NCBI GenBank assembly: GCA_963704435.1
Contig: OY969902.1
Coordinates: 360,001 to 392,000 of the forward strand
Reading direction: 5' to 3'
Source of the DNA: an uncultured archaeon
GTDB lineage: Archaea > Micrarchaeota > Micrarchaeia > Micrarchaeales > CABMGC01
DNA length: 32,000 nucleotides
Shown: positions 1 through 32,000 of the stretch, in pieces
Position numbering within the stretch: position 1 is the first letter of the stretch
How the letters are laid out: every line of letters starts with the position of its first letter
Notes under the pieces: generated by a model
The model's input: only the letters and a program-made list of their open reading frames with translations
Told to the model about the DNA's origin: nothing
Database searches by the model: none
Translations under genes and position numbers: made by a program

Positions 1-1
1 G

Positions 2-58
2 GAGGTCACGGAAAGGATACGGCGCTTCAAGGAGGAGCCCGAGAGCATGTACAGATGA
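2..58 (+). CDS. 3' end of an unidentified upstream CDS (partial)
   Basis: Frame 2 is open from the window edge to TGA at 56-58 (..EVTERIRRFKEEPESMYR*). Codon usage (ATA, AGG) matches the neighbours. Too short to identify. Confidence 0.25.
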   Translation, partial: EVTERIRRFKEEPESMYR

Positions 59-78
59 CGCTGATTTGAGGTGTTTTC

Positions 79-489
79 ATAAAAATAGTATATTCGGATG
101 CGAAGAGCGGAAGGACGGCGCAGACGGAGGTGCCGAAGGACAGGGAAGCGATGCTCATAGGCAGGAAGATGGGCGAGACCGTCGAAGGCTCGCTCATAGG
201 GCTCGAGGGCTACAAGCTCACGATAACCGGCCTGAGCGACAAGACGGGCGCGCCGTCAAGGAGGGAGGTCGAGTTCAGCAGGAAGGCGTCGCTGCTGCTA
301 AGCGGCGGGCCGGGCATAAGGCATCCCAAGAAGGGCGTCAGGGTCAGGAGGCTCGTCAGGGGCAACACGATAAGCGTCGACACCGAGCAGATAAACACGG
401 TGATAGCTGAGTACGGGCCCAAGGGCGTCGACGAGATATTCCCGAAGAAGGCCAAGCCTGAGGGCAAGACGGAGGGGGAGAAGGCCTAG
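79..489 (+). CDS. rps6e: 30S ribosomal protein S6e
   Basis: The translation contains the S6e core (GRKMGETVEGSLIGLEGYKLTITGLSDKTGAPSRREV...VRGNTISVDTEQIN). Similarity continues upstream of the ORF-track GTG-130 start (KIVYSDAKSGRTAQTEV from codon 82). An in-frame TGA at 67-69 bounds the frame. The start codon is unresolved: ATA-79 or GTG-130 (see finding). Confidence 0.85.
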   Translation: MKIVYSDAKSGRTAQTEVPKDREAMLIGRKMGETVEGSLIGLEGYKLTITGLSDKTGAPSRREVEFSRKASLLLSGGPGIRHPKKGVRVRRLVRGNTISVDTEQINTVIAEYGPKGVDEIFPKKAKPEGKTEGEKA

Positions 490-500
490 GCCTTCGACTG

Positions 501-1727
501 ATGTTTATGGACGATTTCCCGAAGCAGAGCCAGCTGAACATAGGCACGCTGGGCCACGTCGACCACGGAAAGACGACGCTAACGTACGCGATAACGCACG
601 TGTGGACCGACGTCCACAGCGAGAGCATAAAGCGCAGCATGACGATAAAGCTCGGGTACTCGGACGCGGTGATATACCTGTGCGGCGACGCGGCGGGGGC
701 CGCGGCCTACACCACCAGCGAGAAGTGCAAGAACGGGAAGCCGTCCAGGCCGGTGCGCAGGATATCCCTGCTCGACGCGCCCGGACACGAGACCCTCATG
801 GCCACCGCGATAGCCGGCTCGAACATAATCGACGCCGCGCTCTTCGTGATAGCCGCGACGGAGCCGTGCCCGATGGCGCAGACCAAGGAGCACCTCATGC
901 TGATAAACGCGCTGGGCATAAAGAAGGTGATAGTCGTCCAGACCAAGGTCGACATAGTGGGCAGGGAGCAGGCGCTCAAGCACCACGCGCAGATAACGAA
1001 CTTCCTGAAGGGGAGCAGCATCGAGGACGCGGAGATAATACCAGTGATGGCGAACAAGAACATAAACGTCGACGCGGTGCTCGAGGCGATTGCCAAGATC
1101 GAGATGCCGGTCAGGGATACGACGTCCGAGCCCTCGATGTACGTCGCGAGGTCGTTCGACGTGAATAGGCCGGGCACCAAGACAAAGGACCTGCGCGGAG
1201 GCGTCGTGGGGGGCTCGATAATACGCGGGAAGTTCAAGGTCGGGGACGAGATAGAGATAAGGCCGGGGATAAACGCATCGAAGGAGAAGCAGAAGAGGGA
1301 GGTCTATACACCGATAATAACGAAGATAGAGAGCCTGCTCGCCGGGAAGGACGAGCTCGACGAGGCGATCGCCGGCGGGCTGATCGCCGTAGGGACCGGC
1401 CTCGACCCGTCGCTCACGAAGGCGGACGCGCTCGTGGGTCAGGTCGTCGGGCGGGCGGGCAAGCTGCCCGAGTGCGTCAACGACATCGAGATAAAGTACT
1501 CGTCGCTGGACAGGAGCGACCTGCCCAAGCAGGCGTTCAGGCCCAATGAGCCGCTGCTCCTTGGCATAGGGACCGGCACGAACGTGGGATACGTGAAGAC
1601 CGCGAAGAAGGGCGCGCTCGGGATAGAGCTGAGGCACCCCGCATGCATAGACAGGAACACGAAGATCTCGATACTCAGGAACTTCTCACAGAGATGGCAC
1701 CTGTCGGGATACGGGACGCCTGCATAA
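501..1727 (+). CDS. eif2g: Translation initiation factor aIF2 gamma subunit
   Basis: GTPase motifs GHVDHGKT (G1) and DAPGHE (G3), 408 aa. Three-domain EF-Tu-like layout typical of aIF2-gamma. Lies 11 nt downstream of S6e. Confidence 0.95.
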   Translation: MFMDDFPKQSQLNIGTLGHVDHGKTTLTYAITHVWTDVHSESIKRSMTIKLGYSDAVIYLCGDAAGAAAYTTSEKCKNGKPSRPVRRISLLDAPGHETLMATAIAGSNIIDAALFVIAATEPCPMAQTKEHLMLINALGIKKVIVVQTKVDIVGREQALKHHAQITNFLKGSSIEDAEIIPVMANKNINVDAVLEAIAKIEMPVRDTTSEPSMYVARSFDVNRPGTKTKDLRGGVVGGSIIRGKFKVGDEIEIRPGINASKEKQKREVYTPIITKIESLLAGKDELDEAIAGGLIAVGTGLDPSLTKADALVGQVVGRAGKLPECVNDIEIKYSSLDRSDLPKQAFRPNEPLLLGIGTGTNVGYVKTAKKGALGIELRHPACIDRNTKISILRNFSQRWHLSGYGTPA

Positions 1728-1735
1728 GGATGGCT

Positions 1736-2722
1736 TCAGCCGATGCCTAGCTTCTTCGCCTTCCTTCCTATCTCTTCGACGAACAGCTGCCTCTCCCTTT
1801 CGCTGCCGAGTCCGTATTTCTTCGGGACGCTGAATCCGGATGCGTGTGGGTGCCCCCCTCCACCGAACGCCATGGCAAGCTTCGATATGTCATTCCTCTT
1901 GCTCCTCACGCCGGCGCTGCGCCTGCGGGTCTTGATGAAAATTGCTACGTCCGAATGAGCCCTTGCCATTATGGCCGCACATGCGTCATTGGTGTCTACC
2001 AGATTCCTGGAGGAAAATCCGACCGCGACGTTGCTCGACGCGGAGCGCATGGTCTTCAGCATGATGGCAATCGCGCTCCCGCTGAGCGCATCGTACCTCG
2101 ATGCGGCCTCCCGTATCCTGCCGTCAATGAACCTTCCGGAGGCGATCACATCGACCATGTGCCTCAGGTTCCTCTGCATAGCTTCGTATGTGACGGCCGC
2201 ATGGAGATAGCTGGCTCCGGAAGAGTAGCTCCTGCCAAGGTCGATGGCCCAGGAGCTCTTCTGCGGCTTTGCAAAATCTATGTGGTGCACCACGTCTACG
2301 AACTTCCTTACGAAAGCGCCGTCGACCCCGGTGTATTTCATGACGATCTCGGTTGCGCACGCGCGGCTGTTCTCCCCGACTATCGCGGTGCTGCACTCGC
2401 GCGCTACAGCGTCAATCGCACGGTCCGACCAGGGATGGTGGTCCAGCCAGACGACGAACCCTCCCTTCCGCTTTACCGACTTTACGAACCCCGACAGCAG
2501 GGCTATTGAGGATTCATTGCAGCTGAGATCGGTCACGTAGAGCGTCGTGCCTTTCCCGCATAGTTTCAGTACTCTCCGCGTGGCGTTCTCGATATCTTCC
2601 TTTGAGGGTTCCGAGAAGAAGATGTTCTTCGATTCGATTCCATAGCCCATCTTCAGCAGCGCGGCGCTGCCGACCCCGTCGGCGTCCGTGTGCGTCAGCA
2701 CTATTTCATACGCAATGGCCAT
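1736..2722 (-). CDS. DHH/DHHA1-family phosphoesterase (NrnA/RecJ-like), paralog 1
   Basis: Motifs THTDADG, WLDHHPW and GGGGHPHASGF. I prefer ATG at 2722 (MAIAYEIVLTHTDADG) over the ORF-track TTG at 2740, because a shared promoter-like motif lies 18 nt upstream. Confidence 0.85.
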   Translation of the reverse strand: MAIAYEIVLTHTDADGVGSAALLKMGYGIESKNIFFSEPSKEDIENATRRVLKLCGKGTTLYVTDLSCNESSIALLSGFVKSVKRKGGFVVWLDHHPWSDRAIDAVARECSTAIVGENSRACATEIVMKYTGVDGAFVRKFVDVVHHIDFAKPQKSSWAIDLGRSYSSGASYLHAAVTYEAMQRNLRHMVDVIASGRFIDGRIREAASRYDALSGSAIAIMLKTMRSASSNVAVGFSSRNLVDTNDACAAIMARAHSDVAIFIKTRRRSAGVRSKRNDISKLAMAFGGGGHPHASGFSVPKKYGLGSERERQLFVEEIGRKAKKLGIG

Positions 2723-2739
2723 GCGATGTATCTGCAGCA

Positions 2740-2751
2740 AAACAATTAGAG
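2740..2751 (-). promoter_or_regulatory. Shared promoter-like motif CTCTAATTGTTT upstream of DHH paralog 1
   Basis: The identical 12-mer (minus-strand reading) occurs at the same distance (18-19 nt) upstream of both DHH paralog ATGs. Its position fits an archaeal TATA/BRE of a leaderless mRNA. Confidence 0.35.
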
Positions 2752-2770
2752 CCCATCGGTGCGCGCGGCC

Positions 2771-3814
2771 CTATGCGGGCTCAGCGACGCAGATCGGCTC
2801 GGCGAGCATGCCGAGCTCCTCCGCCTTGAGCCTTATCCTCTCGACCAGCCTGCGCCTCCACGCCTCCACTCCATGGCTCGGCGGCCTCTCGACCTGGAAC
2901 CCCGCGGCGTGAGGATGGCCTCCTCCACCCAGCTTGCGGGCCAGGCCGATGATATCCCATCCGTCGTTGCACCTGATGCTGACGTTTCCGTCGTCCTTTA
3001 CAAGTATCCCTATGTCGGCCCCGGTCCTCGCGAGTATCTCCGCGCAGGCCTCGCTCGATTCCACCGCCTTTGAGAACCCCACCGAGATCCTGCCGGAGAT
3101 CGCGTATAGGCCTTCCAGCATCGCGGCTATCCTCTCGGAGTTGAGCCTCTCGAACCTCCGCGAGGTTATGAACATGCGCTCGTCAATGAAGCGCCCCGAG
3201 GCGAGGACACCCACGACGTGCCTGAACTCCATCTGCCTTTCCTTGCGGGAGCCCAGCGTGTTGATGCTCTCCATGCAGTATCCGTACGCGCGTATCGTCT
3301 CCGCCGACCCGAGCCCCATGTCAAGGGCCCCCGACCCTCCGACTGACCATTCGCCCTCGGGCGCGACCTGGAAGTCGGCGCAGTGCACGAGCTTCCCGAG
3401 GCCAGCTTCGAAATCTCCGCAGAGACGCAGGTACCTCCTTGCCAGCTCGGTCGCGCACTCCCGGCTCTCTCCGACCACGGCGAGGTCGCACTGCCTCGCT
3501 ATCGCCTCGGCCCTGCAGCTGCAGTCGTGGTGGTCGATCCACGCGACATGCGCCCCTTTGCCCTTCATGTTCCTGACCAGCCCGGAGAACGTGTCCGCCG
3601 CGCTTCCGCCGGTAGTTATATCGAGCAGGAATAAAGTGGTGCCCTCTCCGCTGGCCCTACGGACACCCTCCATCGCGTCCGCCAGCCTGTCCGGGAGGTA
3701 GTCCACGGGGAAGACGTTATTGACGTCCGTGCCGCACTTCCTGACGACCATCGCGGCCGCGGCCGCGCCGTCTATGTCGTTGTGGGTGATGACTACTGTT
3801 CCCGCTGGCTTCAT
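2771..3814 (-). CDS. DHH/DHHA1-family phosphoesterase, paralog 2
   Basis: Motifs ITHNDIDG, WIDHHD and GGGGHPHAAGF. ATG at 3814 (MKPAGTVVITHNDIDG) is preferred over the TTG at 3838. Confidence 0.85.
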   Translation of the reverse strand: MKPAGTVVITHNDIDGAAAAAMVVRKCGTDVNNVFPVDYLPDRLADAMEGVRRASGEGTTLFLLDITTGGSAADTFSGLVRNMKGKGAHVAWIDHHDCSCRAEAIARQCDLAVVGESRECATELARRYLRLCGDFEAGLGKLVHCADFQVAPEGEWSVGGSGALDMGLGSAETIRAYGYCMESINTLGSRKERQMEFRHVVGVLASGRFIDERMFITSRRFERLNSERIAAMLEGLYAISGRISVGFSKAVESSEACAEILARTGADIGILVKDDGNVSIRCNDGWDIIGLARKLGGGGHPHAAGFQVERPPSHGVEAWRRRLVERIRLKAEELGMLAEPICVAEPA

Positions 3815-3832
3815 GCATGCTATTGCGCGGAG

Positions 3833-3844
3833 AAACAATTAGAG
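3833..3844 (-). promoter_or_regulatory. Shared promoter-like motif CTCTAATTGTTT upstream of DHH paralog 2
   Basis: Second copy of the 12-mer seen at 2740-2751, 19 nt upstream of ATG-3814. Confidence 0.35.
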
Positions 3845-3872
3845 TCTTTCGTTCCGGCAAGGAGAAATAGTA

Positions 3873-3899
3873 GGTCCGGACTTGGGGGAAGTCCGGACC
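3873..3899 (-). terminator. Perfect 11-bp stem hairpin downstream of the wHTH gene
   Basis: GGTCCGGACTT (3873-3883), loop GGGGG, AAGTCCGGACC (3889-3899). It lies between the stop of 3910..4392 and the start of the DHH gene. Terminator function is inferred only from position. Confidence 0.35.
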
Positions 3900-3909
3900 C
3901 AAAGCCTCC

Positions 3910-4392
3910 TTACGGAGGAGATACAATTAGTGTATTGGTCGCCTTGCCAGCATCATACCTGTAGTAAACCTTGTGACCCAGCTGGAGCCTGTCTAGCAGG
4001 CCCGCCTTGTGCAGCCGGTTGAGCCGCGCGCACGCGGCGTTGTTGCCCCTGTAGTTCATGAAAGCCCTGACCTCGTCCGCGCAGGCCATTCCCTTCGCCT
4101 GGACGAAGTTTATCATCTTCGCGTCCACTCCCGAGAGCGGCACTTCCCTGTTTCCCGTGACGTAGTCCTCCTTCGAGCCGAGCTCCATCGCGCTGACCTC
4201 CTCCTCGAGCGTCTTTATCCTGAGCGTTATGCCCTCGAGCAGGCGGTTCGTCCTTCCCCTCTCATCTATGAGATACTTCACCAGGGCGGATGCGTCTGCG
4301 CTGGCCGGAAGCTCCGCGTGGCTGGACTCGCTGACCCTCTTTAGCTCGTCCCTGAGCCCCAGGATCTCCCTCTCCAGCTGCACGTTGTCCAT
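3910..4392 (-). CDS. Coiled-coil + C-terminal winged-helix (MarR/ArsR-like) putative transcription regulator
   Basis: The N-terminal half is heptad-like (LEREILGLRDELKR..LEGITLRIKTLEEEV). The C-terminal part (INFVQAKGMACADEVRAFMNYRGNNAACARLNRLHKAGLLDRLQLGHKVYYRY) has a helix-turn-helix plus wing pattern. Confidence 0.55.
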   Translation of the reverse strand: MDNVQLEREILGLRDELKRVSESSHAELPASADASALVKYLIDERGRTNRLLEGITLRIKTLEEEVSAMELGSKEDYVTGNREVPLSGVDAKMINFVQAKGMACADEVRAFMNYRGNNAACARLNRLHKAGLLDRLQLGHKVYYRYDAGKATNTLIVSPP

Positions 4393-4416
4393 TGCGCCAC
4401 TCCCATCCAGACTCTT

Positions 4417-4487
4417 TCATGATGCCTTTGTAACGGCTTCACGATTCTTGCACGGTTTTTTCATGAAAGAATCATGAAGTAATCATA
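4417..4487. promoter_or_regulatory. Helically phased TCATGA repeats upstream of the wHTH gene
   Basis: The palindromic hexamer TCATGA occurs at 4417, 4461 and 4472, with a TCATA half-site at 4483. All offsets are multiples of 11 bp. The first copy is 25-30 nt upstream of ATG-4392. Confidence 0.3.
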
Positions 4488-4779
4488 GTTAGTTCCTATA
4501 AGATATTTAAACGTTGCGTTTTTCGCGCGATATTCGGCCGCGCATAGACCACTGCAGGGACCCGGTGCTGTCGCCGAAAGCGAAGGAATATCGGAAGTTC
4601 CGGTGCCCTTGGACTTCCGGTAAGCCACTGCGATGGTTCATCTCACTTATAGGGGCGCTTAGGTCAAGGGCCCTATCATTGAAACACTAGCCGAGTCAAG
4701 TTATAAAAACCCTACGTTTTTAGCAGTAGTTGTAAGATTATTAATCTGTTACTTCGAATAAACAACTAGGTGGATTTGA

Positions 4780-5031
4780 ATGGACAGTGCGACTATTGAA
4801 GAATCCAAGATGTTGGATCAATATGACGCAAATTTCAAGTGGTTCTTCAAGAATCTTAACAGTCTTAGGAAGGAATACAAGGACACGTATGTCGCAGTTA
4901 GCGGAAGGAGAGTAGTCGGAGAGGGAAAGAATATCGATAAGCTCCATCAGAAGCTTGAAGCTTCAGGAATACCTTTGGAGACTGCTTTCATAAGGTTCGT
5001 TTCCGCTGAAAATGTCCTCGCAATCCTGTGA
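4780..5031 (+). CDS. Small DUF5678-like protein (possible antitoxin-like)
   Basis: 83 aa. The pattern ..FKWFFKNLNSLRKEYKDTYVAVSGRRVVGEGKNIDKL.. resembles the archaeal DUF5678 family as I remember it. AT-rich local composition. SD-like AGGTGG lies 6 nt upstream of the ATG. Confidence 0.45.
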   Translation: MDSATIEESKMLDQYDANFKWFFKNLNSLRKEYKDTYVAVSGRRVVGEGKNIDKLHQKLEASGIPLETAFIRFVSAENVLAIL

Positions 5032-5135
5032 TTTTGTGGCAAAGTTCGCTTTGCAAGAGGCGGAGTGGGAAATGGAAACGACAAAACGGGACGAAAATGG
5101 AATAAGACACCTAAAATAGTATATAAGGTAATTAG

Positions 5136-5792
5136 ATGAACCTTGATTTCCTGGAATGGATAGAGCATGCTGGCTTCATGCTGCGCATCGGAAGCTCAGT
5201 CGCGTACATCGACCCCTTCAGACTGAACGGGAAGAAGGAGCGCGCCGACGTCGTCTTCATAACGCATCCGCACTTCGACCATCTCAGCGTAAAGGACATA
5301 GACAAGGTAGCGGGGCCGAGCACCCTCTTCGTCGCGCCAAAGGGTTCCGAAGAGCAGCTGGCCGGAAGGGACTTTCGCATCGTCGAGCCCGGGAAGAAGT
5401 ATGAGGTAGGCGGAATCGCGTTCGAGACGGTCGCGGCATACAACAACAAGCCAGAGAGGCTGAAGTTCCACCCCAAGGCGAATGGGTGGGTCGGATATGT
5501 GATAGATGCCGGTGGAAAAAGGGTCTACCACGCGGGGGACACCGATCTCACTGATGAGATGAGGAAGGTCAGCGCAGACATGGCGCTGATTCCGATGGGC
5601 GGGACGTACACGATGGGAATCGACGAGGCGGCGGAGGCAGCGAATGCGATCCGCGCGGGCAAGGTTGCGCCCATGCACTACAAGGCGCACTTCGGCAGGG
5701 ACGGCTACAAACGCGCAGAGGAGGAGTTCATGAAGAAGGCCAGGAACGGGATAATACTCAATCAGGTCCAGGAGCCGTACTTCTCAGAGTAG
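5136..5792 (+). CDS. MBL-fold metallo-hydrolase (UPF0173-like)
   Basis: HxHxDH motif (ITHPHFDHL), later HAGDT and a C-terminal His. 218 aa. Confidence 0.85.
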   Translation: MNLDFLEWIEHAGFMLRIGSSVAYIDPFRLNGKKERADVVFITHPHFDHLSVKDIDKVAGPSTLFVAPKGSEEQLAGRDFRIVEPGKKYEVGGIAFETVAAYNNKPERLKFHPKANGWVGYVIDAGGKRVYHAGDTDLTDEMRKVSADMALIPMGGTYTMGIDEAAEAANAIRAGKVAPMHYKAHFGRDGYKRAEEEFMKKARNGIILNQVQEPYFSE

Positions 5793-6567
5793 GCCCGATC
5801 CTCTTAGCCAGCGAGAGCAGTTCATCTGGGGAGAGCTTGAACACCCGCTCGTCCTTCTCTGCCAGGCGCTGAGCCAGGGCGTCCGCGGCCTCGCGCCCGC
5901 CGGCCAGGTGACGGAAGGAATCGCGCAGCGCGTTCCTCACGGTCTTCTTCTTGTGCTGCATGAGCAGGGCTATCGCCTCCCTGTCCTCATCGCTGATGGA
6001 CACCGCCTTCGGCTTCATGTAGACGAGGGCAGAGTCGACCTTCGGCACCGGCTCGAAGTTGCCCCTGCCCACATCCATGATCTTCGTGATGCTGAGGCAG
6101 AGCTGCGACATCACGCTGAGCCGGGAATAGTTGCGCGTGCCGGGCGAGGCGGTCATGCGCTCCACGAACTCCTTCTGCAGGTAGAGAACCGCCTCGAGCC
6201 TGCGGCCTATGACGAAGTCGATCACCTTGCTGGACAGGTCGTACGGCACGTTCGATATCATTATGTCGACCTGGCCGATGCCCAGCTCATCGTCGCTGGC
6301 CTTGAAGAAGTCCTTGTTCACCAGGCGCAGGTTGCCGATTCCCTCTCGGCTGAGGGCTGAGAAGAGGTTCCGGTCTATCTCCACGGCCACGACGGATTTC
6401 GCGAACCTGCACAGCTCGCGCGTGAGCATCCCGTATCCGGGACCCAGCTCGAGGACGCGCCTGCCGCGCGCATGCTCCGCCGCGGGGACCGCGATGTACC
6501 TGTTGTTGAGGAAGCACTGGCCGAGGGACTTCCGCGGCCTGAGGAATACCTGGCGTCTTTCGAACAT
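5758..6567 (-). CDS. rsmA: 16S rRNA (adenine-N6,N6)-dimethyltransferase KsgA/RsmA/Dim1
   Basis: LGQCFL N-terminus, SAM-binding LELGPGYGMLT, VVAVEIDRNL, and ISNVPYDLSS. Its 3' end overlaps the convergent MBL gene by 35 nt. Confidence 0.93.
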   Translation of the reverse strand: MFERRQVFLRPRKSLGQCFLNNRYIAVPAAEHARGRRVLELGPGYGMLTRELCRFAKSVVAVEIDRNLFSALSREGIGNLRLVNKDFFKASDDELGIGQVDIMISNVPYDLSSKVIDFVIGRRLEAVLYLQKEFVERMTASPGTRNYSRLSVMSQLCLSITKIMDVGRGNFEPVPKVDSALVYMKPKAVSISDEDREAIALLMQHKKKTVRNALRDSFRHLAGGREAADALAQRLAEKDERVFKLSPDELLSLAKRIGPTLRSTAPGPD

Positions 6568-6623
6568 ATTTTATTACCTGCGTTCCATGTTTATTGGCGC
6601 GTCAAGGCTTATAGGCTTGTAAG

Positions 6624-9600
6624 ATGCAGGAGGATGCGATGGAGAGGAGCGGGAACGGGGTCAGGGCGCAGTCCGCGCTGGAGTTCCTCATGACATACAG
6701 CTTCCTGATAACGATAATAGTCTTCGTGATGAGCGTCGTCCTGATCGTCGCGCTATCTACCGCATCCGTGGTGCCGTCGCAGTGCACCTCGTTCGGAGGG
6801 CCGTCCTGCAACTTCGTGTCGGTCTACTCGAACACAACCGTGGGATACTCGGTGGTGACCCTTTCGATATCAAACTCGCAGAGCGTCCCGATAAACGTTA
6901 CCAACGCGACAGTGACGGTCGGACCGAAGACGTACCTGGGCGCGTGCGCTCCACAATACCTCTACCCGGGGCAGAGCGCCACCTGCCTGGTAAACCTGAC
7001 AACGATGCAGCGGGCGGGGGCGCTCATTCACGGCACCTACGACATCAACGCCATATACTGCAACACAGGCATATCGTCGGTCTCCAAAGGCGGATGCGAC
7101 GTGCCAAGCCTGGCTAACGGCCAGATGGTCTCATACAGCGGCTCATTCTCGGCGGTGCCATCAATATACGAAGCGGCGATCTTCAGCGTGACCGCCGCGC
7201 AGGGACCGAAGAGCCTGCAGTTCCTTCCCTACTCTGCGATAAGCGGGAGCAACACGCTTCCGCTGAACTTCACGCCCGTGCAGAACGGGGATTGGGTAAG
7301 CAACCTGACTAGAGGGAAGATAGCATACTCCTTCGCGACCCAGGGCAGCCAATACATAGGAACCATATATCTTGGGCGCAACACCATAGCGTTCCCGCAG
7401 TCGCTGTCTGCGCTGGGAAACGGAAACATCGCATGCTCCGGCGCGCCCTACAACTCGGTGCTGTCCACGGCGTCGACGTGCATCTACCTCAATGCATCAT
7501 CCACGAACGCCAACGTGACGCTGTACACCAACAATCCAGCTGAAGTGTACTACGGACTCATGCAGCCAAACAATCCGGGGAGCGCGATAAGCTGGAAGGC
7601 CATCTTCAATGGGGGTGCGTGGACCAGCGGGGGTGCCCAACAATACGGACCTGCGCTCATCAAGCTGCAGAGGGGCACATACTGCTTCGAGGCAGTGTGG
7701 TCCAACGTGTGCGGGGGCGGACTGCAATCCCTGGCGATCACGATACCTGGATTCGGAACGATAATGAACACATCGACACTGACGACATCAAGCACAGTCA
7801 CGACCTCAGTCACGGTGACAGCGACGACGTCTACGACAACCGCGACGACCACCGCGGGCTGCACGCTCGCTGGCGTGACGGGCACGATACAGGTCGGAGG
7901 AAACCCGTATGGCGTCGCGTTCTCTCCTGATGGGACCTTTGCGTATACGACCAATTATGGCCCCGACACCCTCTCGATGATAAGCACCGCGACCAACTCT
8001 GTCGTAAACACGATCGGGGCGGGACCCGGGGTTACCAACCCTGACGGCATCGCGTTCGTGCCGGGAAGCAGCACATGGGCATACTTCGCGGACTCCTCCG
8101 GCCTCGGAACGATCTTCGTGCCTACGAACTGGGTTGTGAACCCGCTTAATTATTCGATACAGAGCCTTGATGTGCAGTTCACGCCGAGCGGCAGCGAGGC
8201 ATATGTAGTAGCCGGAACGTATGGAACCGAAGGGCGCAACGTTACTGTCATAAACACTGCAACAAGCGCGGTGGTCAACACGATCGTACTTCCGAACCAA
8301 GCAGGTCAGCCAGAGGGGGTCGCGTTCTCTCCAAACGGAAACCTAGCGTATGTTACGGATTATCTCGGAAACAAGGTTGTCGTGATAAACGTCGCGACGA
8401 ACACAGTCATAAACTCGATTTCTGTAGACGGAGAGCCAGTAGCAGTCAGCTTCGCTGACAACAACCATGCATACGTCAGTGCAGCGGGCGCCGATAAGAT
8501 TGATGTGATAAACGTCGCAACGAACGCAATGACGGCGTGCGTTATCACGGCATATATCCCTTATGGCATCACCGTTTCACCGACTGGAAATTTTGCCTTG
8601 GTCGCTACCGCTGGAAATGCCCTTATGATAAACACTGTGAGCAACACCGTGATAAATTCAATCACGACAGGGACGGGATATAATTACAGAATGGCCATTG
8701 CAGCCAACGGCAAATATGCATATCTAGGTTCTTCGGGTGGTGCAATCGGATATATCAATATCCCAGCGAACACGTTCACCACCTTGATCGCTACCGACGA
8801 AGTATCTGACATGGTGATAGACCCGACCAGCTCCACATATGTGTATGCGGCGCAGTATTATGGAGGCGGAATGATCTACAGGATTGCCACTGCTACTAAC
8901 GCCATCACCAGTTGGGGTTCGTACAAGGAGTACGGACTACACCTGGCAATCCCGTCAACCGGCGGCGTGGCGTATGAGACAGGCTACTCCTCCGCCCGCC
9001 TGAGTATCATTAATCTCGGATCGATGTCTGTAGTGCCCAGCTCAGTCGGAGCCACACCGAATGCGATTGCAGTATCGTCTTCTGGCATTTCATACGTTGT
9101 AAATGGAGGCAGCGGCACTGTCACTGTGGTCGGCCCCCCTAGTGCAGGCTATCCTGTACTAGCGACCGTGCCCGTCGGCACCGACCCATGGGGCGCGGCG
9201 GTCTCGCCCAACGGCCAATATGTCTGGGTCACCAACTACGGATCTGGCACGGTCAGCGTCATCAACACCGCGACCTACTCGGTCGTGGCCACCATCATAG
9301 TCGGCTCCAATCCTACGGGCCTCGCGCTGTCGCCCAACAGCGCCTACCTCTACGTCGCGAACTCCGGAAGCAACAGCGTGAGCGTCATCACGACTTCGAA
9401 CAATCAAGTGGTTGCTACCATACTTGTCGGGTCCAGCCCGTACGGCATCGCCGTTGCACCGACAGGCGATTATATATACGTCGCAAACCACGGGAGCGGC
9501 ACGGTCCTAGTGATCAACGCGGCCACGCTCAGCCTCGTCAACACGGTGGTCACTCCTGGAGGGACGCCGCATGCCATAGCCGCATCGCCGACGGGCAGCT

Positions 9601-9668
9601 ATCTGTACGTGACTGACGACTCGCCGAGTAGTAAAGTCTTTGTGGTCGGTGAGGGGACCTGCACCTGA
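6624..9668 (+). CDS. Type IV pilin-like (class III signal peptide) protein fused to YVTN-type beta-propeller repeats, 1014 aa
   Basis: N-terminus ..GVRA/QSALEFLMTYSFLITIIVFVMSVVLIVAL has a prepilin-peptidase-type site plus a hydrophobic helix. It is followed by a sequon-rich domain of about 340 aa, a Thr/Ser linker (about 7770-7856), and about 600 aa of ~40-residue repeats (GxxPxGVAFSPDGxxAYVTNxxxxTVSVINTATNxVV). The alternative start ATG-6639 fits a TATA-like box at 6606-6615. Confidence 0.85.
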   Translation: MQEDAMERSGNGVRAQSALEFLMTYSFLITIIVFVMSVVLIVALSTASVVPSQCTSFGGPSCNFVSVYSNTTVGYSVVTLSISNSQSVPINVTNATVTVGPKTYLGACAPQYLYPGQSATCLVNLTTMQRAGALIHGTYDINAIYCNTGISSVSKGGCDVPSLANGQMVSYSGSFSAVPSIYEAAIFSVTAAQGPKSLQFLPYSAISGSNTLPLNFTPVQNGDWVSNLTRGKIAYSFATQGSQYIGTIYLGRNTIAFPQSLSALGNGNIACSGAPYNSVLSTASTCIYLNASSTNANVTLYTNNPAEVYYGLMQPNNPGSAISWKAIFNGGAWTSGGAQQYGPALIKLQRGTYCFEAVWSNVCGGGLQSLAITIPGFGTIMNTSTLTTSSTVTTSVTVTATTSTTTATTTAGCTLAGVTGTIQVGGNPYGVAFSPDGTFAYTTNYGPDTLSMISTATNSVVNTIGAGPGVTNPDGIAFVPGSSTWAYFADSSGLGTIFVPTNWVVNPLNYSIQSLDVQFTPSGSEAYVVAGTYGTEGRNVTVINTATSAVVNTIVLPNQAGQPEGVAFSPNGNLAYVTDYLGNKVVVINVATNTVINSISVDGEPVAVSFADNNHAYVSAAGADKIDVINVATNAMTACVITAYIPYGITVSPTGNFALVATAGNALMINTVSNTVINSITTGTGYNYRMAIAANGKYAYLGSSGGAIGYINIPANTFTTLIATDEVSDMVIDPTSSTYVYAAQYYGGGMIYRIATATNAITSWGSYKEYGLHLAIPSTGGVAYETGYSSARLSIINLGSMSVVPSSVGATPNAIAVSSSGISYVVNGGSGTVTVVGPPSAGYPVLATVPVGTDPWGAAVSPNGQYVWVTNYGSGTVSVINTATYSVVATIIVGSNPTGLALSPNSAYLYVANSGSNSVSVITTSNNQVVATILVGSSPYGIAVAPTGDYIYVANHGSGTVLVINAATLSLVNTVVTPGGTPHAIAASPTGSYLYVTDDSPSSKVFVVGEGTCT
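7857..8135. repeat. Near-identical block shared by the two propeller genes (copy 1)
   Basis: Aligns to 10381-10659 (offset 2524). By eye I count 9 mismatches in 279 bp. Confidence 0.8.
9120..9666. repeat. 547-bp perfect direct repeat, copy 1 (3' end of the first propeller gene)
   Basis: Line-by-line comparison shows identity to 11659-12205 (offset 2539). The ORF track also reports identical antisense ORFs at this offset. Identity breaks just upstream of 9120 (mismatches at 9113 and 9119) and at the stop codon (TGA versus TAA). Confidence 0.95.
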
Positions 9669-9744
9669 CTTTATCAGCTTGGATCATTTGCTGGCAAAAA
9701 CCTTTCCCCTTTTTAATCTTTGCTGCGAATCGTAATCGGTAATC

Positions 9745-12207
9745 ATGAAGCTGCAGTCCGCCATGGAGTATCTGCTTACCTATGGCTGGATGATCCTGAT
9801 AGTCACGATAGTCATCGCCGTGTTCATGCTGCTCGGAGTGTTCAATCCGAGCGGAATCGCAGGCCAGCAGTGCCTGCTGCCTGCAGGGCTATCCTGCTCG
9901 ATCTCGGACCTTACCCCTAATGGCGTGCTCCTCGTAAACATACTCCAGACCACGCCTACGCAGATAAACGTAAGCGCGGTAGGATGCGACACCCAGTCCC
10001 TGATACCCAGCGGAATGTCGACTTACAGGACCCTTCTCAGCAGCACGAGCTCCCCGTTCATCGTGCAGTGCTACGCGGGCAACAGCATCACCCCCGACAA
10101 TGCGCTGAGCATAGGCACCCTATTCTCCGGATACCTGATAGTGAACTACACAGAAGTCTACACAGGATTCCCCCACACAGCAACAGGAACACTCCTCGCC
10201 AGAGTCACATCGGTGAACCTCGCGACCACGATATCTTCGACAACGACTGCCACCACGACCAGTTCCACCATCTCCACAACCACAACAGGCACCTCCACTT
10301 CAACGACGTCCACGTCGACGACGGCCACGACCACATCATCCACTTCGACGACGTCAACGACCGCGAGCACCACCACAGTGGGCTGCACGCTCGCGGGCGT
10401 GACGGGCACGATACAGGTCGGAGGAAACCCGTATGGCGTCGCGTTCTCGCCGGACGGGACCTTTGCGTATACGACCAACTATGGCCCCGACACCCTCTCG
10501 ATGATAAGCACCGCGACCAACTCTGTCGTAAACACGATCGGGGCGGGACCTGGAGTGATCAACCCTGACGGCATCGCGTTCGTGCCGGGAAGCAGCACAT
10601 GGGCATACTTCGCGGACTCCTCCGGCCTCGGAACGATCTTCGTGCCTACGAACTGGGTTAATAATCCGATTAACTATTCAATACAGAGCTATGACGTGCA
10701 ATTCACGCCGAGCGGCAGCGAGGCGTACGTGGTGAGCGGCGTGGGGGGGGTTGAGAAATACAACGTCACGGTCATAAACACAGCGACAAGCGCAGTGGTC
10801 AACACGATCGTCCTTCCGAACCAAGGGACAAGCGAGCCACTCGGTGTTGGATTCTCTCCAAATGGAAATCTAGCTTACGTTACAGATTACAACAGCAACA
10901 AGGTTGATGTGATAAACGTCGCGACGAATACGGTCATAAACACGATTTCCGTAGACCCGGGGCCGAATGGAGTCGGCTTCGCTGACAACAACCACGCGTA
11001 CGTCACCACAGATTACAACGTTAAGCTTGACGTGATAAACGTCGCGACGAACACCGTCACAGCGAACAACATCGTCGCATCATATGCATCTTATGCCATC
11101 TCGGTCTCACCGGTTGGCAACCTTGCCTTGGTTTCTACTGCTGGGAATATCCTTGTGATAAACACTGTGAGCAACACCGTGATAAACTCAATCACGACAG
11201 GGGTGGGCTACACCGACAGGATAGCCATAGCGGCTAATGGCAAATACGCGTACATAGGTGACGCTCAGGAGCACATCGGATATATCAATATTCCAGCGAA
11301 CACGATGACCGCATTCGGTGCGGGCGGGGAAATAGAGGGAATGGCAACAGACCCGACCAGTTCAACTTACGCGTACGGGTCAATTTATTGCTGTGGAAGC
11401 TACGGGTTCATAAGAATCGCCACATCCAATAACGCCATCACCTATGCGACGACCATCCCGAACAAAAACTACTACTGGGAAATGGCAATCCCCTCAACCG
11501 GTGGAGTTGCGTATGAGACGGGCTACAGCTCCGCACACCTGAATATCATTAATCTCGCATCAATGTCTGCAGTGCCTAGTTCGGTCGGAATGACTCCGAA
11601 CGCGATTGCGGTCACGCCCGGCGGCATCGCGTATGTGGTGAACGGAGGCAGTGGCACGGTCACTGTGGTCGGCCCCCCTAGTGCAGGCTATCCTGTACTA
11701 GCGACCGTGCCCGTCGGCACCGACCCATGGGGCGCGGCGGTCTCGCCCAACGGCCAATATGTCTGGGTCACCAACTACGGATCTGGCACGGTCAGCGTCA
11801 TCAACACCGCGACCTACTCGGTCGTGGCCACCATCATAGTCGGCTCCAATCCTACGGGCCTCGCGCTGTCGCCCAACAGCGCCTACCTCTACGTCGCGAA
11901 CTCCGGAAGCAACAGCGTGAGCGTCATCACGACTTCGAACAATCAAGTGGTTGCTACCATACTTGTCGGGTCCAGCCCGTACGGCATCGCCGTTGCACCG
12001 ACAGGCGATTATATATACGTCGCAAACCACGGGAGCGGCACGGTCCTAGTGATCAACGCGGCCACGCTCAGCCTCGTCAACACGGTGGTCACTCCTGGAG
12101 GGACGCCGCATGCCATAGCCGCATCGCCGACGGGCAGCTATCTGTACGTGACTGACGACTCGCCGAGTAGTAAAGTCTTTGTGGTCGGTGAGGGGACCTG
12201 CACCTAA
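9745..12207 (+). CDS. Type IV pilin-like protein fused to YVTN-type beta-propeller repeats, 820 aa (paralog of 6624..9668)
   Basis: N-terminus MKL/QSAMEYLLTYGWMILIVTIVIAVFML is the classic archaeal pilin QSAxEYLxTYGW motif. It has a shorter globular domain, a longer Thr/Ser linker (about 10222-10380), then the same propeller. TATA-like TTTTAATC at 9711-9718. Confidence 0.85.
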   Translation: MKLQSAMEYLLTYGWMILIVTIVIAVFMLLGVFNPSGIAGQQCLLPAGLSCSISDLTPNGVLLVNILQTTPTQINVSAVGCDTQSLIPSGMSTYRTLLSSTSSPFIVQCYAGNSITPDNALSIGTLFSGYLIVNYTEVYTGFPHTATGTLLARVTSVNLATTISSTTTATTTSSTISTTTTGTSTSTTSTSTTATTTSSTSTTSTTASTTTVGCTLAGVTGTIQVGGNPYGVAFSPDGTFAYTTNYGPDTLSMISTATNSVVNTIGAGPGVINPDGIAFVPGSSTWAYFADSSGLGTIFVPTNWVNNPINYSIQSYDVQFTPSGSEAYVVSGVGGVEKYNVTVINTATSAVVNTIVLPNQGTSEPLGVGFSPNGNLAYVTDYNSNKVDVINVATNTVINTISVDPGPNGVGFADNNHAYVTTDYNVKLDVINVATNTVTANNIVASYASYAISVSPVGNLALVSTAGNILVINTVSNTVINSITTGVGYTDRIAIAANGKYAYIGDAQEHIGYINIPANTMTAFGAGGEIEGMATDPTSSTYAYGSIYCCGSYGFIRIATSNNAITYATTIPNKNYYWEMAIPSTGGVAYETGYSSAHLNIINLASMSAVPSSVGMTPNAIAVTPGGIAYVVNGGSGTVTVVGPPSAGYPVLATVPVGTDPWGAAVSPNGQYVWVTNYGSGTVSVINTATYSVVATIIVGSNPTGLALSPNSAYLYVANSGSNSVSVITTSNNQVVATILVGSSPYGIAVAPTGDYIYVANHGSGTVLVINAATLSLVNTVVTPGGTPHAIAASPTGSYLYVTDDSPSSKVFVVGEGTCT
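10381..10659. repeat. Near-identical block shared by the two propeller genes (copy 2)
   Basis: Counterpart of 7857-8135. Confidence 0.8.
11659..12205. repeat. 547-bp perfect direct repeat, copy 2 (3' end of the second propeller gene)
   Basis: Counterpart of 9120-9666. Confidence 0.95.
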
Positions 12208-12286
12208 TTCTCGGCACGTATCTAGTGCACCCTTTACTGTGGATTGGAAGTATAGGATTGCATTATCCTTGAGTTTGAACTCACAT

Positions 12287-12304
12287 CCGCTTTGCCCAAA
12301 GCGG
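12287..12304. terminator. Hairpin between convergent genes
   Basis: CCGCTTT-GCCC-AAAGCGG (7-bp stem), located between the stop of 9745..12207 (+) and the stop of Pelota (-). Function is inferred from position. Confidence 0.3.
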
Positions 12305-12321
12305 CCGGATTCCGATTTGCC

Positions 12322-13374
12322 TTATCTCCCAGGATTCTTCCTCACGAACCGCTTGTCCACGGCGGCTATGTCCTTGAAGCTGTGCAGCTGGATTCCCGCG
12401 TCGTCCTCGGAGTTGAACACCCTTATCCCCACGCGCTGGGCGTATGCCGCGTCAAGGACCTCCTTGACGCCCTCCTCGTTCAGCACCGAGTCGTTCACCA
12501 GCACCGCACCCGCCTGGTAGGTCTCCAGCGCCTCCCTTACCTTGTCCATGCCATAGAACGAGCGGCCCATAGCCAGCCCAGCGAGGAAAGCGTTGAGCGC
12601 ATCGAACTCGCCCTTCACCTTCTCGTTCTCGAGCAGCCTCGACACCGCATCGCTCTGCACCGCCTCGCGCACGCCCGACCTTTCCGCGTCGCTCGCTGCC
12701 GCGTACACCACCCTCTTCTCAAGCTTCAGGCCCTTCGTCTCGACGTGCTTCTTGAAATCGTCCTTAGTGAAGCCCGGCCCGGCTATGACTATCAGGTCGA
12801 CCTTCATCCCCGCGACTTTCTTCGCGATCTCGTCGAAGTACGCCTGCCTCGCCTTCCCGTACTCCGCCTCCTTCATCTTCTTGCTCAGCCCGCTGTAGAT
12901 CTCGGCCGCGGTCTCGATGCCCGTCCCCTTCACGTACGCGAACGTCGCCTTCTCGTCGTCCAATGCCACCGCTCCCAGCCTCGGCTTCCTTGAGTCGAGG
13001 ACCGCCTGCCTTATCATTCCGAGCGTGTACTCCTTCCACTCCGCCTTCCTCACGGTCAGGGCGTCTCCTTCTCCCACGCTCAGCGTGTGGTAGCTGCCCA
13101 TCCTCACGAACTCCTCCGGCCTGCCGCTAAGTATCTTCCCGGCCAGCCTGAGCATTCCCGAGTTCCTGTCTATCTCCACCTTCTCCACGCTCAGCTCGAT
13201 GACCACCTCCTTCTGCTCTCCCACGTCGCCCTCGCTGGGCCTGAAGCGCCTGGTGCTGCTGGCGGTCGCGGCGTCGCCCTTCCCTATCACCCTTGCGAGC
13301 AGGTACAGGTCGTCGAACGATGTCGGTACCAGCTTCAGCTCGTTAGTGGAATGGTTGAACCTTATTACCTTCAT
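12322..13374 (-). CDS. pelA: Pelota (Dom34 homolog, mRNA surveillance / ribosome rescue)
   Basis: MKVIRFNHSTNELKLVPTSFDDLYLLARVI.., 350 aa, eRF1-like three-domain layout. The start is taken at ATG-13374. The 189-codon upstream extension in the ORF track overlaps the DedA gene and looks non-coding (R/E/H/D-rich). Confidence 0.92.
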   Translation of the reverse strand: MKVIRFNHSTNELKLVPTSFDDLYLLARVIGKGDAATASSTRRFRPSEGDVGEQKEVVIELSVEKVEIDRNSGMLRLAGKILSGRPEEFVRMGSYHTLSVGEGDALTVRKAEWKEYTLGMIRQAVLDSRKPRLGAVALDDEKATFAYVKGTGIETAAEIYSGLSKKMKEAEYGKARQAYFDEIAKKVAGMKVDLIVIAGPGFTKDDFKKHVETKGLKLEKRVVYAAASDAERSGVREAVQSDAVSRLLENEKVKGEFDALNAFLAGLAMGRSFYGMDKVREALETYQAGAVLVNDSVLNEEGVKEVLDAAYAQRVGIRVFNSEDDAGIQLHSFKDIAAVDKRFVRKNPGR

Positions 13375-13431
13375 GCTCTCAATGGTCTTCTGGCTAATCA
13401 AAGATAAAAACATATGCAGGGAAATAAACCC

Positions 13432-14058
13432 ATGCACCTCTTCATGCTGCAGAGCCTGCTCAGCTTCACGTACGCGTCCGTAAGCGCCTTTATCGGCACC
13501 TACGGCTACATCGCGATCTTCGCGCTCACGGCGGCCGAGGCGGCGCTCCCGATCCCGAGCGAAGTCATCCTTCCCCTTGTAGGCTACTTCGGGGCCATTG
13601 GCGAGATAAGCGTGTTCGTGGGTTTCGCAGTCGCGATCCTCGGGAGCCTGGTCGGAATGGTCGCCGACTACTACGTGGCCTACTTCCTCGAGAAGGACGT
13701 AGTGTACAAGCACCTCCGCCTCTTCCACATGAAGCGCAGCAGTGTGGAGGCGTTCGACGCGTGGTTCGCAAAGAACGGCAAGCTCACCGTATTCGTATCC
13801 AGGCTCATCCCGCTGGTCAGGGCGCTGATAAACTTCCCTGCCGGCTTCGCGAAGATGAGGGTCAGGGAATTCCTGCTCTACTCGTTGGCGGGCACCATCA
13901 TATGGTCCGCGCTGCTTATGGGCTTCGGCTACTATGCGCACGGTCTGCTCGTAGCGAACGTGTACTACCTCGTGATAGCGCTGGTGCTATTCTTCGTCGT
14001 CCTGTATGCGCTGTACCGGTACATGATGGGAAAGATAAGGAAGCAGATAAAGAGCTGA
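13432..14058 (+). CDS. DedA/VTT-domain family membrane protein
   Basis: YGYIAIFALTAAEAALPIPSEVILPLVGYF and ..FVSRLIPLVRALINFPAGFAKM.. are typical DedA segments, with multiple TM helices. Start is ATG-13432 or ATG-13414. An AT-rich element at 13400-13411 could act as a bidirectional TATA box with Pelota. Confidence 0.85.
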   Translation: MHLFMLQSLLSFTYASVSAFIGTYGYIAIFALTAAEAALPIPSEVILPLVGYFGAIGEISVFVGFAVAILGSLVGMVADYYVAYFLEKDVVYKHLRLFHMKRSSVEAFDAWFAKNGKLTVFVSRLIPLVRALINFPAGFAKMRVREFLLYSLAGTIIWSALLMGFGYYAHGLLVANVYYLVIALVLFFVVLYALYRYMMGKIRKQIKS

Positions 14059-14234
14059 GAGAAAGCTTCATTTCCGCCCTTGAAAACAAGTTCAATATTT
14101 TGAACAGGGCCATATCTTTTTGAACGAGGGCTAGGGAGGCCATAGTCTAGGACATGCGGCGTAAGATAAGTGCAGTCGAAAAACTTATATATTAGAATTA
14201 CTATAACATTATAGTAAATAATATAGTGATATAA

Positions 14235-15254
14235 GTGAATAAGGAAGAGACAAAGATATTGAGCTATCTCTCAGACAACTTAGGTGATGGGGGAAACATA
14301 CGGGAAATGTCAGAGGGCATAAATAAAAGATATGGCCCTGCTTATTATTCTAACATCTACAACACCACGAATAAGCTTAAAAAAATGGGCATCGTAGACA
14401 TAGCGCAGGAAGGAAAGAACAGGCGGATAACGCTCGACGCGGAAAATCCCTTCTCAACGTATTACATGTCTGAGATCGAGAGCCACAAGGCTAGCCAAAC
14501 AACCCTCTCTAAGGAAATGCTGAGCAGCATATTGGATCTTGCTGAAAGATTCAATATATTTTCCATTTGCACTTTGGAAACTGAAAAACATCTGAAAATA
14601 AACAGGATAGAGATGCTAATCCTTGCCCAGAATCACGACGATGATGGAAAACTGATAAAATCTCTTTTACGAACGGAATCCGAGCAGGGAATAAAAATAG
14701 ACCCCTGCATATTTGCCATTGACGAATTCATAAAAATGATGCAGACCGATGAACTAAACCCGATAAAGGACATTATCCCTGACAAATGCGTATTATACAA
14801 CAGCGAAGGTTTCTGGAGCCTGATAAACCATCACAAGATAGGAATCAAATACAAAAAATCCAGAAAATTCTCCCTATATCTGACAGCGAGCGAACTAGCG
14901 TATAATTACAACAGGCAAGGCTATCAATTGAATGAGCAAATCAGGCCTTCCGAGAAGATATCCTTAGAAACCACAATATTCTCAATGAGCATCAAAAACG
15001 AAACCAGAATAAAATACGGAGCCATAATCCTGCTGTACAAAAACATTGAAAGAATAAATTGGGCTTGTTTATTCTATATGTACAAAAGATATGATGAGCT
15101 AAACAGATTCAAAAGCATCCTGCTTTCATTGGCAGACTTAAAGAATACGACAAACAACGCGGATATCAACCGCTACATCGAAATCATTACAGACAAACCA
15201 GATACGAAATACGACGCTAAAATAATTAAAAAATACATGGAGGTGTATGGTTAA
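14235..15254 (+). CDS. wHTH-domain protein of an AT-rich accessory gene pair (possible AbiEi-like regulator/antitoxin)
   Basis: 339 aa. The N-terminus TKILSYLSDNLGDGGNIREMSEGINKRYGPAYYSNIYNTTNKLKKMGIVDIAQEGKNRRITL is winged-helix-like. GTG start. Its stop TAA directly abuts the next ATG (TAAATG). Confidence 0.45.
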   Translation: MNKEETKILSYLSDNLGDGGNIREMSEGINKRYGPAYYSNIYNTTNKLKKMGIVDIAQEGKNRRITLDAENPFSTYYMSEIESHKASQTTLSKEMLSSILDLAERFNIFSICTLETEKHLKINRIEMLILAQNHDDDGKLIKSLLRTESEQGIKIDPCIFAIDEFIKMMQTDELNPIKDIIPDKCVLYNSEGFWSLINHHKIGIKYKKSRKFSLYLTASELAYNYNRQGYQLNEQIRPSEKISLETTIFSMSIKNETRIKYGAIILLYKNIERINWACLFYMYKRYDELNRFKSILLSLADLKNTTNNADINRYIEIITDKPDTKYDAKIIKKYMEVYG

Positions 15255-15770
15255 ATGGCAGGAATTTCAAAAAGAGACCTCCTACAGTTTCTTGAGTCCT
15301 TTGATCAGGAACTGACCAGAAAAATCCTGCTTGTTGCAGTTGGAGGAACCGCGATGACCTTGCTAGGCATCAAGGCGACAACGAAAGACATAGATTTCAA
15401 CATACCCTTGGAGGAGGATTTCAATGAATTCGCGCACATCAGAGACAAAATAAGGCCGGGCGTAAAAATTGACTGTTGGAGTTCTAATACCATATTCAGC
15501 GAGATTTTGCCGGGGGATTACATAAAAATTGCGATTGATTATCCTTCTGGCCTTCGAAAAATCGAAATTAAACTGTTGAACCCTATAGATATCGCATGTT
15601 CAAAAATCAGCAGGTTTAACGAGGCGGATCGGGAAGATATAGTGGACTGCATTGAAAAAATCGGCATAACAAGAGTACAGATGAGAAAGAGGGCGCAGAG
15701 ATATTCGCAGGTCGGAAGTGAACGGGCATTCAATGAAAATCTCGAATATATATTAGAGAACCTGTTCTAG
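15255..15770 (+). CDS. Minimal nucleotidyltransferase-fold protein (DUF6036/AbiEii/MNT-like)
   Basis: Pol-beta superfamily signature GG-x13-DxD (VAVGGTAMTLLGIKATTKDIDF). The later ..DIACSKISRFNEADREDIVDCI resembles the family's C-terminal helix. 171 aa, translationally coupled to the upstream gene. Confidence 0.6.
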   Translation: MAGISKRDLLQFLESFDQELTRKILLVAVGGTAMTLLGIKATTKDIDFNIPLEEDFNEFAHIRDKIRPGVKIDCWSSNTIFSEILPGDYIKIAIDYPSGLRKIEIKLLNPIDIACSKISRFNEADREDIVDCIEKIGITRVQMRKRAQRYSQVGSERAFNENLEYILENLF

Positions 15771-15858
15771 TTAATCCTATTCTGCAAGGGATAAAAATAG
15801 CGCCGAAGCCCGAGAGGCCTAGGGCATAAGCCAGCGGAAAAGTAAGCTTGGACTTAAA

Positions 15859-16209
15859 CTAGGGGGCCCGTGGTTTCGCCCGTGTGGACTTGGAAGGGGT
15901 CGGACTTAGGGGAGCCCTGCTGTCGAGTATGTAGTTCTTCACGACCTTGACCACCTGGTCTATGGCCCGCTTGATGTCCGCCTCGGTCTTTGCGCCCGTG
16001 CAGATTATCTTTCCGTTCTTGAACAGAAGCAGCGCTACCTTCGGCTCCTTTATCTTGTATATCGCTCCAGGGAACTGCTCCGGCTCGTAGTCGACGTCAG
16101 GCGAGGCCTTCGCTATCTCGTACAGGTCGAGCTCCACGCCCAGGTCTGCGCTGGCTACTATGTTCTCTATTTTGAACTGCGGATGAAGCGTGACCTTTTT
16201 CTTTGCCAT
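15859..16209 (-). CDS. Single-repeat TBP-domain protein (half-size TATA-binding-protein homolog)
   Basis: KIENIVASADLGVELDLYEIAKASPDVDYEPEQFPGAIYKIKEPKVALLLFKNGKIICTGAKTEADIKRAIDQVVKVV matches one TBP repeat almost motif for motif. The ORF is only 116 aa and ends in a Pro/basic tail. No second repeat is found in any frame nearby. Confidence 0.8.
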   Translation of the reverse strand: MAKKKVTLHPQFKIENIVASADLGVELDLYEIAKASPDVDYEPEQFPGAIYKIKEPKVALLLFKNGKIICTGAKTEADIKRAIDQVVKVVKNYILDSRAPLSPTPSKSTRAKPRAP

Positions 16210-16293
16210 TCATATCCCTCGGGTGCTTTTAAATGGTGTGAAAGGTATTTATATATTCTTCGCAGTAGTAGTACTGCACTTTTGGTGTTTAGC

Positions 16294-16584
16294 ATGAGCG
16301 AGAGGTCGCACGGCCTGTTCTCCGGAAGGACAAGGCATCTGGCACGTCATCACAAGCCCGGCAGGCTGGGCATCAGCAAGCTGGCGAAGAACTTCAAGAT
16401 CGGAGACAGGGTCGTCGTTCTCCCGAAGGGCAACTTCAGGGACATACCCCACCCGAGGTACAGGGGAAGGGTCGGCGTCGTCACTGAGAAGAGGGGGGGT
16501 GCCTATGCCGTGGAACTTCGGCTCTCGAGGAAGACCACGAAGACGCTCATAGTGAACCAGAGGCACCTGGACAAGGCCCCGTAG
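16294..16584 (+). CDS. rpl21e: 50S ribosomal protein L21e
   Basis: MSERSHGLFSGRTRHL..FKIGDRVVVLPKGNF..PHPRYRGRVGVV.., 96 aa. The start is ATG-16294; the ORF-track extension from 16183 overlaps the divergent promoter. A T-run follows the stop. Confidence 0.92.
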   Translation: MSERSHGLFSGRTRHLARHHKPGRLGISKLAKNFKIGDRVVVLPKGNFRDIPHPRYRGRVGVVTEKRGGAYAVELRLSRKTTKTLIVNQRHLDKAP

Positions 16585-16710
16585 GATTCCGACTTCTTTT
16601 AATTTCCTAGAATGAGAAAAGTCACTTTCAAGGCTGACCTGTCCAAGACTATCTCAAGCACTTTTATGCCTTCTACGTAAGCAAAAACAACACCGACCAA
16701 AACAAGGCCA

Positions 16711-16744
16711 ATATTTATATAGATAGGTATACCTATGGTATACC
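16711..16744 (+). promoter_or_regulatory. TATA-like box plus tandem palindromic operator candidate upstream of the Doc gene
   Basis: ATATTTATAT at 16711-16720. The self-complementary 8-mer GGTATACC occurs at 16726-16733 and 16737-16744 (11-bp register), ending 1 nt before GTG-16746. Confidence 0.4.
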
Positions 16745-16745
16745 A

Positions 16746-17117
16746 GTGAACAACGTGAAACGATTAACGAAGGAAGAGATAGTTGAGATTAACAAGAGCA
16801 TAGGAGAGGGAGGGGTGGAGAAAAATAGCAATCTTCCTGGCATAATCTACGCGTTGGATGAGACTGCTAACGTGGAGGATTATGCGACGCTGCTCTTGAC
16901 TGAGCTAATAAATCTTCATCCTTTCTTGCAGGGCAACAAGAGGACCGCGTTTTATTCGCTTGTGATGTTCCTCCGGAAGAACGGATACGCGCTAAAGAAG
17001 GAGCATAAATATAACGACAAAATAGACAGGATACTGATAAGTGTGATACGAGGAAAATCAAAGAACCATACGAGGCAGTTGCTAAAAAAGATGATATATT
17101 ATGGAAAACCTAAATGA
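16746..17117 (+). CDS. Doc-family (Fic-fold) toxin
   Basis: Doc-type motif HPFLQGNKRTAF (HxFxxGNKR). 123 aa. AT-rich context. Confidence 0.8.
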   Translation: MNNVKRLTKEEIVEINKSIGEGGVEKNSNLPGIIYALDETANVEDYATLLLTELINLHPFLQGNKRTAFYSLVMFLRKNGYALKKEHKYNDKIDRILISVIRGKSKNHTRQLLKKMIYYGKPK

Positions 17118-17373
17118 GTTCAGACTAGAGCTTGATGAGGAGAGGAAAAGATGGGCCGACGTTGAATTGAGCCTCAAAAATGAGGAGCTTGGAGTCAGGC
17201 TTAGGGCGCAGAAAGTGACCACCATAAAGGTCCATGAAGTCACGAGGGAGATGATAGAAACTCGCAAGCTTTATCCCACTGAGACCTGTGAGGCGGTCAT
17301 CTGTCGCTTATTGAGCGGTTCCTCTTCCGCTACTCATACTTTGGAGAAGCTTAAAACAAGAGTGGGTGTTTAA
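17101..17373 (+). CDS. Putative cognate antitoxin (VapB/DUF217-like C-terminal motif)
   Basis: Overlaps the Doc gene by 17 nt. TTIKVHEVTREMIETRKLYPTETCEAVICRLL resembles the archaeal 'I.vsdev...L......eSfsdvI..LL' putative-antitoxin pattern. The N-terminal part is charged and helical. Confidence 0.45.
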   Translation: MENLNEFRLELDEERKRWADVELSLKNEELGVRLRAQKVTTIKVHEVTREMIETRKLYPTETCEAVICRLLSGSSSATHTLEKLKTRVGV

Positions 17374-17407
17374 CCCTGACATGTCCACCCTCTCAGGGAA
17401 CCGTTGA

Positions 17408-18022
17408 TTATTCGTATCTCGGTCTGGTGTAGACCGGCCTCGTGAGTATGTAGAACCTGCTCTCGCCCTTGAGCTCGGCTATGACCCTGTCCGTCAGCAG
17501 CTTCGCCGGGTCCTGCAGGAGCGGCACCCTCTTCGAGATGTCATCGAAGCTCTCGAACTTCGCCTCCTCCCTCGCCTTGATTATGGACATCAGGTGCTTC
17601 TTCCCGACGCCCGGAAGCAGCTCGAGCGCGTGCATCCTTATGTTGAGCGGGGACGCGTTGTTGAAGAAGTCGATGTACTTCTTCTCGTCGCGCTTGATTA
17701 TGTCGTATATCGCCTTGGGCAGCTCGCCCTTGGCCACCTCCGTAAGGTCCGCGTAGCCTATCCTCGACTTGATCAGCGAGACCTTGTCGCGGTCTCCCTT
17801 CCCCAGGTAGACGAGCTCGCCTATCTTCACGTCCGTCGACTTGGGCACCGCCTCCAGCAGCGTGAACCTGCTCTCGCCCAGCAGCTGCACCAGCGGCTCA
17901 GGGTTCGGCGAATAGGACTTCCCGGTGGGAAGGTAGTCGAGCACTACGGCGTGCTCCTCGAAGCTTTCATGAGCCTGCTCTTGCTGCATCCACATCCCCC
18001 ATTGCCCCCCGACGGCGTTCAC
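17408..18022 (-). CDS. DUF655-family protein (OB + helix-hairpin-helix, predicted nucleic-acid binding)
   Basis: HAVVLDYLPTGKS..., ..LELLPGVGKKHLMSIIKAREEAKFESFDDISKRV.. (HhH). The GTG start overlaps the rpo4 stop (GTGA). The exact start is uncertain. Confidence 0.85.
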   Translation of the reverse strand: MNAVGGQWGMWMQQEQAHESFEEHAVVLDYLPTGKSYSPNPEPLVQLLGESRFTLLEAVPKSTDVKIGELVYLGKGDRDKVSLIKSRIGYADLTEVAKGELPKAIYDIIKRDEKKYIDFFNNASPLNIRMHALELLPGVGKKHLMSIIKAREEAKFESFDDISKRVPLLQDPAKLLTDRVIAELKGESRFYILTRPVYTRPRYE

Positions 18023-18357
18023 TTACCCCTGTTGGCGTCGATGATCTCCATCATGGCCTTGATGTCGGCCTCCTCGAACGACTTCTTCTCCCTGACCAGT
18101 ATGTGCTTGAGCTGCGCGATGTCTATGGGCATTATGTCGGTCATCTTCACGGCCGTGTGCTCGCTGACGCCGATCGCCATGAGCGCGGTCCTGGCCTTCT
18201 TCGCGGCCTCTGAGCCTATGGCGGAGAACTTCTTGATGTGGTCGTAGGCGAGCTTCTGCTCGTAGCCGAGCTCCTCGTCCTTCTGCCTCTCCTCGAGTAT
18301 GTCGAGCGCATCGGTGAACGGCACAGGGCTCTTTCCCGACGCCGACTTTCCAATCAT
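18019..18357 (-). CDS. rpo4: DNA-directed RNA polymerase subunit Rpo4 (RpoF)
   Basis: MIGKSASGKSPVPFTDALDILEERQKDEELGYEQKLAYDHIKKFS... I prefer ATG-18357 (112 aa) because ATG-18390 lies inside the palindromic TATA-like GCTTTAAAGC/ATTTAAAG elements at 18372-18397. Confidence 0.85.
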   Translation of the reverse strand: MIGKSASGKSPVPFTDALDILEERQKDEELGYEQKLAYDHIKKFSAIGSEAAKKARTALMAIGVSEHTAVKMTDIMPIDIAQLKHILVREKKSFEEADIKAMMEIIDANRGK

Positions 18358-18448
18358 ATCTGCACCGATTGAACTTAGCTTTAAAGCCATTTAAAGCTTT
18401 TGCACGGCATGCCTGCCGAGTGGAATGATGCACGGCAAGCTTGCAGGG

Positions 18449-19390
18449 TCATGCCTTCGCGAGGAATTCCTTGACCTGCTTGTAATACTGCTTCAGGGCA
18501 AACTCCACCGGGGCCTTGACGTGGTCCTTCTCGACCGAATCAATGAGCGCTTCGAAATACTTCTCCTTCTCCAGGGATATGTTCAAGAGAGGGAAACCCT
18601 CGTCAAGCAGGGTCTTATTGAATATTAGCCTGCAGATCCTCTTGTTTCCATCAAGAAAAGGATGGATCTTGTACAGTTTGTAGTGCGCAATTGTGGCTTT
18701 TTCTATAGGATTTAAGCGGCTACGGCCATACCAGTCGATAAACTCGTCAAGCAGTTTACCCACCTTATCAGAGCCGGGAGGGCGATAGTTCAACTCAACG
18801 CTCACCTGCCCCTCCCCCGCCATCCTATGCAAGTACACTTGCCTATCCCTGATCCGTCCGGGATTCTTGGTCTCGAAGCTGGCCATGGTTATCTTATGCA
18901 GCCCGAGCAGGTACCTCATATCAAGCTTACGGGGCTGCCTTATCAATTCCACGGCATTGAGCATGTTCCTGCTTATCTGCTCTTTTTGGTTGAGATAGGA
19001 ACCCTTTTCCAAAGCGTTCTTCACGTCCGCCAGGCTAACGTCCACATCTTCCGTCGTGAGGGTCGTCAACGTGAACAAAACGGTGCTGTCGATGTCGAAG
19101 TTGCGCCTCTTCAGGTTAGTCAATTTCCCGTATTTCCTGTTGAACAGGTCCCGAAACAGCAGGGACCTTATGACCTCGCCATTCTCAATCAATTCCGCGG
19201 CATACTTTTTGCCCGAGAGCCTTACGACAATCTCTTCCTTGAAGCCGTTTTCGATCTTGACTAATTCCTTTTCAGTAGGCTTTCTGACCCCTATGTATTT
19301 GCTGAAACTCCTTGACTTGTCAATCAAGAAATAGCTAAGAAAGGAGTAGTAGTAATCATTTCCTCTGATCTTCTTTACGACGAGCGTCAT
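18449..19390 (-). CDS. Fic-domain protein (probable AMPylase/NMP-transferase)
   Basis: Fic motif HPFLDGNKRICR, 313 aa. Composition is more AT-rich than the flanking core genes. Confidence 0.85.
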   Translation of the reverse strand: MTLVVKKIRGNDYYYSFLSYFLIDKSRSFSKYIGVRKPTEKELVKIENGFKEEIVVRLSGKKYAAELIENGEVIRSLLFRDLFNRKYGKLTNLKRRNFDIDSTVLFTLTTLTTEDVDVSLADVKNALEKGSYLNQKEQISRNMLNAVELIRQPRKLDMRYLLGLHKITMASFETKNPGRIRDRQVYLHRMAGEGQVSVELNYRPPGSDKVGKLLDEFIDWYGRSRLNPIEKATIAHYKLYKIHPFLDGNKRICRLIFNKTLLDEGFPLLNISLEKEKYFEALIDSVEKDHVKAPVEFALKQYYKQVKEFLAKA

Positions 19391-19396
19391 GAATTA

Positions 19397-19483
19397 GTTA
19401 GGTAGATAAAACTATTTAAATCCATCTACCTAACCTCTGAATCAAATTAGGTAGATAGGATATATGAAAGTAATCTACCTAAC
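19397..19483. promoter_or_regulatory. Four copies of an 11-bp motif in alternating orientation, bracketing two TATA-like boxes
   Basis: GTTAGGTAGAT at 19397-19407. Its reverse complement at 19424-19434. aTTAGGTAGAT at 19446-19456. Reverse complement at 19473-19483. Both 16-nt spacers contain AT-rich boxes (TATTTAAA at 19413-19420; ATATAT at 19460-19465). The array lies between divergent Fic (-) and MoxR (+). Confidence 0.55.
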
Positions 19484-19531
19484 TGCAAAGGCGGTTGCGA
19501 TATAGTAACTGAAGGTTGTAATCGGCGTCAG

Positions 19532-20491
19532 GTGAAGGATTATAAGTCTGCGCATCATAAAGCAGGCAATCCAGGTGAGCACTTGAACGCTAGCGACTCC
19601 TACAAGCAGGTCCTTTCTGAGATGAAGAAGCACATCTCAGGGAAGGAGGAGACCATCGAGCTGATGTTCGTCGCGATACTCGCGAACGGCCACGCGCTGC
19701 TTGAGGGCGTGCCTGGAGTCGCGAAGACCACCATGACCAAGGCGCTGGCGAGCACCATCCAGGCGGATTTCAAGAGGATACAGGGCACGCCTGACCTAGG
19801 CCCGCGGGACATAGTCGGCTACACCTACGTGGACACGGACAACAGCGTCAAGTTCAGCAAGGGGCCTGTGTTCACCAACATACTGCTCGTCGACGAGCTG
19901 AACAGGGCCCCGCCCAAGACGATGAGCGCGCTGCTCGAGACCCTGGAGGAGAGGCAGGTCACTGCCGGGGGATCGGACATGAAGCTCCCGATGCCGTTCA
20001 TAACGTTCGCGACGCAGAACCCGCTGAGGATAGAGGGCACCGAGCAGATACCAAAGGTGCTGGCGGACAGGTTCATAATCAAGATAGACGTGGACTACCC
20101 GAGCATGAGGGAGGAGGAGGACATGCTCAGGATAAAGGAGAAGGAGGAGAACGTAGAGGTCAAGAAGATAATAGACACCAAGGCCATACTCGAGATGCAG
20201 GAGCAGGTCAAGGGAGTGGAGCTGCCGGACGACGTCGCGCAGTACATAACGAAGATAGTGGACGCCACGAGGAAGGACATGCACGCGGTCATGGGGGCGA
20301 GCCCCAGGGCGGACATAGCCTTCATGTGGTGCGGCAAGGCGAAGGCGCTCATCGAGGGCAGGTCCAGGGTCACCAGCGAGGACATAAAGTTCCTGGCGAG
20401 GCCGGTGCTGAGCCACAGGATAGCCGTCAGGGCGACCGGAGGCATAGGCGTGCACGGCATAATAGACGGGATAATAGCAACGCTCGGCTGA
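19532..20491 (+). CDS. MoxR-family AAA+ ATPase
   Basis: Walker A EGVPGVAKT, Walker B ILLVDELNRAPPKTMSALLE. 319 aa, typical of MoxR. GTG start; the N-terminal helix (VLSEMKKHISGKEETIE) requires a start upstream of ATG-19622. Confidence 0.9.
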   Translation: MKDYKSAHHKAGNPGEHLNASDSYKQVLSEMKKHISGKEETIELMFVAILANGHALLEGVPGVAKTTMTKALASTIQADFKRIQGTPDLGPRDIVGYTYVDTDNSVKFSKGPVFTNILLVDELNRAPPKTMSALLETLEERQVTAGGSDMKLPMPFITFATQNPLRIEGTEQIPKVLADRFIIKIDVDYPSMREEEDMLRIKEKEENVEVKKIIDTKAILEMQEQVKGVELPDDVAQYITKIVDATRKDMHAVMGASPRADIAFMWCGKAKALIEGRSRVTSEDIKFLARPVLSHRIAVRATGGIGVHGIIDGIIATLG

Positions 20492-20520
20492 GCCCCGAGC
20501 GCCTCGTTTTACAAAAAGGT

Positions 20521-20528
20521 ATTTAAAT
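20521..20528 (+). promoter_or_regulatory. TATA-like box upstream of the pilin-like gene
   Basis: ATTTAAAT is 33-40 nt upstream of ATG-20561 but only 12-19 nt upstream of ATG-20540. This argues for the downstream start. Confidence 0.4.
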
Positions 20529-20560
20529 GATGCTAGCATATGCTATACCAGGCCGGTTTT

Positions 20561-20929
20561 ATGAATTTTAGCAAACTCAGGTTGTTTGTTTACCTGCTGA
20601 CTACGGTCAGCATGTTCTCAATGGTACTCGGGCAGCCAGCGGTCACGGCGATATCGAGCACGCTCTGCGGGATAGTCGACGCCGTGAGGACCATAGTGGG
20701 CGCGCTGGCGCTGTGCCTGTTCCTGCTTGGCGGAGTCATGTACGCGGTATCGCACTTCCTTCCGACGAACCTCGAGTTCAAGAAGAGCCTCACGGCCTGG
20801 TCGACCGCGATGATAACAGGAGGCATAATCGGGCTGGTCATAGTCCTGATAGCGCAGCCTCTCATAACCACGATAACGGGATTGGGCAACTCGGTCAGCG
20901 GAACCACCCTCACCACAATCTCGTGCTGA
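20561..20929 (+). CDS. Small secreted two-helix membrane protein, VirB2/TrbC (CedA1/TedC)-like pilin candidate
   Basis: Signal peptide MNFSKLRLFVYLLTTVSMFSMVLGQPAVTA. Hydrophobic helix 1: LCGIVDAVRTIVGALALCLFLLGGVMYAV. Short polar loop: LPTNLEFKKS. Hydrophobic helix 2: WSTAMITGGIIGLVIVLIAQPLITTITGLG. This is the same order and approximate lengths as T-pilin/TrbC. The family call is by architecture only. Confidence 0.5.
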   Translation: MNFSKLRLFVYLLTTVSMFSMVLGQPAVTAISSTLCGIVDAVRTIVGALALCLFLLGGVMYAVSHFLPTNLEFKKSLTAWSTAMITGGIIGLVIVLIAQPLITTITGLGNSVSGTTLTTISC

Positions 20930-21009
20930 GACGGCGCTGCCCGCCTTAAACTGGAACCCCTAGCCTGCGGTTCGCCAAGTGTTAAATTGCTTTGGCGTCA
21001 TGAGTAACC

Positions 21010-22920
21010 ATGCGGCTCGATAACGGCAAGGTCCTCTACGCCGAGCTATTCGTATTGCTGGTGATGCTTCTCGCGTATTGCGAGGGCACGTCCTTCATCA
21101 TCTTCCTGTCCGAGCAGATATCCATCGTCGGGCTCGCGTTCTATCTCCTGGCATTCGCCTACCTCATAGCATATGCCTATTGGAACTGCGCTGGCATGGG
21201 CGCACGCGGGACGAGCCACTGCTCCCTCGCGCTGCACGCCATGTTCATGGGGGCCGTTGCGGTCTTCCTGCTGCCCTTCGCGCTCGGAACTCAGATGTAC
21301 CCGGACATCCTGCTGAAGTCGGCCTACACATTCGAGTCGTTCGGCGTGTTCTTCGCCGTATTCATACCCCTCTTCTTCCTGACGTTCGTCGCCGCGTACC
21401 TGGCCAGGCAGAGGAAGGACTACAGGCACGCCCTGCTGCTGTTCATCGTGGCATTCCTAGTGCTGCTGATTCTCTTCTCCGCTAAGTTCCTGGTGAAGGG
21501 ATTCATCGCCGACGACGAGGAATTCCTAGCGGCGCAGAGCGTACATGCGATGCTCAGCGGCGCAAACCCATATGCAATGAACCTGGCTGGGCTAATCTAT
21601 GACAACTCCAGCGTGGTGGTCCCATCAATGACGGCCACTAACAGGATAATAGGGACGATGGTCTACCCTGCCCTGTTCTTCCTCACGTTCGTGCCCTTCT
21701 ACTTCGCTTCGCCGCTCACGCTGCAGAACATAGGCGGCATAGACCTACCCCTGCAAGCCGCGGTATTCGCGTTCGCGCTGCTTGCGGTCTTCGCATTCAC
21801 CGTGAACAAGGAGGACCTGTTCAAGCCGCGCGTCACGCTCCTCGCGCTGTTCGTCGTCGTGCTGGTGTACTACGTCTCATCCATAACGACGTACCTGATG
21901 CTCGCGCTGATGCTGCTAGCGTACGCGAAGATAGACTCGAAGTATGCGTGGATCCCGCTCGGGCTCTGCCTCTCGATACAGGAGGAGCTCTGGCTGCCCA
22001 TGCTATTCCTGCTCGTGTACTCATTGAACCGGCACGGCGCCAGGCGAGCGGCACTGAACGCGCTGGGCGCTGCGGCCGTGTTCCTTGCGTTCAACGCGTA
22101 TTTCATCGCGCTCGGGCCTGCGACATACGTCGGCGCGATATTCTCGCCCCTGAGCAAGATGCTTCTCCCTATAACCCCCTCTCCTATCGGCCTCCTGTTG
22201 ATGAGCGCCTTCCCGGTGCAGCTGCAGACATACTCGGCGGTGTTCGTGCTTGCCGCTGCGTTGCTGCTTCTTGTGTTCATGTACAGGAGCAGGAAGGAAC
22301 TGATACCGCTGTTCGGGTTCCTGCCGCTGCTTGTGCTTCCCCACCTGCTGCCGGCCTATTACATCCTCTTCCTCTTCTTCGCCCTATTCGCTGTGTGCAC
22401 TGCCGAAGGAAAACGCCGGAGCCTTGGCGTGGCCGAGGCATTCCTTCGCAAGAGGAAGCCGGTCCTTGCATGCGCGATTGTTATTGTTGTCGCCTGCACG
22501 GCGCTCGTACTCCTCTCTTCGCATGCGGCGTACGAAAGGAACTTCAACATATCATTGCAGGGCCAGAGCCTCTACCCACTTGCGGGCACGAACTCCACCG
22601 CCTACAACGCCAGCATAAGATATTCCGACCTTGAAAACGACACGGTCTATATGATGGTCATTGCGCATGCGGGCTTCTCCTCGGGGATCTTCGGCCTGCT
22701 GAACGATACGATCATAGTCCCTGCGCCTACGCCCGCGTGCGCAGCGTATGAGTGCTACGTCAACACGAACAGGATAGTGCTCTCGCAGAACGGGACGCAG
22801 GCCCTGGTGAGCGCCTTGCTGCCGCAGCTGAACGGTACCGACGTGGACTACGCGGACGTCGTCCTGTACAACGGCGAATACGTATACCTGGGGGCCAGCC
22901 TGCGCAGCGCGGGCAGGTAG
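21010..22920 (+). CDS. Large polytopic membrane protein, GT-C-type glycosyltransferase-like
   Basis: About 13 TM segments. The acidic loop FIADDEEFLAAQSVHAMLSGANPY...TMVYPALFFL resembles the Dx(D/E)...G.(S/N)PY...YPP loop of PIG-M/GT87/DUF2029-type mannosyltransferases. The C-terminal ectodomain of about 130 aa has 6 N-x-S/T sequons. TATA-like GTTAAATT at about 20981-20988. Confidence 0.45.
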   Translation: MRLDNGKVLYAELFVLLVMLLAYCEGTSFIIFLSEQISIVGLAFYLLAFAYLIAYAYWNCAGMGARGTSHCSLALHAMFMGAVAVFLLPFALGTQMYPDILLKSAYTFESFGVFFAVFIPLFFLTFVAAYLARQRKDYRHALLLFIVAFLVLLILFSAKFLVKGFIADDEEFLAAQSVHAMLSGANPYAMNLAGLIYDNSSVVVPSMTATNRIIGTMVYPALFFLTFVPFYFASPLTLQNIGGIDLPLQAAVFAFALLAVFAFTVNKEDLFKPRVTLLALFVVVLVYYVSSITTYLMLALMLLAYAKIDSKYAWIPLGLCLSIQEELWLPMLFLLVYSLNRHGARRAALNALGAAAVFLAFNAYFIALGPATYVGAIFSPLSKMLLPITPSPIGLLLMSAFPVQLQTYSAVFVLAAALLLLVFMYRSRKELIPLFGFLPLLVLPHLLPAYYILFLFFALFAVCTAEGKRRSLGVAEAFLRKRKPVLACAIVIVVACTALVLLSSHAAYERNFNISLQGQSLYPLAGTNSTAYNASIRYSDLENDTVYMMVIAHAGFSSGIFGLLNDTIIVPAPTPACAAYECYVNTNRIVLSQNGTQALVSALLPQLNGTDVDYADVVLYNGEYVYLGASLRSAGR

Positions 22921-22969
22921 CGGCTCCTTTAAGAGTATTTTTTAATGTTGCGTGCATTGTATAGAAAAC

Positions 22970-23710
22970 ATGAGGAACGTCAACATCCTTACAGACACGT
23001 GGGAAACGTACGTGGACAACATAAAGCTCGTCCTGCTCTTCTCGATACCCTTCTTCATATCGCTCGTCATACCGCTGTTCGTGAGCCTCCCGACCTACAT
23101 ATCCGGCGGGGGCATATTCCTCAGGAGCGCCAGCGTGTTCCTTAACCTCAACCCCGTCGCAGTTGGGGTCATAATCGTCTCGATGTTCCTGTCCCTGCTC
23201 TTCCTGAGCTTCGCGCTGGTCGCGATAGCGCTGATAGTCAGGGCGAAGAGGACCCACACCCGGCACGCCGGGAACGTCATAAGGGACATAGAGAAGTACA
23301 CGGGCAGGGTCTTCGTGATGCTGCTGGCGGCCGCGGGCGCGCTCACCGTGGTCGACATACTGAGCTACTTCATCGGCCTGCAGGGCATAGCGACCCCGAT
23401 AGCCGGGTTCGTGATCTTCACGGTGCTGTTCTACGCGCCGACCGCGATAGTCGTTGAGAACAAGAGGATAGGCCCCGCGATAGTGCAGAGCGCGCGGCTT
23501 GTCGCCAAGGAGCCCGGATACTACATCGCGTGGCTTGTGCTCGTCGTGCTGGTGCTCTCCGTGCTGGACGTGGTGCTTATGGCGCTGCCGTACGGCACCT
23601 TCCTGTCGAGGTACGGCCTGCTGGTCGTGAACTCGGTCTTCATACTCCCCTACTTCGTCATCTACCAGGCGGAGGCGTACATGAGGAGATTCCCTCTGCT
23701 GAAGCACTGA
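22970..23710 (+). CDS. Hypothetical 6-TM membrane protein
   Basis: Hydrophobic helices throughout. ATG-22970 is preferred over GTG-22952 because of the AT-rich box at 22927-22944. No recognisable catalytic motif. Confidence 0.7.
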   Translation: MRNVNILTDTWETYVDNIKLVLLFSIPFFISLVIPLFVSLPTYISGGGIFLRSASVFLNLNPVAVGVIIVSMFLSLLFLSFALVAIALIVRAKRTHTRHAGNVIRDIEKYTGRVFVMLLAAAGALTVVDILSYFIGLQGIATPIAGFVIFTVLFYAPTAIVVENKRIGPAIVQSARLVAKEPGYYIAWLVLVVLVLSVLDVVLMALPYGTFLSRYGLLVVNSVFILPYFVIYQAEAYMRRFPLLKH

Positions 23711-23750
23711 ACGCTATTTATAGCTTGTCTTAGCAAAGTAAGAAGAGATC

Positions 23751-25103
23751 ATGAAGCGATGCTTCCTCGGCCTGCTGGCGCTTATTCTAGTTCTTGCAGT
23801 AGCGGCAAACGCCGCCTCTGCCGCATCGACGCCCTCCCAGACGTGCAGCGCACCTACTCTGCCTTCAACGGGCGCCACGGTAGACACAAGCCAATGCTAC
23901 CTGCCTGGCGCGCTGTCCGGAACTCCCGTCTGCTCCGCGGGCTGCTCGCTGGCCGTCTCCGCGTGCCCGCTGGGATCCCTTGGGAGCATATATTCCTGCG
24001 TATCGTCTTCGGAAGCCGCCTGCTCCGCTGCGCAGGCGATCGCTACTCCAACCAATGCGATAGCGATTTCGCTCCTCGCGCTCACGGTATCGTTCGACGT
24101 CGTCGCCGTCGCGTACATGCTGTCGAAGATATTCCCGCACACCGGGATAAAGGAATGGATAAGCAAGGAGTACTGGGAGATAACGAAGTCCGCGATGCTG
24201 ATAATCTCGATCTACGCGATAATCTCTATACTGGGCAACATCGCCCTCTTGGTCGCGGGCAGCTCGATCCCTGCCCCCGGCACCGGACTGACGACATGCA
24301 ATTCTGGCACATGCGGGCTGGTCGCTGGGGCGTGCGCATACCTTTCAACGGAGAACACTTACTTAGAAGGTACGTTCAGCTATCTCATAGGTCTAAGTGA
24401 GGGAATCGGAGCACTGCAGTCCGTTAAAGTAACGGCATTTTTCCCAATTGAAGCAATTTATGTGGTCTTCAAGTCGGGATTCACGGTTCCAGTGTATACG
24501 AACAACATGCTCGGGACGAGCGTGCCGGGCATAGCGGAATCGCAGTCGCTGATCAACGACGTATTCAACATACTGGCCTTTCCGCTGGCGTTCATCATCG
24601 GCGCGCAGCTGGCCGTGCTTCCGGTGCTGTTCGTGCTCGGGCTTGCGTTCCTGATACCCTTGGGCCTCATACTCCGCGCCTTCCCGTTCGTGAGGGGCAT
24701 CGGCGGGACGTTCATAGCCGTAGGCATAGGCGTAGCGCTCATTTACCCCGCGCTGCTGGTGCTGCTCAACGCGCCGATCACCTCCGCGCTGCAGGGCACG
24801 GCGTTGGCCGCTCCTCCGCAGTCCCCTCAGGTAGGAAATGGAATAATAGCCACGCTCGCTGGGATAGTCTTTTCCATAATGGGAGGATCTGCGTCCGCAG
24901 GCATAGGGACTGCGCTGGACAGCATAAACACGATATACCCTGCGATTAACGGAATACTCTACTACAGCACGTACCTCATGCTCCAGTTGTTCCTGTTCAT
25001 ACTCGACATCACGATAGCGTTCCCGCTTGTCGATAACATCGCAAGAATGCTCGGCAGTTCGGGAATAAGGCTCTCGATAGCAGGCAAGATAAAGCTCGTG
25101 TAG
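23751..25103 (+). CDS. Polytopic membrane protein, paralog 1 of 6 (VirB6/CedA-like by topology and context only)
   Basis: Signal peptide (..AVAANA/ASAAS) and a Cys-rich N-terminal ectodomain. Motif 1: GIKEWISKEYWE. Motif 2: LILRAFPFVRGIGGTFIAVGIGVALIYP. C-terminus ..GKIKLV. TATA-like TATTTATA at 23715-23722. Confidence 0.8.
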   Translation: MKRCFLGLLALILVLAVAANAASAASTPSQTCSAPTLPSTGATVDTSQCYLPGALSGTPVCSAGCSLAVSACPLGSLGSIYSCVSSSEAACSAAQAIATPTNAIAISLLALTVSFDVVAVAYMLSKIFPHTGIKEWISKEYWEITKSAMLIISIYAIISILGNIALLVAGSSIPAPGTGLTTCNSGTCGLVAGACAYLSTENTYLEGTFSYLIGLSEGIGALQSVKVTAFFPIEAIYVVFKSGFTVPVYTNNMLGTSVPGIAESQSLINDVFNILAFPLAFIIGAQLAVLPVLFVLGLAFLIPLGLILRAFPFVRGIGGTFIAVGIGVALIYPALLVLLNAPITSALQGTALAAPPQSPQVGNGIIATLAGIVFSIMGGSASAGIGTALDSINTIYPAINGILYYSTYLMLQLFLFILDITIAFPLVDNIARMLGSSGIRLSIAGKIKLV

Positions 25104-25111
25104 GTGCTAGC

Positions 25112-26302
25112 ATGGCGTTCGGATCTCTAGGATTGCTTCTTCAGGCGTGCGGATTCGCGAGCCTGAACACCGGAGACTGGATAGGCATCAACACGCTTGT
25201 TGTCCTGCTTGGCATAACCGTGGCCGCATTCATCTACGCCTTGGCGAACTTCCTAACCGTTGAGAGGAGGGAGAAGCTAAAGGGTTATGTCAGGTACGAG
25301 ATCCTCGAGGCGGCGTTCAGCGCGATAATCCTCGTGTCTCTCATACTCATCGCCTCCTTCGCGTGCAGCGCGGGAGGCCTGCTGTACGGGCAGAGCGGCT
25401 ACACGGGCCTCTTCGCCTCATCCGACACGTACGTCGGGAACCTCCTGTTCGTAAGCGGTCTCAGCGCGCTGGGGAACATCTTCACTGTCGGAACGCAGTA
25501 CACCGTCATTTCGAACATCGCGCAGGGAATATCAGCGGGCTACCTCGAATCTATCTCAGAGAACTACTCTGTGCCAGTACTAGGGGGCTATGCCTCTATT
25601 TCACCAGACACGAAGATAACCGATCTGTTCACCAAGTTCTCCGCGCTCTTTTTCACGCTTGTCGATACGATGGCTATCTCGTTTGGAGGCCTGTTCATAC
25701 TGTTCGTTATGCTTCCAATAATAAGCGCGACCGCGCTAACTGTAGTGGCGCCTACGGCGCTTCTGATGAGGTCGCTGAGCTTCATGGGGCCTCAGTTGAG
25801 GAGGACTTCCAACCTATTCCTCGCCATGGCCATAGGCTTCTATTTCGTGCTGCCCTTGATGATAGGCACCAACGCTTATGTGGCCAGCTGCTTGAACATA
25901 TATGCATCCCCTTCGCAGCCTTCCTGCAACTATCCCTTCTTCCCAGGATATACCGGACCTTACACCCTGTTTTCGGTTTCTACATCCTCGCTGTTCGGCT
26001 CGGGCGCCACGTATCCGCTCAGCTCCTCCAACTTGCCAAGCTTTGCAAATGGCATCTCAGTTCCACTGAGCTTCTTCGGGTCTGCGTTTTTAAGCACGAG
26101 TGGTCTAGGACAGCTGTTTACTATCATATTTAACGGACCTCAACTCGCAGCGCAGTATGCCTCGGCTACCGCGGCGTACGTATTCATGGGAATCATAATG
26201 GTCGCGCTGGACCTAGGCGTGACCGTGGGCTTCATAATGGGAATCGCGAGGGGCTTGGACTCGCTCGGCAGATTTTCAGGAGGGTCGTTCTTTGGTGGTT
26301 GA
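25112..26302 (+). CDS. Polytopic membrane protein, paralog 2 of 6 (most divergent)
   Basis: Motif 1: EKLKGYVRYEILE. Degenerate motif 2: LLMRSLSFMGPQLRRTSNLFLAMAIGFYFVLP. AGGTG lies 8 nt upstream of the ATG. Confidence 0.8.
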   Translation: MAFGSLGLLLQACGFASLNTGDWIGINTLVVLLGITVAAFIYALANFLTVERREKLKGYVRYEILEAAFSAIILVSLILIASFACSAGGLLYGQSGYTGLFASSDTYVGNLLFVSGLSALGNIFTVGTQYTVISNIAQGISAGYLESISENYSVPVLGGYASISPDTKITDLFTKFSALFFTLVDTMAISFGGLFILFVMLPIISATALTVVAPTALLMRSLSFMGPQLRRTSNLFLAMAIGFYFVLPLMIGTNAYVASCLNIYASPSQPSCNYPFFPGYTGPYTLFSVSTSSLFGSGATYPLSSSNLPSFANGISVPLSFFGSAFLSTSGLGQLFTIIFNGPQLAAQYASATAAYVFMGIIMVALDLGVTVGFIMGIARGLDSLGRFSGGSFFGG

Positions 26303-27817
26303 TTGAGGCTCGCACTGCTCATAGTTGCGCTATTCGCGCTCCTTGCGCCTTCGCTGGCAATGGCGGCATCAGGCGGATTCATCACGAACTACTCTGAGTT
26401 CTCGCTGTGGCTGCCGGTCATAGCGCTCGCGGCGACGATGAGCGTAATGTTCACCGGAATCTATTACATCATGGGAGTGGTGCTGCAAAGCAAAGACATA
26501 AAGTCCAGAGCAATCGGAGAGTTCGGCCAGGCCGTAGGTACGGTGATCATAGTGGTGGCCCTCATCGGAATACTATGGTTCGTAGGCACGAGCGAGTTCT
26601 CCCTCGTCTCAGCCCTTGCCCCGGGCTCTCTCTCAACCGTCTGCAGTCAGCTTGGCGCGTCGCAGGTGCTACTGCTCAACAGCAATGCGCAGATTAACGA
26701 CATATCCACTCCGACGAGCGTCGTGTGCTCCGCCGTGAGCTCTCTCGCATCCGCGGGAGGAGGAGCAGCGCCCGCGTCAGGGAGTTCATCGGGAGGAACG
26801 GACATAACGCCGCAGCTGGACTACGGCCTGCTAGCGAGCTATGTCATAATGGCGAACGTTACCAACCAGGCTGCGACCAATATCAACTCCGTGTACATCT
26901 TTGAGGGATGGATGCTCTTCTTAGGAGGGGTGACCGCCAATTCCGCATTCTGCGAACCACTCACTTGTGCTGCTCCGGATACGCCAGAGGCTATTGAAGT
27001 GGACCTCTTCAGCACTCCGATGGCGGGATATGGAAACCTTCTCAACATTTTCAACCCTCTCGAAACAGAATCCTGGCTGACGTTCTACATCATGTTCGTG
27101 CAGCTTTTAGTCATAATTCTGCTGCTCCTCGCATGGCCGTATCTGCTTGCTGCGGGAATGATACTCAGGGCGACGTTCCTAACCCGAAGAGCGGGAGGCT
27201 TGATTATGGCTATAGCGGTATCGATGGCCTTGATATACCCACTTATGTATGTTCTGGAGTACAGTGCATTCGCGAACCTCAACTTGAGCCCCCTTGGTGC
27301 AGGCATGACAGCGAGCGGCGCGACAGCGAACCCCCTTCTGGACATGCCGCTATATGAAAGCCAACCTAATGCCGGGCTTCTAAGCGGCTCCAGCATAGTG
27401 ACTTACGGATCGTCGGGGCTTAATTTCTTCATACTCCCCAATGCTAAGGAGGTGATTGACAGATATTCATGCATGCCTCCGACAGACCCAACAGGAGTGC
27501 CTAACTTACTTGGGGGGGAAACGGCAGTAGCTCTGTTGTATTTGGCACCCGGACTTAGCTTTGCATCCACGCTAACGGCTGCGATAAGCGGGTTCGGCGG
27601 TGGCCTAGGTGTGGTCCCATCGATAAGCGCGTTGGGCTGCTCCCCGAACAACGCGATAAACGCGGCGCTGGCGCTGATAAACCTGTACGGGGTCGTCTTC
27701 GTCCTGGGAATCGTGCTACCAGTAATAAACGTGATGATTGCAATAGCCATGGTCCAAAGCACGGCAAGGCTTTTCGGCGGAGACACGAACATACTCGGGA
27801 TAGGGAAGCTGATATAG
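26303..27817 (+). CDS. Polytopic membrane protein, paralog 3 of 6
   Basis: TTG start immediately after the preceding stop. Signal peptide ..APSLAMA/ASGG. Motif 1: DIKSRAIGEFGQ. Motif 2: MILRATFLTRRAGGLIMAIAVSMALIYP. C-terminus ..GIGKLI. Confidence 0.8.
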   Translation: MRLALLIVALFALLAPSLAMAASGGFITNYSEFSLWLPVIALAATMSVMFTGIYYIMGVVLQSKDIKSRAIGEFGQAVGTVIIVVALIGILWFVGTSEFSLVSALAPGSLSTVCSQLGASQVLLLNSNAQINDISTPTSVVCSAVSSLASAGGGAAPASGSSSGGTDITPQLDYGLLASYVIMANVTNQAATNINSVYIFEGWMLFLGGVTANSAFCEPLTCAAPDTPEAIEVDLFSTPMAGYGNLLNIFNPLETESWLTFYIMFVQLLVIILLLLAWPYLLAAGMILRATFLTRRAGGLIMAIAVSMALIYPLMYVLEYSAFANLNLSPLGAGMTASGATANPLLDMPLYESQPNAGLLSGSSIVTYGSSGLNFFILPNAKEVIDRYSCMPPTDPTGVPNLLGGETAVALLYLAPGLSFASTLTAAISGFGGGLGVVPSISALGCSPNNAINAALALINLYGVVFVLGIVLPVINVMIAIAMVQSTARLFGGDTNILGIGKLI

Positions 27818-27830
27818 AAGAGGTTAGGAC

Positions 27831-28979
27831 ATGATAAAGGTGGTCGCTCTTATGGTGTTCGCGCTTCTTATCGCTAGCGCAGGCGCGCAGGGGCTCATCA
27901 ACATACCCGCAGGGCTGTGCCCTACCCTCTTCCCGAGCGGCGGAGCAGTATCCAGCACGGGCGTTGCGCTGGGTAACGCATCAACCTACTCGAGCATAAT
28001 AAGCATCTCGCTAATCGTGGTCCTCACCATGCTGTCGGTACTTGGAATAACGTACGCATTAGGGACCGCGTTCAACATAGAGCCCCTGAAGGCGTTCACG
28101 CGCTCCGAGCTCGCCGAGAGCATATTCAGCCTGGCGCTCATCCTGGTGCTGGGCCCTGGCCTTGCGTTCTCCGGAAGCGTAATATCCTTCATCTCTAACG
28201 TCGGGCTCGCCAGCATGCTGACGCTTCCCTCCAGCGGAACTGCAACCTTTCCCACCGCATCGGTCACGAGCGCAGGCGATGTCTACGTAGCGCTGTGCAA
28301 CAGCTACATAACTCAAGGCACGAACATAATGATATCAAATGCGTTCACGACATACGCTACGTTTACAATAATGGAGTTCATAAGATCTCTGAATTTCCCT
28401 ATCTCAGGCCAATTCGGAGTTAATGAGTTCAAGCCCTTTGCAGGCATATTCCCACTGTCGAAGGGCCTGATAAATGGCCAGCTTGAGGCATTCTATGCGA
28501 TGGTAGGCATACTGCTCGGAGTGACCTTCTTCCTCTATGTCATATATGCCATCTTCCCGCTGCTCCTGTACGCGGGGCTGTTTCTGAGGTCGCTACCGTG
28601 GACCCGCGCCGCTGGCGGCTCCTTCATCGCGATGTTCATCGCTTTCTACATATTCTTCCCAGCGATACTCTACCCTTTCTCGCTTTACATGTATTCTTCT
28701 AATGGATACACGCCACTTACAATCTCCAGCAGCGGCCAGGCCATCACTACATCGTCGTTCTTCTCAGTCGGAGCGATAGGAGCGGTGATTCCGTGGTTCT
28801 CCGGCAGCTTGATAGTCAATGAAATATACGGCTTCGCGCAGCAGGGCGCAGCAGTCGCACTGCAGATGCTTGGCGTACTCATCGCATTCGTAATCTCCTT
28901 CGACCTTGTGGAGGCATTCGGTGACCTTCTGGGAGCGCCATCGCTGCACACCAGGAAGCTTTTGGGCAAGTTGATATGA
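27831..28979 (+). CDS. Polytopic membrane protein, paralog 4 of 6
   Basis: Signal peptide ..ASAGAQG/LIN. Motif 1: PLKAFTRSELAE. Motif 2: LFLRSLPWTRAAGGSFIAMFIAFYIFFP. C-terminus ..LLGKLI. GAGGT lies 8 nt upstream. Confidence 0.8.
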   Translation: MIKVVALMVFALLIASAGAQGLINIPAGLCPTLFPSGGAVSSTGVALGNASTYSSIISISLIVVLTMLSVLGITYALGTAFNIEPLKAFTRSELAESIFSLALILVLGPGLAFSGSVISFISNVGLASMLTLPSSGTATFPTASVTSAGDVYVALCNSYITQGTNIMISNAFTTYATFTIMEFIRSLNFPISGQFGVNEFKPFAGIFPLSKGLINGQLEAFYAMVGILLGVTFFLYVIYAIFPLLLYAGLFLRSLPWTRAAGGSFIAMFIAFYIFFPAILYPFSLYMYSSNGYTPLTISSSGQAITTSSFFSVGAIGAVIPWFSGSLIVNEIYGFAQQGAAVALQMLGVLIAFVISFDLVEAFGDLLGAPSLHTRKLLGKLI

Positions 28980-30031
28980 TGAGCAACATGATACTTCTAT
29001 ACAGCATCGCGAACTATGTTACCTCGCCGTACCTCATCTGGTTCCCAGTAGTGATGTCAGGCGCACTTGCAATAGTAGGCATAATCGCTCTGGTCTACAT
29101 GCTAAGCTCGTCGATAGGCAGGGAAGACATACGGATTCAGGCGAAGATGAAGATTTACGAAATCGCAATCTCCATCCTGATGATTTTTGCGTTCCTAGTC
29201 CTCGCCACGCTCGTGACCTCGATGAACTTCGAAATGATGCTTTCCCCGTCCGGCCTCGTCCCGAAGGGCTGCACGAGCACGGTCGACATGTTCTCGCTCG
29301 CCATATGCAACCTGCACGAGTTCAATAACAACGTCCTGAACCTGACCGCACTCACTTACTGGATGGGCGTGTCGCTCTCTTTCGTGCCAAAGCTGACGCT
29401 GAATGGACAGGCCGTCGTCTCTGCGCTGACAGGCATACAAGGCTGGGGCCCAACGGCGGACGTGTCACTGCTGCCTAGCTCGTACGACGCATTCATAGGT
29501 TATCTCCTCATCGCACTGTACTTCTCCTTCATGTTGTCACAGGTGGAGATGCTACTTCTCGAGGCGTCTCTCCTGCTATTCTCGATGTTCATGGCAATAG
29601 GGCTTATAGCCAGAATCTTCGTCATCACGAGGAGCTTCGGCGGGTCGATGATTGCCCTGGCCATCGGAATCGGAATGCTCTATCCCTTCCTCGCGTGCAT
29701 AACATACGGTTACATCAATGTTGGAATGGAAGCCAATAATGCAATCTTCAGCGGCGCTACGCCTTATGTGATAATCCTGGGCATCACCTTGGCTTCGATT
29801 TCAATGATAGCCTTCACCTTGCCTGCAATCCTGGCTGCGCTTGGAGGCATATCCCTCGCGTACTTCAACGGACTGATAACAAGTGCGTTGATCTACGCAG
29901 GTCTCGCTGGAGCGGGATTATTACTGATTCCCTTCGTAAACTTCCTCATAATTGATGTTTTCATAATCGACTTCTCAAAGGTAATAGGAGAGAAGATGGA
30001 CTTCATGAAGATTCTTACCGGAATAATCTAG
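28976..30031 (+). CDS. Polytopic membrane protein, paralog 5 of 6
   Basis: ATGA overlap with paralog 4. Motif 1: DIRIQAKMKIYE. Motif 2: LIARIFVITRSFGGSMIALAIGIGMLYP. C-terminus ..LTGII. Confidence 0.8.
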   Translation: MMSNMILLYSIANYVTSPYLIWFPVVMSGALAIVGIIALVYMLSSSIGREDIRIQAKMKIYEIAISILMIFAFLVLATLVTSMNFEMMLSPSGLVPKGCTSTVDMFSLAICNLHEFNNNVLNLTALTYWMGVSLSFVPKLTLNGQAVVSALTGIQGWGPTADVSLLPSSYDAFIGYLLIALYFSFMLSQVEMLLLEASLLLFSMFMAIGLIARIFVITRSFGGSMIALAIGIGMLYPFLACITYGYINVGMEANNAIFSGATPYVIILGITLASISMIAFTLPAILAALGGISLAYFNGLITSALIYAGLAGAGLLLIPFVNFLIIDVFIIDFSKVIGEKMDFMKILTGII

Positions 30032-30034
30032 GAG

Positions 30035-31144
30035 ATGCGAGTGGAATATCTGACGCGCACGAGATTCATAATGATCGCACTTGCCGCACTTCTGGCAATG
30101 TCCATGGGAACGGTAGGGGCCCAGACAACGTATTGCCAACCAGGGGGCACTGCTGAATCCCTAGCGCCGTGGTACTGCAGCCAGCTGAACCAGGCCATCA
30201 CGAGCGTCTGGCAGAAGTGGGAGCCAGTCGCGATAATCACCATATTCCTGTCGTTCTTCATTGCAGCGTTGATATTCATGGTAGGAATAGCAATGCGGAA
30301 CGATGGTGTGAGGAATTTCGGGGTCGGCGAGATGTATGAGGCGTCCGCCACGGCGCTGATTGCAATATTCTTTCTCACGCTGTCGGCTATACTCTTCGGA
30401 GTAATACCAGGATTCTTCGTAGGTCCGATAAATCCCTATGTCACGGCGCTGTCGTACATAAGCAATACCGTCAATGCAACGCAGGGAATCATAAAGAGCT
30501 TGTTTGCAGTCCAGATGACCGCCAGCTACTTCATTTCGTTGAAGCTACACATATACGTCTATGCATTTGGAGAGCTTACGGCGGGCGGATTCAACAGCGC
30601 GACCTTTTATGAGCCATTTGCGAAGTTCATAGCTCCATTTTTCATAGTACCTGCTAATACTATCATTTCCATGCTAACAGACGGCCTAATTTACTTGTCC
30701 GCGGAGTTCTACATGATACTCTTCCTCATGTACATCGCGGTGCCCGTGCTGCTCATACCTGGAATCATACTCAGGGCGATATTCCCTCTGAGGGGGCTTG
30801 GCGGTACGCTGATCGCCATGGCCCTGGCGTTCTATCTAATAATGCCCGTCCTCTTCTCAGTCGTCTATTACTTCACGAACACCAGCATGATAGGTACGCT
30901 GACTGCTGCAGCGGCCCAGATCACCGCGAACGGGGCGGGGACTGGGGCAATAACCAACACCGTCTCCGCCACGTCGCCTCTGGTAACCCAGGTTTCAAAC
31001 CTGGAGAGCAGCATGGGGGCGTACTTCCTCGCGATTCTGTTCTATCCTGCCTTGATACTTACAATTATCTACGTAGCGATAGTCGAGATCTCCGGTTTCC
31101 TTGGTGTGGCGGTAATGAAGTCCAAGAGGCTAAGCATGGTATGA
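30035..31144 (+). CDS. Polytopic membrane protein, paralog 6 of 6
   Basis: GGAG lies 3 nt upstream. Signal peptide ..GTVGAQT/TYC. Motif 1: GVRNFGVGEMYE. Motif 2: IILRAIFPLRGLGGTLIAMALAFYLIMP. Confidence 0.8.
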   Translation: MRVEYLTRTRFIMIALAALLAMSMGTVGAQTTYCQPGGTAESLAPWYCSQLNQAITSVWQKWEPVAIITIFLSFFIAALIFMVGIAMRNDGVRNFGVGEMYEASATALIAIFFLTLSAILFGVIPGFFVGPINPYVTALSYISNTVNATQGIIKSLFAVQMTASYFISLKLHIYVYAFGELTAGGFNSATFYEPFAKFIAPFFIVPANTIISMLTDGLIYLSAEFYMILFLMYIAVPVLLIPGIILRAIFPLRGLGGTLIAMALAFYLIMPVLFSVVYYFTNTSMIGTLTAAAAQITANGAGTGAITNTVSATSPLVTQVSNLESSMGAYFLAILFYPALILTIIYVAIVEISGFLGVAVMKSKRLSMV

Positions 31145-31266
31145 TTGCCGTGCACAACGGTATAAAAGCTTTAAGTGGCAAGTAGGTGCGAAGCCGCGGA
31201 ACCGCTGGTTTCGGGCGGATTCGCGAGCGTGGTTGCGTGCCGGTATCTGAAAAATTCTTATTCACG

Positions 31267-32000
31267 ATGCTGATACTCGTCTCCGCGACGCTCATAATAT
31301 TCACGCTGCTCTTCACCTTCTCCGACGCCGCCAAGTTCGCGCTCATCGTAGTCGCGCTGCTGCTCGACATACTGGCATTCTCTACGAAATTCTACACGCG
31401 GTTCTTCATCCCGTTCCTCCAGATGAAGGGCAGGACAGTGACATTGAGCGGCAGCGAGGCGTTCACGCTGGCGCCTACGGGCAACGCGATAGTCGTGAGG
31501 GACGGCGGAGACACCTACGCGAGCGCATTCGTGAAGATACCTTCGTACAGGTCCGCGACCGAGATGAACCCTGACGAGAAGATCGACTTCGCCAAGCTCT
31601 TCAGCAGGGCGATGACCATATCAAAGACGCCGGTGAAATTCGCGACCCAGCTGTATGTGATAAACAAGGACTCGTACATAAGCAACATAAGGAGCAAGCT
31701 GAACGAGGCCGAGGAGAGGTACAGTGGGACCTCGCTCGACAAGGGCGCCTCCAAGGAGCAGACGGAGAGGATAAAGGGGGAGGTCACGATGTGGCACAAT
31801 CTCTTCGACCACGTCAGCAAGACCCGGTCGCTGTCGCTCGAGGCCTACGCCATGGTCACCTCGCAAGGGGGCAGCGAGGAGGAGGCGGTGAACCTCGCGC
31901 TGCAGAGGGCGGACGAGATCGCCACCGGAATCAGCGCCCTGTTCGGCATAAGCGCGAGCGTCATGGAGGGCGAAGAGATGCTCAAGTTCGTGGAACCCGA
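31267..32000 (+). CDS. 2-TM-anchored protein, 5' part only (candidate VirB3-VirB4/CedB-like; unverified)
   Basis: Not in the ORF track because it runs off the window. Frame 1 is open from TAG at 31183 to the edge. ATG-31267 gives MLILVSATLIIFTLLFTF..FALIVVALLLDILAF (two TM helices). A soluble domain follows (..GNAIVVRDGGDTYASAFVKIPSYRSATEMNPDEKIDFAKLFSRAM..). GTG-31237 is an alternative start. No NTPase motif is reached before the window ends. Confidence 0.7.
   Translation, partial: MLILVSATLIIFTLLFTFSDAAKFALIVVALLLDILAFSTKFYTRFFIPFLQMKGRTVTLSGSEAFTLAPTGNAIVVRDGGDTYASAFVKIPSYRSATEMNPDEKIDFAKLFSRAMTISKTPVKFATQLYVINKDSYISNIRSKLNEAEERYSGTSLDKGASKEQTERIKGEVTMWHNLFDHVSKTRSLSLEAYAMVTSQGGSEEEAVNLALQRADEIATGISALFGISASVMEGEEMLKFVEP

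Follow-up and report, generated by a model that had tools for sequence, protein, structure and literature searches.

Modular pilins have been described in bacteria, where PilB and PilC of Streptococcus sanguinis consist of a pilin module with a grafted vWA or lectin domain (Raynaud et al. 2021, PMC8179133). In these proteins an N-terminal pilin module serves as carrier and is followed by a linker and a cargo foreign to pilus biology, one kind of carrier is combined with many cargoes, and display at the tip of the filament or on its side has been proposed. Several other systems share single features with such an arrangement. The PilY1/PilC tip adhesins of type IVa pili are large modular beta-propeller proteins used for adhesion, and the extracellular S-layer protein of the archaeon Methanosarcina mazei (PDB 1l0q) contains a propeller of the YVTN repeat family. 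The Epd and Flp pilins are small, cargo-free proteins of 50-170 aa. In the archaeal bindosome, large non-pilin cargo is joined to a class III N-terminus and served by pilus-like assembly genes (PMC3387779). As to the signals themselves, archaeal class III signals have Lys or Arg at position -2 (PMC3387779), the leaders of pilins are described as always ending in Gly or Ala (PMC10191384), and the leaders of EppA-type pilins comprise 5-13 aa and end in Gly, with Gln at +1 and Glu at +5 (PMC3875500).

Members of the DPANN archaea, the Micrarchaeota among them, spend their lives attached to other archaea, and little is understood of the means by which the host is recognised and held. A co-culture of a cultivated Micrarchaeon with its host exists (PMC8975820), flaI and flaJ have been reported in the cultivated Micrarchaeon ARM-1 (PMC8784108), and for DPANN genomes pilus gene clusters have been reported in which 'no pilins were annotated' (PMC9563170). 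Here, we describe two adjacent genes on a 32,000-nucleotide stretch of DNA from an uncultured, tiny symbiotic archaeon of the Micrarchaeota (the window), ORF A (6624-9668) and ORF B (9745-12207), both on the forward strand and both located where a sequence-only reading had placed two giant pilin-like proteins. Our main reading, to which we assign a probability of roughly 0.55, is that A and B are paralogous Micrarchaeota (DPANN) cell-surface proteins that are built like modular type IV pilins and displayed on a filament. They are most likely surface adhesins and archaeal counterparts of the bacterial modular pilins, probably acting as sticky modules shown on or beside pili. If true, the modular pilin principle would reach beyond bacteria into the archaea.

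ORF A encodes 1014 aa arranged as a pilin-like module, a second beta domain, a Thr/Ser linker and a 14-blade YVTN module. Its true start is probably the second ATG, at 6639, since GGAGG lies 5 nt upstream of this codon and an independent gene call in locus L090 chose the same ATG, the counterpart of ORF A there starting 72 nt past KsgA. A GTG start that would give ORF A a 3-aa leader was ruled out, as the codon in question is GTC. The N-terminus (MQEDAMERSGNGVRA|QSALEFLMTYSF...; 6624-6755, forward strand) comprises a charged leader (..GNGVRA), the motif Q16-S-A-L-E20-F-L and a hydrophobic helix (aa 16-44), of which residues 18-44 are helical in the AlphaFold2 (AF2) model. Cleavage of the class III type is predicted between A15 and Q16 (6668|6669), and the flanking residues, Arg at -2, Ala at -1, Gln at +1 and Glu at +5, all agree with the archaeal class III rule (PMC3387779, PMC3875500). 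The pilin-like beta-sandwich module (aa 45 to ~175; 6756-7148, forward strand) has conserved Cys pairs at 54/62, 108/121 and 146/158 and AF2 strands between residues 53 and 145, and it is also found, with other cargo, in the relatives P0007-P0010.

The sequence-only reading had proposed pilin-type domains with paired Cys of about 340 aa in A and about 125 aa in B. The paired Cys residues are present in both proteins, but the 340-aa stretch of A was wrongly taken for one pilin domain: it divides into a module of ~175 aa that, by profile alignment, is homologous to the N-terminal module of B (hhalign probability 99.6%, E 6e-24, 136 columns) and a second beta-rich domain (aa ~176-378; 7149-7757, forward strand) with Cys 271/286 and 354/363. 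The closest PDB structures to this second domain in a Foldseek search were Cea1A (5a3l) and KpFlo2 (6hos), with probability 0.99-1.0 and TM 0.38-0.40 on a model of moderate quality (pLDDT 62). It gave no match to the Pfam PA14 models (PF07691, PF10528), and we tentatively regard it, from the model, as a PA14/Flo-adhesin-like, lectin-like domain; it also occurs in the stand-alone orthologues P0001-P0006. The Thr/Ser-rich linker of A (aa 379-411; 7758-7856, forward strand) is disordered in the AF2 model (pLDDT <35), and homology between A and B starts ~35 nt before its end. The 14 YVTN repeats (aa 412-1014; 7857-9665, forward strand) are predicted to form a tandem pair of 7-bladed propellers, with Cys413 and Cys1013 at the ends.

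ORF B encodes 820 aa in the order pilin-like module, Thr/Ser linker and 14-blade YVTN module. The N-terminus (MKL|QSAMEYLLTYGW...; 9745-9840, forward strand) has a 3-aa leader, M-K-L, followed by Q4-S-A-M-E8-Y-L and a hydrophobic helix (aa 4-32; AF2 helix 2-29, pLDDT 70-86), and the leader cannot be longer because an in-frame stop lies four codons upstream of the start. The globular beta module (aa 33-156; 9841-10212, forward strand) has Cys 43/51 and 81/109, conserved N-x-T/S sequons and seven AF2 strands with pLDDT 77-93. It is followed by a Thr/Ser-rich linker (aa 157-212; 10213-10380, forward strand), likewise disordered (AF2 pLDDT 26-36), so that the Thr/Ser linkers proposed at the outset are borne out in both proteins, and by 14 YVTN repeats (aa 213-820; 10381-12204, forward strand), again predicted to be a tandem pair of 7-bladed propellers, with Cys214 and Cys819 at its ends.

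In both ORFs, a short charged leader precedes the motif Q-S-A-[LM]-E-[FY]-L and ~25 hydrophobic residues, and no further motif of this kind occurs in the window in any of the six frames. Of the class III signal and pilin helix first suggested for both proteins, the motif and the helix stand for both, each having a hydrophobic stretch after the predicted cleavage site and Glu at +5, and A follows the class III rule; in B, the Lys at -2 agrees with the rule but the Leu at -1 does not, the canonical residues being Gly or Ala. This Leu is a common residue in the carrier family at large (n=178), where position -1 is Leu in 41%, Ala in 28%, Ser in 12% and Gly in 10%, position -2 is Lys or Arg in 90%, +5 is Glu in 98% and +6 is Tyr or Phe in 100%, and the uncharged run past +5 has a median length of 36 residues. 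Within the family, conservation is highest in the N-terminal helix (0.80 as against 0.53 for the globular part). A helix that is the best-conserved part is typical of pilins and unlike Sec signal peptides. The carrier consists of a charged leader, an invariant Gln(+1)/Glu(+5)-Tyr/Phe(+6), a helix of ~25 residues and a small Cys-bridged beta-sandwich.

A short leader followed by Gln at +1 and Glu at +5 is also seen in the EppA-dependent (DUF361/Epd) pilins of Methanococcus maripaludis (PMC3875500), and the pairing of Glu with Tyr at +5/+6 is reminiscent of the Flp motif of the Flp/Tad pilins. In contrast to EppA-type leaders, which end in Gly, those of the carrier family end in Leu, Ala, Ser or Gly (Ala in A, Leu in B), and the Epd model PF04021 has no match in A or B. 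A search for archaeal pilin N-terminal models, suggested by the sequence-only reading, returned no match from Pfam or NCBIfam: with the N-terminal modules of A, B and 28 family members and a threshold of E<=10, no pilin or class III model was hit, including PF04021, PF07790 and TIGR02537. Run against the sequences in the PDB, the profile of the carrier, the carrier itself and the helix gave noise only and no solved pilin, and a Foldseek search of the PDB with the model of ORF A had no pilin among its top matches.

Residues 1-156 of ORF B match stand-alone Micrarchaeota proteins of ~155 aa (P0011-P0035) from end to end, and by this alignment the carrier of B is a complete copy of a conserved stand-alone protein family. 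The architecture originally proposed, in which a linker joins a pilin-type module with a class-III-like N-terminus to a double YVTN propeller, is supported, and this match makes it more precise. The full-length match, the conservation of the helix and the tandem paralogues of locus L079 described below agree with what is known of pilins and with the modular design of the bacterial proteins. At E<=1e-3 the carrier profile collects 8444 cluster representatives, of which 158 reach E<=1e-30, and its matches in genomes are nearly all from Micrarchaeota. Among the best 150 carrier matches, 52 exceed 250 aa, the longest having 2499 aa, and these 52 longer relatives contain 21 Pfam cargo families; DUF2341, InlB-B-repeat, LamG, lectin-like, Kelch, propeller, PKD, ice-binding-like, Hint and GH16/39/44 domains are all found on the same carrier. 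Cargo exchange is evident at one orthologous locus: where the surroundings of ORF A (MBL, KsgA, gene) are syntenic, the relative P0003 is a carrier without cargo and P0002 is a carrier with a Flg_new_2 cargo. On these sequence comparisons, the carrier family is large and unannotated, with one carrier bearing many different cargoes. Its members are candidates for two roles, the ~155-aa proteins as filament subunits and A, B and the modular relatives as adhesive or enzymatic heads.

The likeness of A and B to the modular pilins surveyed by Raynaud et al., for whom IPR012902 was the formal criterion, is one of architecture. Unlike the bacterial proteins, A and B are archaeal (DPANN), and their carrier is a lineage-specific beta-sandwich without a Pfam pilin signature, in which position +1 is Gln and position -1 is often Leu. 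Their linkers are long Thr/Ser tracts (33-56 aa) instead of short loops, and their cargo is a double propeller of 600 aa.

For this cargo, about 14-15 YVTN repeats forming two 7-bladed propellers had been anticipated, and a repeat HMM built from both proteins finds exactly 14 units in each. The recommended YVTN search confirmed the repeat type, TIGR02276 scoring 182.1 bits in A and 196.7 bits in B, well over the cutoff of 27.85. In the AF2 model of ORF B, residues 229-815 form ~50 strands in four-strand blades, with propeller pLDDT values of up to 98, and the best PDB matches by Foldseek are the tandem double propellers 2ymu, Aip1 and Utp21 together with the archaeal YVTN propeller 1l0q (24% identity, E 1e-20). 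Each propeller module has one Cys among its first residues and one among its last. The shared repeat family and fold and the extracellular archaeal setting link A and B to 1l0q, which differs from them in that a single 7-blade propeller is followed by PKD domains in a Sec-type S-layer protein, whereas A and B have 14 tandem blades C-terminal to the carrier. PilY1 is a non-pilin held by minor pilins and has a propeller of another family, whereas in A and B the propeller is covalently fused to the carrier; membership of A and B in the PilY1 group was rejected, as their propeller is of the YVTN type and the PilY1-type model PF05567 has no match in either protein. The bindosome proteins have the signal and helix in common with A and B but lack a pilin globular module, and they carry an ABC substrate-binding domain as cargo; in A and B, Pfam and NCBIfam revealed no solute-binding domain. 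Charged residues are very few in A and B and Thr, Ser and Asn are abundant, a composition that we read as typical for exported proteins of acidophiles.

As we envisage it, the Sec system would insert each protein so that the N-terminal helix sits in the membrane, and an A24-type prepilin peptidase would then cut off the leader on the cytoplasmic side. The small stand-alone paralogues would build a type IV (Epd/Tad-like) filament, or a short pseudopilus, into which the carrier could dock. On the long, probably glycosylated linker, the bulky propellers would be suspended from the filament at its tip or side and may there bind a ligand, for which the host archaeon's surface or matrix is the most plausible candidate. 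The Leu at -1 raises the question of prepilin peptidase specificity. A far-reaching version of this scheme, which we regard as speculative and rather doubtful, holds that the Micrarchaeota may have made an Epd/Tad-like type IV filament into a general display platform, on which a lineage-specific pilin module would bear dozens of interchangeable cargoes (double propellers, lectins, Kelch domains, glycoside hydrolases) on long glycosylated Thr/Ser tethers along the filament, the cargoes being swapped through recombination in the linker even at orthologous loci; a prepilin peptidase of altered specificity would cut at a non-canonical Lys/Arg-Leu|Gln site, A and B would be heads for host attachment, and the small paralogues would be the DPANN pilins that have so far escaped annotation.

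The main reading has to be weighed against display without a filament, in which the class-III-like helix would anchor the protein in the membrane or in a short bindosome-like assembly, the linker would span the S-layer space and the propellers would be cell-bound receptors or adhesins. We consider this a possible, though not a probable, account. Pilus machinery is absent from the window, as had already been noted: no T2SSE ATPase, T2SSF platform protein or A24 peptidase was found among its ORFs with Pfam. Scans of the window for tRNAs and Rfam families were both empty. Family genes are scattered, the four members examined having only housekeeping genes as neighbours, and the genomic linkage of the carrier family to pilus ATPases is weak. 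A pattern scan for T2SSE ATPases in 89 loci had one match, the Micrarchaeota ATPase of L045; with this protein as query, a family member lay within a 10-kb radius in 2 of 21 metagenome loci, and because of this low count the L045 ATPase was dropped as evidence of linkage. Filament-free display is further consistent with the Leu at -1, which may mean that no cleavage takes place, with the class III signals on the sugar-binding proteins of Sulfolobus (PMC3387779) as precedent, and with the glycoside hydrolase cargo of relatives, which needs display alone and suggests general surface display instead of pili specifically. Against these points stand the very strong sequence conservation of the helix, the make-up of the carrier, which comprises an entire conserved globular module of the same design as the stand-alone proteins and is more than a signal-anchor, and locus L079, where ten small paralogues in tandem adjoin a T2SSE ATPase at a distance of 1.5 kb (truncated; spotted by eye).

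Removal of the hydrophobic segment as an ordinary Sec signal by SPase I, for example after ..GIAG39 in B, would leave soluble, secreted or S-layer-associated propellers; the small-residue site I-A-G behind the hydrophobic stretch of B, the YVTN propeller of the archaeal S-layer protein 1l0q and the silence of the curated class III models would fit. We nevertheless hold it to be very unlikely, since the putative signal would be the best-conserved part of thousands of proteins, the invariant Gln and Glu and the hydrophobic run of ~25 residues are unlike Sec signals, and conservation is poor behind the helix, which leaves no conserved AxA-type site. The described S-layer protein of Micrarchaeum harzensis has S-layer domains and an architecture unlike that of A and B (10.1101/2021.04.28.441871), no S-layer model of NCBIfam or Pfam (among them TIGR01564 and TIGR01567) matches A or B, and identity of A and B with the S-layer protein was discarded, the Micrarchaeota protein being of a different family. 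A further rival leaves the display as it is and concerns function only: the propellers could be catalytic (lactonase-like) or nucleic-acid-binding (YncE-like) and scavenge nutrients or DNA. Uptake of DNA or nutrients via pili has been suggested for DPANN archaea (PMC9563170), the carrier bears enzymes in relatives, and the propellers of A and B resemble those of YncE, lactonase, PQQ-associated and hydrazine-synthase proteins at scores under the thresholds. This resemblance is of the generic repeat kind and stays far short of the family cutoffs (for example, 90 bits as against 400 for the YncE model), no catalytic signature was identified in the propellers, and the extra domain of ORF A is most like sugar-binding adhesin domains, all of which makes a scavenging function unlikely in comparison with the adhesin function of the main reading.

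The propeller modules of A and B, which are 83% identical, are the product of an old duplication, and their divergence is uneven. Between the two proteins, dS amounts to 0.77 in blades 3-10, 0.09-0.17 in blades 1-2 and 0 in blades 11-14, and dN/dS in the diverged blades is 0.29. The comparison of A and B shows a propeller cargo that was grafted via the linker onto two different carriers, with both copies maintained by purifying selection. The last 547 nt of the two modules, covering blades 11-14 (9120-9666 in A and 11659-12205 in B, both forward strand), are identical, and this identity indicates gene conversion. An assembly artefact was excluded as its source, as the same pair with the same C-termini is present in the independent assemblies L004 and L005. 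An exact look-up found no entry for ORF B, for which breaks of assemblies within repeat-bearing genes or faulty calls of such genes are the probable reason; the tandem pair A-B recurs in L004, an assembly that is itself frameshifted.

Two adjacent ORFs, A (6624-9668, + strand, 1014 aa) and B (9745-12207, + strand, 820 aa), lie exactly where the sequence-only reading had placed them, on the same strand and 76 nt apart. They are best read, with a probability of about 0.55, as modular pilin-like surface proteins, in which a carrier module and a Thr/Ser linker are followed by a YVTN propeller cargo. The pair is surrounded by archaeal housekeeping genes (eIF2-gamma, two DHH phosphoesterases, an MBL hydrolase, KsgA, Pelota, L21e and RpoF), and its homologues are found nearly exclusively in Micrarchaeota MAGs, which identifies the source as a DPANN archaeon. 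The true start of A is probably the second ATG at 6639, as it is preceded by GGAGG and used by an independent gene call, while a longer leader for B is impossible because of a stop codon four codons upstream.

Residues 1-156 of B align end to end with stand-alone proteins of 150-170 aa (homologues P0011-P0035), two Cys pairs and two N-x-T/S sequons being conserved between them, and the AF2 model of B combines a helix at residues 2-29 with a beta domain of seven strands (42-154; pLDDT 77-93). The carrier profile matched 8444 representatives of 50%-identity clusters at E<=1e-3 (158 at E<=1e-30), as well as at least 568 stretches in one-genome-per-species data, where the 80 kept loci were nearly all from Micrarchaeota. 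Since the first ~175 residues of A are homologous to the B carrier (hhalign probability 99.6%, E 6e-24), what had been taken for a single 340-aa pilin domain in A is in fact two domains, the carrier and a second beta domain (residues ~176-378, + strand) that is also present in the stand-alone orthologues P0001-P0006. The most similar folds to the moderate model of this second domain (pLDDT 62) are the PA14/Flo-type Cea1A and KpFlo2 (probability ~1, TM ~0.4), suggesting a sugar-binding, adhesin-like domain, an assignment that is tentative because Pfam PA14 did not match it.

Both proteins begin with the class-III-type motif and hydrophobic helix proposed earlier, with cleavage predicted between MQEDAMERSGNGVRA and QSALEFLMTYSF in A and between MKL and QSAMEYLLTYGW in B, and in all six frames of the window no further ORF shows the motif. 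Across the carrier family (n=178), Gln at +1 is invariant, K/R occupies -2 in 90%, Glu +5 in 98% and Tyr/Phe +6 in 100% of the members, and the most frequent leader length is three residues. Archaeal class III signals have a basic -2 residue, with -1 and +1 being decisive (PMC3387779), and judging from sequence the N-termini of A, B and the family match them, save at position -1 in B and much of the family. B has Leu there, like 41% of the family (Ala 28%, Ser 12%, Gly 10%), whereas pilin leaders are described as ending without exception in Gly or Ala (PMC10191384). The EppA-type Methanococcus pilins, with Gln likewise at +1 and Glu at +5 (PMC3875500), come closest, and the Glu-Tyr pair is reminiscent of Flp pilins. 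In sequence searches, neither the N-terminal modules nor 28 family members matched curated pilin or class III models, and the carrier matched no solved pilin.

The Thr/Ser linkers, 33 aa in A and 56 aa in B and disordered in AF2, lead in both proteins into a module of ~600 aa. Two seven-bladed propellers had been proposed from ~14-15 repeats, and this was borne out by the TIGR02276 search (182 and 197 bits), by a repeat HMM derived from A and B that found exactly 14 units in each, and by AF2, whose blades have four strands each and reach a pLDDT of 98, a single blade (B 268-313) being poorly modelled. The top Foldseek matches are the tandem 2x7-blade 2ymu, Aip1 and Utp21 and the archaeal YVTN propeller 1l0q. 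Cys residues at both module ends (A 413/1013, B 214/819) could conceivably lock ring closure.

Of the 150 best carrier-profile matches, 52 exceed 250 aa, the longest having 2499 aa, and their cargo includes DUF2341 (11 members), propellers (2), Flg_new_2, LamG, Kelch, PKD, ice-binding-like and Gly-rich domains; as some also bear GH16, GH39 or GH44, the carrier displays enzymes too. Hint, Big_1 or Cys-rich modules occur on other relatives, and very large family members include P0187 (2499 aa), P0295 (1446 aa) and P0202 (1075 aa). The same design, with cargo grafted onto a pilin-like module, characterises the bacterial "modular pilins", whose functional modules are displayed by the filament (PMC8179133, a survey of bacteria only); no archaeal counterpart was found in the literature searched. 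We predict that A, B and their relatives represent an archaeal form of modular pilins that is specific to this lineage and departs from the canonical cleavage motif, which would make them candidate pilins and adhesins for DPANN-host attachment.

The propeller modules of A and B share 83% protein identity in a mosaic pattern: blades 11-14 are identical in DNA over 547 nt (9120-9666 = 11659-12205), blades 1-2 have dS of 0.09-0.17, and blades 3-10 have dS of 0.77 and dN/dS of 0.29. The duplication is old, purifying selection acts on both copies, and the module ends have recently undergone gene conversion; homology between A and B starts inside the Thr/Ser linker. The tandem pair recurs in an independent assembly (L004, 2623-6406), with frameshifts in both genes, and the A module is also present in a further independent assembly (L005). 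B's exact protein is not on record, probably because public assemblies of the same population frameshift or break the locus; short-read contigs stop inside ORF A (L090, 9892-11334), presumably owing to the 547-nt identical tract. At the syntenic locus (MBL, KsgA on the minus strand, then the gene), the same N-terminal protein is without cargo in P0003 (368 aa; L002/L003, 10001-11107), bears Flg_new_2 (InlB-B-repeat) cargo in P0002 (660 aa; L114, 6001-7983) and carries the double propeller in the window genome. As the three genomes differ at one syntenic position, cargo has been exchanged at an orthologous locus.

Pfam searches revealed no pilus assembly machinery (T2SSE ATPase, T2SSF platform or A24 peptidase) among the ORFs of the window, in agreement with the sequence-only reading. 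Elsewhere, stand-alone carrier genes reside in conserved housekeeping contexts (PolB ... gene ... RNR, RNase HII, MCM), and other family genes are scattered. In Ca. Burarchaeum (L079), ten tandem small carrier paralogues (2643-7949; 168-200 aa), all with N-termini of the type ..K(K/R)GQAAMEY/FL.TYGWA and thus the canonical Gly at -1, lie 1.5 kb from a T2SSE ATPase gene (PF00437, E 1.5e-30) that runs off the contig end, with a TruD gene in between. Another T2SSE ATPase, 2.6 kb from a carrier-family gene (L045), was rejected as linkage evidence, a family member being nearby in just 2 of the 21 fetched loci of that ATPase. A cultivated Micrarchaeon has been reported to encode flaI and flaJ (PMC8784108), and Tad-like clusters without annotated pilins are described from other DPANN archaea (PMC9563170).

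If A and B are modular pilin-like proteins, the carrier would enter the membrane via Sec, probably be processed at K/R-x-Q directly before the Gln, and dock, alongside small paralogues, into a type IV filament or pseudopilus. From the filament tip or side, the long, probably glycosylated linker would suspend the 65-kDa double propeller, in A along with the lectin-like domain, and the suspended domains would bind a ligand, most plausibly the host archaeon surface or the biofilm matrix.

The mean top-residue frequency in the family is 0.80 in the N-terminal helix, its best conserved part, versus 0.53 in the globular part. Pilin helices form the filament core, and helix-over-globular conservation is the pilin pattern and the opposite of cleaved Sec signals; it speaks against A and B having a plain Sec signal, which we consider very improbable. 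The main rival, doubtful yet to be taken seriously, is that the helix just anchors the proteins, as in a bindosome or signal-anchor arrangement, and it gains from the Leu at -1, the scattered family genes and the relatives with enzyme cargo. The former two, together with the weak ATPase linkage (2/21), also temper the earlier proposal of a pilus adhesin, of which the carrier-linker-propeller architecture is supported. A catalytic or DNA-binding role of the propeller is rather unlikely; the similarity to YncE, lactonase, PQQ-associated and hydrazine-synthase propellers is generic, with scores well short of the cutoffs.

A separate + strand gene cluster (19532-31144) starts with a MoxR AAA ATPase (19532-20491, + strand) and a 129-aa ORF (20540-20929, + strand) that has two TM helices and an N-terminus resembling a signal, and whose sole Pfam matches, T4SS_pilin (E 0.12) and TrbC/VirB2 (E 0.47), are sub-threshold and nearly full-length. 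These are followed by a polytopic membrane protein of 636 aa and a DUF4013-like protein. Last come six polytopic membrane proteins (23751-31144, + strand), paralogues of 18-25% identity that have in common the motif GLILRAxPxTRxxGGxFIAMAIGFYLIYP as well as a C-terminal KLI and that have no match in Pfam. The cluster may encode a membrane apparatus of the VirB2/VirB6 type (Ced/Ted- or conjugation-like).

The two DHH/DHHA1 phosphoesterases are tandem paralogues (1736-2740 and 2771-3838, both minus strand). The mechanical Pelota ORF (12322-13941, minus strand, 539 aa) has a spurious N-terminal extension overlapping an opposite-strand VTT/DedA gene; its eRF1 domains start at residue 189 (MKVIRFNHS..), and the gene probably spans ~12322-13377. 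Two Fic/DOC-domain ORFs (16746-17117, + strand; 18449-19390, minus strand) lie on either side of the DUF655 and RpoF genes. Finally, the stretch 14001-16000, with a GC of 0.40-0.43 versus 0.55-0.60 elsewhere, contains an ORF of 339 aa with no family assignment (14235-15254) next to a DUF6036 nucleotidyltransferase (15255-15770), and may be an acquired island.

Follow-up and report, generated by a model that had tools for sequence, protein, structure and literature searches.

The half-size tbp of a member of the Micrarchaeota is a real gene and represents a new architectural variant of a well-known factor

The tbp locus and its single-repeat product

The stretch of DNA analysed here (the window, 32,000 nucleotides) comprises positions 360,001-392,000 of contig OY969902.1 (assembly GCA_963704435.1), the one-contig, 852,977-bp genome of a member of the Micrarchaeota. 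This contig has a GC content of 55.5%, contains no N, and shows a marker completeness of 92% with a contamination of 0. In the window, the gene for Pelota is followed by DedA (VTT domain), an AT-rich insert, the gene for TBP (TATA-box-binding protein), and the divergently oriented gene for ribosomal protein L21e; beyond the latter lie an AT-rich Fic/Doc insert, DUF655, Rpo4/F, an AT-rich Fic gene, and MoxR. The window does not contain any tRNA genes. The insert between DedA and tbp encodes a 339-aa protein without assigned family and a 171-aa DUF6036 nucleotidyltransferase (Pfam), and its GC content is 0.38-0.41 compared to about 0.56 for the genome. Its last open reading frame (ORF) ends at position 15770 and is followed by about 88 nt of intermediate composition before the tbp stop codon (15859-15861) is reached, so that the distance of about 10 nt between stop codon and AT-rich block given in the first-pass annotation had been too short. 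Convincing flanking direct repeats were not found at the borders of the island. The features of the locus are compiled in Table 1.

Table 1. Positions of the features at the tbp locus within the window
Feature	Position	Strand	Basis or remark
Single-repeat TBP gene, 116 aa plus TAG stop codon	15859..16209	-	ORF with ATG start; Pfam PF00352
TBP repeat (residues 11-93): S1, helix, stirrup DYEPEQFPG, remaining strands, long helix H2	15931..16179	-	HMM match
C-terminal Pro/Ser/basic tail, residues 96-116	15862..15924	-	Predicted to be disordered (pLDDT)
Conserved TATA-like box ATATATAAATACC	16244..16256	-	About 35-47 nt upstream of the TBP start codon
Second candidate A/T box, TTTAAAA on the minus strand	16227..16233	-	About 18-24 nt upstream of the start codon
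Ribosomal protein L21e, divergent neighbour marking the conserved tbp position	16294..16584	+	Pfam Ribosomal_L21e, E 1.7e-14
Strain-specific, AT-rich insert separating DedA from the 3' end of tbp; outside the TBP gene	14060..15850	+	

TBPs of archaea and eukaryotes consist of two tandem repeats (about 180 aa) that form a pseudo-symmetric saddle. According to the textbook view, TBP arose when a gene whose product acted as a homodimer was duplicated and fused in ancient times, and such an ancestral single-repeat homodimer has long been hypothesised. To our knowledge, all characterised TBPs, archaeal to human, consist of a single chain with two repeats, and the homodimer stage has never before been observed in the core machinery of any living organism.

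The protein encoded by the tbp gene in the window (MAKKKVTLHPQFKIENIVASADLGVELDLYEIAKASPDVDYEPEQFPGAIYKIKEPKVALLLFKNGKIICTGAKTEADIKRAIDQVVKVVKNYILDSRAPLSPTPSKSTRAKPRAP), referred to as half-TBP in the following, contains only one of the two tandem repeats. It had been described as a 116-aa ORF with one complete TBP repeat, and the Pfam analysis agrees with this description: family PF00352 matches residues 11-93 (contig positions 375931-376179) with an E value of 1.9e-31 and 108 bits (cut-off 22.9), and this match covers positions 1-85 of the 85 positions of the profile. Among the motifs originally quoted, IENIVASADL and EPKVALLLFKNGKIICTGAK are present, while the stirrup reads DYEPEQFPG and not EYEPEQFPG. 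The Pro/Ser/basic tail reported before is found at the C-terminus (SRAPLSPTPSKSTRAKPRAP). This tail is confined to the cluster of the own strain, where the cluster representative P0005, which is 99% identical, has it as well. In relatives of the same genus, DNA homology with the half-TBP gene stops just after NYIL(DS), and the last approximately 20 codons are specific to the strain cluster. Each lineage's single-repeat TBP has its own tail beyond the repeat, and the tails of the relatives are short and mostly Lys-rich.

When 76 aligned sequences were supplied, AlphaFold2 modelled the half-TBP with a mean pLDDT of 80, compared to a pLDDT of only 46 without alignment. The pLDDT is above 90 over approximately residues 21-90 and below 50 for residues 98-112. 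The predicted structure superposes on one lobe of the TBPs 2z8u, 1cdw, 1pcz, 1mp9, and 1ais with an rmsd of 1.1-2.9 Å over 77-86 columns. In a Foldseek search against the PDB, the best 44 matches are all TBP chains, each matched over one lobe, with rmsd values of 1.1-5.3 Å that are mostly at or below 3.5 Å. The TM-scores of 0.62-0.69 by query and of about 0.4 after normalisation to the two-lobe targets are consistent with a match to one lobe. Based on the model, the half-TBP is predicted to adopt the TBP-lobe fold consisting of a five-stranded sheet and two helices.

Both repeats of solved TBPs are also matched by the half-TBP sequence, with an E value of about 1e-46. In the Foldseek alignments, the half-TBP is 47-48% identical to either repeat of the TBPs of M. 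jannaschii (2Z8U) and P. woesei (1PCZ, 1AIS, 1D3U), and 43-44% identical to the TBP of S. acidocaldarius (1MP9). Thus, it belongs to the same Pfam family as the canonical archaeal TBPs and shares the fold of one lobe with them in the model (rmsd 1.5-2.9 Å), but it has one repeat and 116 aa instead of 180-200 aa. Another difference concerns the tail, which is basic and rich in Pro and Ser in the half-TBP, whereas the TBP of P. woesei ends in an acidic tail.

Across 76 orthologues, 31 columns are invariant. These include F46, F63, and E42-P43-E44 as well as N16, V18, Q45, P47, G48, K64, N65, and G66. F46 (in EQFPG) and F63 (in LLLFKNGK) align with the corresponding Phe residues in both repeats of the P. 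woesei TBP. From the 1AIS and 1YTB complexes we take F46 and F63 to be the DNA-kinking Phe residues and the E-P-E stirrup to be the contact site for TFB/TFIIB; this Phe pair and the stirrup are kept in the half-TBP as in canonical TBP. In comparisons with 13 relatives from the same family, dN/dS is 0.02-0.08 at a dS of 0.6-1.5, and the half-TBP gene is under strong purifying selection.

The box ATATATAAATACC is located in the 84-bp spacer that is shared by tbp and the divergent L21e gene. In an alignment of ten orthologous upstream regions, one of which belongs to a two-repeat gene (locus L166), the sole conserved block is TATAAATACC with the invariant positions T50, A51, A52, A53, C56, and C57. 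This conservation makes ATATATAAATACC a putative promoter element of tbp. The second A/T box, which corresponds to TTTATAAAG in the relatives, is partly conserved in the same alignment.

The genome was further searched for other TBP sequences. When all six frames of the 852,977-bp contig were searched by HMM (E ≤ 10), no TBP repeat was revealed besides the one at 15931..16179, and no further locus in the contig was found by tblastn with three two-repeat TBPs from Micrarchaeota (E ≤ 100, word size 2). With a paralogous half-TBP (type B, see below) as query, the half-TBP gene alone was matched, and a search for the family DUF3378, which has a related fold, led to a weak match to the half-TBP gene and to none other. 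The early observation that a second repeat is not visible in any frame therefore holds genome-wide, and the full-length TBP that might have been encoded elsewhere was found neither by HMM nor by tblastn searches of the contig. As the ends of the contig do not overlap and the completeness is 92%, another TBP could in principle be encoded on a missing piece or on a separate replicon of this organism. Regarding other initiation factors, the genome encodes a single TFB, which contains a zinc ribbon and two cyclin repeats, and one match above the Pfam cut-off was obtained for TFE-alpha. With a single repeat in its polypeptide and none elsewhere in the genome, the half-TBP is a TBP-family protein of non-canonical architecture and not a canonical TBP.

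Distribution of single-repeat and two-repeat forms in Micrarchaeia

Orthologous single-repeat genes, for which a search among relatives had been proposed in the first-pass annotation, were found at all 80 loci fetched from named Micrarchaeota genomes. These loci encode 75 distinct products of about 94-120 aa (nearest start codon used). Most of them have the gene order MoxR-RpoF-DUF655-L21e-TBP-DedA as far as the fetched stretch reaches, and DedA mostly starts about 60-200 nt past the TBP match. None of the 80 loci carries any of the five insert genes of the window's locus, and neither the 339-aa ORF nor the DUF6036 ORF has a match in any of them.

These loci bear on the proposal that the half-TBP gene is a pseudogene or remnant, derived from a two-repeat gene that was cut at the inter-repeat linker by the AT-rich island or that is decaying. 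The presence of a strain-specific, AT-rich insert of 1.8 kb on the 3' side of tbp would fit such an origin, as would the restriction of the tail to the own strain's cluster and the end of homology after NYILDS, from which it follows that the insertion or a linked event may have replaced the last codons. However, in relatives that lack the island, the same place is occupied by a single-repeat gene of comparable length, with DedA close behind. This refutes the truncation by the island, which is also contradicted by the strong purifying selection on the gene. Further points against a remnant are that no trace of a second repeat is present anywhere in the genome, that the upstream TATA-like box is conserved, and that there is no other TBP to assume the function. 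Taken together, a pseudogene or remnant is barely conceivable. A two-repeat gene at the orthologous locus, which had been named as a sign of an interrupted gene, does occur in one relative (P0002, locus L166). Yet, the half-TBP is not a broken copy of such a gene because P0002/L166 is a full tandem of two near-copies of the half-TBP repeat and because the genomes from the same genus as the source are single-repeat.

The single-repeat loci include the closed chromosome NZ_CP060530 of the cultured Ca. Micrarchaeum sp. A_DKE. They are also found on contigs of MFD bins, which we take to be the long-read Microflora Danica assemblies of PMC12313526, among them contigs of 1.05 Mb and 0.66 Mb. In a survey of 251 Micrarchaeia assemblies, each at least 80% complete, a TBP match was obtained for 244, and exactly one TBP repeat is present in 87 of the 251 (table counted by hand). 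In the family of the source genome, 20 of the 32 sampled genomes, including the source, have exactly one repeat. One of these is the one-contig genome G123; other one-contig genomes with a single-repeat TBP are G039, G032, G208, and G217. A protein database search (E ≤ 1e-5) yielded 790 clusters of half-TBP homologues with 47-150 aa; in the 120 of these clusters that were listed, the lengths are 93-150 aa and the label is either 'TATA-box-binding protein' or 'hypothetical protein'. The single-repeat TBP is a lineage trait of Micrarchaeia that occurs across many families.

Two-repeat forms are found in the same group. The proteins P0001-P0004 have 195-196 aa, are 83-88% identical to the half-TBP, and consist of two tandem copies of the same repeat, with N and C halves that are 86-92% identical at the amino acid level. 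The gene for P0002 is located in the conserved neighbourhood MoxR-RpoF-DUF655-L21e-TBP-DedA at the orthologous locus, and its halves show identities of 92% (aa) and 87% (nt) with a dN/dS of 0.07. The respective organism has about sister-genus distance from the source. Thus, the half-TBP shares the neighbourhood and the upstream TATA-like box with two-repeat TBPs of Micrarchaeota such as P0002, which are tandem copies with 59-92% identical halves, whereas the half-TBP is a single copy. In G074 (family f7), the halves are 84% identical (aa), and this genome adjoins single-repeat members of f7. In G262 (family f16), the N and C repeats pair together in the tree. Halves that are 59-78% identical are encoded in the families f5, f10, f13, f14, f16 (one genome read), and f30. 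For comparison, N and C repeats are 28-54% identical in 76 other two-repeat TBPs and solved structures. In the simplest reading of these sequences, two-repeat genes would have been rebuilt by at least four separate tandem re-duplications; repeated collapse together with gene conversion is a possible alternative to repeated re-duplication.

The existence of two-repeat relatives with nearly identical halves makes it a real risk that two tandem repeats were collapsed into one by the assembler, in which case the single-repeat gene would be an artefact. P0001-P0004 illustrate this risk, and it is further indicated by several TBP loci at contig ends and by G021 from the source's family, in which the repeat ends are 99% DNA-identical over 99 nt and the contig breaks within the gene; the two-repeat gene of G021 is itself possibly a misassembly. 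On the other hand, the single-repeat form is present in the closed chromosome of cultured A_DKE, on MFD contigs of up to 1.05 Mb, and in one-contig genomes, and the repeats of P0002 were assembled without trouble despite their DNA identity of 87%. The lineage-specific tails and the synonymous divergence at very low dN/dS among single-repeat genes also argue against a collapse, which we consider highly improbable. The half-size tbp in the window is a real gene and not a truncation.

In the sister family f3 (genomes listed or read) and in about one third of the source's family, two separate half-genes are present at different loci. The type A half-TBP at the L21e locus is the orthologue of the source genome's gene, and type B (IQNIVVSADLHA...) is encoded elsewhere. 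In comparison with the half-TBP, type A proteins from split pairs of related Micrarchaeota, A_DKE included, are 68-72% identical and are encoded at the same locus. The type B half-TBPs form a clade of their own (SH-aLRT 95) with members from both families. Only type A occurs in the source genome and in its genus, and the presence of both families in the type B clade indicates that the genus lost type B.

Origin of the single-repeat state

As one of three options, the first-pass annotation had considered an intragenic recombination between the repeats, because the first half appeared more similar to repeat 1 and the second half more similar to repeat 2 of the Pyrococcus TBP. Over its full length, the half-TBP repeat shares 36-39 of 83 residues with canonical repeats and is no closer to N than to C. 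Its first 30 residues have 13 and 10 matches to the N and C repeats of Pyrococcus, respectively, and 10 and 13 to those of M. jannaschii; for the last 53 residues, the respective numbers are 25 and 29 for Pyrococcus and 26 and 25 for M. jannaschii. An N-like first half with a C-like second half is therefore not consistent across the two organisms, the pattern seen with Pyrococcus being reversed with M. jannaschii, and EYEPEQFPG is present in the N repeat of the M. jannaschii TBP, too. These comparisons provide no specific support for a chimera. A deletion by recombination between similar repeats, somewhere in the lineage, is a possible origin.

In a first repeat tree, in which row L016 was ignored (bad extraction, branch length 10), the repeats from Micrarchaeia, whether single, N, or C, all fall into one group that is separated from canonical N and C repeats with an SH-aLRT of 92. 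The two-repeat forms of Micrarchaeia are nested among single-repeat forms. A larger tree over 83 columns combines 23 repeats from Micrarchaeia with 51 N and 51 C repeats of canonical TBPs; its backbone is unresolved, and the Micrarchaeia repeats again form one group (SH-aLRT 99). When this tree is rooted on the Micrarchaeia group, only N repeats are found as nearest neighbours of this group. One deeper clade of 73 rows comprises 50 of the 51 C repeats, mixed with 23 N repeats. Placing the C repeats alone on one side results in a best tree that exceeds the one with the N repeats alone by about 32 log-likelihood units, and neither of the two placements was rejected in AU tests (p 0.45 and 0.74). 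In these trees, the Micrarchaeia repeat seems to lean towards the N side.

The half-TBP might be a direct descendant of a homodimeric TBP that the first archaea possessed before the duplication. In that case, the two-repeat gene found in all other archaea and in eukaryotes would be of later origin, and Micrarchaeia would never have had it or would have re-invented it locally. Such a relic would be compatible with the separate grouping of the Micrarchaeia repeats in both trees, with the equal distance of the half-TBP repeat from canonical N and C repeats, and with the nesting of two-repeat forms among single-repeat forms. It is opposed by the position of the N repeats next to the Micrarchaeia group and of nearly all C repeats in a deeper clade, and by the better likelihood of the C-alone tree, although the AU tests reject neither placement. 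In addition, the N and C repeats of TBP are orthologous across Archaea and eukaryotes, and we know of no placement of Micrarchaeota outside all other Archaea. A relic would thus require that the two-repeat gene arose or spread independently elsewhere, and we regard it as very unlikely.

A secondary reduction in the stem of the Micrarchaeia is the most likely origin of the single-repeat state and much likelier than a relic, given that orthologous N and C repeats are common to all other archaea and to eukaryotes. The repeat kept by this reduction is probably N-like with a C-like stirrup. The reduction in the stem would have been followed by a duplication into types A and B in some families, by the loss of type B in the genus of the source, and by at least four separate tandem re-duplications.

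Proposed role in transcription initiation

With one repeat per polypeptide, the TBP saddle must be formed from two chains and would be perfectly symmetric. The half-TBP is a candidate general factor: its gene is the sole TBP-domain gene found, it is accompanied by one TFB and by TFE-alpha, and it is located at the conserved tbp locus, where it adjoins genes for transcription and translation like canonical archaeal tbp genes do. On these sequence-based grounds, we are fairly confident that the half-TBP functions as a homodimeric general TBP, and transcription in this organism is probably initiated by two identical half-proteins that form a symmetric pair. Among the options initially put forward, the homodimerising mini-TBP is therefore the one favoured by the evidence; the term paralog, which had been attached to it, is not appropriate for the only TBP-domain gene found.

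In the proposed mechanism, two 116-aa chains would pair via their S1 strands and H2 helices, resulting in the ten-stranded saddle of a normal TBP, and this symmetric dimer would bind and bend an A/T-rich box. The disordered basic tail may contribute non-specific affinity for DNA. Both stirrups of the dimer would be identical and would carry the YEPEQF motif, similar to the TFB-binding stirrup of repeat 2, so that TFB could dock on either side. In canonical TBPs, the YEPEQF stirrup marks the TFB-binding side, and the orientation of archaeal initiation complexes is established to depend on the contact between TFB and BRE. With identical stirrups on both sides, the direction of transcription would be set by this TFB-BRE contact only. 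Archaeal TBPs are already near-symmetric, and together with the polarity provided by BRE and TFB this may have made the reduction tolerable in Archaea.

The two-repeat relatives bear on the geometry of such a dimer. The P0002 fusion is in line with an assembly of the subunits in the two-lobe arrangement of canonical TBP, and the fact that head-to-tail self-fusions are viable and under purifying selection supports the canonical lobe-lobe geometry. In the wider Micrarchaeia group, a heterodimer may be the preferred form of TBP because many relatives keep two half-genes and a homodimer is forced only when type B is absent. Relatives with split pairs, A_DKE among them, have such a second half-gene and could form a heterodimer, whereas the source genome has type A only. 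The retention of types A and B in related families, where pairing of unlike partners would be normal, is also a reason to ask whether the half-TBP is functional without being a self-sufficient homodimer, be it as a monomer on half-sites, with a partner that is not recognisable, or in a modified form of initiation. Room for such a partner exists, as about 30% of the genes in such genomes are without assigned function according to the paper on A_DKE (PMC8975820). Opposed to this are the searches with HMM, tblastn, and type B queries, in which no second TBP-like sequence was revealed, and the 87 sampled assemblies with one repeat only. Moreover, tandem self-fusions of the same repeat are viable and conserved, which argues that pairing of A with A works. 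A function other than that of a self-sufficient homodimer appears unlikely on this basis.

Stand-alone TBP-domain proteins have been reported before by Brindefalk et al. 2013 (PMC3597702), namely halobacterial TbpA and proteins of about 95 aa from Thermococcales. These monopartite proteins co-occur with full-length TBP, TbpA is not essential, and the proteins from Thermococcales are very divergent from TBP. The half-TBP resembles them in being a single TBP domain that makes up the whole protein. In contrast to these accessory proteins, it is encoded at the tbp locus in a genome without full-length TBP, and, unlike the divergent proteins from Thermococcales, it is 43-48% identical to canonical repeats. 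For Micrarchaeota or DPANN, a description of single-repeat TBPs was not found in the full-text literature, subscription journals being outside the scope of the search. A study on distances between TBP repeats (PMC4910066) leaves out Micrarchaeota. In the accessible part of the main text and supplements on strain A_DKE (PMC8975820), there is no entry for TBP or 'transcription initiation factor', and 'TATA' matches just the rows for TatA of the host.

It appears that a whole archaeal group runs transcription with a half-protein, with no alternative TBP found in the source genome. Neighbouring lineages display other stages in the form of split half-genes, fresh tandem fusions, whose halves are 84-99% identical, and older ones with an identity of 59-78% between the halves. 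The path of TBP from homodimer to fusion becomes accessible to experiments, as Ca. Micrarchaeum sp. A_DKE is a member of the group with a closed genome that is available in co-culture. Questions that can now be addressed are directional initiation by a perfectly symmetric TBP, the contact between BRE and TFB alone as determinant of the direction of transcription, and the evolution of asymmetry after duplication.

Promoter motifs were also sought in the genome of the source. An EM motif search in 545 upstream regions genome-wide led to the weak, low-information motif AA-N3-WTAWAWA, for which just 55 sites with scattered positions score above 6. A cruder promoter analysis revealed only TATA-like hexamers and a mild rise in A/T at positions -35 to -21. 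The signal AA-N3-WTAWAWA is suggestive of a BRE plus a TATA box but too weak to serve as evidence.

Two-repeat TBPs in relatives of the archaeon

The repeat tree suggests that the duplication behind the two-repeat TATA-binding protein (TBP) genes of families f5, f10, and f30 is older than the diversification of these families. In the gene at locus L106 (genome G042, family f5), the N- and C-terminal halves differ by a dS of 0.40 with a dN/dS of 0.53, and in this and similar two-repeat genes the synonymous divergence between the halves is below the value expected for a duplication of that age. The low dS is a hint of gene conversion between the N- and C-terminal halves of these genes. Another two-repeat gene, L014, is located at the end of a contig (G021:C39), and the ends of its repeats are identical at 98 of 99 nucleotides. 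The contig break falls within the first repeat. The gene arose by tandem duplication very recently, or else it reflects a loop made by the assembler.

Two-repeat TBPs of canonical appearance, with N- and C-terminal repeats that are 41-43% identical, are encoded at L113 (G240:C43) and L114 (G100:C77). The respective contigs are short (8.4 and 3.7 kb), and both Micrarchaeia bins, G240 and G100, contain half-TBP genes as well. Both loci are probably contamination of the bins by the host or other archaea. L113 and L114 each served as an outgroup in the first repeat tree, and L113 did so again in the second.

Variants of the half-TBP

The 127-aa half-TBP P0308 from the representative library combines a first half of type B (IKIQNIVVSADLHAVIDLYALSKEVKAVDYEPEQFPG) with a second half of type A (AICKIHEPKTALLLFKNGKIICTGAKTEADIRKAIDQVVKIVKDY). 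This arrangement reflects natural A/B recombination or else a chimeric contig. Genome G065 (family f8) harbors three separate single-repeat TBP genes (L127-L129) on a 1.18-Mb contig, two of which are near-identical copies at distant positions.

The TFB gene and the genes surrounding the half-TBP

Three strain-specific, AT-rich inserts (GC 0.38-0.50) interrupt a run of otherwise conserved informational genes in the window, and their contents are absent from the TBP loci of 80 relatives. In insert 2, the two genes overlap by 17 nt and resemble a toxin-antitoxin pair.

Features of the window and the TFB gene of the same genome
Feature	Position	Strand	Content
Insert 1	14060-15850		339-aa ORF without family; DUF6036 nucleotidyltransferase
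Insert 2	16600-17400		123-aa Fic/Doc protein; 90-aa ORF
Insert 3	18449-19390		313-aa Fic protein; match to anti-phage SoFic model (E 2.8e-24)
ORF containing a Pelota/aRF1-family gene	12322-13941	-	Mechanical ORF of 539 aa, longer than the gene
820-aa protein	9745-12207	+	Hydrophobic N-terminal segment, Ser/Thr-rich linker, beta-propeller repeats
Sole TFB gene	L021 1474-2691 (G000:C1, about 145.1-146.3 kb)	-	

The Pelota-like portion of the 539-aa ORF, comprising eRF1 domains 1-3, corresponds to the C-terminal 350 aa (12322-13374); the region upstream of it overlaps with DedA, which is encoded on the opposite strand. The 820-aa protein is likely a cell-surface protein of the symbiont; its hydrophobic segment (MKLQSAMEYLLTYGWMILIVTIVIAVF...) looks like a pilin-type signal, its linker is long, and its propeller repeats are YncE/NHL-like.

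If translation begins at the upstream start codon, TFB may have about 100 additional N-terminal residues, rich in Lys, Ala, and Arg, ahead of the zinc ribbon. Basic tails are a recurring feature of the relatives' half-TBPs as well.

Follow-up and report, generated by a model that had tools for sequence, protein, structure and literature searches.

What kind of apparatus is encoded by a long, co-directional run of membrane-protein genes that is embedded among core genes in the genome of an archaeon of the Micrarchaeota (DPANN)? To our knowledge, no molecular apparatus with which Micrarchaeota draw on their hosts has so far been assigned. The locus was analyzed with regard to gene content, conservation and relation to known secretion machineries. 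The window, i.e. the whole stretch of DNA analyzed, comprised 32,000 nt of contig OY969902.1 (GCA_963704435.1; positions 360,001–392,000, forward strand). We consider it rather probable, at roughly two chances in three, that the block encodes the membrane part of an apparatus which descends from the machinery of type IV secretion (conjugation) and has been inherited vertically, and that the locus is a domesticated archaeal variant of a type IV secretion system (T4SS), similar to Ced and Ted. A T4SS origin is suggested since a pilin, the tm2A protein and an ATPase point independently to the same machinery and are locked in one gene order.

Gene order and conservation of the locus

According to the ORF listing, ten membrane-protein genes, all on the + strand, run from position 20561 to the end of the window. 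The block genes have a GC content of 0.51–0.60, as core genes do, and domain searches gave no integrase, relaxase or transposase domains in the window, in agreement with the preliminary description of this DNA. Domains for relaxase, type IV coupling protein, integrase and replication functions were likewise not found in the window, in the region downstream in the locus L001 or in the loci L007, L008 and L089.

The preliminary description had the block start at 20540 and held all of its genes to be on the + strand and to encode secreted or membrane proteins. The strand was correct, but a co-directional gene located 48–69 nt 5′ of the pilin gene (19532–20491, + strand) encodes a MoxR-type AAA+ ATPase of 319 aa, having both the AAA_3 core (PF07726, E 1.5e-46; bpMoxR also matched) and the AAA lid (AAA_lid_2, PF17863, E 3.2e-15) of that family. 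This gene lies directly 5′ of the pilin gene also in about 35 metagenome loci, and in the locus L075 the MoxR and pilin genes have been relocated together. Because the MoxR gene is a conserved upstream neighbour, the block does not start at 20540 and some of its genes are not membrane-protein genes.

Some 80 species-level genomes and some 35 metagenome contigs have the block with its genes in the same sequence, so that the co-occurrence in related genomes anticipated earlier turned out to be rigid. In most of the 80 species loci the order was the 252-aa protein, six paralogs (P1–P6), tm2A, tm2B, the ATPase and a 98-aa protein, and in the approximately 35 metagenome loci it was MoxR, pilin, 636-aa protein, 252-aa protein and paralogs. 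Four more genes 3′ of the ATPase are kept in 67–81 loci, and with these and the upstream MoxR gene the conserved cluster amounts to about 25 kb in all. The additional conserved partners are MoxR, the 636-aa and 252-aa membrane proteins, and proteins of 98, 120, 243 and 782 aa, the last being a conserved membrane glycoprotein; the 98-aa and 243-aa accessory proteins, as well as the C-terminus of the ATPase, show a weak winged-helix/HTH likeness. The block is single copy with conserved order throughout the phylum, and the ATPase is 70–97% identical across species. Between the window's genome and L007, which have the L21e–DUF655–RpoF neighbours in common, the identity was 79% for the ATPase, compared with 74% for L21e and 71% for DUF655. 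The cluster is thus kept across Micrarchaeota and has apparently not been described before.

Pilin, tm2 proteins and ATPase

The first of the ten genes (20561–20929, + strand) encodes a pilin precursor of 122 aa using the start of the gene call, or 129 aa from the ATG at 20540. Hydropathy analysis gave a signal-like segment and two long hydrophobic helices, which are linked by a conserved Y-A-x-x-H-F-L-P...W loop, and there is a Cys at the C-terminus. In its family, 19 of the 46 members matched PF18895 (T4SS_pilin, best E 9.8e-6) and 11 of the 46 matched PF04956 (TrbC/VirB2, best E 2.6e-5), with the window's own pilin being sub-threshold in Pfam (E 0.12 and 0.47, respectively); in hhalign comparison with R388 TrwL the E-value was 1.2e-4 at 55% probability. 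The topology fits as well, and the VirB2-like nature proposed for this small protein is thereby supported, on sequence grounds, as membership in the VirB2/T4SS-pilin superfamily.

The last gene, tm2A (31267–32000, + strand), is open at the end of the window, which holds the first 244 of its 266 aa; the full-length protein was derived from L001 and the copy P0142. Its stop lies 67 nt past the window end and is followed by the gene for a paralog, tm2B (274 aa; hhalign probability 95%, E 2e-8), with relatives keeping the order tm2A–tm2B–ATPase. The N-terminal two-helix hairpin noted earlier was seen by hydropathy, and it is followed by an alpha/beta soluble domain (AF2 model, pLDDT 75.6). It had been suggested that this truncated gene encodes a VirB3–VirB4 fusion, which we rejected, as the complete protein has only 266 aa and contains no P-loop, an outcome that the preliminary description had itself named as speaking against its proposal. 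When the model was compared with the PDB using Foldseek, ranks 1–5 of 350,542 chains were all R388 TrwK/VirB4, at modest values (E 8.9e-3 to 0.14, probability up to 0.93, TMq 0.21–0.27), and similarity to VirB3 or VirB4 was absent at the sequence level. Judging from the model, tm2A looks like a VirB3-type hairpin joined to a domain resembling VirB4 outside its ATPase core, a make-up that would hold for its paralog tm2B as well.

In relatives, the gene after tm2B, two genes past tm2A, encodes a soluble, stand-alone ATPase of 501 aa that scored above the Pfam cut-offs for DUF87 (59 bits), AAA_10 (53 bits) and P-loop_TraG (40 bits), and that has Walker A (GITGAGKS) and Walker B (VVLDEAW) motifs in the alignment. 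NCBIfam alignments to VirB4_plasma, CD1110 and TraC extended from Walker A to past Walker B at scores far below the cut-offs, and scores against HerA, CedB and CedD profiles were about equal to those for VirB4, always far under the equivalog cut-offs. Profile matches in the PDB included HerA as well as VirB4 (4ag5), and the alignment with TrwK covered residues 605–725 only, i.e. its C-terminal domain. Using tblastn, matches were obtained on 504 plasmids, of which 239 were conjugative, with annotated TraC and VirB4 among them; NurA, Mre11 and Rad50, the partners of HerA, were absent from the relatives' loci examined. By its sequence matches and its conserved place in relatives, an ATPase of the HerA/VirB4 family is part of the system. 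The window's genome has this ATPase too, parted from the block apparently by insertions, which occur around the block in both this genome and its sister species: genes unrelated to the system fill 7.8 kb 3′ of tm2B, no P-loop gene adjoins the block, and the contig given for an ATPase copy (P0049) measures 852,977 bp, exactly the length of the contig with the window's proteins. The earlier expectation of a VirB4/HerA-like ATPase was thus right as to the family, seen in relatives, but not as to its place, the ATPase being a separate gene that is here displaced.

Six tandem paralogs and their membrane-protein neighbours

The six tandem genes between the 252-aa protein and tm2A are true paralogs, being 18–25% identical and sharing the motif LR..P..R..GG..IA......P, with R309, R315 and P333 invariant. 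ORF spacing and paralog comparison bore out the array and the spacers as first described, the gaps being exactly 8, 0, 13, −4 and 3 nt; motifs like GGTG, GAGGT or AGGAG precede P2, P3, P4 and P6, so that the reported SD-like signals hold for four of the six. Hydropathy also agreed with the topologies given for the two-helix pilin, the polytopic paralogs and the protein with about six TM segments. P1 has a signal peptide and a Cys-rich segment that is exposed; then come a TM hairpin like that of the pilin, a variable exposed region and, at the C-terminus, a TM bundle bearing the LRAFPFVRGIGG motif. The AF2 model of P1 is of low confidence (pLDDT 63.6).

The N-terminal hairpin of the paralogs aligned to the pilin with E 1.1e-5 and 82% probability in hhalign, and E-values by position ranged from 2e-5 to 2e-2, compared with 0.04–0.17 for the reversed control and 0.16–0.75 for the other TM families of the locus. 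All six genes being on the + strand, the individual values were 7e-5 for P1 (23751–25103, 450 aa), 2.2e-5 for P2 (25112–26302, 396 aa), 1.6e-3 for P3 (26303–27817, 504 aa, TTG start), 2.1e-4 for P4 (27831–28979, 382 aa, or 375 aa in the gene call), 5.6e-4 for P5 (28976–30031, 351 aa) and a non-significant 0.023 for P6 (30035–31144, 369 aa). Their hairpins thus resemble the pilin, a design that has been reported for CedA and VirB6.

In comparisons between species, the paralog at the same position was the best match in 7991 of 7992 cases, and P6 was the best conserved of the six, with a median identity of 43%. By these sequence comparisons the paralogs are six ancient, position-fixed and non-interchangeable orthologous groups that predate the radiation of the species. 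Some paralogs of some species carry PKD or SprB adhesion-type inserts.

The VirB6-like identity first proposed for the paralogs was not borne out, the sole parallel being the pilin-like N-terminal hairpin. None of 108 paralogs matched PF04610 (VirB6/TrbL), related (PrgH-type) families or transporter families; a paralog profile found nothing among PDB sequences, TrwI included; and direct hhalign comparison with TrwI gave an E-value of 0.49. The best Foldseek match of P1 was 8rt9_F, a chain of the VirB5–VirB6 stalk, which was not significant (E 0.5, probability 0.12, TM 0.14–0.19).

Two further membrane proteins are encoded ahead of the paralogs. The 636-aa polytopic protein (21010–22920, + strand), conserved in position, has at least 12 hydrophobic segments by hydropathy. 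Its D169–E170 pair, which comes after the first group of TM segments, is invariant, and eight N-X-S/T sequons lie in its extracytoplasmic C-terminal domain. It had been labelled a GT-C-like enzyme, for which the invariant Asp-Glu pair is the one feature in favour: none of 32 orthologs gave Pfam, NCBIfam or PDB-profile matches, and hhalign indicated no relation to the neighbouring DUF2079 family (probability 0.6%). The 252-aa protein (22952–23710, + strand; 246 aa in the gene call), having about six TM segments by hydropathy, matched DUF4013 at a borderline level (E 8.9e-6, 26.1 bits against a Pfam cut-off of 26.9). Its orthologs are 48–63% identical and always lie immediately 5′ of P1, and in hhalign it was unrelated to the pilin, the paralogs and TrwI (E 0.48 for the latter).

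Identity and possible function of the apparatus

The family matches of pilin and ATPase uphold the earlier view of a chromosomal apparatus akin to T4SS, Ced and Ted. Ced of Sulfolobales (CedA, CedA1, CedA2, CedB, CedD and CedE) and Ted of Thermoproteales (TedA, TedB and TedC) are likewise chromosomal, domesticated T4SS derivatives without relaxase or coupling protein, and share with the micrarchaeal locus a VirB2-like two-helix pilin, with an N-terminal signal-like segment as in TedC, and a HerA/VirB4-family ATPase. The N-terminus of the polytopic protein resembles the pilin in the pairs CedA/CedA1 and VirB6/VirB2 (Beltran et al. 2023, PMC9905601), as it does in the micrarchaeal paralogs. In Ced, the VirB4 N-terminal domain (NTD) is shared out between CedB and CedD (PMC11868833), and its function would similarly be spread over separate polypeptides here (tm2A, tm2B and a bare ATPase), but with the NTD-like domains on membrane-anchored proteins of their own instead of on ATPases. 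The micrarchaeal locus differs further in having six fixed paralogs in place of one or two CedA/CedE-type proteins, additional conserved partners, a DPANN symbiont as host genome and an ATPase conserved at core-gene level. The ATPase scored 62.1 bits against 700 for CedB (NF041017) and 67.8 against 600 for CedD (NF053655), and the block's membrane proteins gave no match to the Ced NCBIfam models. For the function, DNA import by Ced/Ted is the best precedent; a coupling protein and a relaxase are lacking here.

The minimal bacterial VirB/Trw T4SS of plasmid R388 (PDB 7o41, 8rt9) has in common with the cluster a VirB2 pilin and an ATPase that can be aligned with the C-terminal domain of TrwK; going by the tm2A model, a VirB3-type hairpin beside a VirB4-like domain may be a further common trait. 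The micrarchaeal cluster differs in having no VirB1, VirB5, VirB7–VirB11, VirD4 or relaxase, in a VirB4 that would be spread over three genes, in having no VirB6 homolog detectable by sequence, and in its single-membrane archaeal host. The rvh T4SS of Rickettsiales have tandem VirB6 expansions, made up of recognizable TrbL/VirB6 (PF04610) proteins; they resemble the micrarchaeal locus in having several tandem paralogs of a polytopic component, here a putative channel, although the micrarchaeal six are not PF04610 proteins. In Patescibacteria (CPR), a chromosomal, MPF-FATA-related T4SS with VirB4, VirB3-like and VirB6-like proteins and a PF18895/PF04956-type pilin has been listed as essential both to survival and to growth as an epibiont, with a proposed role in epibiosis and not in plasmid transfer (PMC12102498). 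Both cases would concern reduced-genome symbionts having a vertically inherited T4SS with pilins of family PF18895; the patescibacterial system is bacterial, is found using standard MPF profiles, unlike most parts of the micrarchaeal one, has an unsplit VirB4 and lacks a six-paralog array.

If the locus encodes a domesticated T4SS, a hexameric ATPase could dock at the membrane via tm2A and tm2B as a 'split VirB4' and pull pilin out of the membrane. One copy each of the six paralogs might make up a ring-shaped platform and channel, with their pilin-like hairpins seeding a VirB2-type pilus or conduit. Their variable exposed loops, which in some species hold PKD or SprB inserts, might touch another cell. 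Assembly or modification may be helped by MoxR and by the membrane proteins of 636 and 252 aa. Both the hetero-hexamer and the pilus are conjectural. Most likely, the apparatus would serve to pass macromolecules, upon contact, between the symbiont and a second cell, which is probably its host. By analogy, DNA might be the substrate, which we regard as possible, although somewhat short of probable. It is a tentative proposal, less likely than not, that a core-like, T4SS-derived machine serves as an organelle for uptake of DNA or other macromolecules from the host. In this machine VirB4 would be divided among a bare ATPase and two NTD-like adaptors anchored in the membrane, and in place of a single CedA/VirB6-type channel protein there would be a hetero-hexamer of the six ancient paralogs, with pilin-like heads, matching the hexameric ATPase.

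A T4SS-derived machine could instead carry cargo other than DNA, as a host-interaction pilus or nanotube on a Thermoplasmatales host that moves proteins, lipids or metabolites, which we find conceivable but rather unlikely. An ATPase conserved above the ribosomal protein L21e and a phylum-wide block suit a near-essential function better than facultative DNA exchange, and the adhesion-type inserts and the 782-aa glycoprotein also count for this reading, as do the patescibacterial precedent, VirB4/TraG-like domains in the nanohaloarchaeal SPEARE proteins (PMC10266531) and the stoichiometric lipid in conjugative and archaeal Ced/Ted pili (PMC9905601). However, effector, VirB5-like adhesin-tip and lipid-handling domains were not identified, Ced and Ted, the sole experimentally characterized archaeal relatives, import DNA, and the winged-helix/HTH likeness, weak as it is, in the 98-aa and 243-aa proteins and the ATPase C-terminus speaks for DNA; the present data are equal for every cargo.

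It is improbable that the locus encodes a membrane complex outside the T4SS, for instance one that builds the envelope, the S-layer or glycans, or one for a novel kind of transport, with a HerA-type ATPase in another role and a convergent or superficial VirB2/VirB4 likeness. The lack of T4SS family matches for the paralogs and the 636-aa and 252-aa proteins would fit such a complex, as would the DUF2079 and GT2 glycosyltransferase genes in relatives' clusters, the similar HerA and VirB4 profile scores of the ATPase and the weak structural matches of tm2A and P1, but the pilin, tm2A (Foldseek ranks 1–5) and the ATPase (AAA_10, TraG P-loop) converge on one machinery and keep a single, operon-like arrangement in about 80 species, the HerA partners are absent and transporter families went unmatched by all 108 paralogs. 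That the locus is an integrated conjugative element, or what is left of a plasmid, with a mating-pair-formation module is highly improbable: VirB2- and VirB4-type parts are typical of conjugative elements and insertions surround the block, but integrase, relaxase, coupling protein and replication genes are missing, composition is that of core genes, the same housekeeping neighbours recur in a relative about 70% identical at the protein level, the block is single copy and ordered phylum-wide with its ATPase at 70–97% identity, and the paralogs had diverged into their six groups before the species radiated.

The cluster is a concrete candidate for the apparatus that Micrarchaeota use with their hosts, having a pilin of the VirB2 type, a VirB4 that is putatively split, six membrane paralogs in fixed positions and an ATPase conserved beyond a ribosomal protein. 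A domesticated T4SS in this place would widen the range of domesticated T4SS of the Ced/Ted kind from Crenarchaeota to DPANN, form a parallel to the T4SS that Patescibacteria require for epibiosis, and provide a natural example both of a hetero-oligomeric T4SS membrane platform and of how pilin and channel protein are linked. A co-culture of Ca. Micrarchaeum harzensis with Scheffleriplasma exists as a test system.

Pilin, tm2 proteins and ATPase

The first small membrane protein of the locus had been described as a VirB2-like pilin, and this claim held at the level of its protein family. The pilin of the window itself (129/122 aa; 20540/20561-20929, + strand, as placed by the ORF map and spacing analysis) gave only T4SS_pilin at E 0.12 and TrbC at E 0.47 in Pfam. 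Within its family, PF18895 was matched by 19 of 46 members (best E 9.8e-6) and PF04956 by 11 of 46 (best E 2.6e-5), and the family profile aligned with TrwL, the VirB2 protein of plasmid R388, at E 1.2e-4 over helix 1, loop and helix 2. Judged from these matches, the protein can be accepted as a member of the VirB2/T4SS-pilin superfamily. In many genomes the pilin gene occurs twice in tandem or is accompanied by another pilin locus at a distance of about 70 kb, and one copy often has a long Ser/Thr-rich extension at its N-terminus; such double-pilin loci include L091 and L096 (both on contig Ga0326728_10000021), L007 (4424-4948), L008 (8240-9128), L094, L122, L134, L140, L146 and L149.

The gene left open at the window end (start 31267, + strand, ORF map) had been proposed to encode a VirB3-VirB4 fusion, a reading that the preliminary description itself made dependent on a P-loop domain further downstream. 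Contigs identical to the window (L001-L006) revealed that its product, tm2A, stops at 266 aa and combines a TM hairpin at the N-terminus with a soluble domain, and that no P-loop exists in the full-length protein, which rules out the fusion. The next gene encodes tm2B, a protein of 274 aa with the same design, and the two are paralogs according to hhalign (probability 95%, E 2e-8). When tm2A was modelled with AlphaFold2 from an alignment of 48 sequences (pLDDT 75.6) and the model was searched against 350,542 PDB chains, ranks 1-5 were all occupied by R388 TrwK/VirB4, namely 7o41_A (E 8.9e-3, probability 0.93), 7o43_B, 7o41_B, 8rtb_B and 8rtd_g. No sequence link of tm2A or tm2B was found in Pfam, NCBIfam, PDB profiles or hhalign comparisons with R388 TrwI, TrwK and TrwM. 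Because tm2A has no P-loop, we liken it to the N-terminal domain of VirB4, an assignment that derives from this absence and not from the TrwK residues aligned.

The ATPase of the presumed T4SS/Ced-like apparatus was found as a separate gene, in that the gene after tm2B in relatives (L007 and L008) encodes a soluble HerA/VirB4-family ATPase of 501 aa. In Pfam this protein exceeded the cut-offs of DUF87 (the central domain of HerA), AAA_10 and P-loop_TraG; it aligned with the NCBIfam models VirB4_plasma, CD1110 and TraC from Walker A to past Walker B, and scored with the CedB, CedD and HerA models much as with VirB4-type models, all far below the equivalog cut-offs. Its PDB profile matches were to HerA proteins and to 4ag5, the C-terminal domain of VirB4, and tblastn located relatives of it on 504 plasmids, 239 of which are conjugative. 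With hhalign it mapped to TrwK residues 605-725, within the C-terminal domain, and only about 55 residues precede Walker A, so that it lacks the VirB4 N-terminal domain. Identity of the ATPase is 70-97% across Micrarchaeota; between the homolog assigned to the present genome (P0049) and that of L007 it is 79%, higher than for L21e (74%) or DUF655 (71%).

The protein of 98 aa encoded directly after the ATPase is homologous to the C-terminal 80 residues of that enzyme (probability 94%, E 1.7e-7, hhalign). Such a free-standing copy of the ATPase C-terminus occurs at L089 15567-15863, at L007 20962-21254 and in about 80 other loci, with weak MCM_C winged-helix matches in 10 of 43 family members (best E 5.6e-5).

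Six paralogs and the upstream membrane proteins

The six tandem polytopic proteins P1-P6 (ORF map, + strand: 23751-25103, 25112-26302, 26303-27817, 27831-28979, 28976-30031 and 30035-31144; spacers of 8, 0, 13, -4 and 3 nt by spacing analysis) have a mutual identity of 18-25% and a common motif, LR..P..R..GG..IA......P, in which R309, R315 and P333 are invariant. Comparisons between the 37 species that possess all six genes gave the protein at the equivalent position as the best match in 7991 of 7992 cases; the six paralog groups are therefore older than the radiation, with their order fixed, and this sequence pattern argues for six non-redundant subunits.

Their earlier designation as VirB6-like must be regarded as unproven. 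Neither TrbL/VirB6 nor any transporter family was matched by any of 108 paralog members in Pfam (0/108), NCBIfam likewise gave no link to a known family, the paralog profile had no match among PDB sequences, and hhalign against TrwI gave E 0.49. An exhaustive profile search of the family gave 2944 representatives; the best 150 of these are all close kin, with no bridge to a known family among them. For paralog 1, the AF2 model (pLDDT 63.6) has unusually long helices, and its top PDB match, a chain from the VirB5-VirB6 stalk of R388 (8rt9_F), was not significant (E 0.5). The N-terminal TM hairpin of the paralog family matched the pilin family over 61 columns (probability 82%, E 1.1e-5, hhalign). 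Taken by position, five of the six paralogs matched the pilin in the same region at E 2e-5 to 1.6e-3, against 0.04-0.17 for reversed-pilin controls, and hydrophobic bias does not account for the match, since the remaining membrane families of the locus gave only E 0.16-0.75. The same relation was reported by Beltran et al. 2023 (PMC9905601) as a likeness of CedA to CedA1 and a weaker one of VirB6 to VirB2. The paralogs are hence built like VirB6 and CedA, with a pilin-like N-terminal hairpin, and their family membership is putative.

PKD or SprB inserts in a few orthologs (e.g. P0009 and P0019) mark the variable region of the paralogs as surface-exposed. In some Micrarchaeota lineages, paralog 6 and tm2A are separated by an additional gene (L036 6190-8244, L043 5973-8240, L079 7267-8250), whose product of 327-755 aa has a TM hairpin at the N-terminus and a long, basic, seemingly low-complexity region.

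An Asp-Glu pair is invariant in the 636-aa membrane protein (21010-22920, + strand, ORF map), whose C-terminal domain is rich in sequons. The GT-C label given to it earlier is likewise unproven, with no supporting profile in Pfam or NCBIfam and no PDB match, and kinship with the neighbouring DUF2079 family was negative by hhalign. The 252-aa membrane protein (22952-23710, + strand, ORF map) gave a borderline DUF4013 match in Pfam and no family link in NCBIfam; as a candidate equivalent of CedA/VirB6 it was rejected, being unrelated to the pilin, the paralogs and TrwI by hhalign.

Conservation of the cluster and its putative function

An ATPase scan using one genome per species yielded 165 relatives, and an HMM census covered the 80 loci that were retained. 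In most of these 80 loci with sufficient flank, the order 252-aa gene, P1-P6, tm2A, tm2B, ATPase and 98-aa gene recurred, and other loci keep tm2A-tm2B-ATPase. Four more conserved genes follow the ATPase; they encode the 98-aa protein (81 loci), a zinc-ribbon protein of 120 aa that has a TM segment (79), a coiled-coil protein of 243 aa (69) and a membrane glycoprotein of 782 aa (67). A metagenome scan with the pilin showed the order MoxR, pilin, 636-aa gene, 252-aa gene and paralogs to be kept in about 35 loci, and at L075 MoxR, pilin and the 252-aa gene have been relocated as a group to the other side of the ATPase. From these upstream and downstream neighbours, the full cluster spans about 25 kb, with the window holding its first eleven genes.

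In the present genome the ATPase gene was not found within 7.8 kb after tm2B, where the genes are unrelated: they encode proteins of 310 aa, 467 aa (HTH_AsnC-type), 116 aa and 669 aa (secreted), and DtdA. In the sister species L089, tm2B and the ATPase are separated by an inserted homologous HTH_AsnC pair, and three additional genes have been inserted between paralog 6 and tm2A. The block has thus been broken in this clade by lineage-specific insertions, or by rearrangement, as the 310-, 467- and 669-aa and DtdA genes are absent near the clusters of relatives, save a 467-aa homolog at the edge of L051. Proteins encoded in the inserted regions (L089 6640-13854 and, downstream of the window, L001 13019-19507) include one of HTH_AsnC type (461-467 aa), its small AsnC-like partner and several unrelated proteins of 308-320 aa; the 669-aa secreted protein is sequon-rich. 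Public records assign several Micrarchaeota contigs to bacteria (Aquilonibacter, Saccharimonadales, 'bacterium'), for which mis-binning is the probable cause.

Pilin, VirB4-like adaptors and a HerA/VirB4-family ATPase independently point to a conjugation-type machinery, so that the T4SS/Ced-like reading stands with the VirB3-VirB4 fusion removed from it and the VirB6-like and GT-C assignments left unproven. Three T4SS-like components are locked in one phylum-wide cluster without mobile-element functions, the same pattern as in the domesticated archaeal Ced and Ted systems (PMC9905601); in Ced the VirB4 N-terminal domain is split over CedB and CedD (PMC11868833). In such a machinery tm2A and tm2B would serve as anchors and regulators of a hexameric ATPase, which would pull pilin out of the membrane, and P1-P6 may form a platform or channel seeding a pilus or conduit. 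By the best precedent the cargo may be DNA, taken up by import. Conservation at the level of core genes also fits a role in host dependence, for which the chromosomal T4SS of Patescibacteria (PMC12102498) and the nanohaloarchaeal SPEARE proteins with VirB4-like domains (PMC10266531) offer parallels. A limited literature search found no prior description of the cluster in Micrarchaeota or DPANN.

Genomic setting and other features of the window

A MoxR AAA+ ATPase gene (19532-20491, + strand; AAA_3, E 1.5e-46 in Pfam), overlooked in the preliminary description, lies directly upstream of the pilin gene in the same direction. The membrane topologies described earlier agreed with hydropathy analysis, the GC content of the locus equals that of core genes, and a domain search of the window found no integrase, relaxase or transposase; gene order, + strand orientation, spacers and true paralogy were also as first described. 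Scans of the window for tRNA and Rfam families gave no matches. Core archaeal genes in the window include S6e, aIF2-gamma, KsgA, an eRF1-like protein, L21e, DUF655 and RpoF, and homologs of the window proteins carry the names Candidatus Micrarchaeota or Micrarchaeia. As L007 has the same L21e-DUF655-RpoF-MoxR neighbourhood upstream of the same block, the locus is chromosomal and vertically inherited. Two Fic-related genes are lineage-specific insertions, because the RpoF-MoxR and L21e-DUF655 intervals of L007 are free of genes: one, for a full-length Fic-domain protein (18449-19390, - strand), separates RpoF from MoxR, and the other, a short fragment (16746-17117, + strand), lies near L21e.

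Elsewhere in the window, tandem paralogous surface proteins of 1014 aa (6624-9668, + strand) and 820 aa (9745-12207, + strand) contain NHL/YncE-type beta-propellers and are 83% identical over 609 aa, with their last ~190 residues identical, which suggests recent gene conversion. The N-terminus of each resembles that of archaeal type IV pilins (QSALEFLMTYSF and QSAMEYLLTYGW, respectively), suggesting that they may be adhesins displayed via the type IV pilus pathway. Genes for a DUF6036 nucleotidyltransferase and for a 339-aa protein without Pfam match lie in a low-GC island at 14000-16000 (0.40-0.43 versus ~0.57), which was probably inserted recently and may be of toxin-antitoxin or defence type. 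The eRF1-family protein (539 aa; 12322-13941, - strand) has an unmatched N-terminal extension of ~190 aa ahead of eRF1 domain 1, and two DHH/DHHA1 phosphoesterase paralogs are encoded in tandem at 1736-2740 and 2771-3838 (- strand).

Follow-up and report, generated by a model that had tools for sequence, protein, structure and literature searches.

The window analyzed here is a 32,000-nucleotide stretch of DNA whose source genome belongs to the Micrarchaeota (DPANN), archaea that are tiny and live as symbionts. It contains six adjacent open reading frames on the + strand at 23751-31144 (P1 to P6 below; 450, 396, 504, 382, 351 and 369 aa), and their coordinates, as given in an earlier sequence-only reading of this DNA, were reproduced in our analysis. 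The features of the locus are as follows.

19532..20491, + strand: MoxR-type AAA+ ATPase (Pfam AAA_3, 1.5e-46), directly upstream of the pilin-like gene
20540..20929, + strand: pilin-like protein, 129 aa; signal peptide and two hydrophobic helices with a short basic loop between them; VirB2/TrbC-type candidate
21010..22920, + strand: M636, polytopic membrane protein (about 13 predicted TM helices) with a C-terminal sequon-rich ectodomain; position kept in the cluster
22952..23710, + strand: DUF4013-like membrane protein, 252 aa, 6-7 TM helices; directly upstream of P1, conserved
23751..25103, + strand: P1, 450 aa; 5-TM core bearing motifs 1 and 2, preceded by a signal peptide and a Cys-rich N-terminal ectodomain
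25112..26302, + strand: P2, 396 aa; without signal peptide; motif 2 diverged; first TM hairpin pilin-like
26303..27817, + strand: P3, 504 aa; starts at a TTG abutting the stop of P2; has two large ecto-loops that are acidic and contain Cys
27831..28979, + strand: P4, 382 aa; alternative start at 27852 (375 aa)
28976..30031, + strand: P5, 351 aa; start overlaps the stop of P4 (ATGA); Lys replaces Glu in motif 1
30035..31144, + strand: P6, 369 aa; best-conserved paralog
31267..32000, + strand: Q266, truncated at the end of the window; TM hairpin and soluble domain of about 200 aa

The spacers within P1-P6 are 8, 0, 13, -4 and 3 nt, which is compatible with one operon, and the translational coupling proposed earlier may be supposed from this spacing. 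The alternative P4 start, 21 nt later, comes from an independent gene call. TATA-like elements were seen about 20 nt upstream of the pilin-like gene (TTTAAAT) and after P6, ahead of Q266. Signal peptides are present in four of the six paralogs. Among the upstream membrane proteins, M636 had no family match in Pfam or NCBIfam, and the 252-aa protein matched Pfam DUF4013 just below the cutoff (E 8.9e-6, 26.1 bits against 26.9).

Paralogy and sequence signatures of P1-P6

Direct pairwise comparison of the six proteins by BLASTP gave weak matches around motif 2 (E 1e-4 to 1e-7), with P2 being marginal (E 0.03). The kinship is decisive once orthogroup profiles, built from 65-78 orthologs per paralog, are compared in HHalign: over 211-363 columns, all 15 profile pairs aligned with probabilities of 96.7-99.9% (E 4e-10 to 2e-32). 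As a control, further membrane proteins encoded in this operon scored below 5% against the paralog profiles, and comparisons of forward with reversed profiles gave at most 14% over at most 45 columns. In addition, a profile made of P6 orthologs only recovers the P1, P3, P4 and P5 families with E-values down to 1e-8 to 1e-12, which hold when scaled to a database of 1.84 billion proteins. Judged by these profiles, P1-P6 are true but very old paralogs.

The family is uncharacterised, as had been suspected: searches of Pfam, NCBIfam, PHROG and PDB sequences returned no match for any of the six proteins. No mapping to a known permease or ABC-type family was found, and neither permeases nor the T2SS-F/PilC/FlaJ platform gave a family HMM match in Pfam or NCBIfam. 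The neighbouring genes include no ABC and no PilB/FlaI ATPase.

Motif 2 has two Arg, one Ala and one Pro residue that are invariant across the six window proteins. Its core, R-x5-R-x2-G-G, occurs in 100, 0, 78, 99, 81 and 100% of the orthologs of P1 to P6, respectively, against a background of 0.1-0.2% in shuffled sequences; the P2 version is diverged and carries an insertion, in agreement with the degeneracy noted earlier for this paralog. Motif 1 turned out weaker than claimed, with only its Glu conserved (at least 90% in five groups, Lys in P5). The hydrophobic C-terminal tail is likewise present with only moderate conservation, and an L-G-G right after the last TM helix makes a better third signature. 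Every Cys residue falls in a segment predicted to be extracellular, which confirms the variable Cys-containing ectodomains described before. Conservation is also seen within each single orthogroup, which has a signature of its own. The N-terminal domains of P1 orthologs elsewhere are PKD-like, SprB, Ig or IPT/TIG, often of the adhesin type.

A conserved cluster with a pilin-like gene and a VirB4-type ATPase

Of 65 related loci, which come from different Micrarchaeota species, 60 have P1-P6 once each and in the same order. Six tandem paralogs were also found in a distant, unrelated AT-rich archaeon, where the first two best match P1 and P2. The fixed order and this second lineage bear out the view that the duplication is old and that every copy has been retained. 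The six genes are part of a conserved cluster of about 17 genes (pilin-M636-DUF4013-P1..P6-Q266-Q274-ATPase-R99-R124-R240-R50-R776) surrounded by housekeeping genes; no relatives of the cluster were found in IMG/VR or PHROGs. Q266 and Q274 are themselves paralogs (HHalign 96.9%, E 1.3e-10). They precede the ATPase in relatives. There, a VirB4-family ATPase and a VirB2-like pilin candidate are encoded together with P1-P6, the ATPase two genes downstream in the order Q266-Q274-ATPase (52 of 69 loci). The ATPase module does not adjoin the six genes in the genome of the window, and locus L086 has neither pilin nor ATPase within 10 kb. The MoxR gene also adjoins the pilin-like gene in a distant relative (L003) and in nine loci with a flank reaching that far; the MoxR-type ATPase is an uncertain member of the system. 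Neither VirD4 nor VirB8 nor a relaxase was recognised.

The pilin-like gene is syntenic with the six paralogs, and some loci, L005 among them, have a duplicated pilin gene. The layout of its product, a signal peptide followed by a two-helix hairpin, fits the VirB2/TrbC type, and Cys43 and the C-terminal Cys129 are conserved. The Pfam matches of the window copy (T4SS_pilin, E 0.12; TrbC/VirB2, E 0.47) and of its 32 orthologs are all sub-threshold, the latter including TrbC/VirB2 (PF04956) in 18 (best 2e-4), T4SS_pilin (PF18895) in nine (best 1.3e-3) and DUF3852 in three. A PDB profile search with this family returned no pilin. The first hairpin of P2 matched the pilin-like profile in HHalign at 92.3% (E 5.7e-7) versus 0.3% for its reversed null. 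The pooled hairpin of all six families reached 41% (E 2.8e-4) and the other five paralogs taken singly at most 2%, with reversed nulls for these hairpin-pilin comparisons not exceeding 0.6%. A relation between an N-terminal region and the pilin has been reported for CedA/CedA1 and for VirB6/VirB2 (PMC9905601).

The ATPase of the relatives is a soluble protein of about 500 aa with no TM helix. It aligned with VirB4 of the Brevibacillus (monoderm) type IV secretion system (T4SS) at 98.8% in HHalign (E 1.2e-16, 319 columns), shares the Pfam triad DUF87, AAA_10 and P-loop_TraG with monoderm VirB4, and matched TraC/VirB4 on conjugative plasmids in tblastn. The monoderm-type VirB4 is the most similar to the Micrarchaeota ATPase. 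The alignment covers only VirB4 residues 256-615, and no Pfam match to the VirB4 N-terminal domain (PF03135-type) was found. In a HMMER search of PDB, the VirB4 C-terminal domain (4ag5) was matched at 1.4e-7 and HerA scored similarly or slightly better, and for this reason we place the protein in the HerA/VirB4 assemblage rather than cleanly within VirB4.

VirB6 comparison and interpretation of a proposed six-paralog assembly

Hydropathy and positive-inside analysis, applied alike to P1-P6 and to A. fabrum VirB6, gave an identical computed topology plan: N-terminus outside, five predicted TM helices, a large ecto-loop between TM2 and TM3, and the C-terminus inside, with the basic loops bearing both motifs of P1-P6. 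A 5-TMS model of VirB6 has been described (PMC2653234). The AF2 model of P6 is confident (pLDDT 83, pTM 0.73), with very long helices extending past the membrane and a beta-hairpin, and that of P1 is of low confidence (pLDDT 57). With the P1 model, Foldseek ranked R388 TrwI/VirB6 (8rt9_F) first among 350,542 chains (E 0.07, prob 0.82), and with the P6 model R388 VirB6 gave the best TM-scores (0.28/0.36). Both matches are non-significant (E 0.07 and 1.2, TM 0.24-0.36), and they are not independent tests because the modelled proteins are paralogs. Sequence profiles did not reveal the same relation: TrbL/VirB6 (PF04610) had no match in the six window proteins at E<=1 or in 38 P6 orthologs at E<=10. 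A VirB6 profile of 117 sequences scored at most 0.4% against the P1-P6 profiles in HHalign, equal to controls, in a comparison of limited power given that this profile is narrow (alpha-proteobacterial, 40-95% identity, not broadened by tblastn).

Six sister genes that stand in a fixed order beside a gene for a pilin-like protein, and in most relatives also beside one for a VirB4-type ATPase, probably encode a membrane channel. On balance, we lean towards P1-P6 being the VirB6-analogous, hetero-oligomeric channel core of a chromosomal, vertically inherited T4SS-like apparatus comparable with Ced and Ted. The pilin candidate, the VirB4-type ATPase, and the VirB6-like topology and fold hints, a context missed in the earlier reading, place the six proteins in a T4SS-like setting instead of leaving them unclassified. 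The analogy or homology of P1-P6 to VirB6 is inferred, as are their co-assembly, its stoichiometry and its function. The earlier proposal that the six are obligate hetero-oligomeric subunits would fit the strict co-occurrence, single copies and shared cytoplasmic motifs.

Several known systems resemble this arrangement in part. Bacterial VirB6/TrbL proteins have the same topology plan, are likewise encoded near a VirB4-type ATPase and a VirB2-like pilin, and may share an N-terminal hairpin resembling the cognate pilin (here that of P2). They differ in that six distinct paralogs are found here, four of them with signal peptides, and the R-x5-R-x2-GG and [KR]-x5-E motifs were not found in the A. 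fabrum VirB6 sequence. The VirB6 of R388 is one protein that forms a homo-pentamer. The rvh T4SS of Rickettsiales (RvhB6a-e) also has tandem, highly diverged paralogs at the VirB6 position in genome-reduced obligate symbionts; in Rickettsia, five arrayed VirB6 paralogs with about 80% amino acid divergence lie beside VirB3-VirB4 and are conserved across species (PMC2653234). The rvh copies, in contrast, number five or four, not six, have recognisable TrbL/VirB6 domains with long flanking extensions, and belong to bacterial diderms with a full VirB8-11/VirD4 set.

The DNA-import systems Ced (Sulfolobales: CedA/CedE, CedA1, CedB/CedD) and Ted (Thermoproteales: TedA, TedC, TedB) are, likewise, chromosomal 'domesticated' T4SS-like sets that combine a polytopic protein, a VirB2-like pilin and an ATPase of the HerA/VirB4 clade, with no sequence similarity between systems (PMC9905601, PMC11868833). 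For Ced, a CedA and CedE hetero-oligomer has been proposed, and the VirB4 N-terminal domain is split from the ATPase (PMC11868833). Unlike the present cluster with its six, these systems contain one or two channel paralogs, and their loci contain HerA, Rad50 and ParA genes not seen here; the comparison of P1-P6 with the CedA (Saci_0568) and TedA (Pcal_0766) families draws on published descriptions. A monoderm-type T4SS with VirB4, VirB6, VirB3/PrgI and VirB2-like genes is also retained in Patescibacteria (CPR), ultra-small genome-reduced episymbionts, and is reported as essential for epibiotic growth (PMC12102498). These components are bacterial and are detected by standard T4SS HMMs, unlike the Micrarchaeota membrane components.

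A possible but doubtful alternative is a new DPANN envelope machine of non-T4SS origin, in which a six-paralog ring, bitopic glycoproteins and a HerA-clade ATPase would dock to the host or span the pseudoperiplasm, and the likeness to VirB6/VirB2 would be convergence among mere helical-hairpin membrane proteins. Homology of the family to VirB6/TrbL was not detectable, HerA fits the ATPase in PDB at least as well as VirB4, and most members of the cluster (M636, Q266/Q274, R99, R124, R240 and R776) are without T4SS counterpart. The adhesin-type ectodomains of P1 orthologs and the count of exactly six in two lineages point the same way. A candidate structure would be the 21-nm barrel where host nanotubes enter Micrarchaeon ARM-1, a barrel-like platform seen in its envelope by cryo-ET and so far unassigned; a link between the barrel and the locus would be speculative, and ARM-1 would have to carry the cluster. 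Against this alternative are the strong homology of the VirB4 ATPase domain, the repeated TrbC/VirB2 matches of the pilin-like family, VirB6 as the top fold match, and the hairpin-pilin similarity, which points to T4SS ancestry.

It seems improbable that the six proteins are alternative channel or adhesin subunits for different hosts, substrates or conditions, with only a subset in each complex. This was suggested for multiplied VirB6 and VirB2 genes of intracellular bacteria, an interpretation as 'multiple diverse uptake channels' having been considered for the Rickettsia VirB6 paralogs (PMC2653234), and it would suit the highly variable ectodomains, the adhesin-like P1 and the duplicated pilin genes. 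Yet families in alternative use are usually variable in copy number, whereas here each paralog is kept strictly in one copy, in fixed order and with its own conserved signature, in about 60 species, and spacers of the length seen here (-4 to 13 nt) imply that the genes are expressed together at similar levels. Finally, we consider it highly improbable that P1-P6 make up a solute or lipid transporter (permease) of several components with no link to secretion. The polytopic nature of the proteins, the need of a reduced genome to import many metabolites, and the name 'ABC-type cobalt...' protein given to a P6 ortholog in one JGI record would agree with it, but no transporter family was matched in Pfam, NCBIfam or PDB, the cluster is without an ABC ATPase or substrate-binding protein, the predicted fold with its long projecting helices and beta-hairpin is not transporter-like, and the neighbours are pilin-like and VirB4-like.

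In the favoured T4SS-like channel, each paralog would contribute one copy to a hetero-oligomer, which might be a ring of pseudo-sixfold symmetry that matches the hexameric ATPase. Its partners would be the upstream VirB2-like pilin candidate, Q266, Q274 and the soluble VirB4-type ATPase without the VirB4 N-terminal domain, which may be encoded elsewhere or lost in the window's genome. The elements common to all six paralogs, namely the basic loop of motif 1, the loop with R-x5-R-x2-GG and a basic C-tail, are predicted to be cytoplasmic and could offer the ATPase and its adaptors equivalent surfaces for docking or gating. The diverged ectodomains, often adhesin-type in P1 orthologs, would be turned towards the host and the pseudoperiplasm of 20-25 nm. 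Candidate substrates are DNA, as for Ced, or other host-derived macromolecules. If this is true, the cluster would encode a so-far undescribed machine resembling secretion or DNA-transfer systems, which may serve the interface between symbiont and host.

The six paralogs and their family

The six open reading frames P1 to P6 (named in gene order) lie in tandem on the + strand at 23751-31144 and encode proteins of 450, 396, 504, 382, 351 and 369 aa, at the places given by the sequence-only reading. The spacers between them are 8, 0, 13, -4 and 3 nt, with a TGA-TTG abutment at the P2/P3 junction and an ATGA overlap at the P4/P5 junction. This spacing fits a single operon and suggests that the genes may be translationally coupled.

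Pairwise BLASTP comparisons among the six proteins gave E-values of 1e-4 to 1e-7 near the second signature motif, which are weak alone, and P2 was marginal. We fetched 80 related genome loci, called their ORFs, and obtained orthogroups of 65-78 sequences per paralog. At the profile level the proposed paralogy is borne out for all 15 of the 15 orthogroup pairs (HHalign 96.7-99.9%, E 4e-10 to 2e-32, 211-363 aligned columns). Against the P profiles, further membrane proteins encoded in this operon scored below 5%, and reversed-profile nulls reached at most 14%, over 45 columns, ruling out a chance likeness from transmembrane (TM) composition. The P6-ortholog profile alone detects the P1, P3, P4 and P5 families; with E-values scaled to a database of 1.84 billion sequences, the best reach 1e-8 to 1e-12.

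In the six-way alignment, the invariant residues of motif 2 are two Arg, one Ala and one Pro. Its core, R-x5-R-x2-G-G, is present in 100, 0, 78, 99, 81 and 100% of the P1 to P6 orthologs, respectively, versus 0.1-0.2% of shuffled sequences; the version in P2 has diverged, as was noticed from the sequence. Motif 1 ([KR]-x5-E type) is looser than was claimed: Glu alone among its positions reaches 90% conservation or more, which it does in five groups, and P5 has Lys there. The hydrophobic C-terminus reported for four of the six is moderately conserved and no more than that, and an L-G-G past the last TM helix makes a better third signature. With these corrections, the profile-pair scores, nulls and motif counts confirm the six-paralog observation.

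The sequence-only reading recognised no known family, and scans against Pfam, NCBIfam and PHROGs of the six proteins, 38 P6 orthologs (Pfam, E<=10) and their partners likewise gave no assignment for the paralogs. Sequence-profile searches of the PDB with alignments A1 and A2 returned zero matches at E<=10. An exhaustive profile search retrieved 3,015 cluster representatives (at the 50% identity level) at E<=1e-3 and 2,324 at E<=1e-10. Given this number and the lack of a match in any known-family search, the family is large and unannotated. The top matches listed were Micrarchaeota P1 and P6 orthologs without names; the P6 homologs, all lacking a functional name, belong to Micrarchaeota (DPANN) MAGs and to Ca. 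Micrarchaeum sp. A_DKE, which is in culture. Neither the family nor the cluster is described in the literature searched, which took in few subscription journals.

A distant member (P0098) led to an AT-rich archaeon (37.5% GC) whose locus L086 holds six consecutive paralogs at 7464-19835 (549, 291, 390, 389, 541 and 400 aa), so that the count of six recurs in a separate lineage. Every one of them carries both motifs and a K-L-I-type C-terminus, the first two have P1 and P2 as best matches, and one contains a Cys-rich repeat insertion. No pilin-like or ATPase gene was found within 10 kb. The six are followed by an 823-aa protein with a TM segment and a long coiled coil, and then by a 693-aa Cys-rich secreted protein.

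Gene cluster, partner proteins and inheritance

The conserved gene order in the related loci is (MoxR), pilin-like, M636, DUF4013-like, P1-P6, Q266-Q274, ATPase, R99, R124, R240, R50, R776.

Features of the conserved cluster, in gene order
20540-20929, pilin-like protein of 129 aa
between the pilin-like and DUF4013-like genes, M636-type protein of ~600 aa with 13 TM segments
31267-32000, TM-hairpin protein Q266, cut by the window end (Q266 and Q274 both at 11233-12864 of the related locus L001)
3' of Q266-Q274 in the conserved order, ATPase of ~500 aa
after the ATPase, R124, Zn-ribbon and TM segment
after the ATPase, R240, coiled coil and wHTH
after the ATPase, R776, bitopic protein with a large sequon-rich ectodomain

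The canonical order with exactly one each of P1-P6 was observed in 60 of the 65 loci holding both P1 and P6; the five non-canonical loci look like split or mis-assigned genes. Downstream of P6, the genes for Q266, Q274 and the ATPase follow in 52 of 69 loci, while the ATPase module is inverted in six and non-adjacent in four, including the genome studied here, where P1-P6 lie on an 853-kb contig. Altogether the cluster comprises ~17 genes, or roughly 2% of a genome of <1 Mb, in at least 80 Micrarchaeota species-level genomes. Because its flanks are housekeeping genes (e.g. topo VI-B, KH proteins), and no relatives were found on viral contigs (IMG/VR) or in PHROGs, we consider the system chromosomal and vertically inherited, and reject a mobile-element origin. 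Mean pairwise identity is 70% for the ATPase, far above that of the paralogs (32-43%) and the pilin-like protein (38%). Clusters of the Micrarchaeota type also appear on contigs deposited under other names, such as Candidatus Saccharimonadales bacterium, Methanothrix sp., 'bacterium' and Marsarchaeota (L016, L028, L034, L045, L060 and others), which are probably mis-binned or mislabelled MAG contigs.

The ATPase shows the Pfam triad DUF87, AAA_10 and P-loop_TraG, and in tblastn it matches TraC/VirB4 from conjugative plasmids as well as plasmid-borne DUF87 ATPases of Firmicutes. The best match sits in a bona fide monoderm type IV secretion system (T4SS) locus of Brevibacillus. Besides this ATPase, which has the same triad, the locus encodes a T4SS_pilin, PrgI/VirB3, two proteins of 332 and 1015 aa, the larger with a weak TrbL match, and an M23 hydrolase. 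Its VirB4 aligns with the ATPase profile from Micrarchaeota at 98.8% (E 1.2e-16, 319 columns), in the C-terminal ATPase half of VirB4 only, and HerA structures score similarly to VirB4 (HMMER). The protein can safely be placed in the HerA/VirB4 assemblage: its homology to the VirB4 domain is clear, and the VirB4 N-terminal domain is lacking. In one Micrarchaeota relative, an SLT lytic-transglycosylase-domain protein (Pfam 1.4e-17) is encoded just after the ATPase module at L005 15232-15966; it is VirB1-like and odd for an archaeon.

The pilin-like protein consists of a signal peptide and two hydrophobic helices joined by a basic loop. Among 32 orthologs, 18 match TrbC/VirB2 and nine match T4SS_pilin, all below threshold. 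In the family alignment (A3), two Cys are near-invariant: C43 just before helix 1, and C129 at or near the C-terminus. Speculatively, a C43-C129 disulfide would join both ends of the mature protein in a way reminiscent of TrbC/VirB2 pilins that are cyclised head to tail. At L005 1864-2873, in the relative just mentioned, the pilin-like gene is present in two tandem copies.

Q266 and Q274 form a paralogous pair (HHalign 96.9%); both consist of an N-terminal TM hairpin and a soluble domain of ~200 aa that has no detectable relatives. Their place in the conserved order is always between P6 and the ATPase. Pfam and PDB profile searches gave no match to VirB8 or the VirB4 N-terminal domain, and these assignments were rejected. 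The scores of VirB3 against Q274 (8%) and of the 332-aa Brevibacillus protein (B332) against Q266 (12%) are too weak to use.

The gene content of the window is archaeal (eIF2-gamma, TBP, L21e, RpoF, aRF1, KsgA, DUF655). Canonical archaeal TBP has two repeats; the TBP gene here (15859-16209, - strand, 116 aa) encodes a single one (Pfam TBP 1-85/85, residues 11-93) and ends soon after in a short basic stretch before the stop codon; downstream, the reading frame shows no second repeat. It adjoins a low-GC island at 14001-16000 (0.40-0.43 versus 0.51-0.62 elsewhere), which may be an insertion and contains a 339-aa ORF without family match (14235-15254) and a DUF6036 nucleotidyltransferase (15255-15770). 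Two tandem large beta-propeller/NHL-repeat proteins of 1014 and 820 aa (6624-9668 and 9745-12207, + strand) have C-terminal halves duplicated at the DNA level, as five collinear repeat blocks of 72-94% identity at ~2.53 kb spacing. Just upstream of the cluster, two Fic/DOC-domain proteins of 123 and 313 aa (16746-17117, + strand; 18449-19390, - strand) are encoded between housekeeping genes. Also present are tandem DHH/DHHA1 phosphoesterase paralogs (1736-2740 and 2771-3838, - strand) and a 539-aa aRF1-like ORF (12322-13941, - strand) whose eRF1 domains begin only at residue 190, the surplus being either an N-terminal extension or an upstream-start artefact of the ORF caller.

Comparison with VirB6

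VirB6 is notoriously divergent. A TrbL HMM matched neither P1-P6 nor the 38 P6 orthologs, and a narrow 117-sequence VirB6 profile (seeded with A. fabrum VirB6; a tblastn search to broaden it got no further than alpha-proteobacteria) gave at most 0.4% against every orthogroup, so that homology to VirB6 found no support at the sequence level. Tests with single sequences (the 1015-aa VirB6-like protein of Brevibacillus, VirB2, VirB3, PrgI) were either negative or had no power; how low that power is can be gauged from a true VirB4, which as a single sequence scored only 7.8% against the ATPase.

By simple hydropathy and positive-inside analysis, P1-P6 and authentic VirB6 share one plan: N-out, TM1, short basic loop, TM2, large acidic ecto-loop, TM3, short basic loop, TM4, ecto-loop, TM5 and basic tail. 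A five-TM-segment model of VirB6 has been published (PMC2653234). In P1-P6, all Cys residues fall in predicted ecto segments, and both motifs and the tail in basic, predicted cytoplasmic ones. The ectodomains have diverged, and P1 orthologs often carry PKD-like, SprB, Ig or TIG modules. Many P1-type homologs (P0086, P0096, P0112, P0129, P0143) have N-terminal extensions of 100-590 aa with PKD-like/SprB/Ig/IPT/TIG adhesin-type domains; P1 of the window has a Cys-rich 80-aa segment in this place.

The AF2 model of P6 is confident (pLDDT 83, pTM 0.73), with helices of 40-54 residues and a beta-hairpin. It has no significant neighbour in the PDB, and its best TM-scores (0.28/0.36) are to R388 TrwI/VirB6 chains. 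P1, modelled separately at low confidence (pLDDT 57), shows the same secondary-structure plan, and TrwI/VirB6 is its rank-1 match of 350,542 chains (E 0.07, prob 0.82, 327 columns). Against the cognate pilin-like family, the TM1-loop-TM2 hairpin of P2 scores 92.3% (E 5.7e-7) and a hairpin profile pooled from all six scores 41%, versus at most 0.6% for reversed nulls and 8% for other TM controls. This alignment superposes the Y-[AM]-L helix end, described from the sequence, on the invariant Y-A...P of the pilin. A similar hairpin-pilin likeness is reported for CedA/CedA1 and VirB6/VirB2 (PMC9905601). Since the fold and hairpin evidence are each inconclusive alone, and the two models come from paralogs, we class P1-P6 as proteins that would work like VirB6, not as established members of its family.

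A proposed machine and its significance

On balance, we incline towards a T4SS-like or Ced/Ted-like system built around a new and large protein family that lacks annotation. The most economical mechanism would have three parts. The ATPase, which has no TM segment, must dock on membrane partners. The features common to all six paralogs are predicted to be cytoplasmic, and a hetero-oligomer with one of each would present a hexameric ATPase with equivalent loops for docking or gating. The adaptors would be Q266 and Q274, possibly replacing VirB3 and the missing VirB4 N-terminal domain; for CedB/CedD a similar split has been described (PMC11868833). The ectodomains would reach into the pseudoperiplasm, which is 20-25 nm wide, and support a pilus or conduit of the VirB2-like protein.

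A bolder version, which we rate as rather unlikely, is that one each of P1-P6 forms a hetero-hexameric, pseudo-sixfold membrane ring mated to the hexameric VirB4/HerA-type ATPase, as the core of a machine confined to DPANN-type archaea (sampled here as Micrarchaeota and one AT-rich lineage) that exchanges DNA or other macromolecules with hosts. Such a ring would be the membrane counterpart of the Mcm2-7 and Rpt1-6 hetero-hexamers, and possibly the barrel-like docking platform of Micrarchaeon ARM-1, in which cryo-ET has revealed nanotubes and a 21-nm barrel-like docking structure.

That ARM-1 barrel could also be an instance of a rival explanation, a DPANN envelope or host-docking machine not derived from a T4SS. 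Another rival is that the paralogs are used alternatively rather than co-assembled, and the strict single-copy order, tight spacing and conservation per orthogroup all count against it. A transporter is disfavoured by the neighbouring genes and the absence of a transporter signal, P1-P6 mapping to no known permease or ABC family. The MoxR/vWA 'novel secretion system' of Makarova 2015 was rejected for its different set of components, and an S-layer locus was rejected too, the A_DKE S-layer protein being a different gene with a PF05123 domain.

Among known systems, Ced imports DNA (PMC9905601, PMC11868833), epibiotic growth of CPR bacteria requires a T4SS (PMC12102498), and nanohaloarchaeal SPEARE proteins contain VirB4/TraG-like ATPase domains. 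Filaments of the pilins CedA1 and TedC contain bound lipid. As an array of paralogs, the six come closest to those of Rickettsia, in whose reduced genome five arrayed, ~80% diverged VirB6 copies adjoin VirB3-VirB4 (PMC2653234).

The locus is a concrete, testable candidate for the physical exchange of material between DPANN archaea and their hosts: with a motor of VirB4 type and a protein resembling conjugative pilins it combines six putative channel paralogs in fixed order, a set without precedent. Experiments are feasible in two cultivated co-cultures, ARM-1 and Ca. Micrarchaeum harzensis A_DKE, the latter of which carries the cluster (L056), with the orthologs at NZ_CP060530.1 ~804-825 kb. 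Transcriptome and proteome data exist for A_DKE (Krause 2022; Gfrerer 2021), and a proteome for ARM-1 (Johnson 2024). The locus would define a large unannotated protein family (3,015 representatives at 50% identity), extend the 'domesticated T4SS' theme known from the Ced/Ted systems of Sulfolobales/Thermoproteales and from CPR bacteria to DPANN archaea, and provide a natural case in which to study the passage from a homo-oligomeric channel to a fixed hetero-oligomer.
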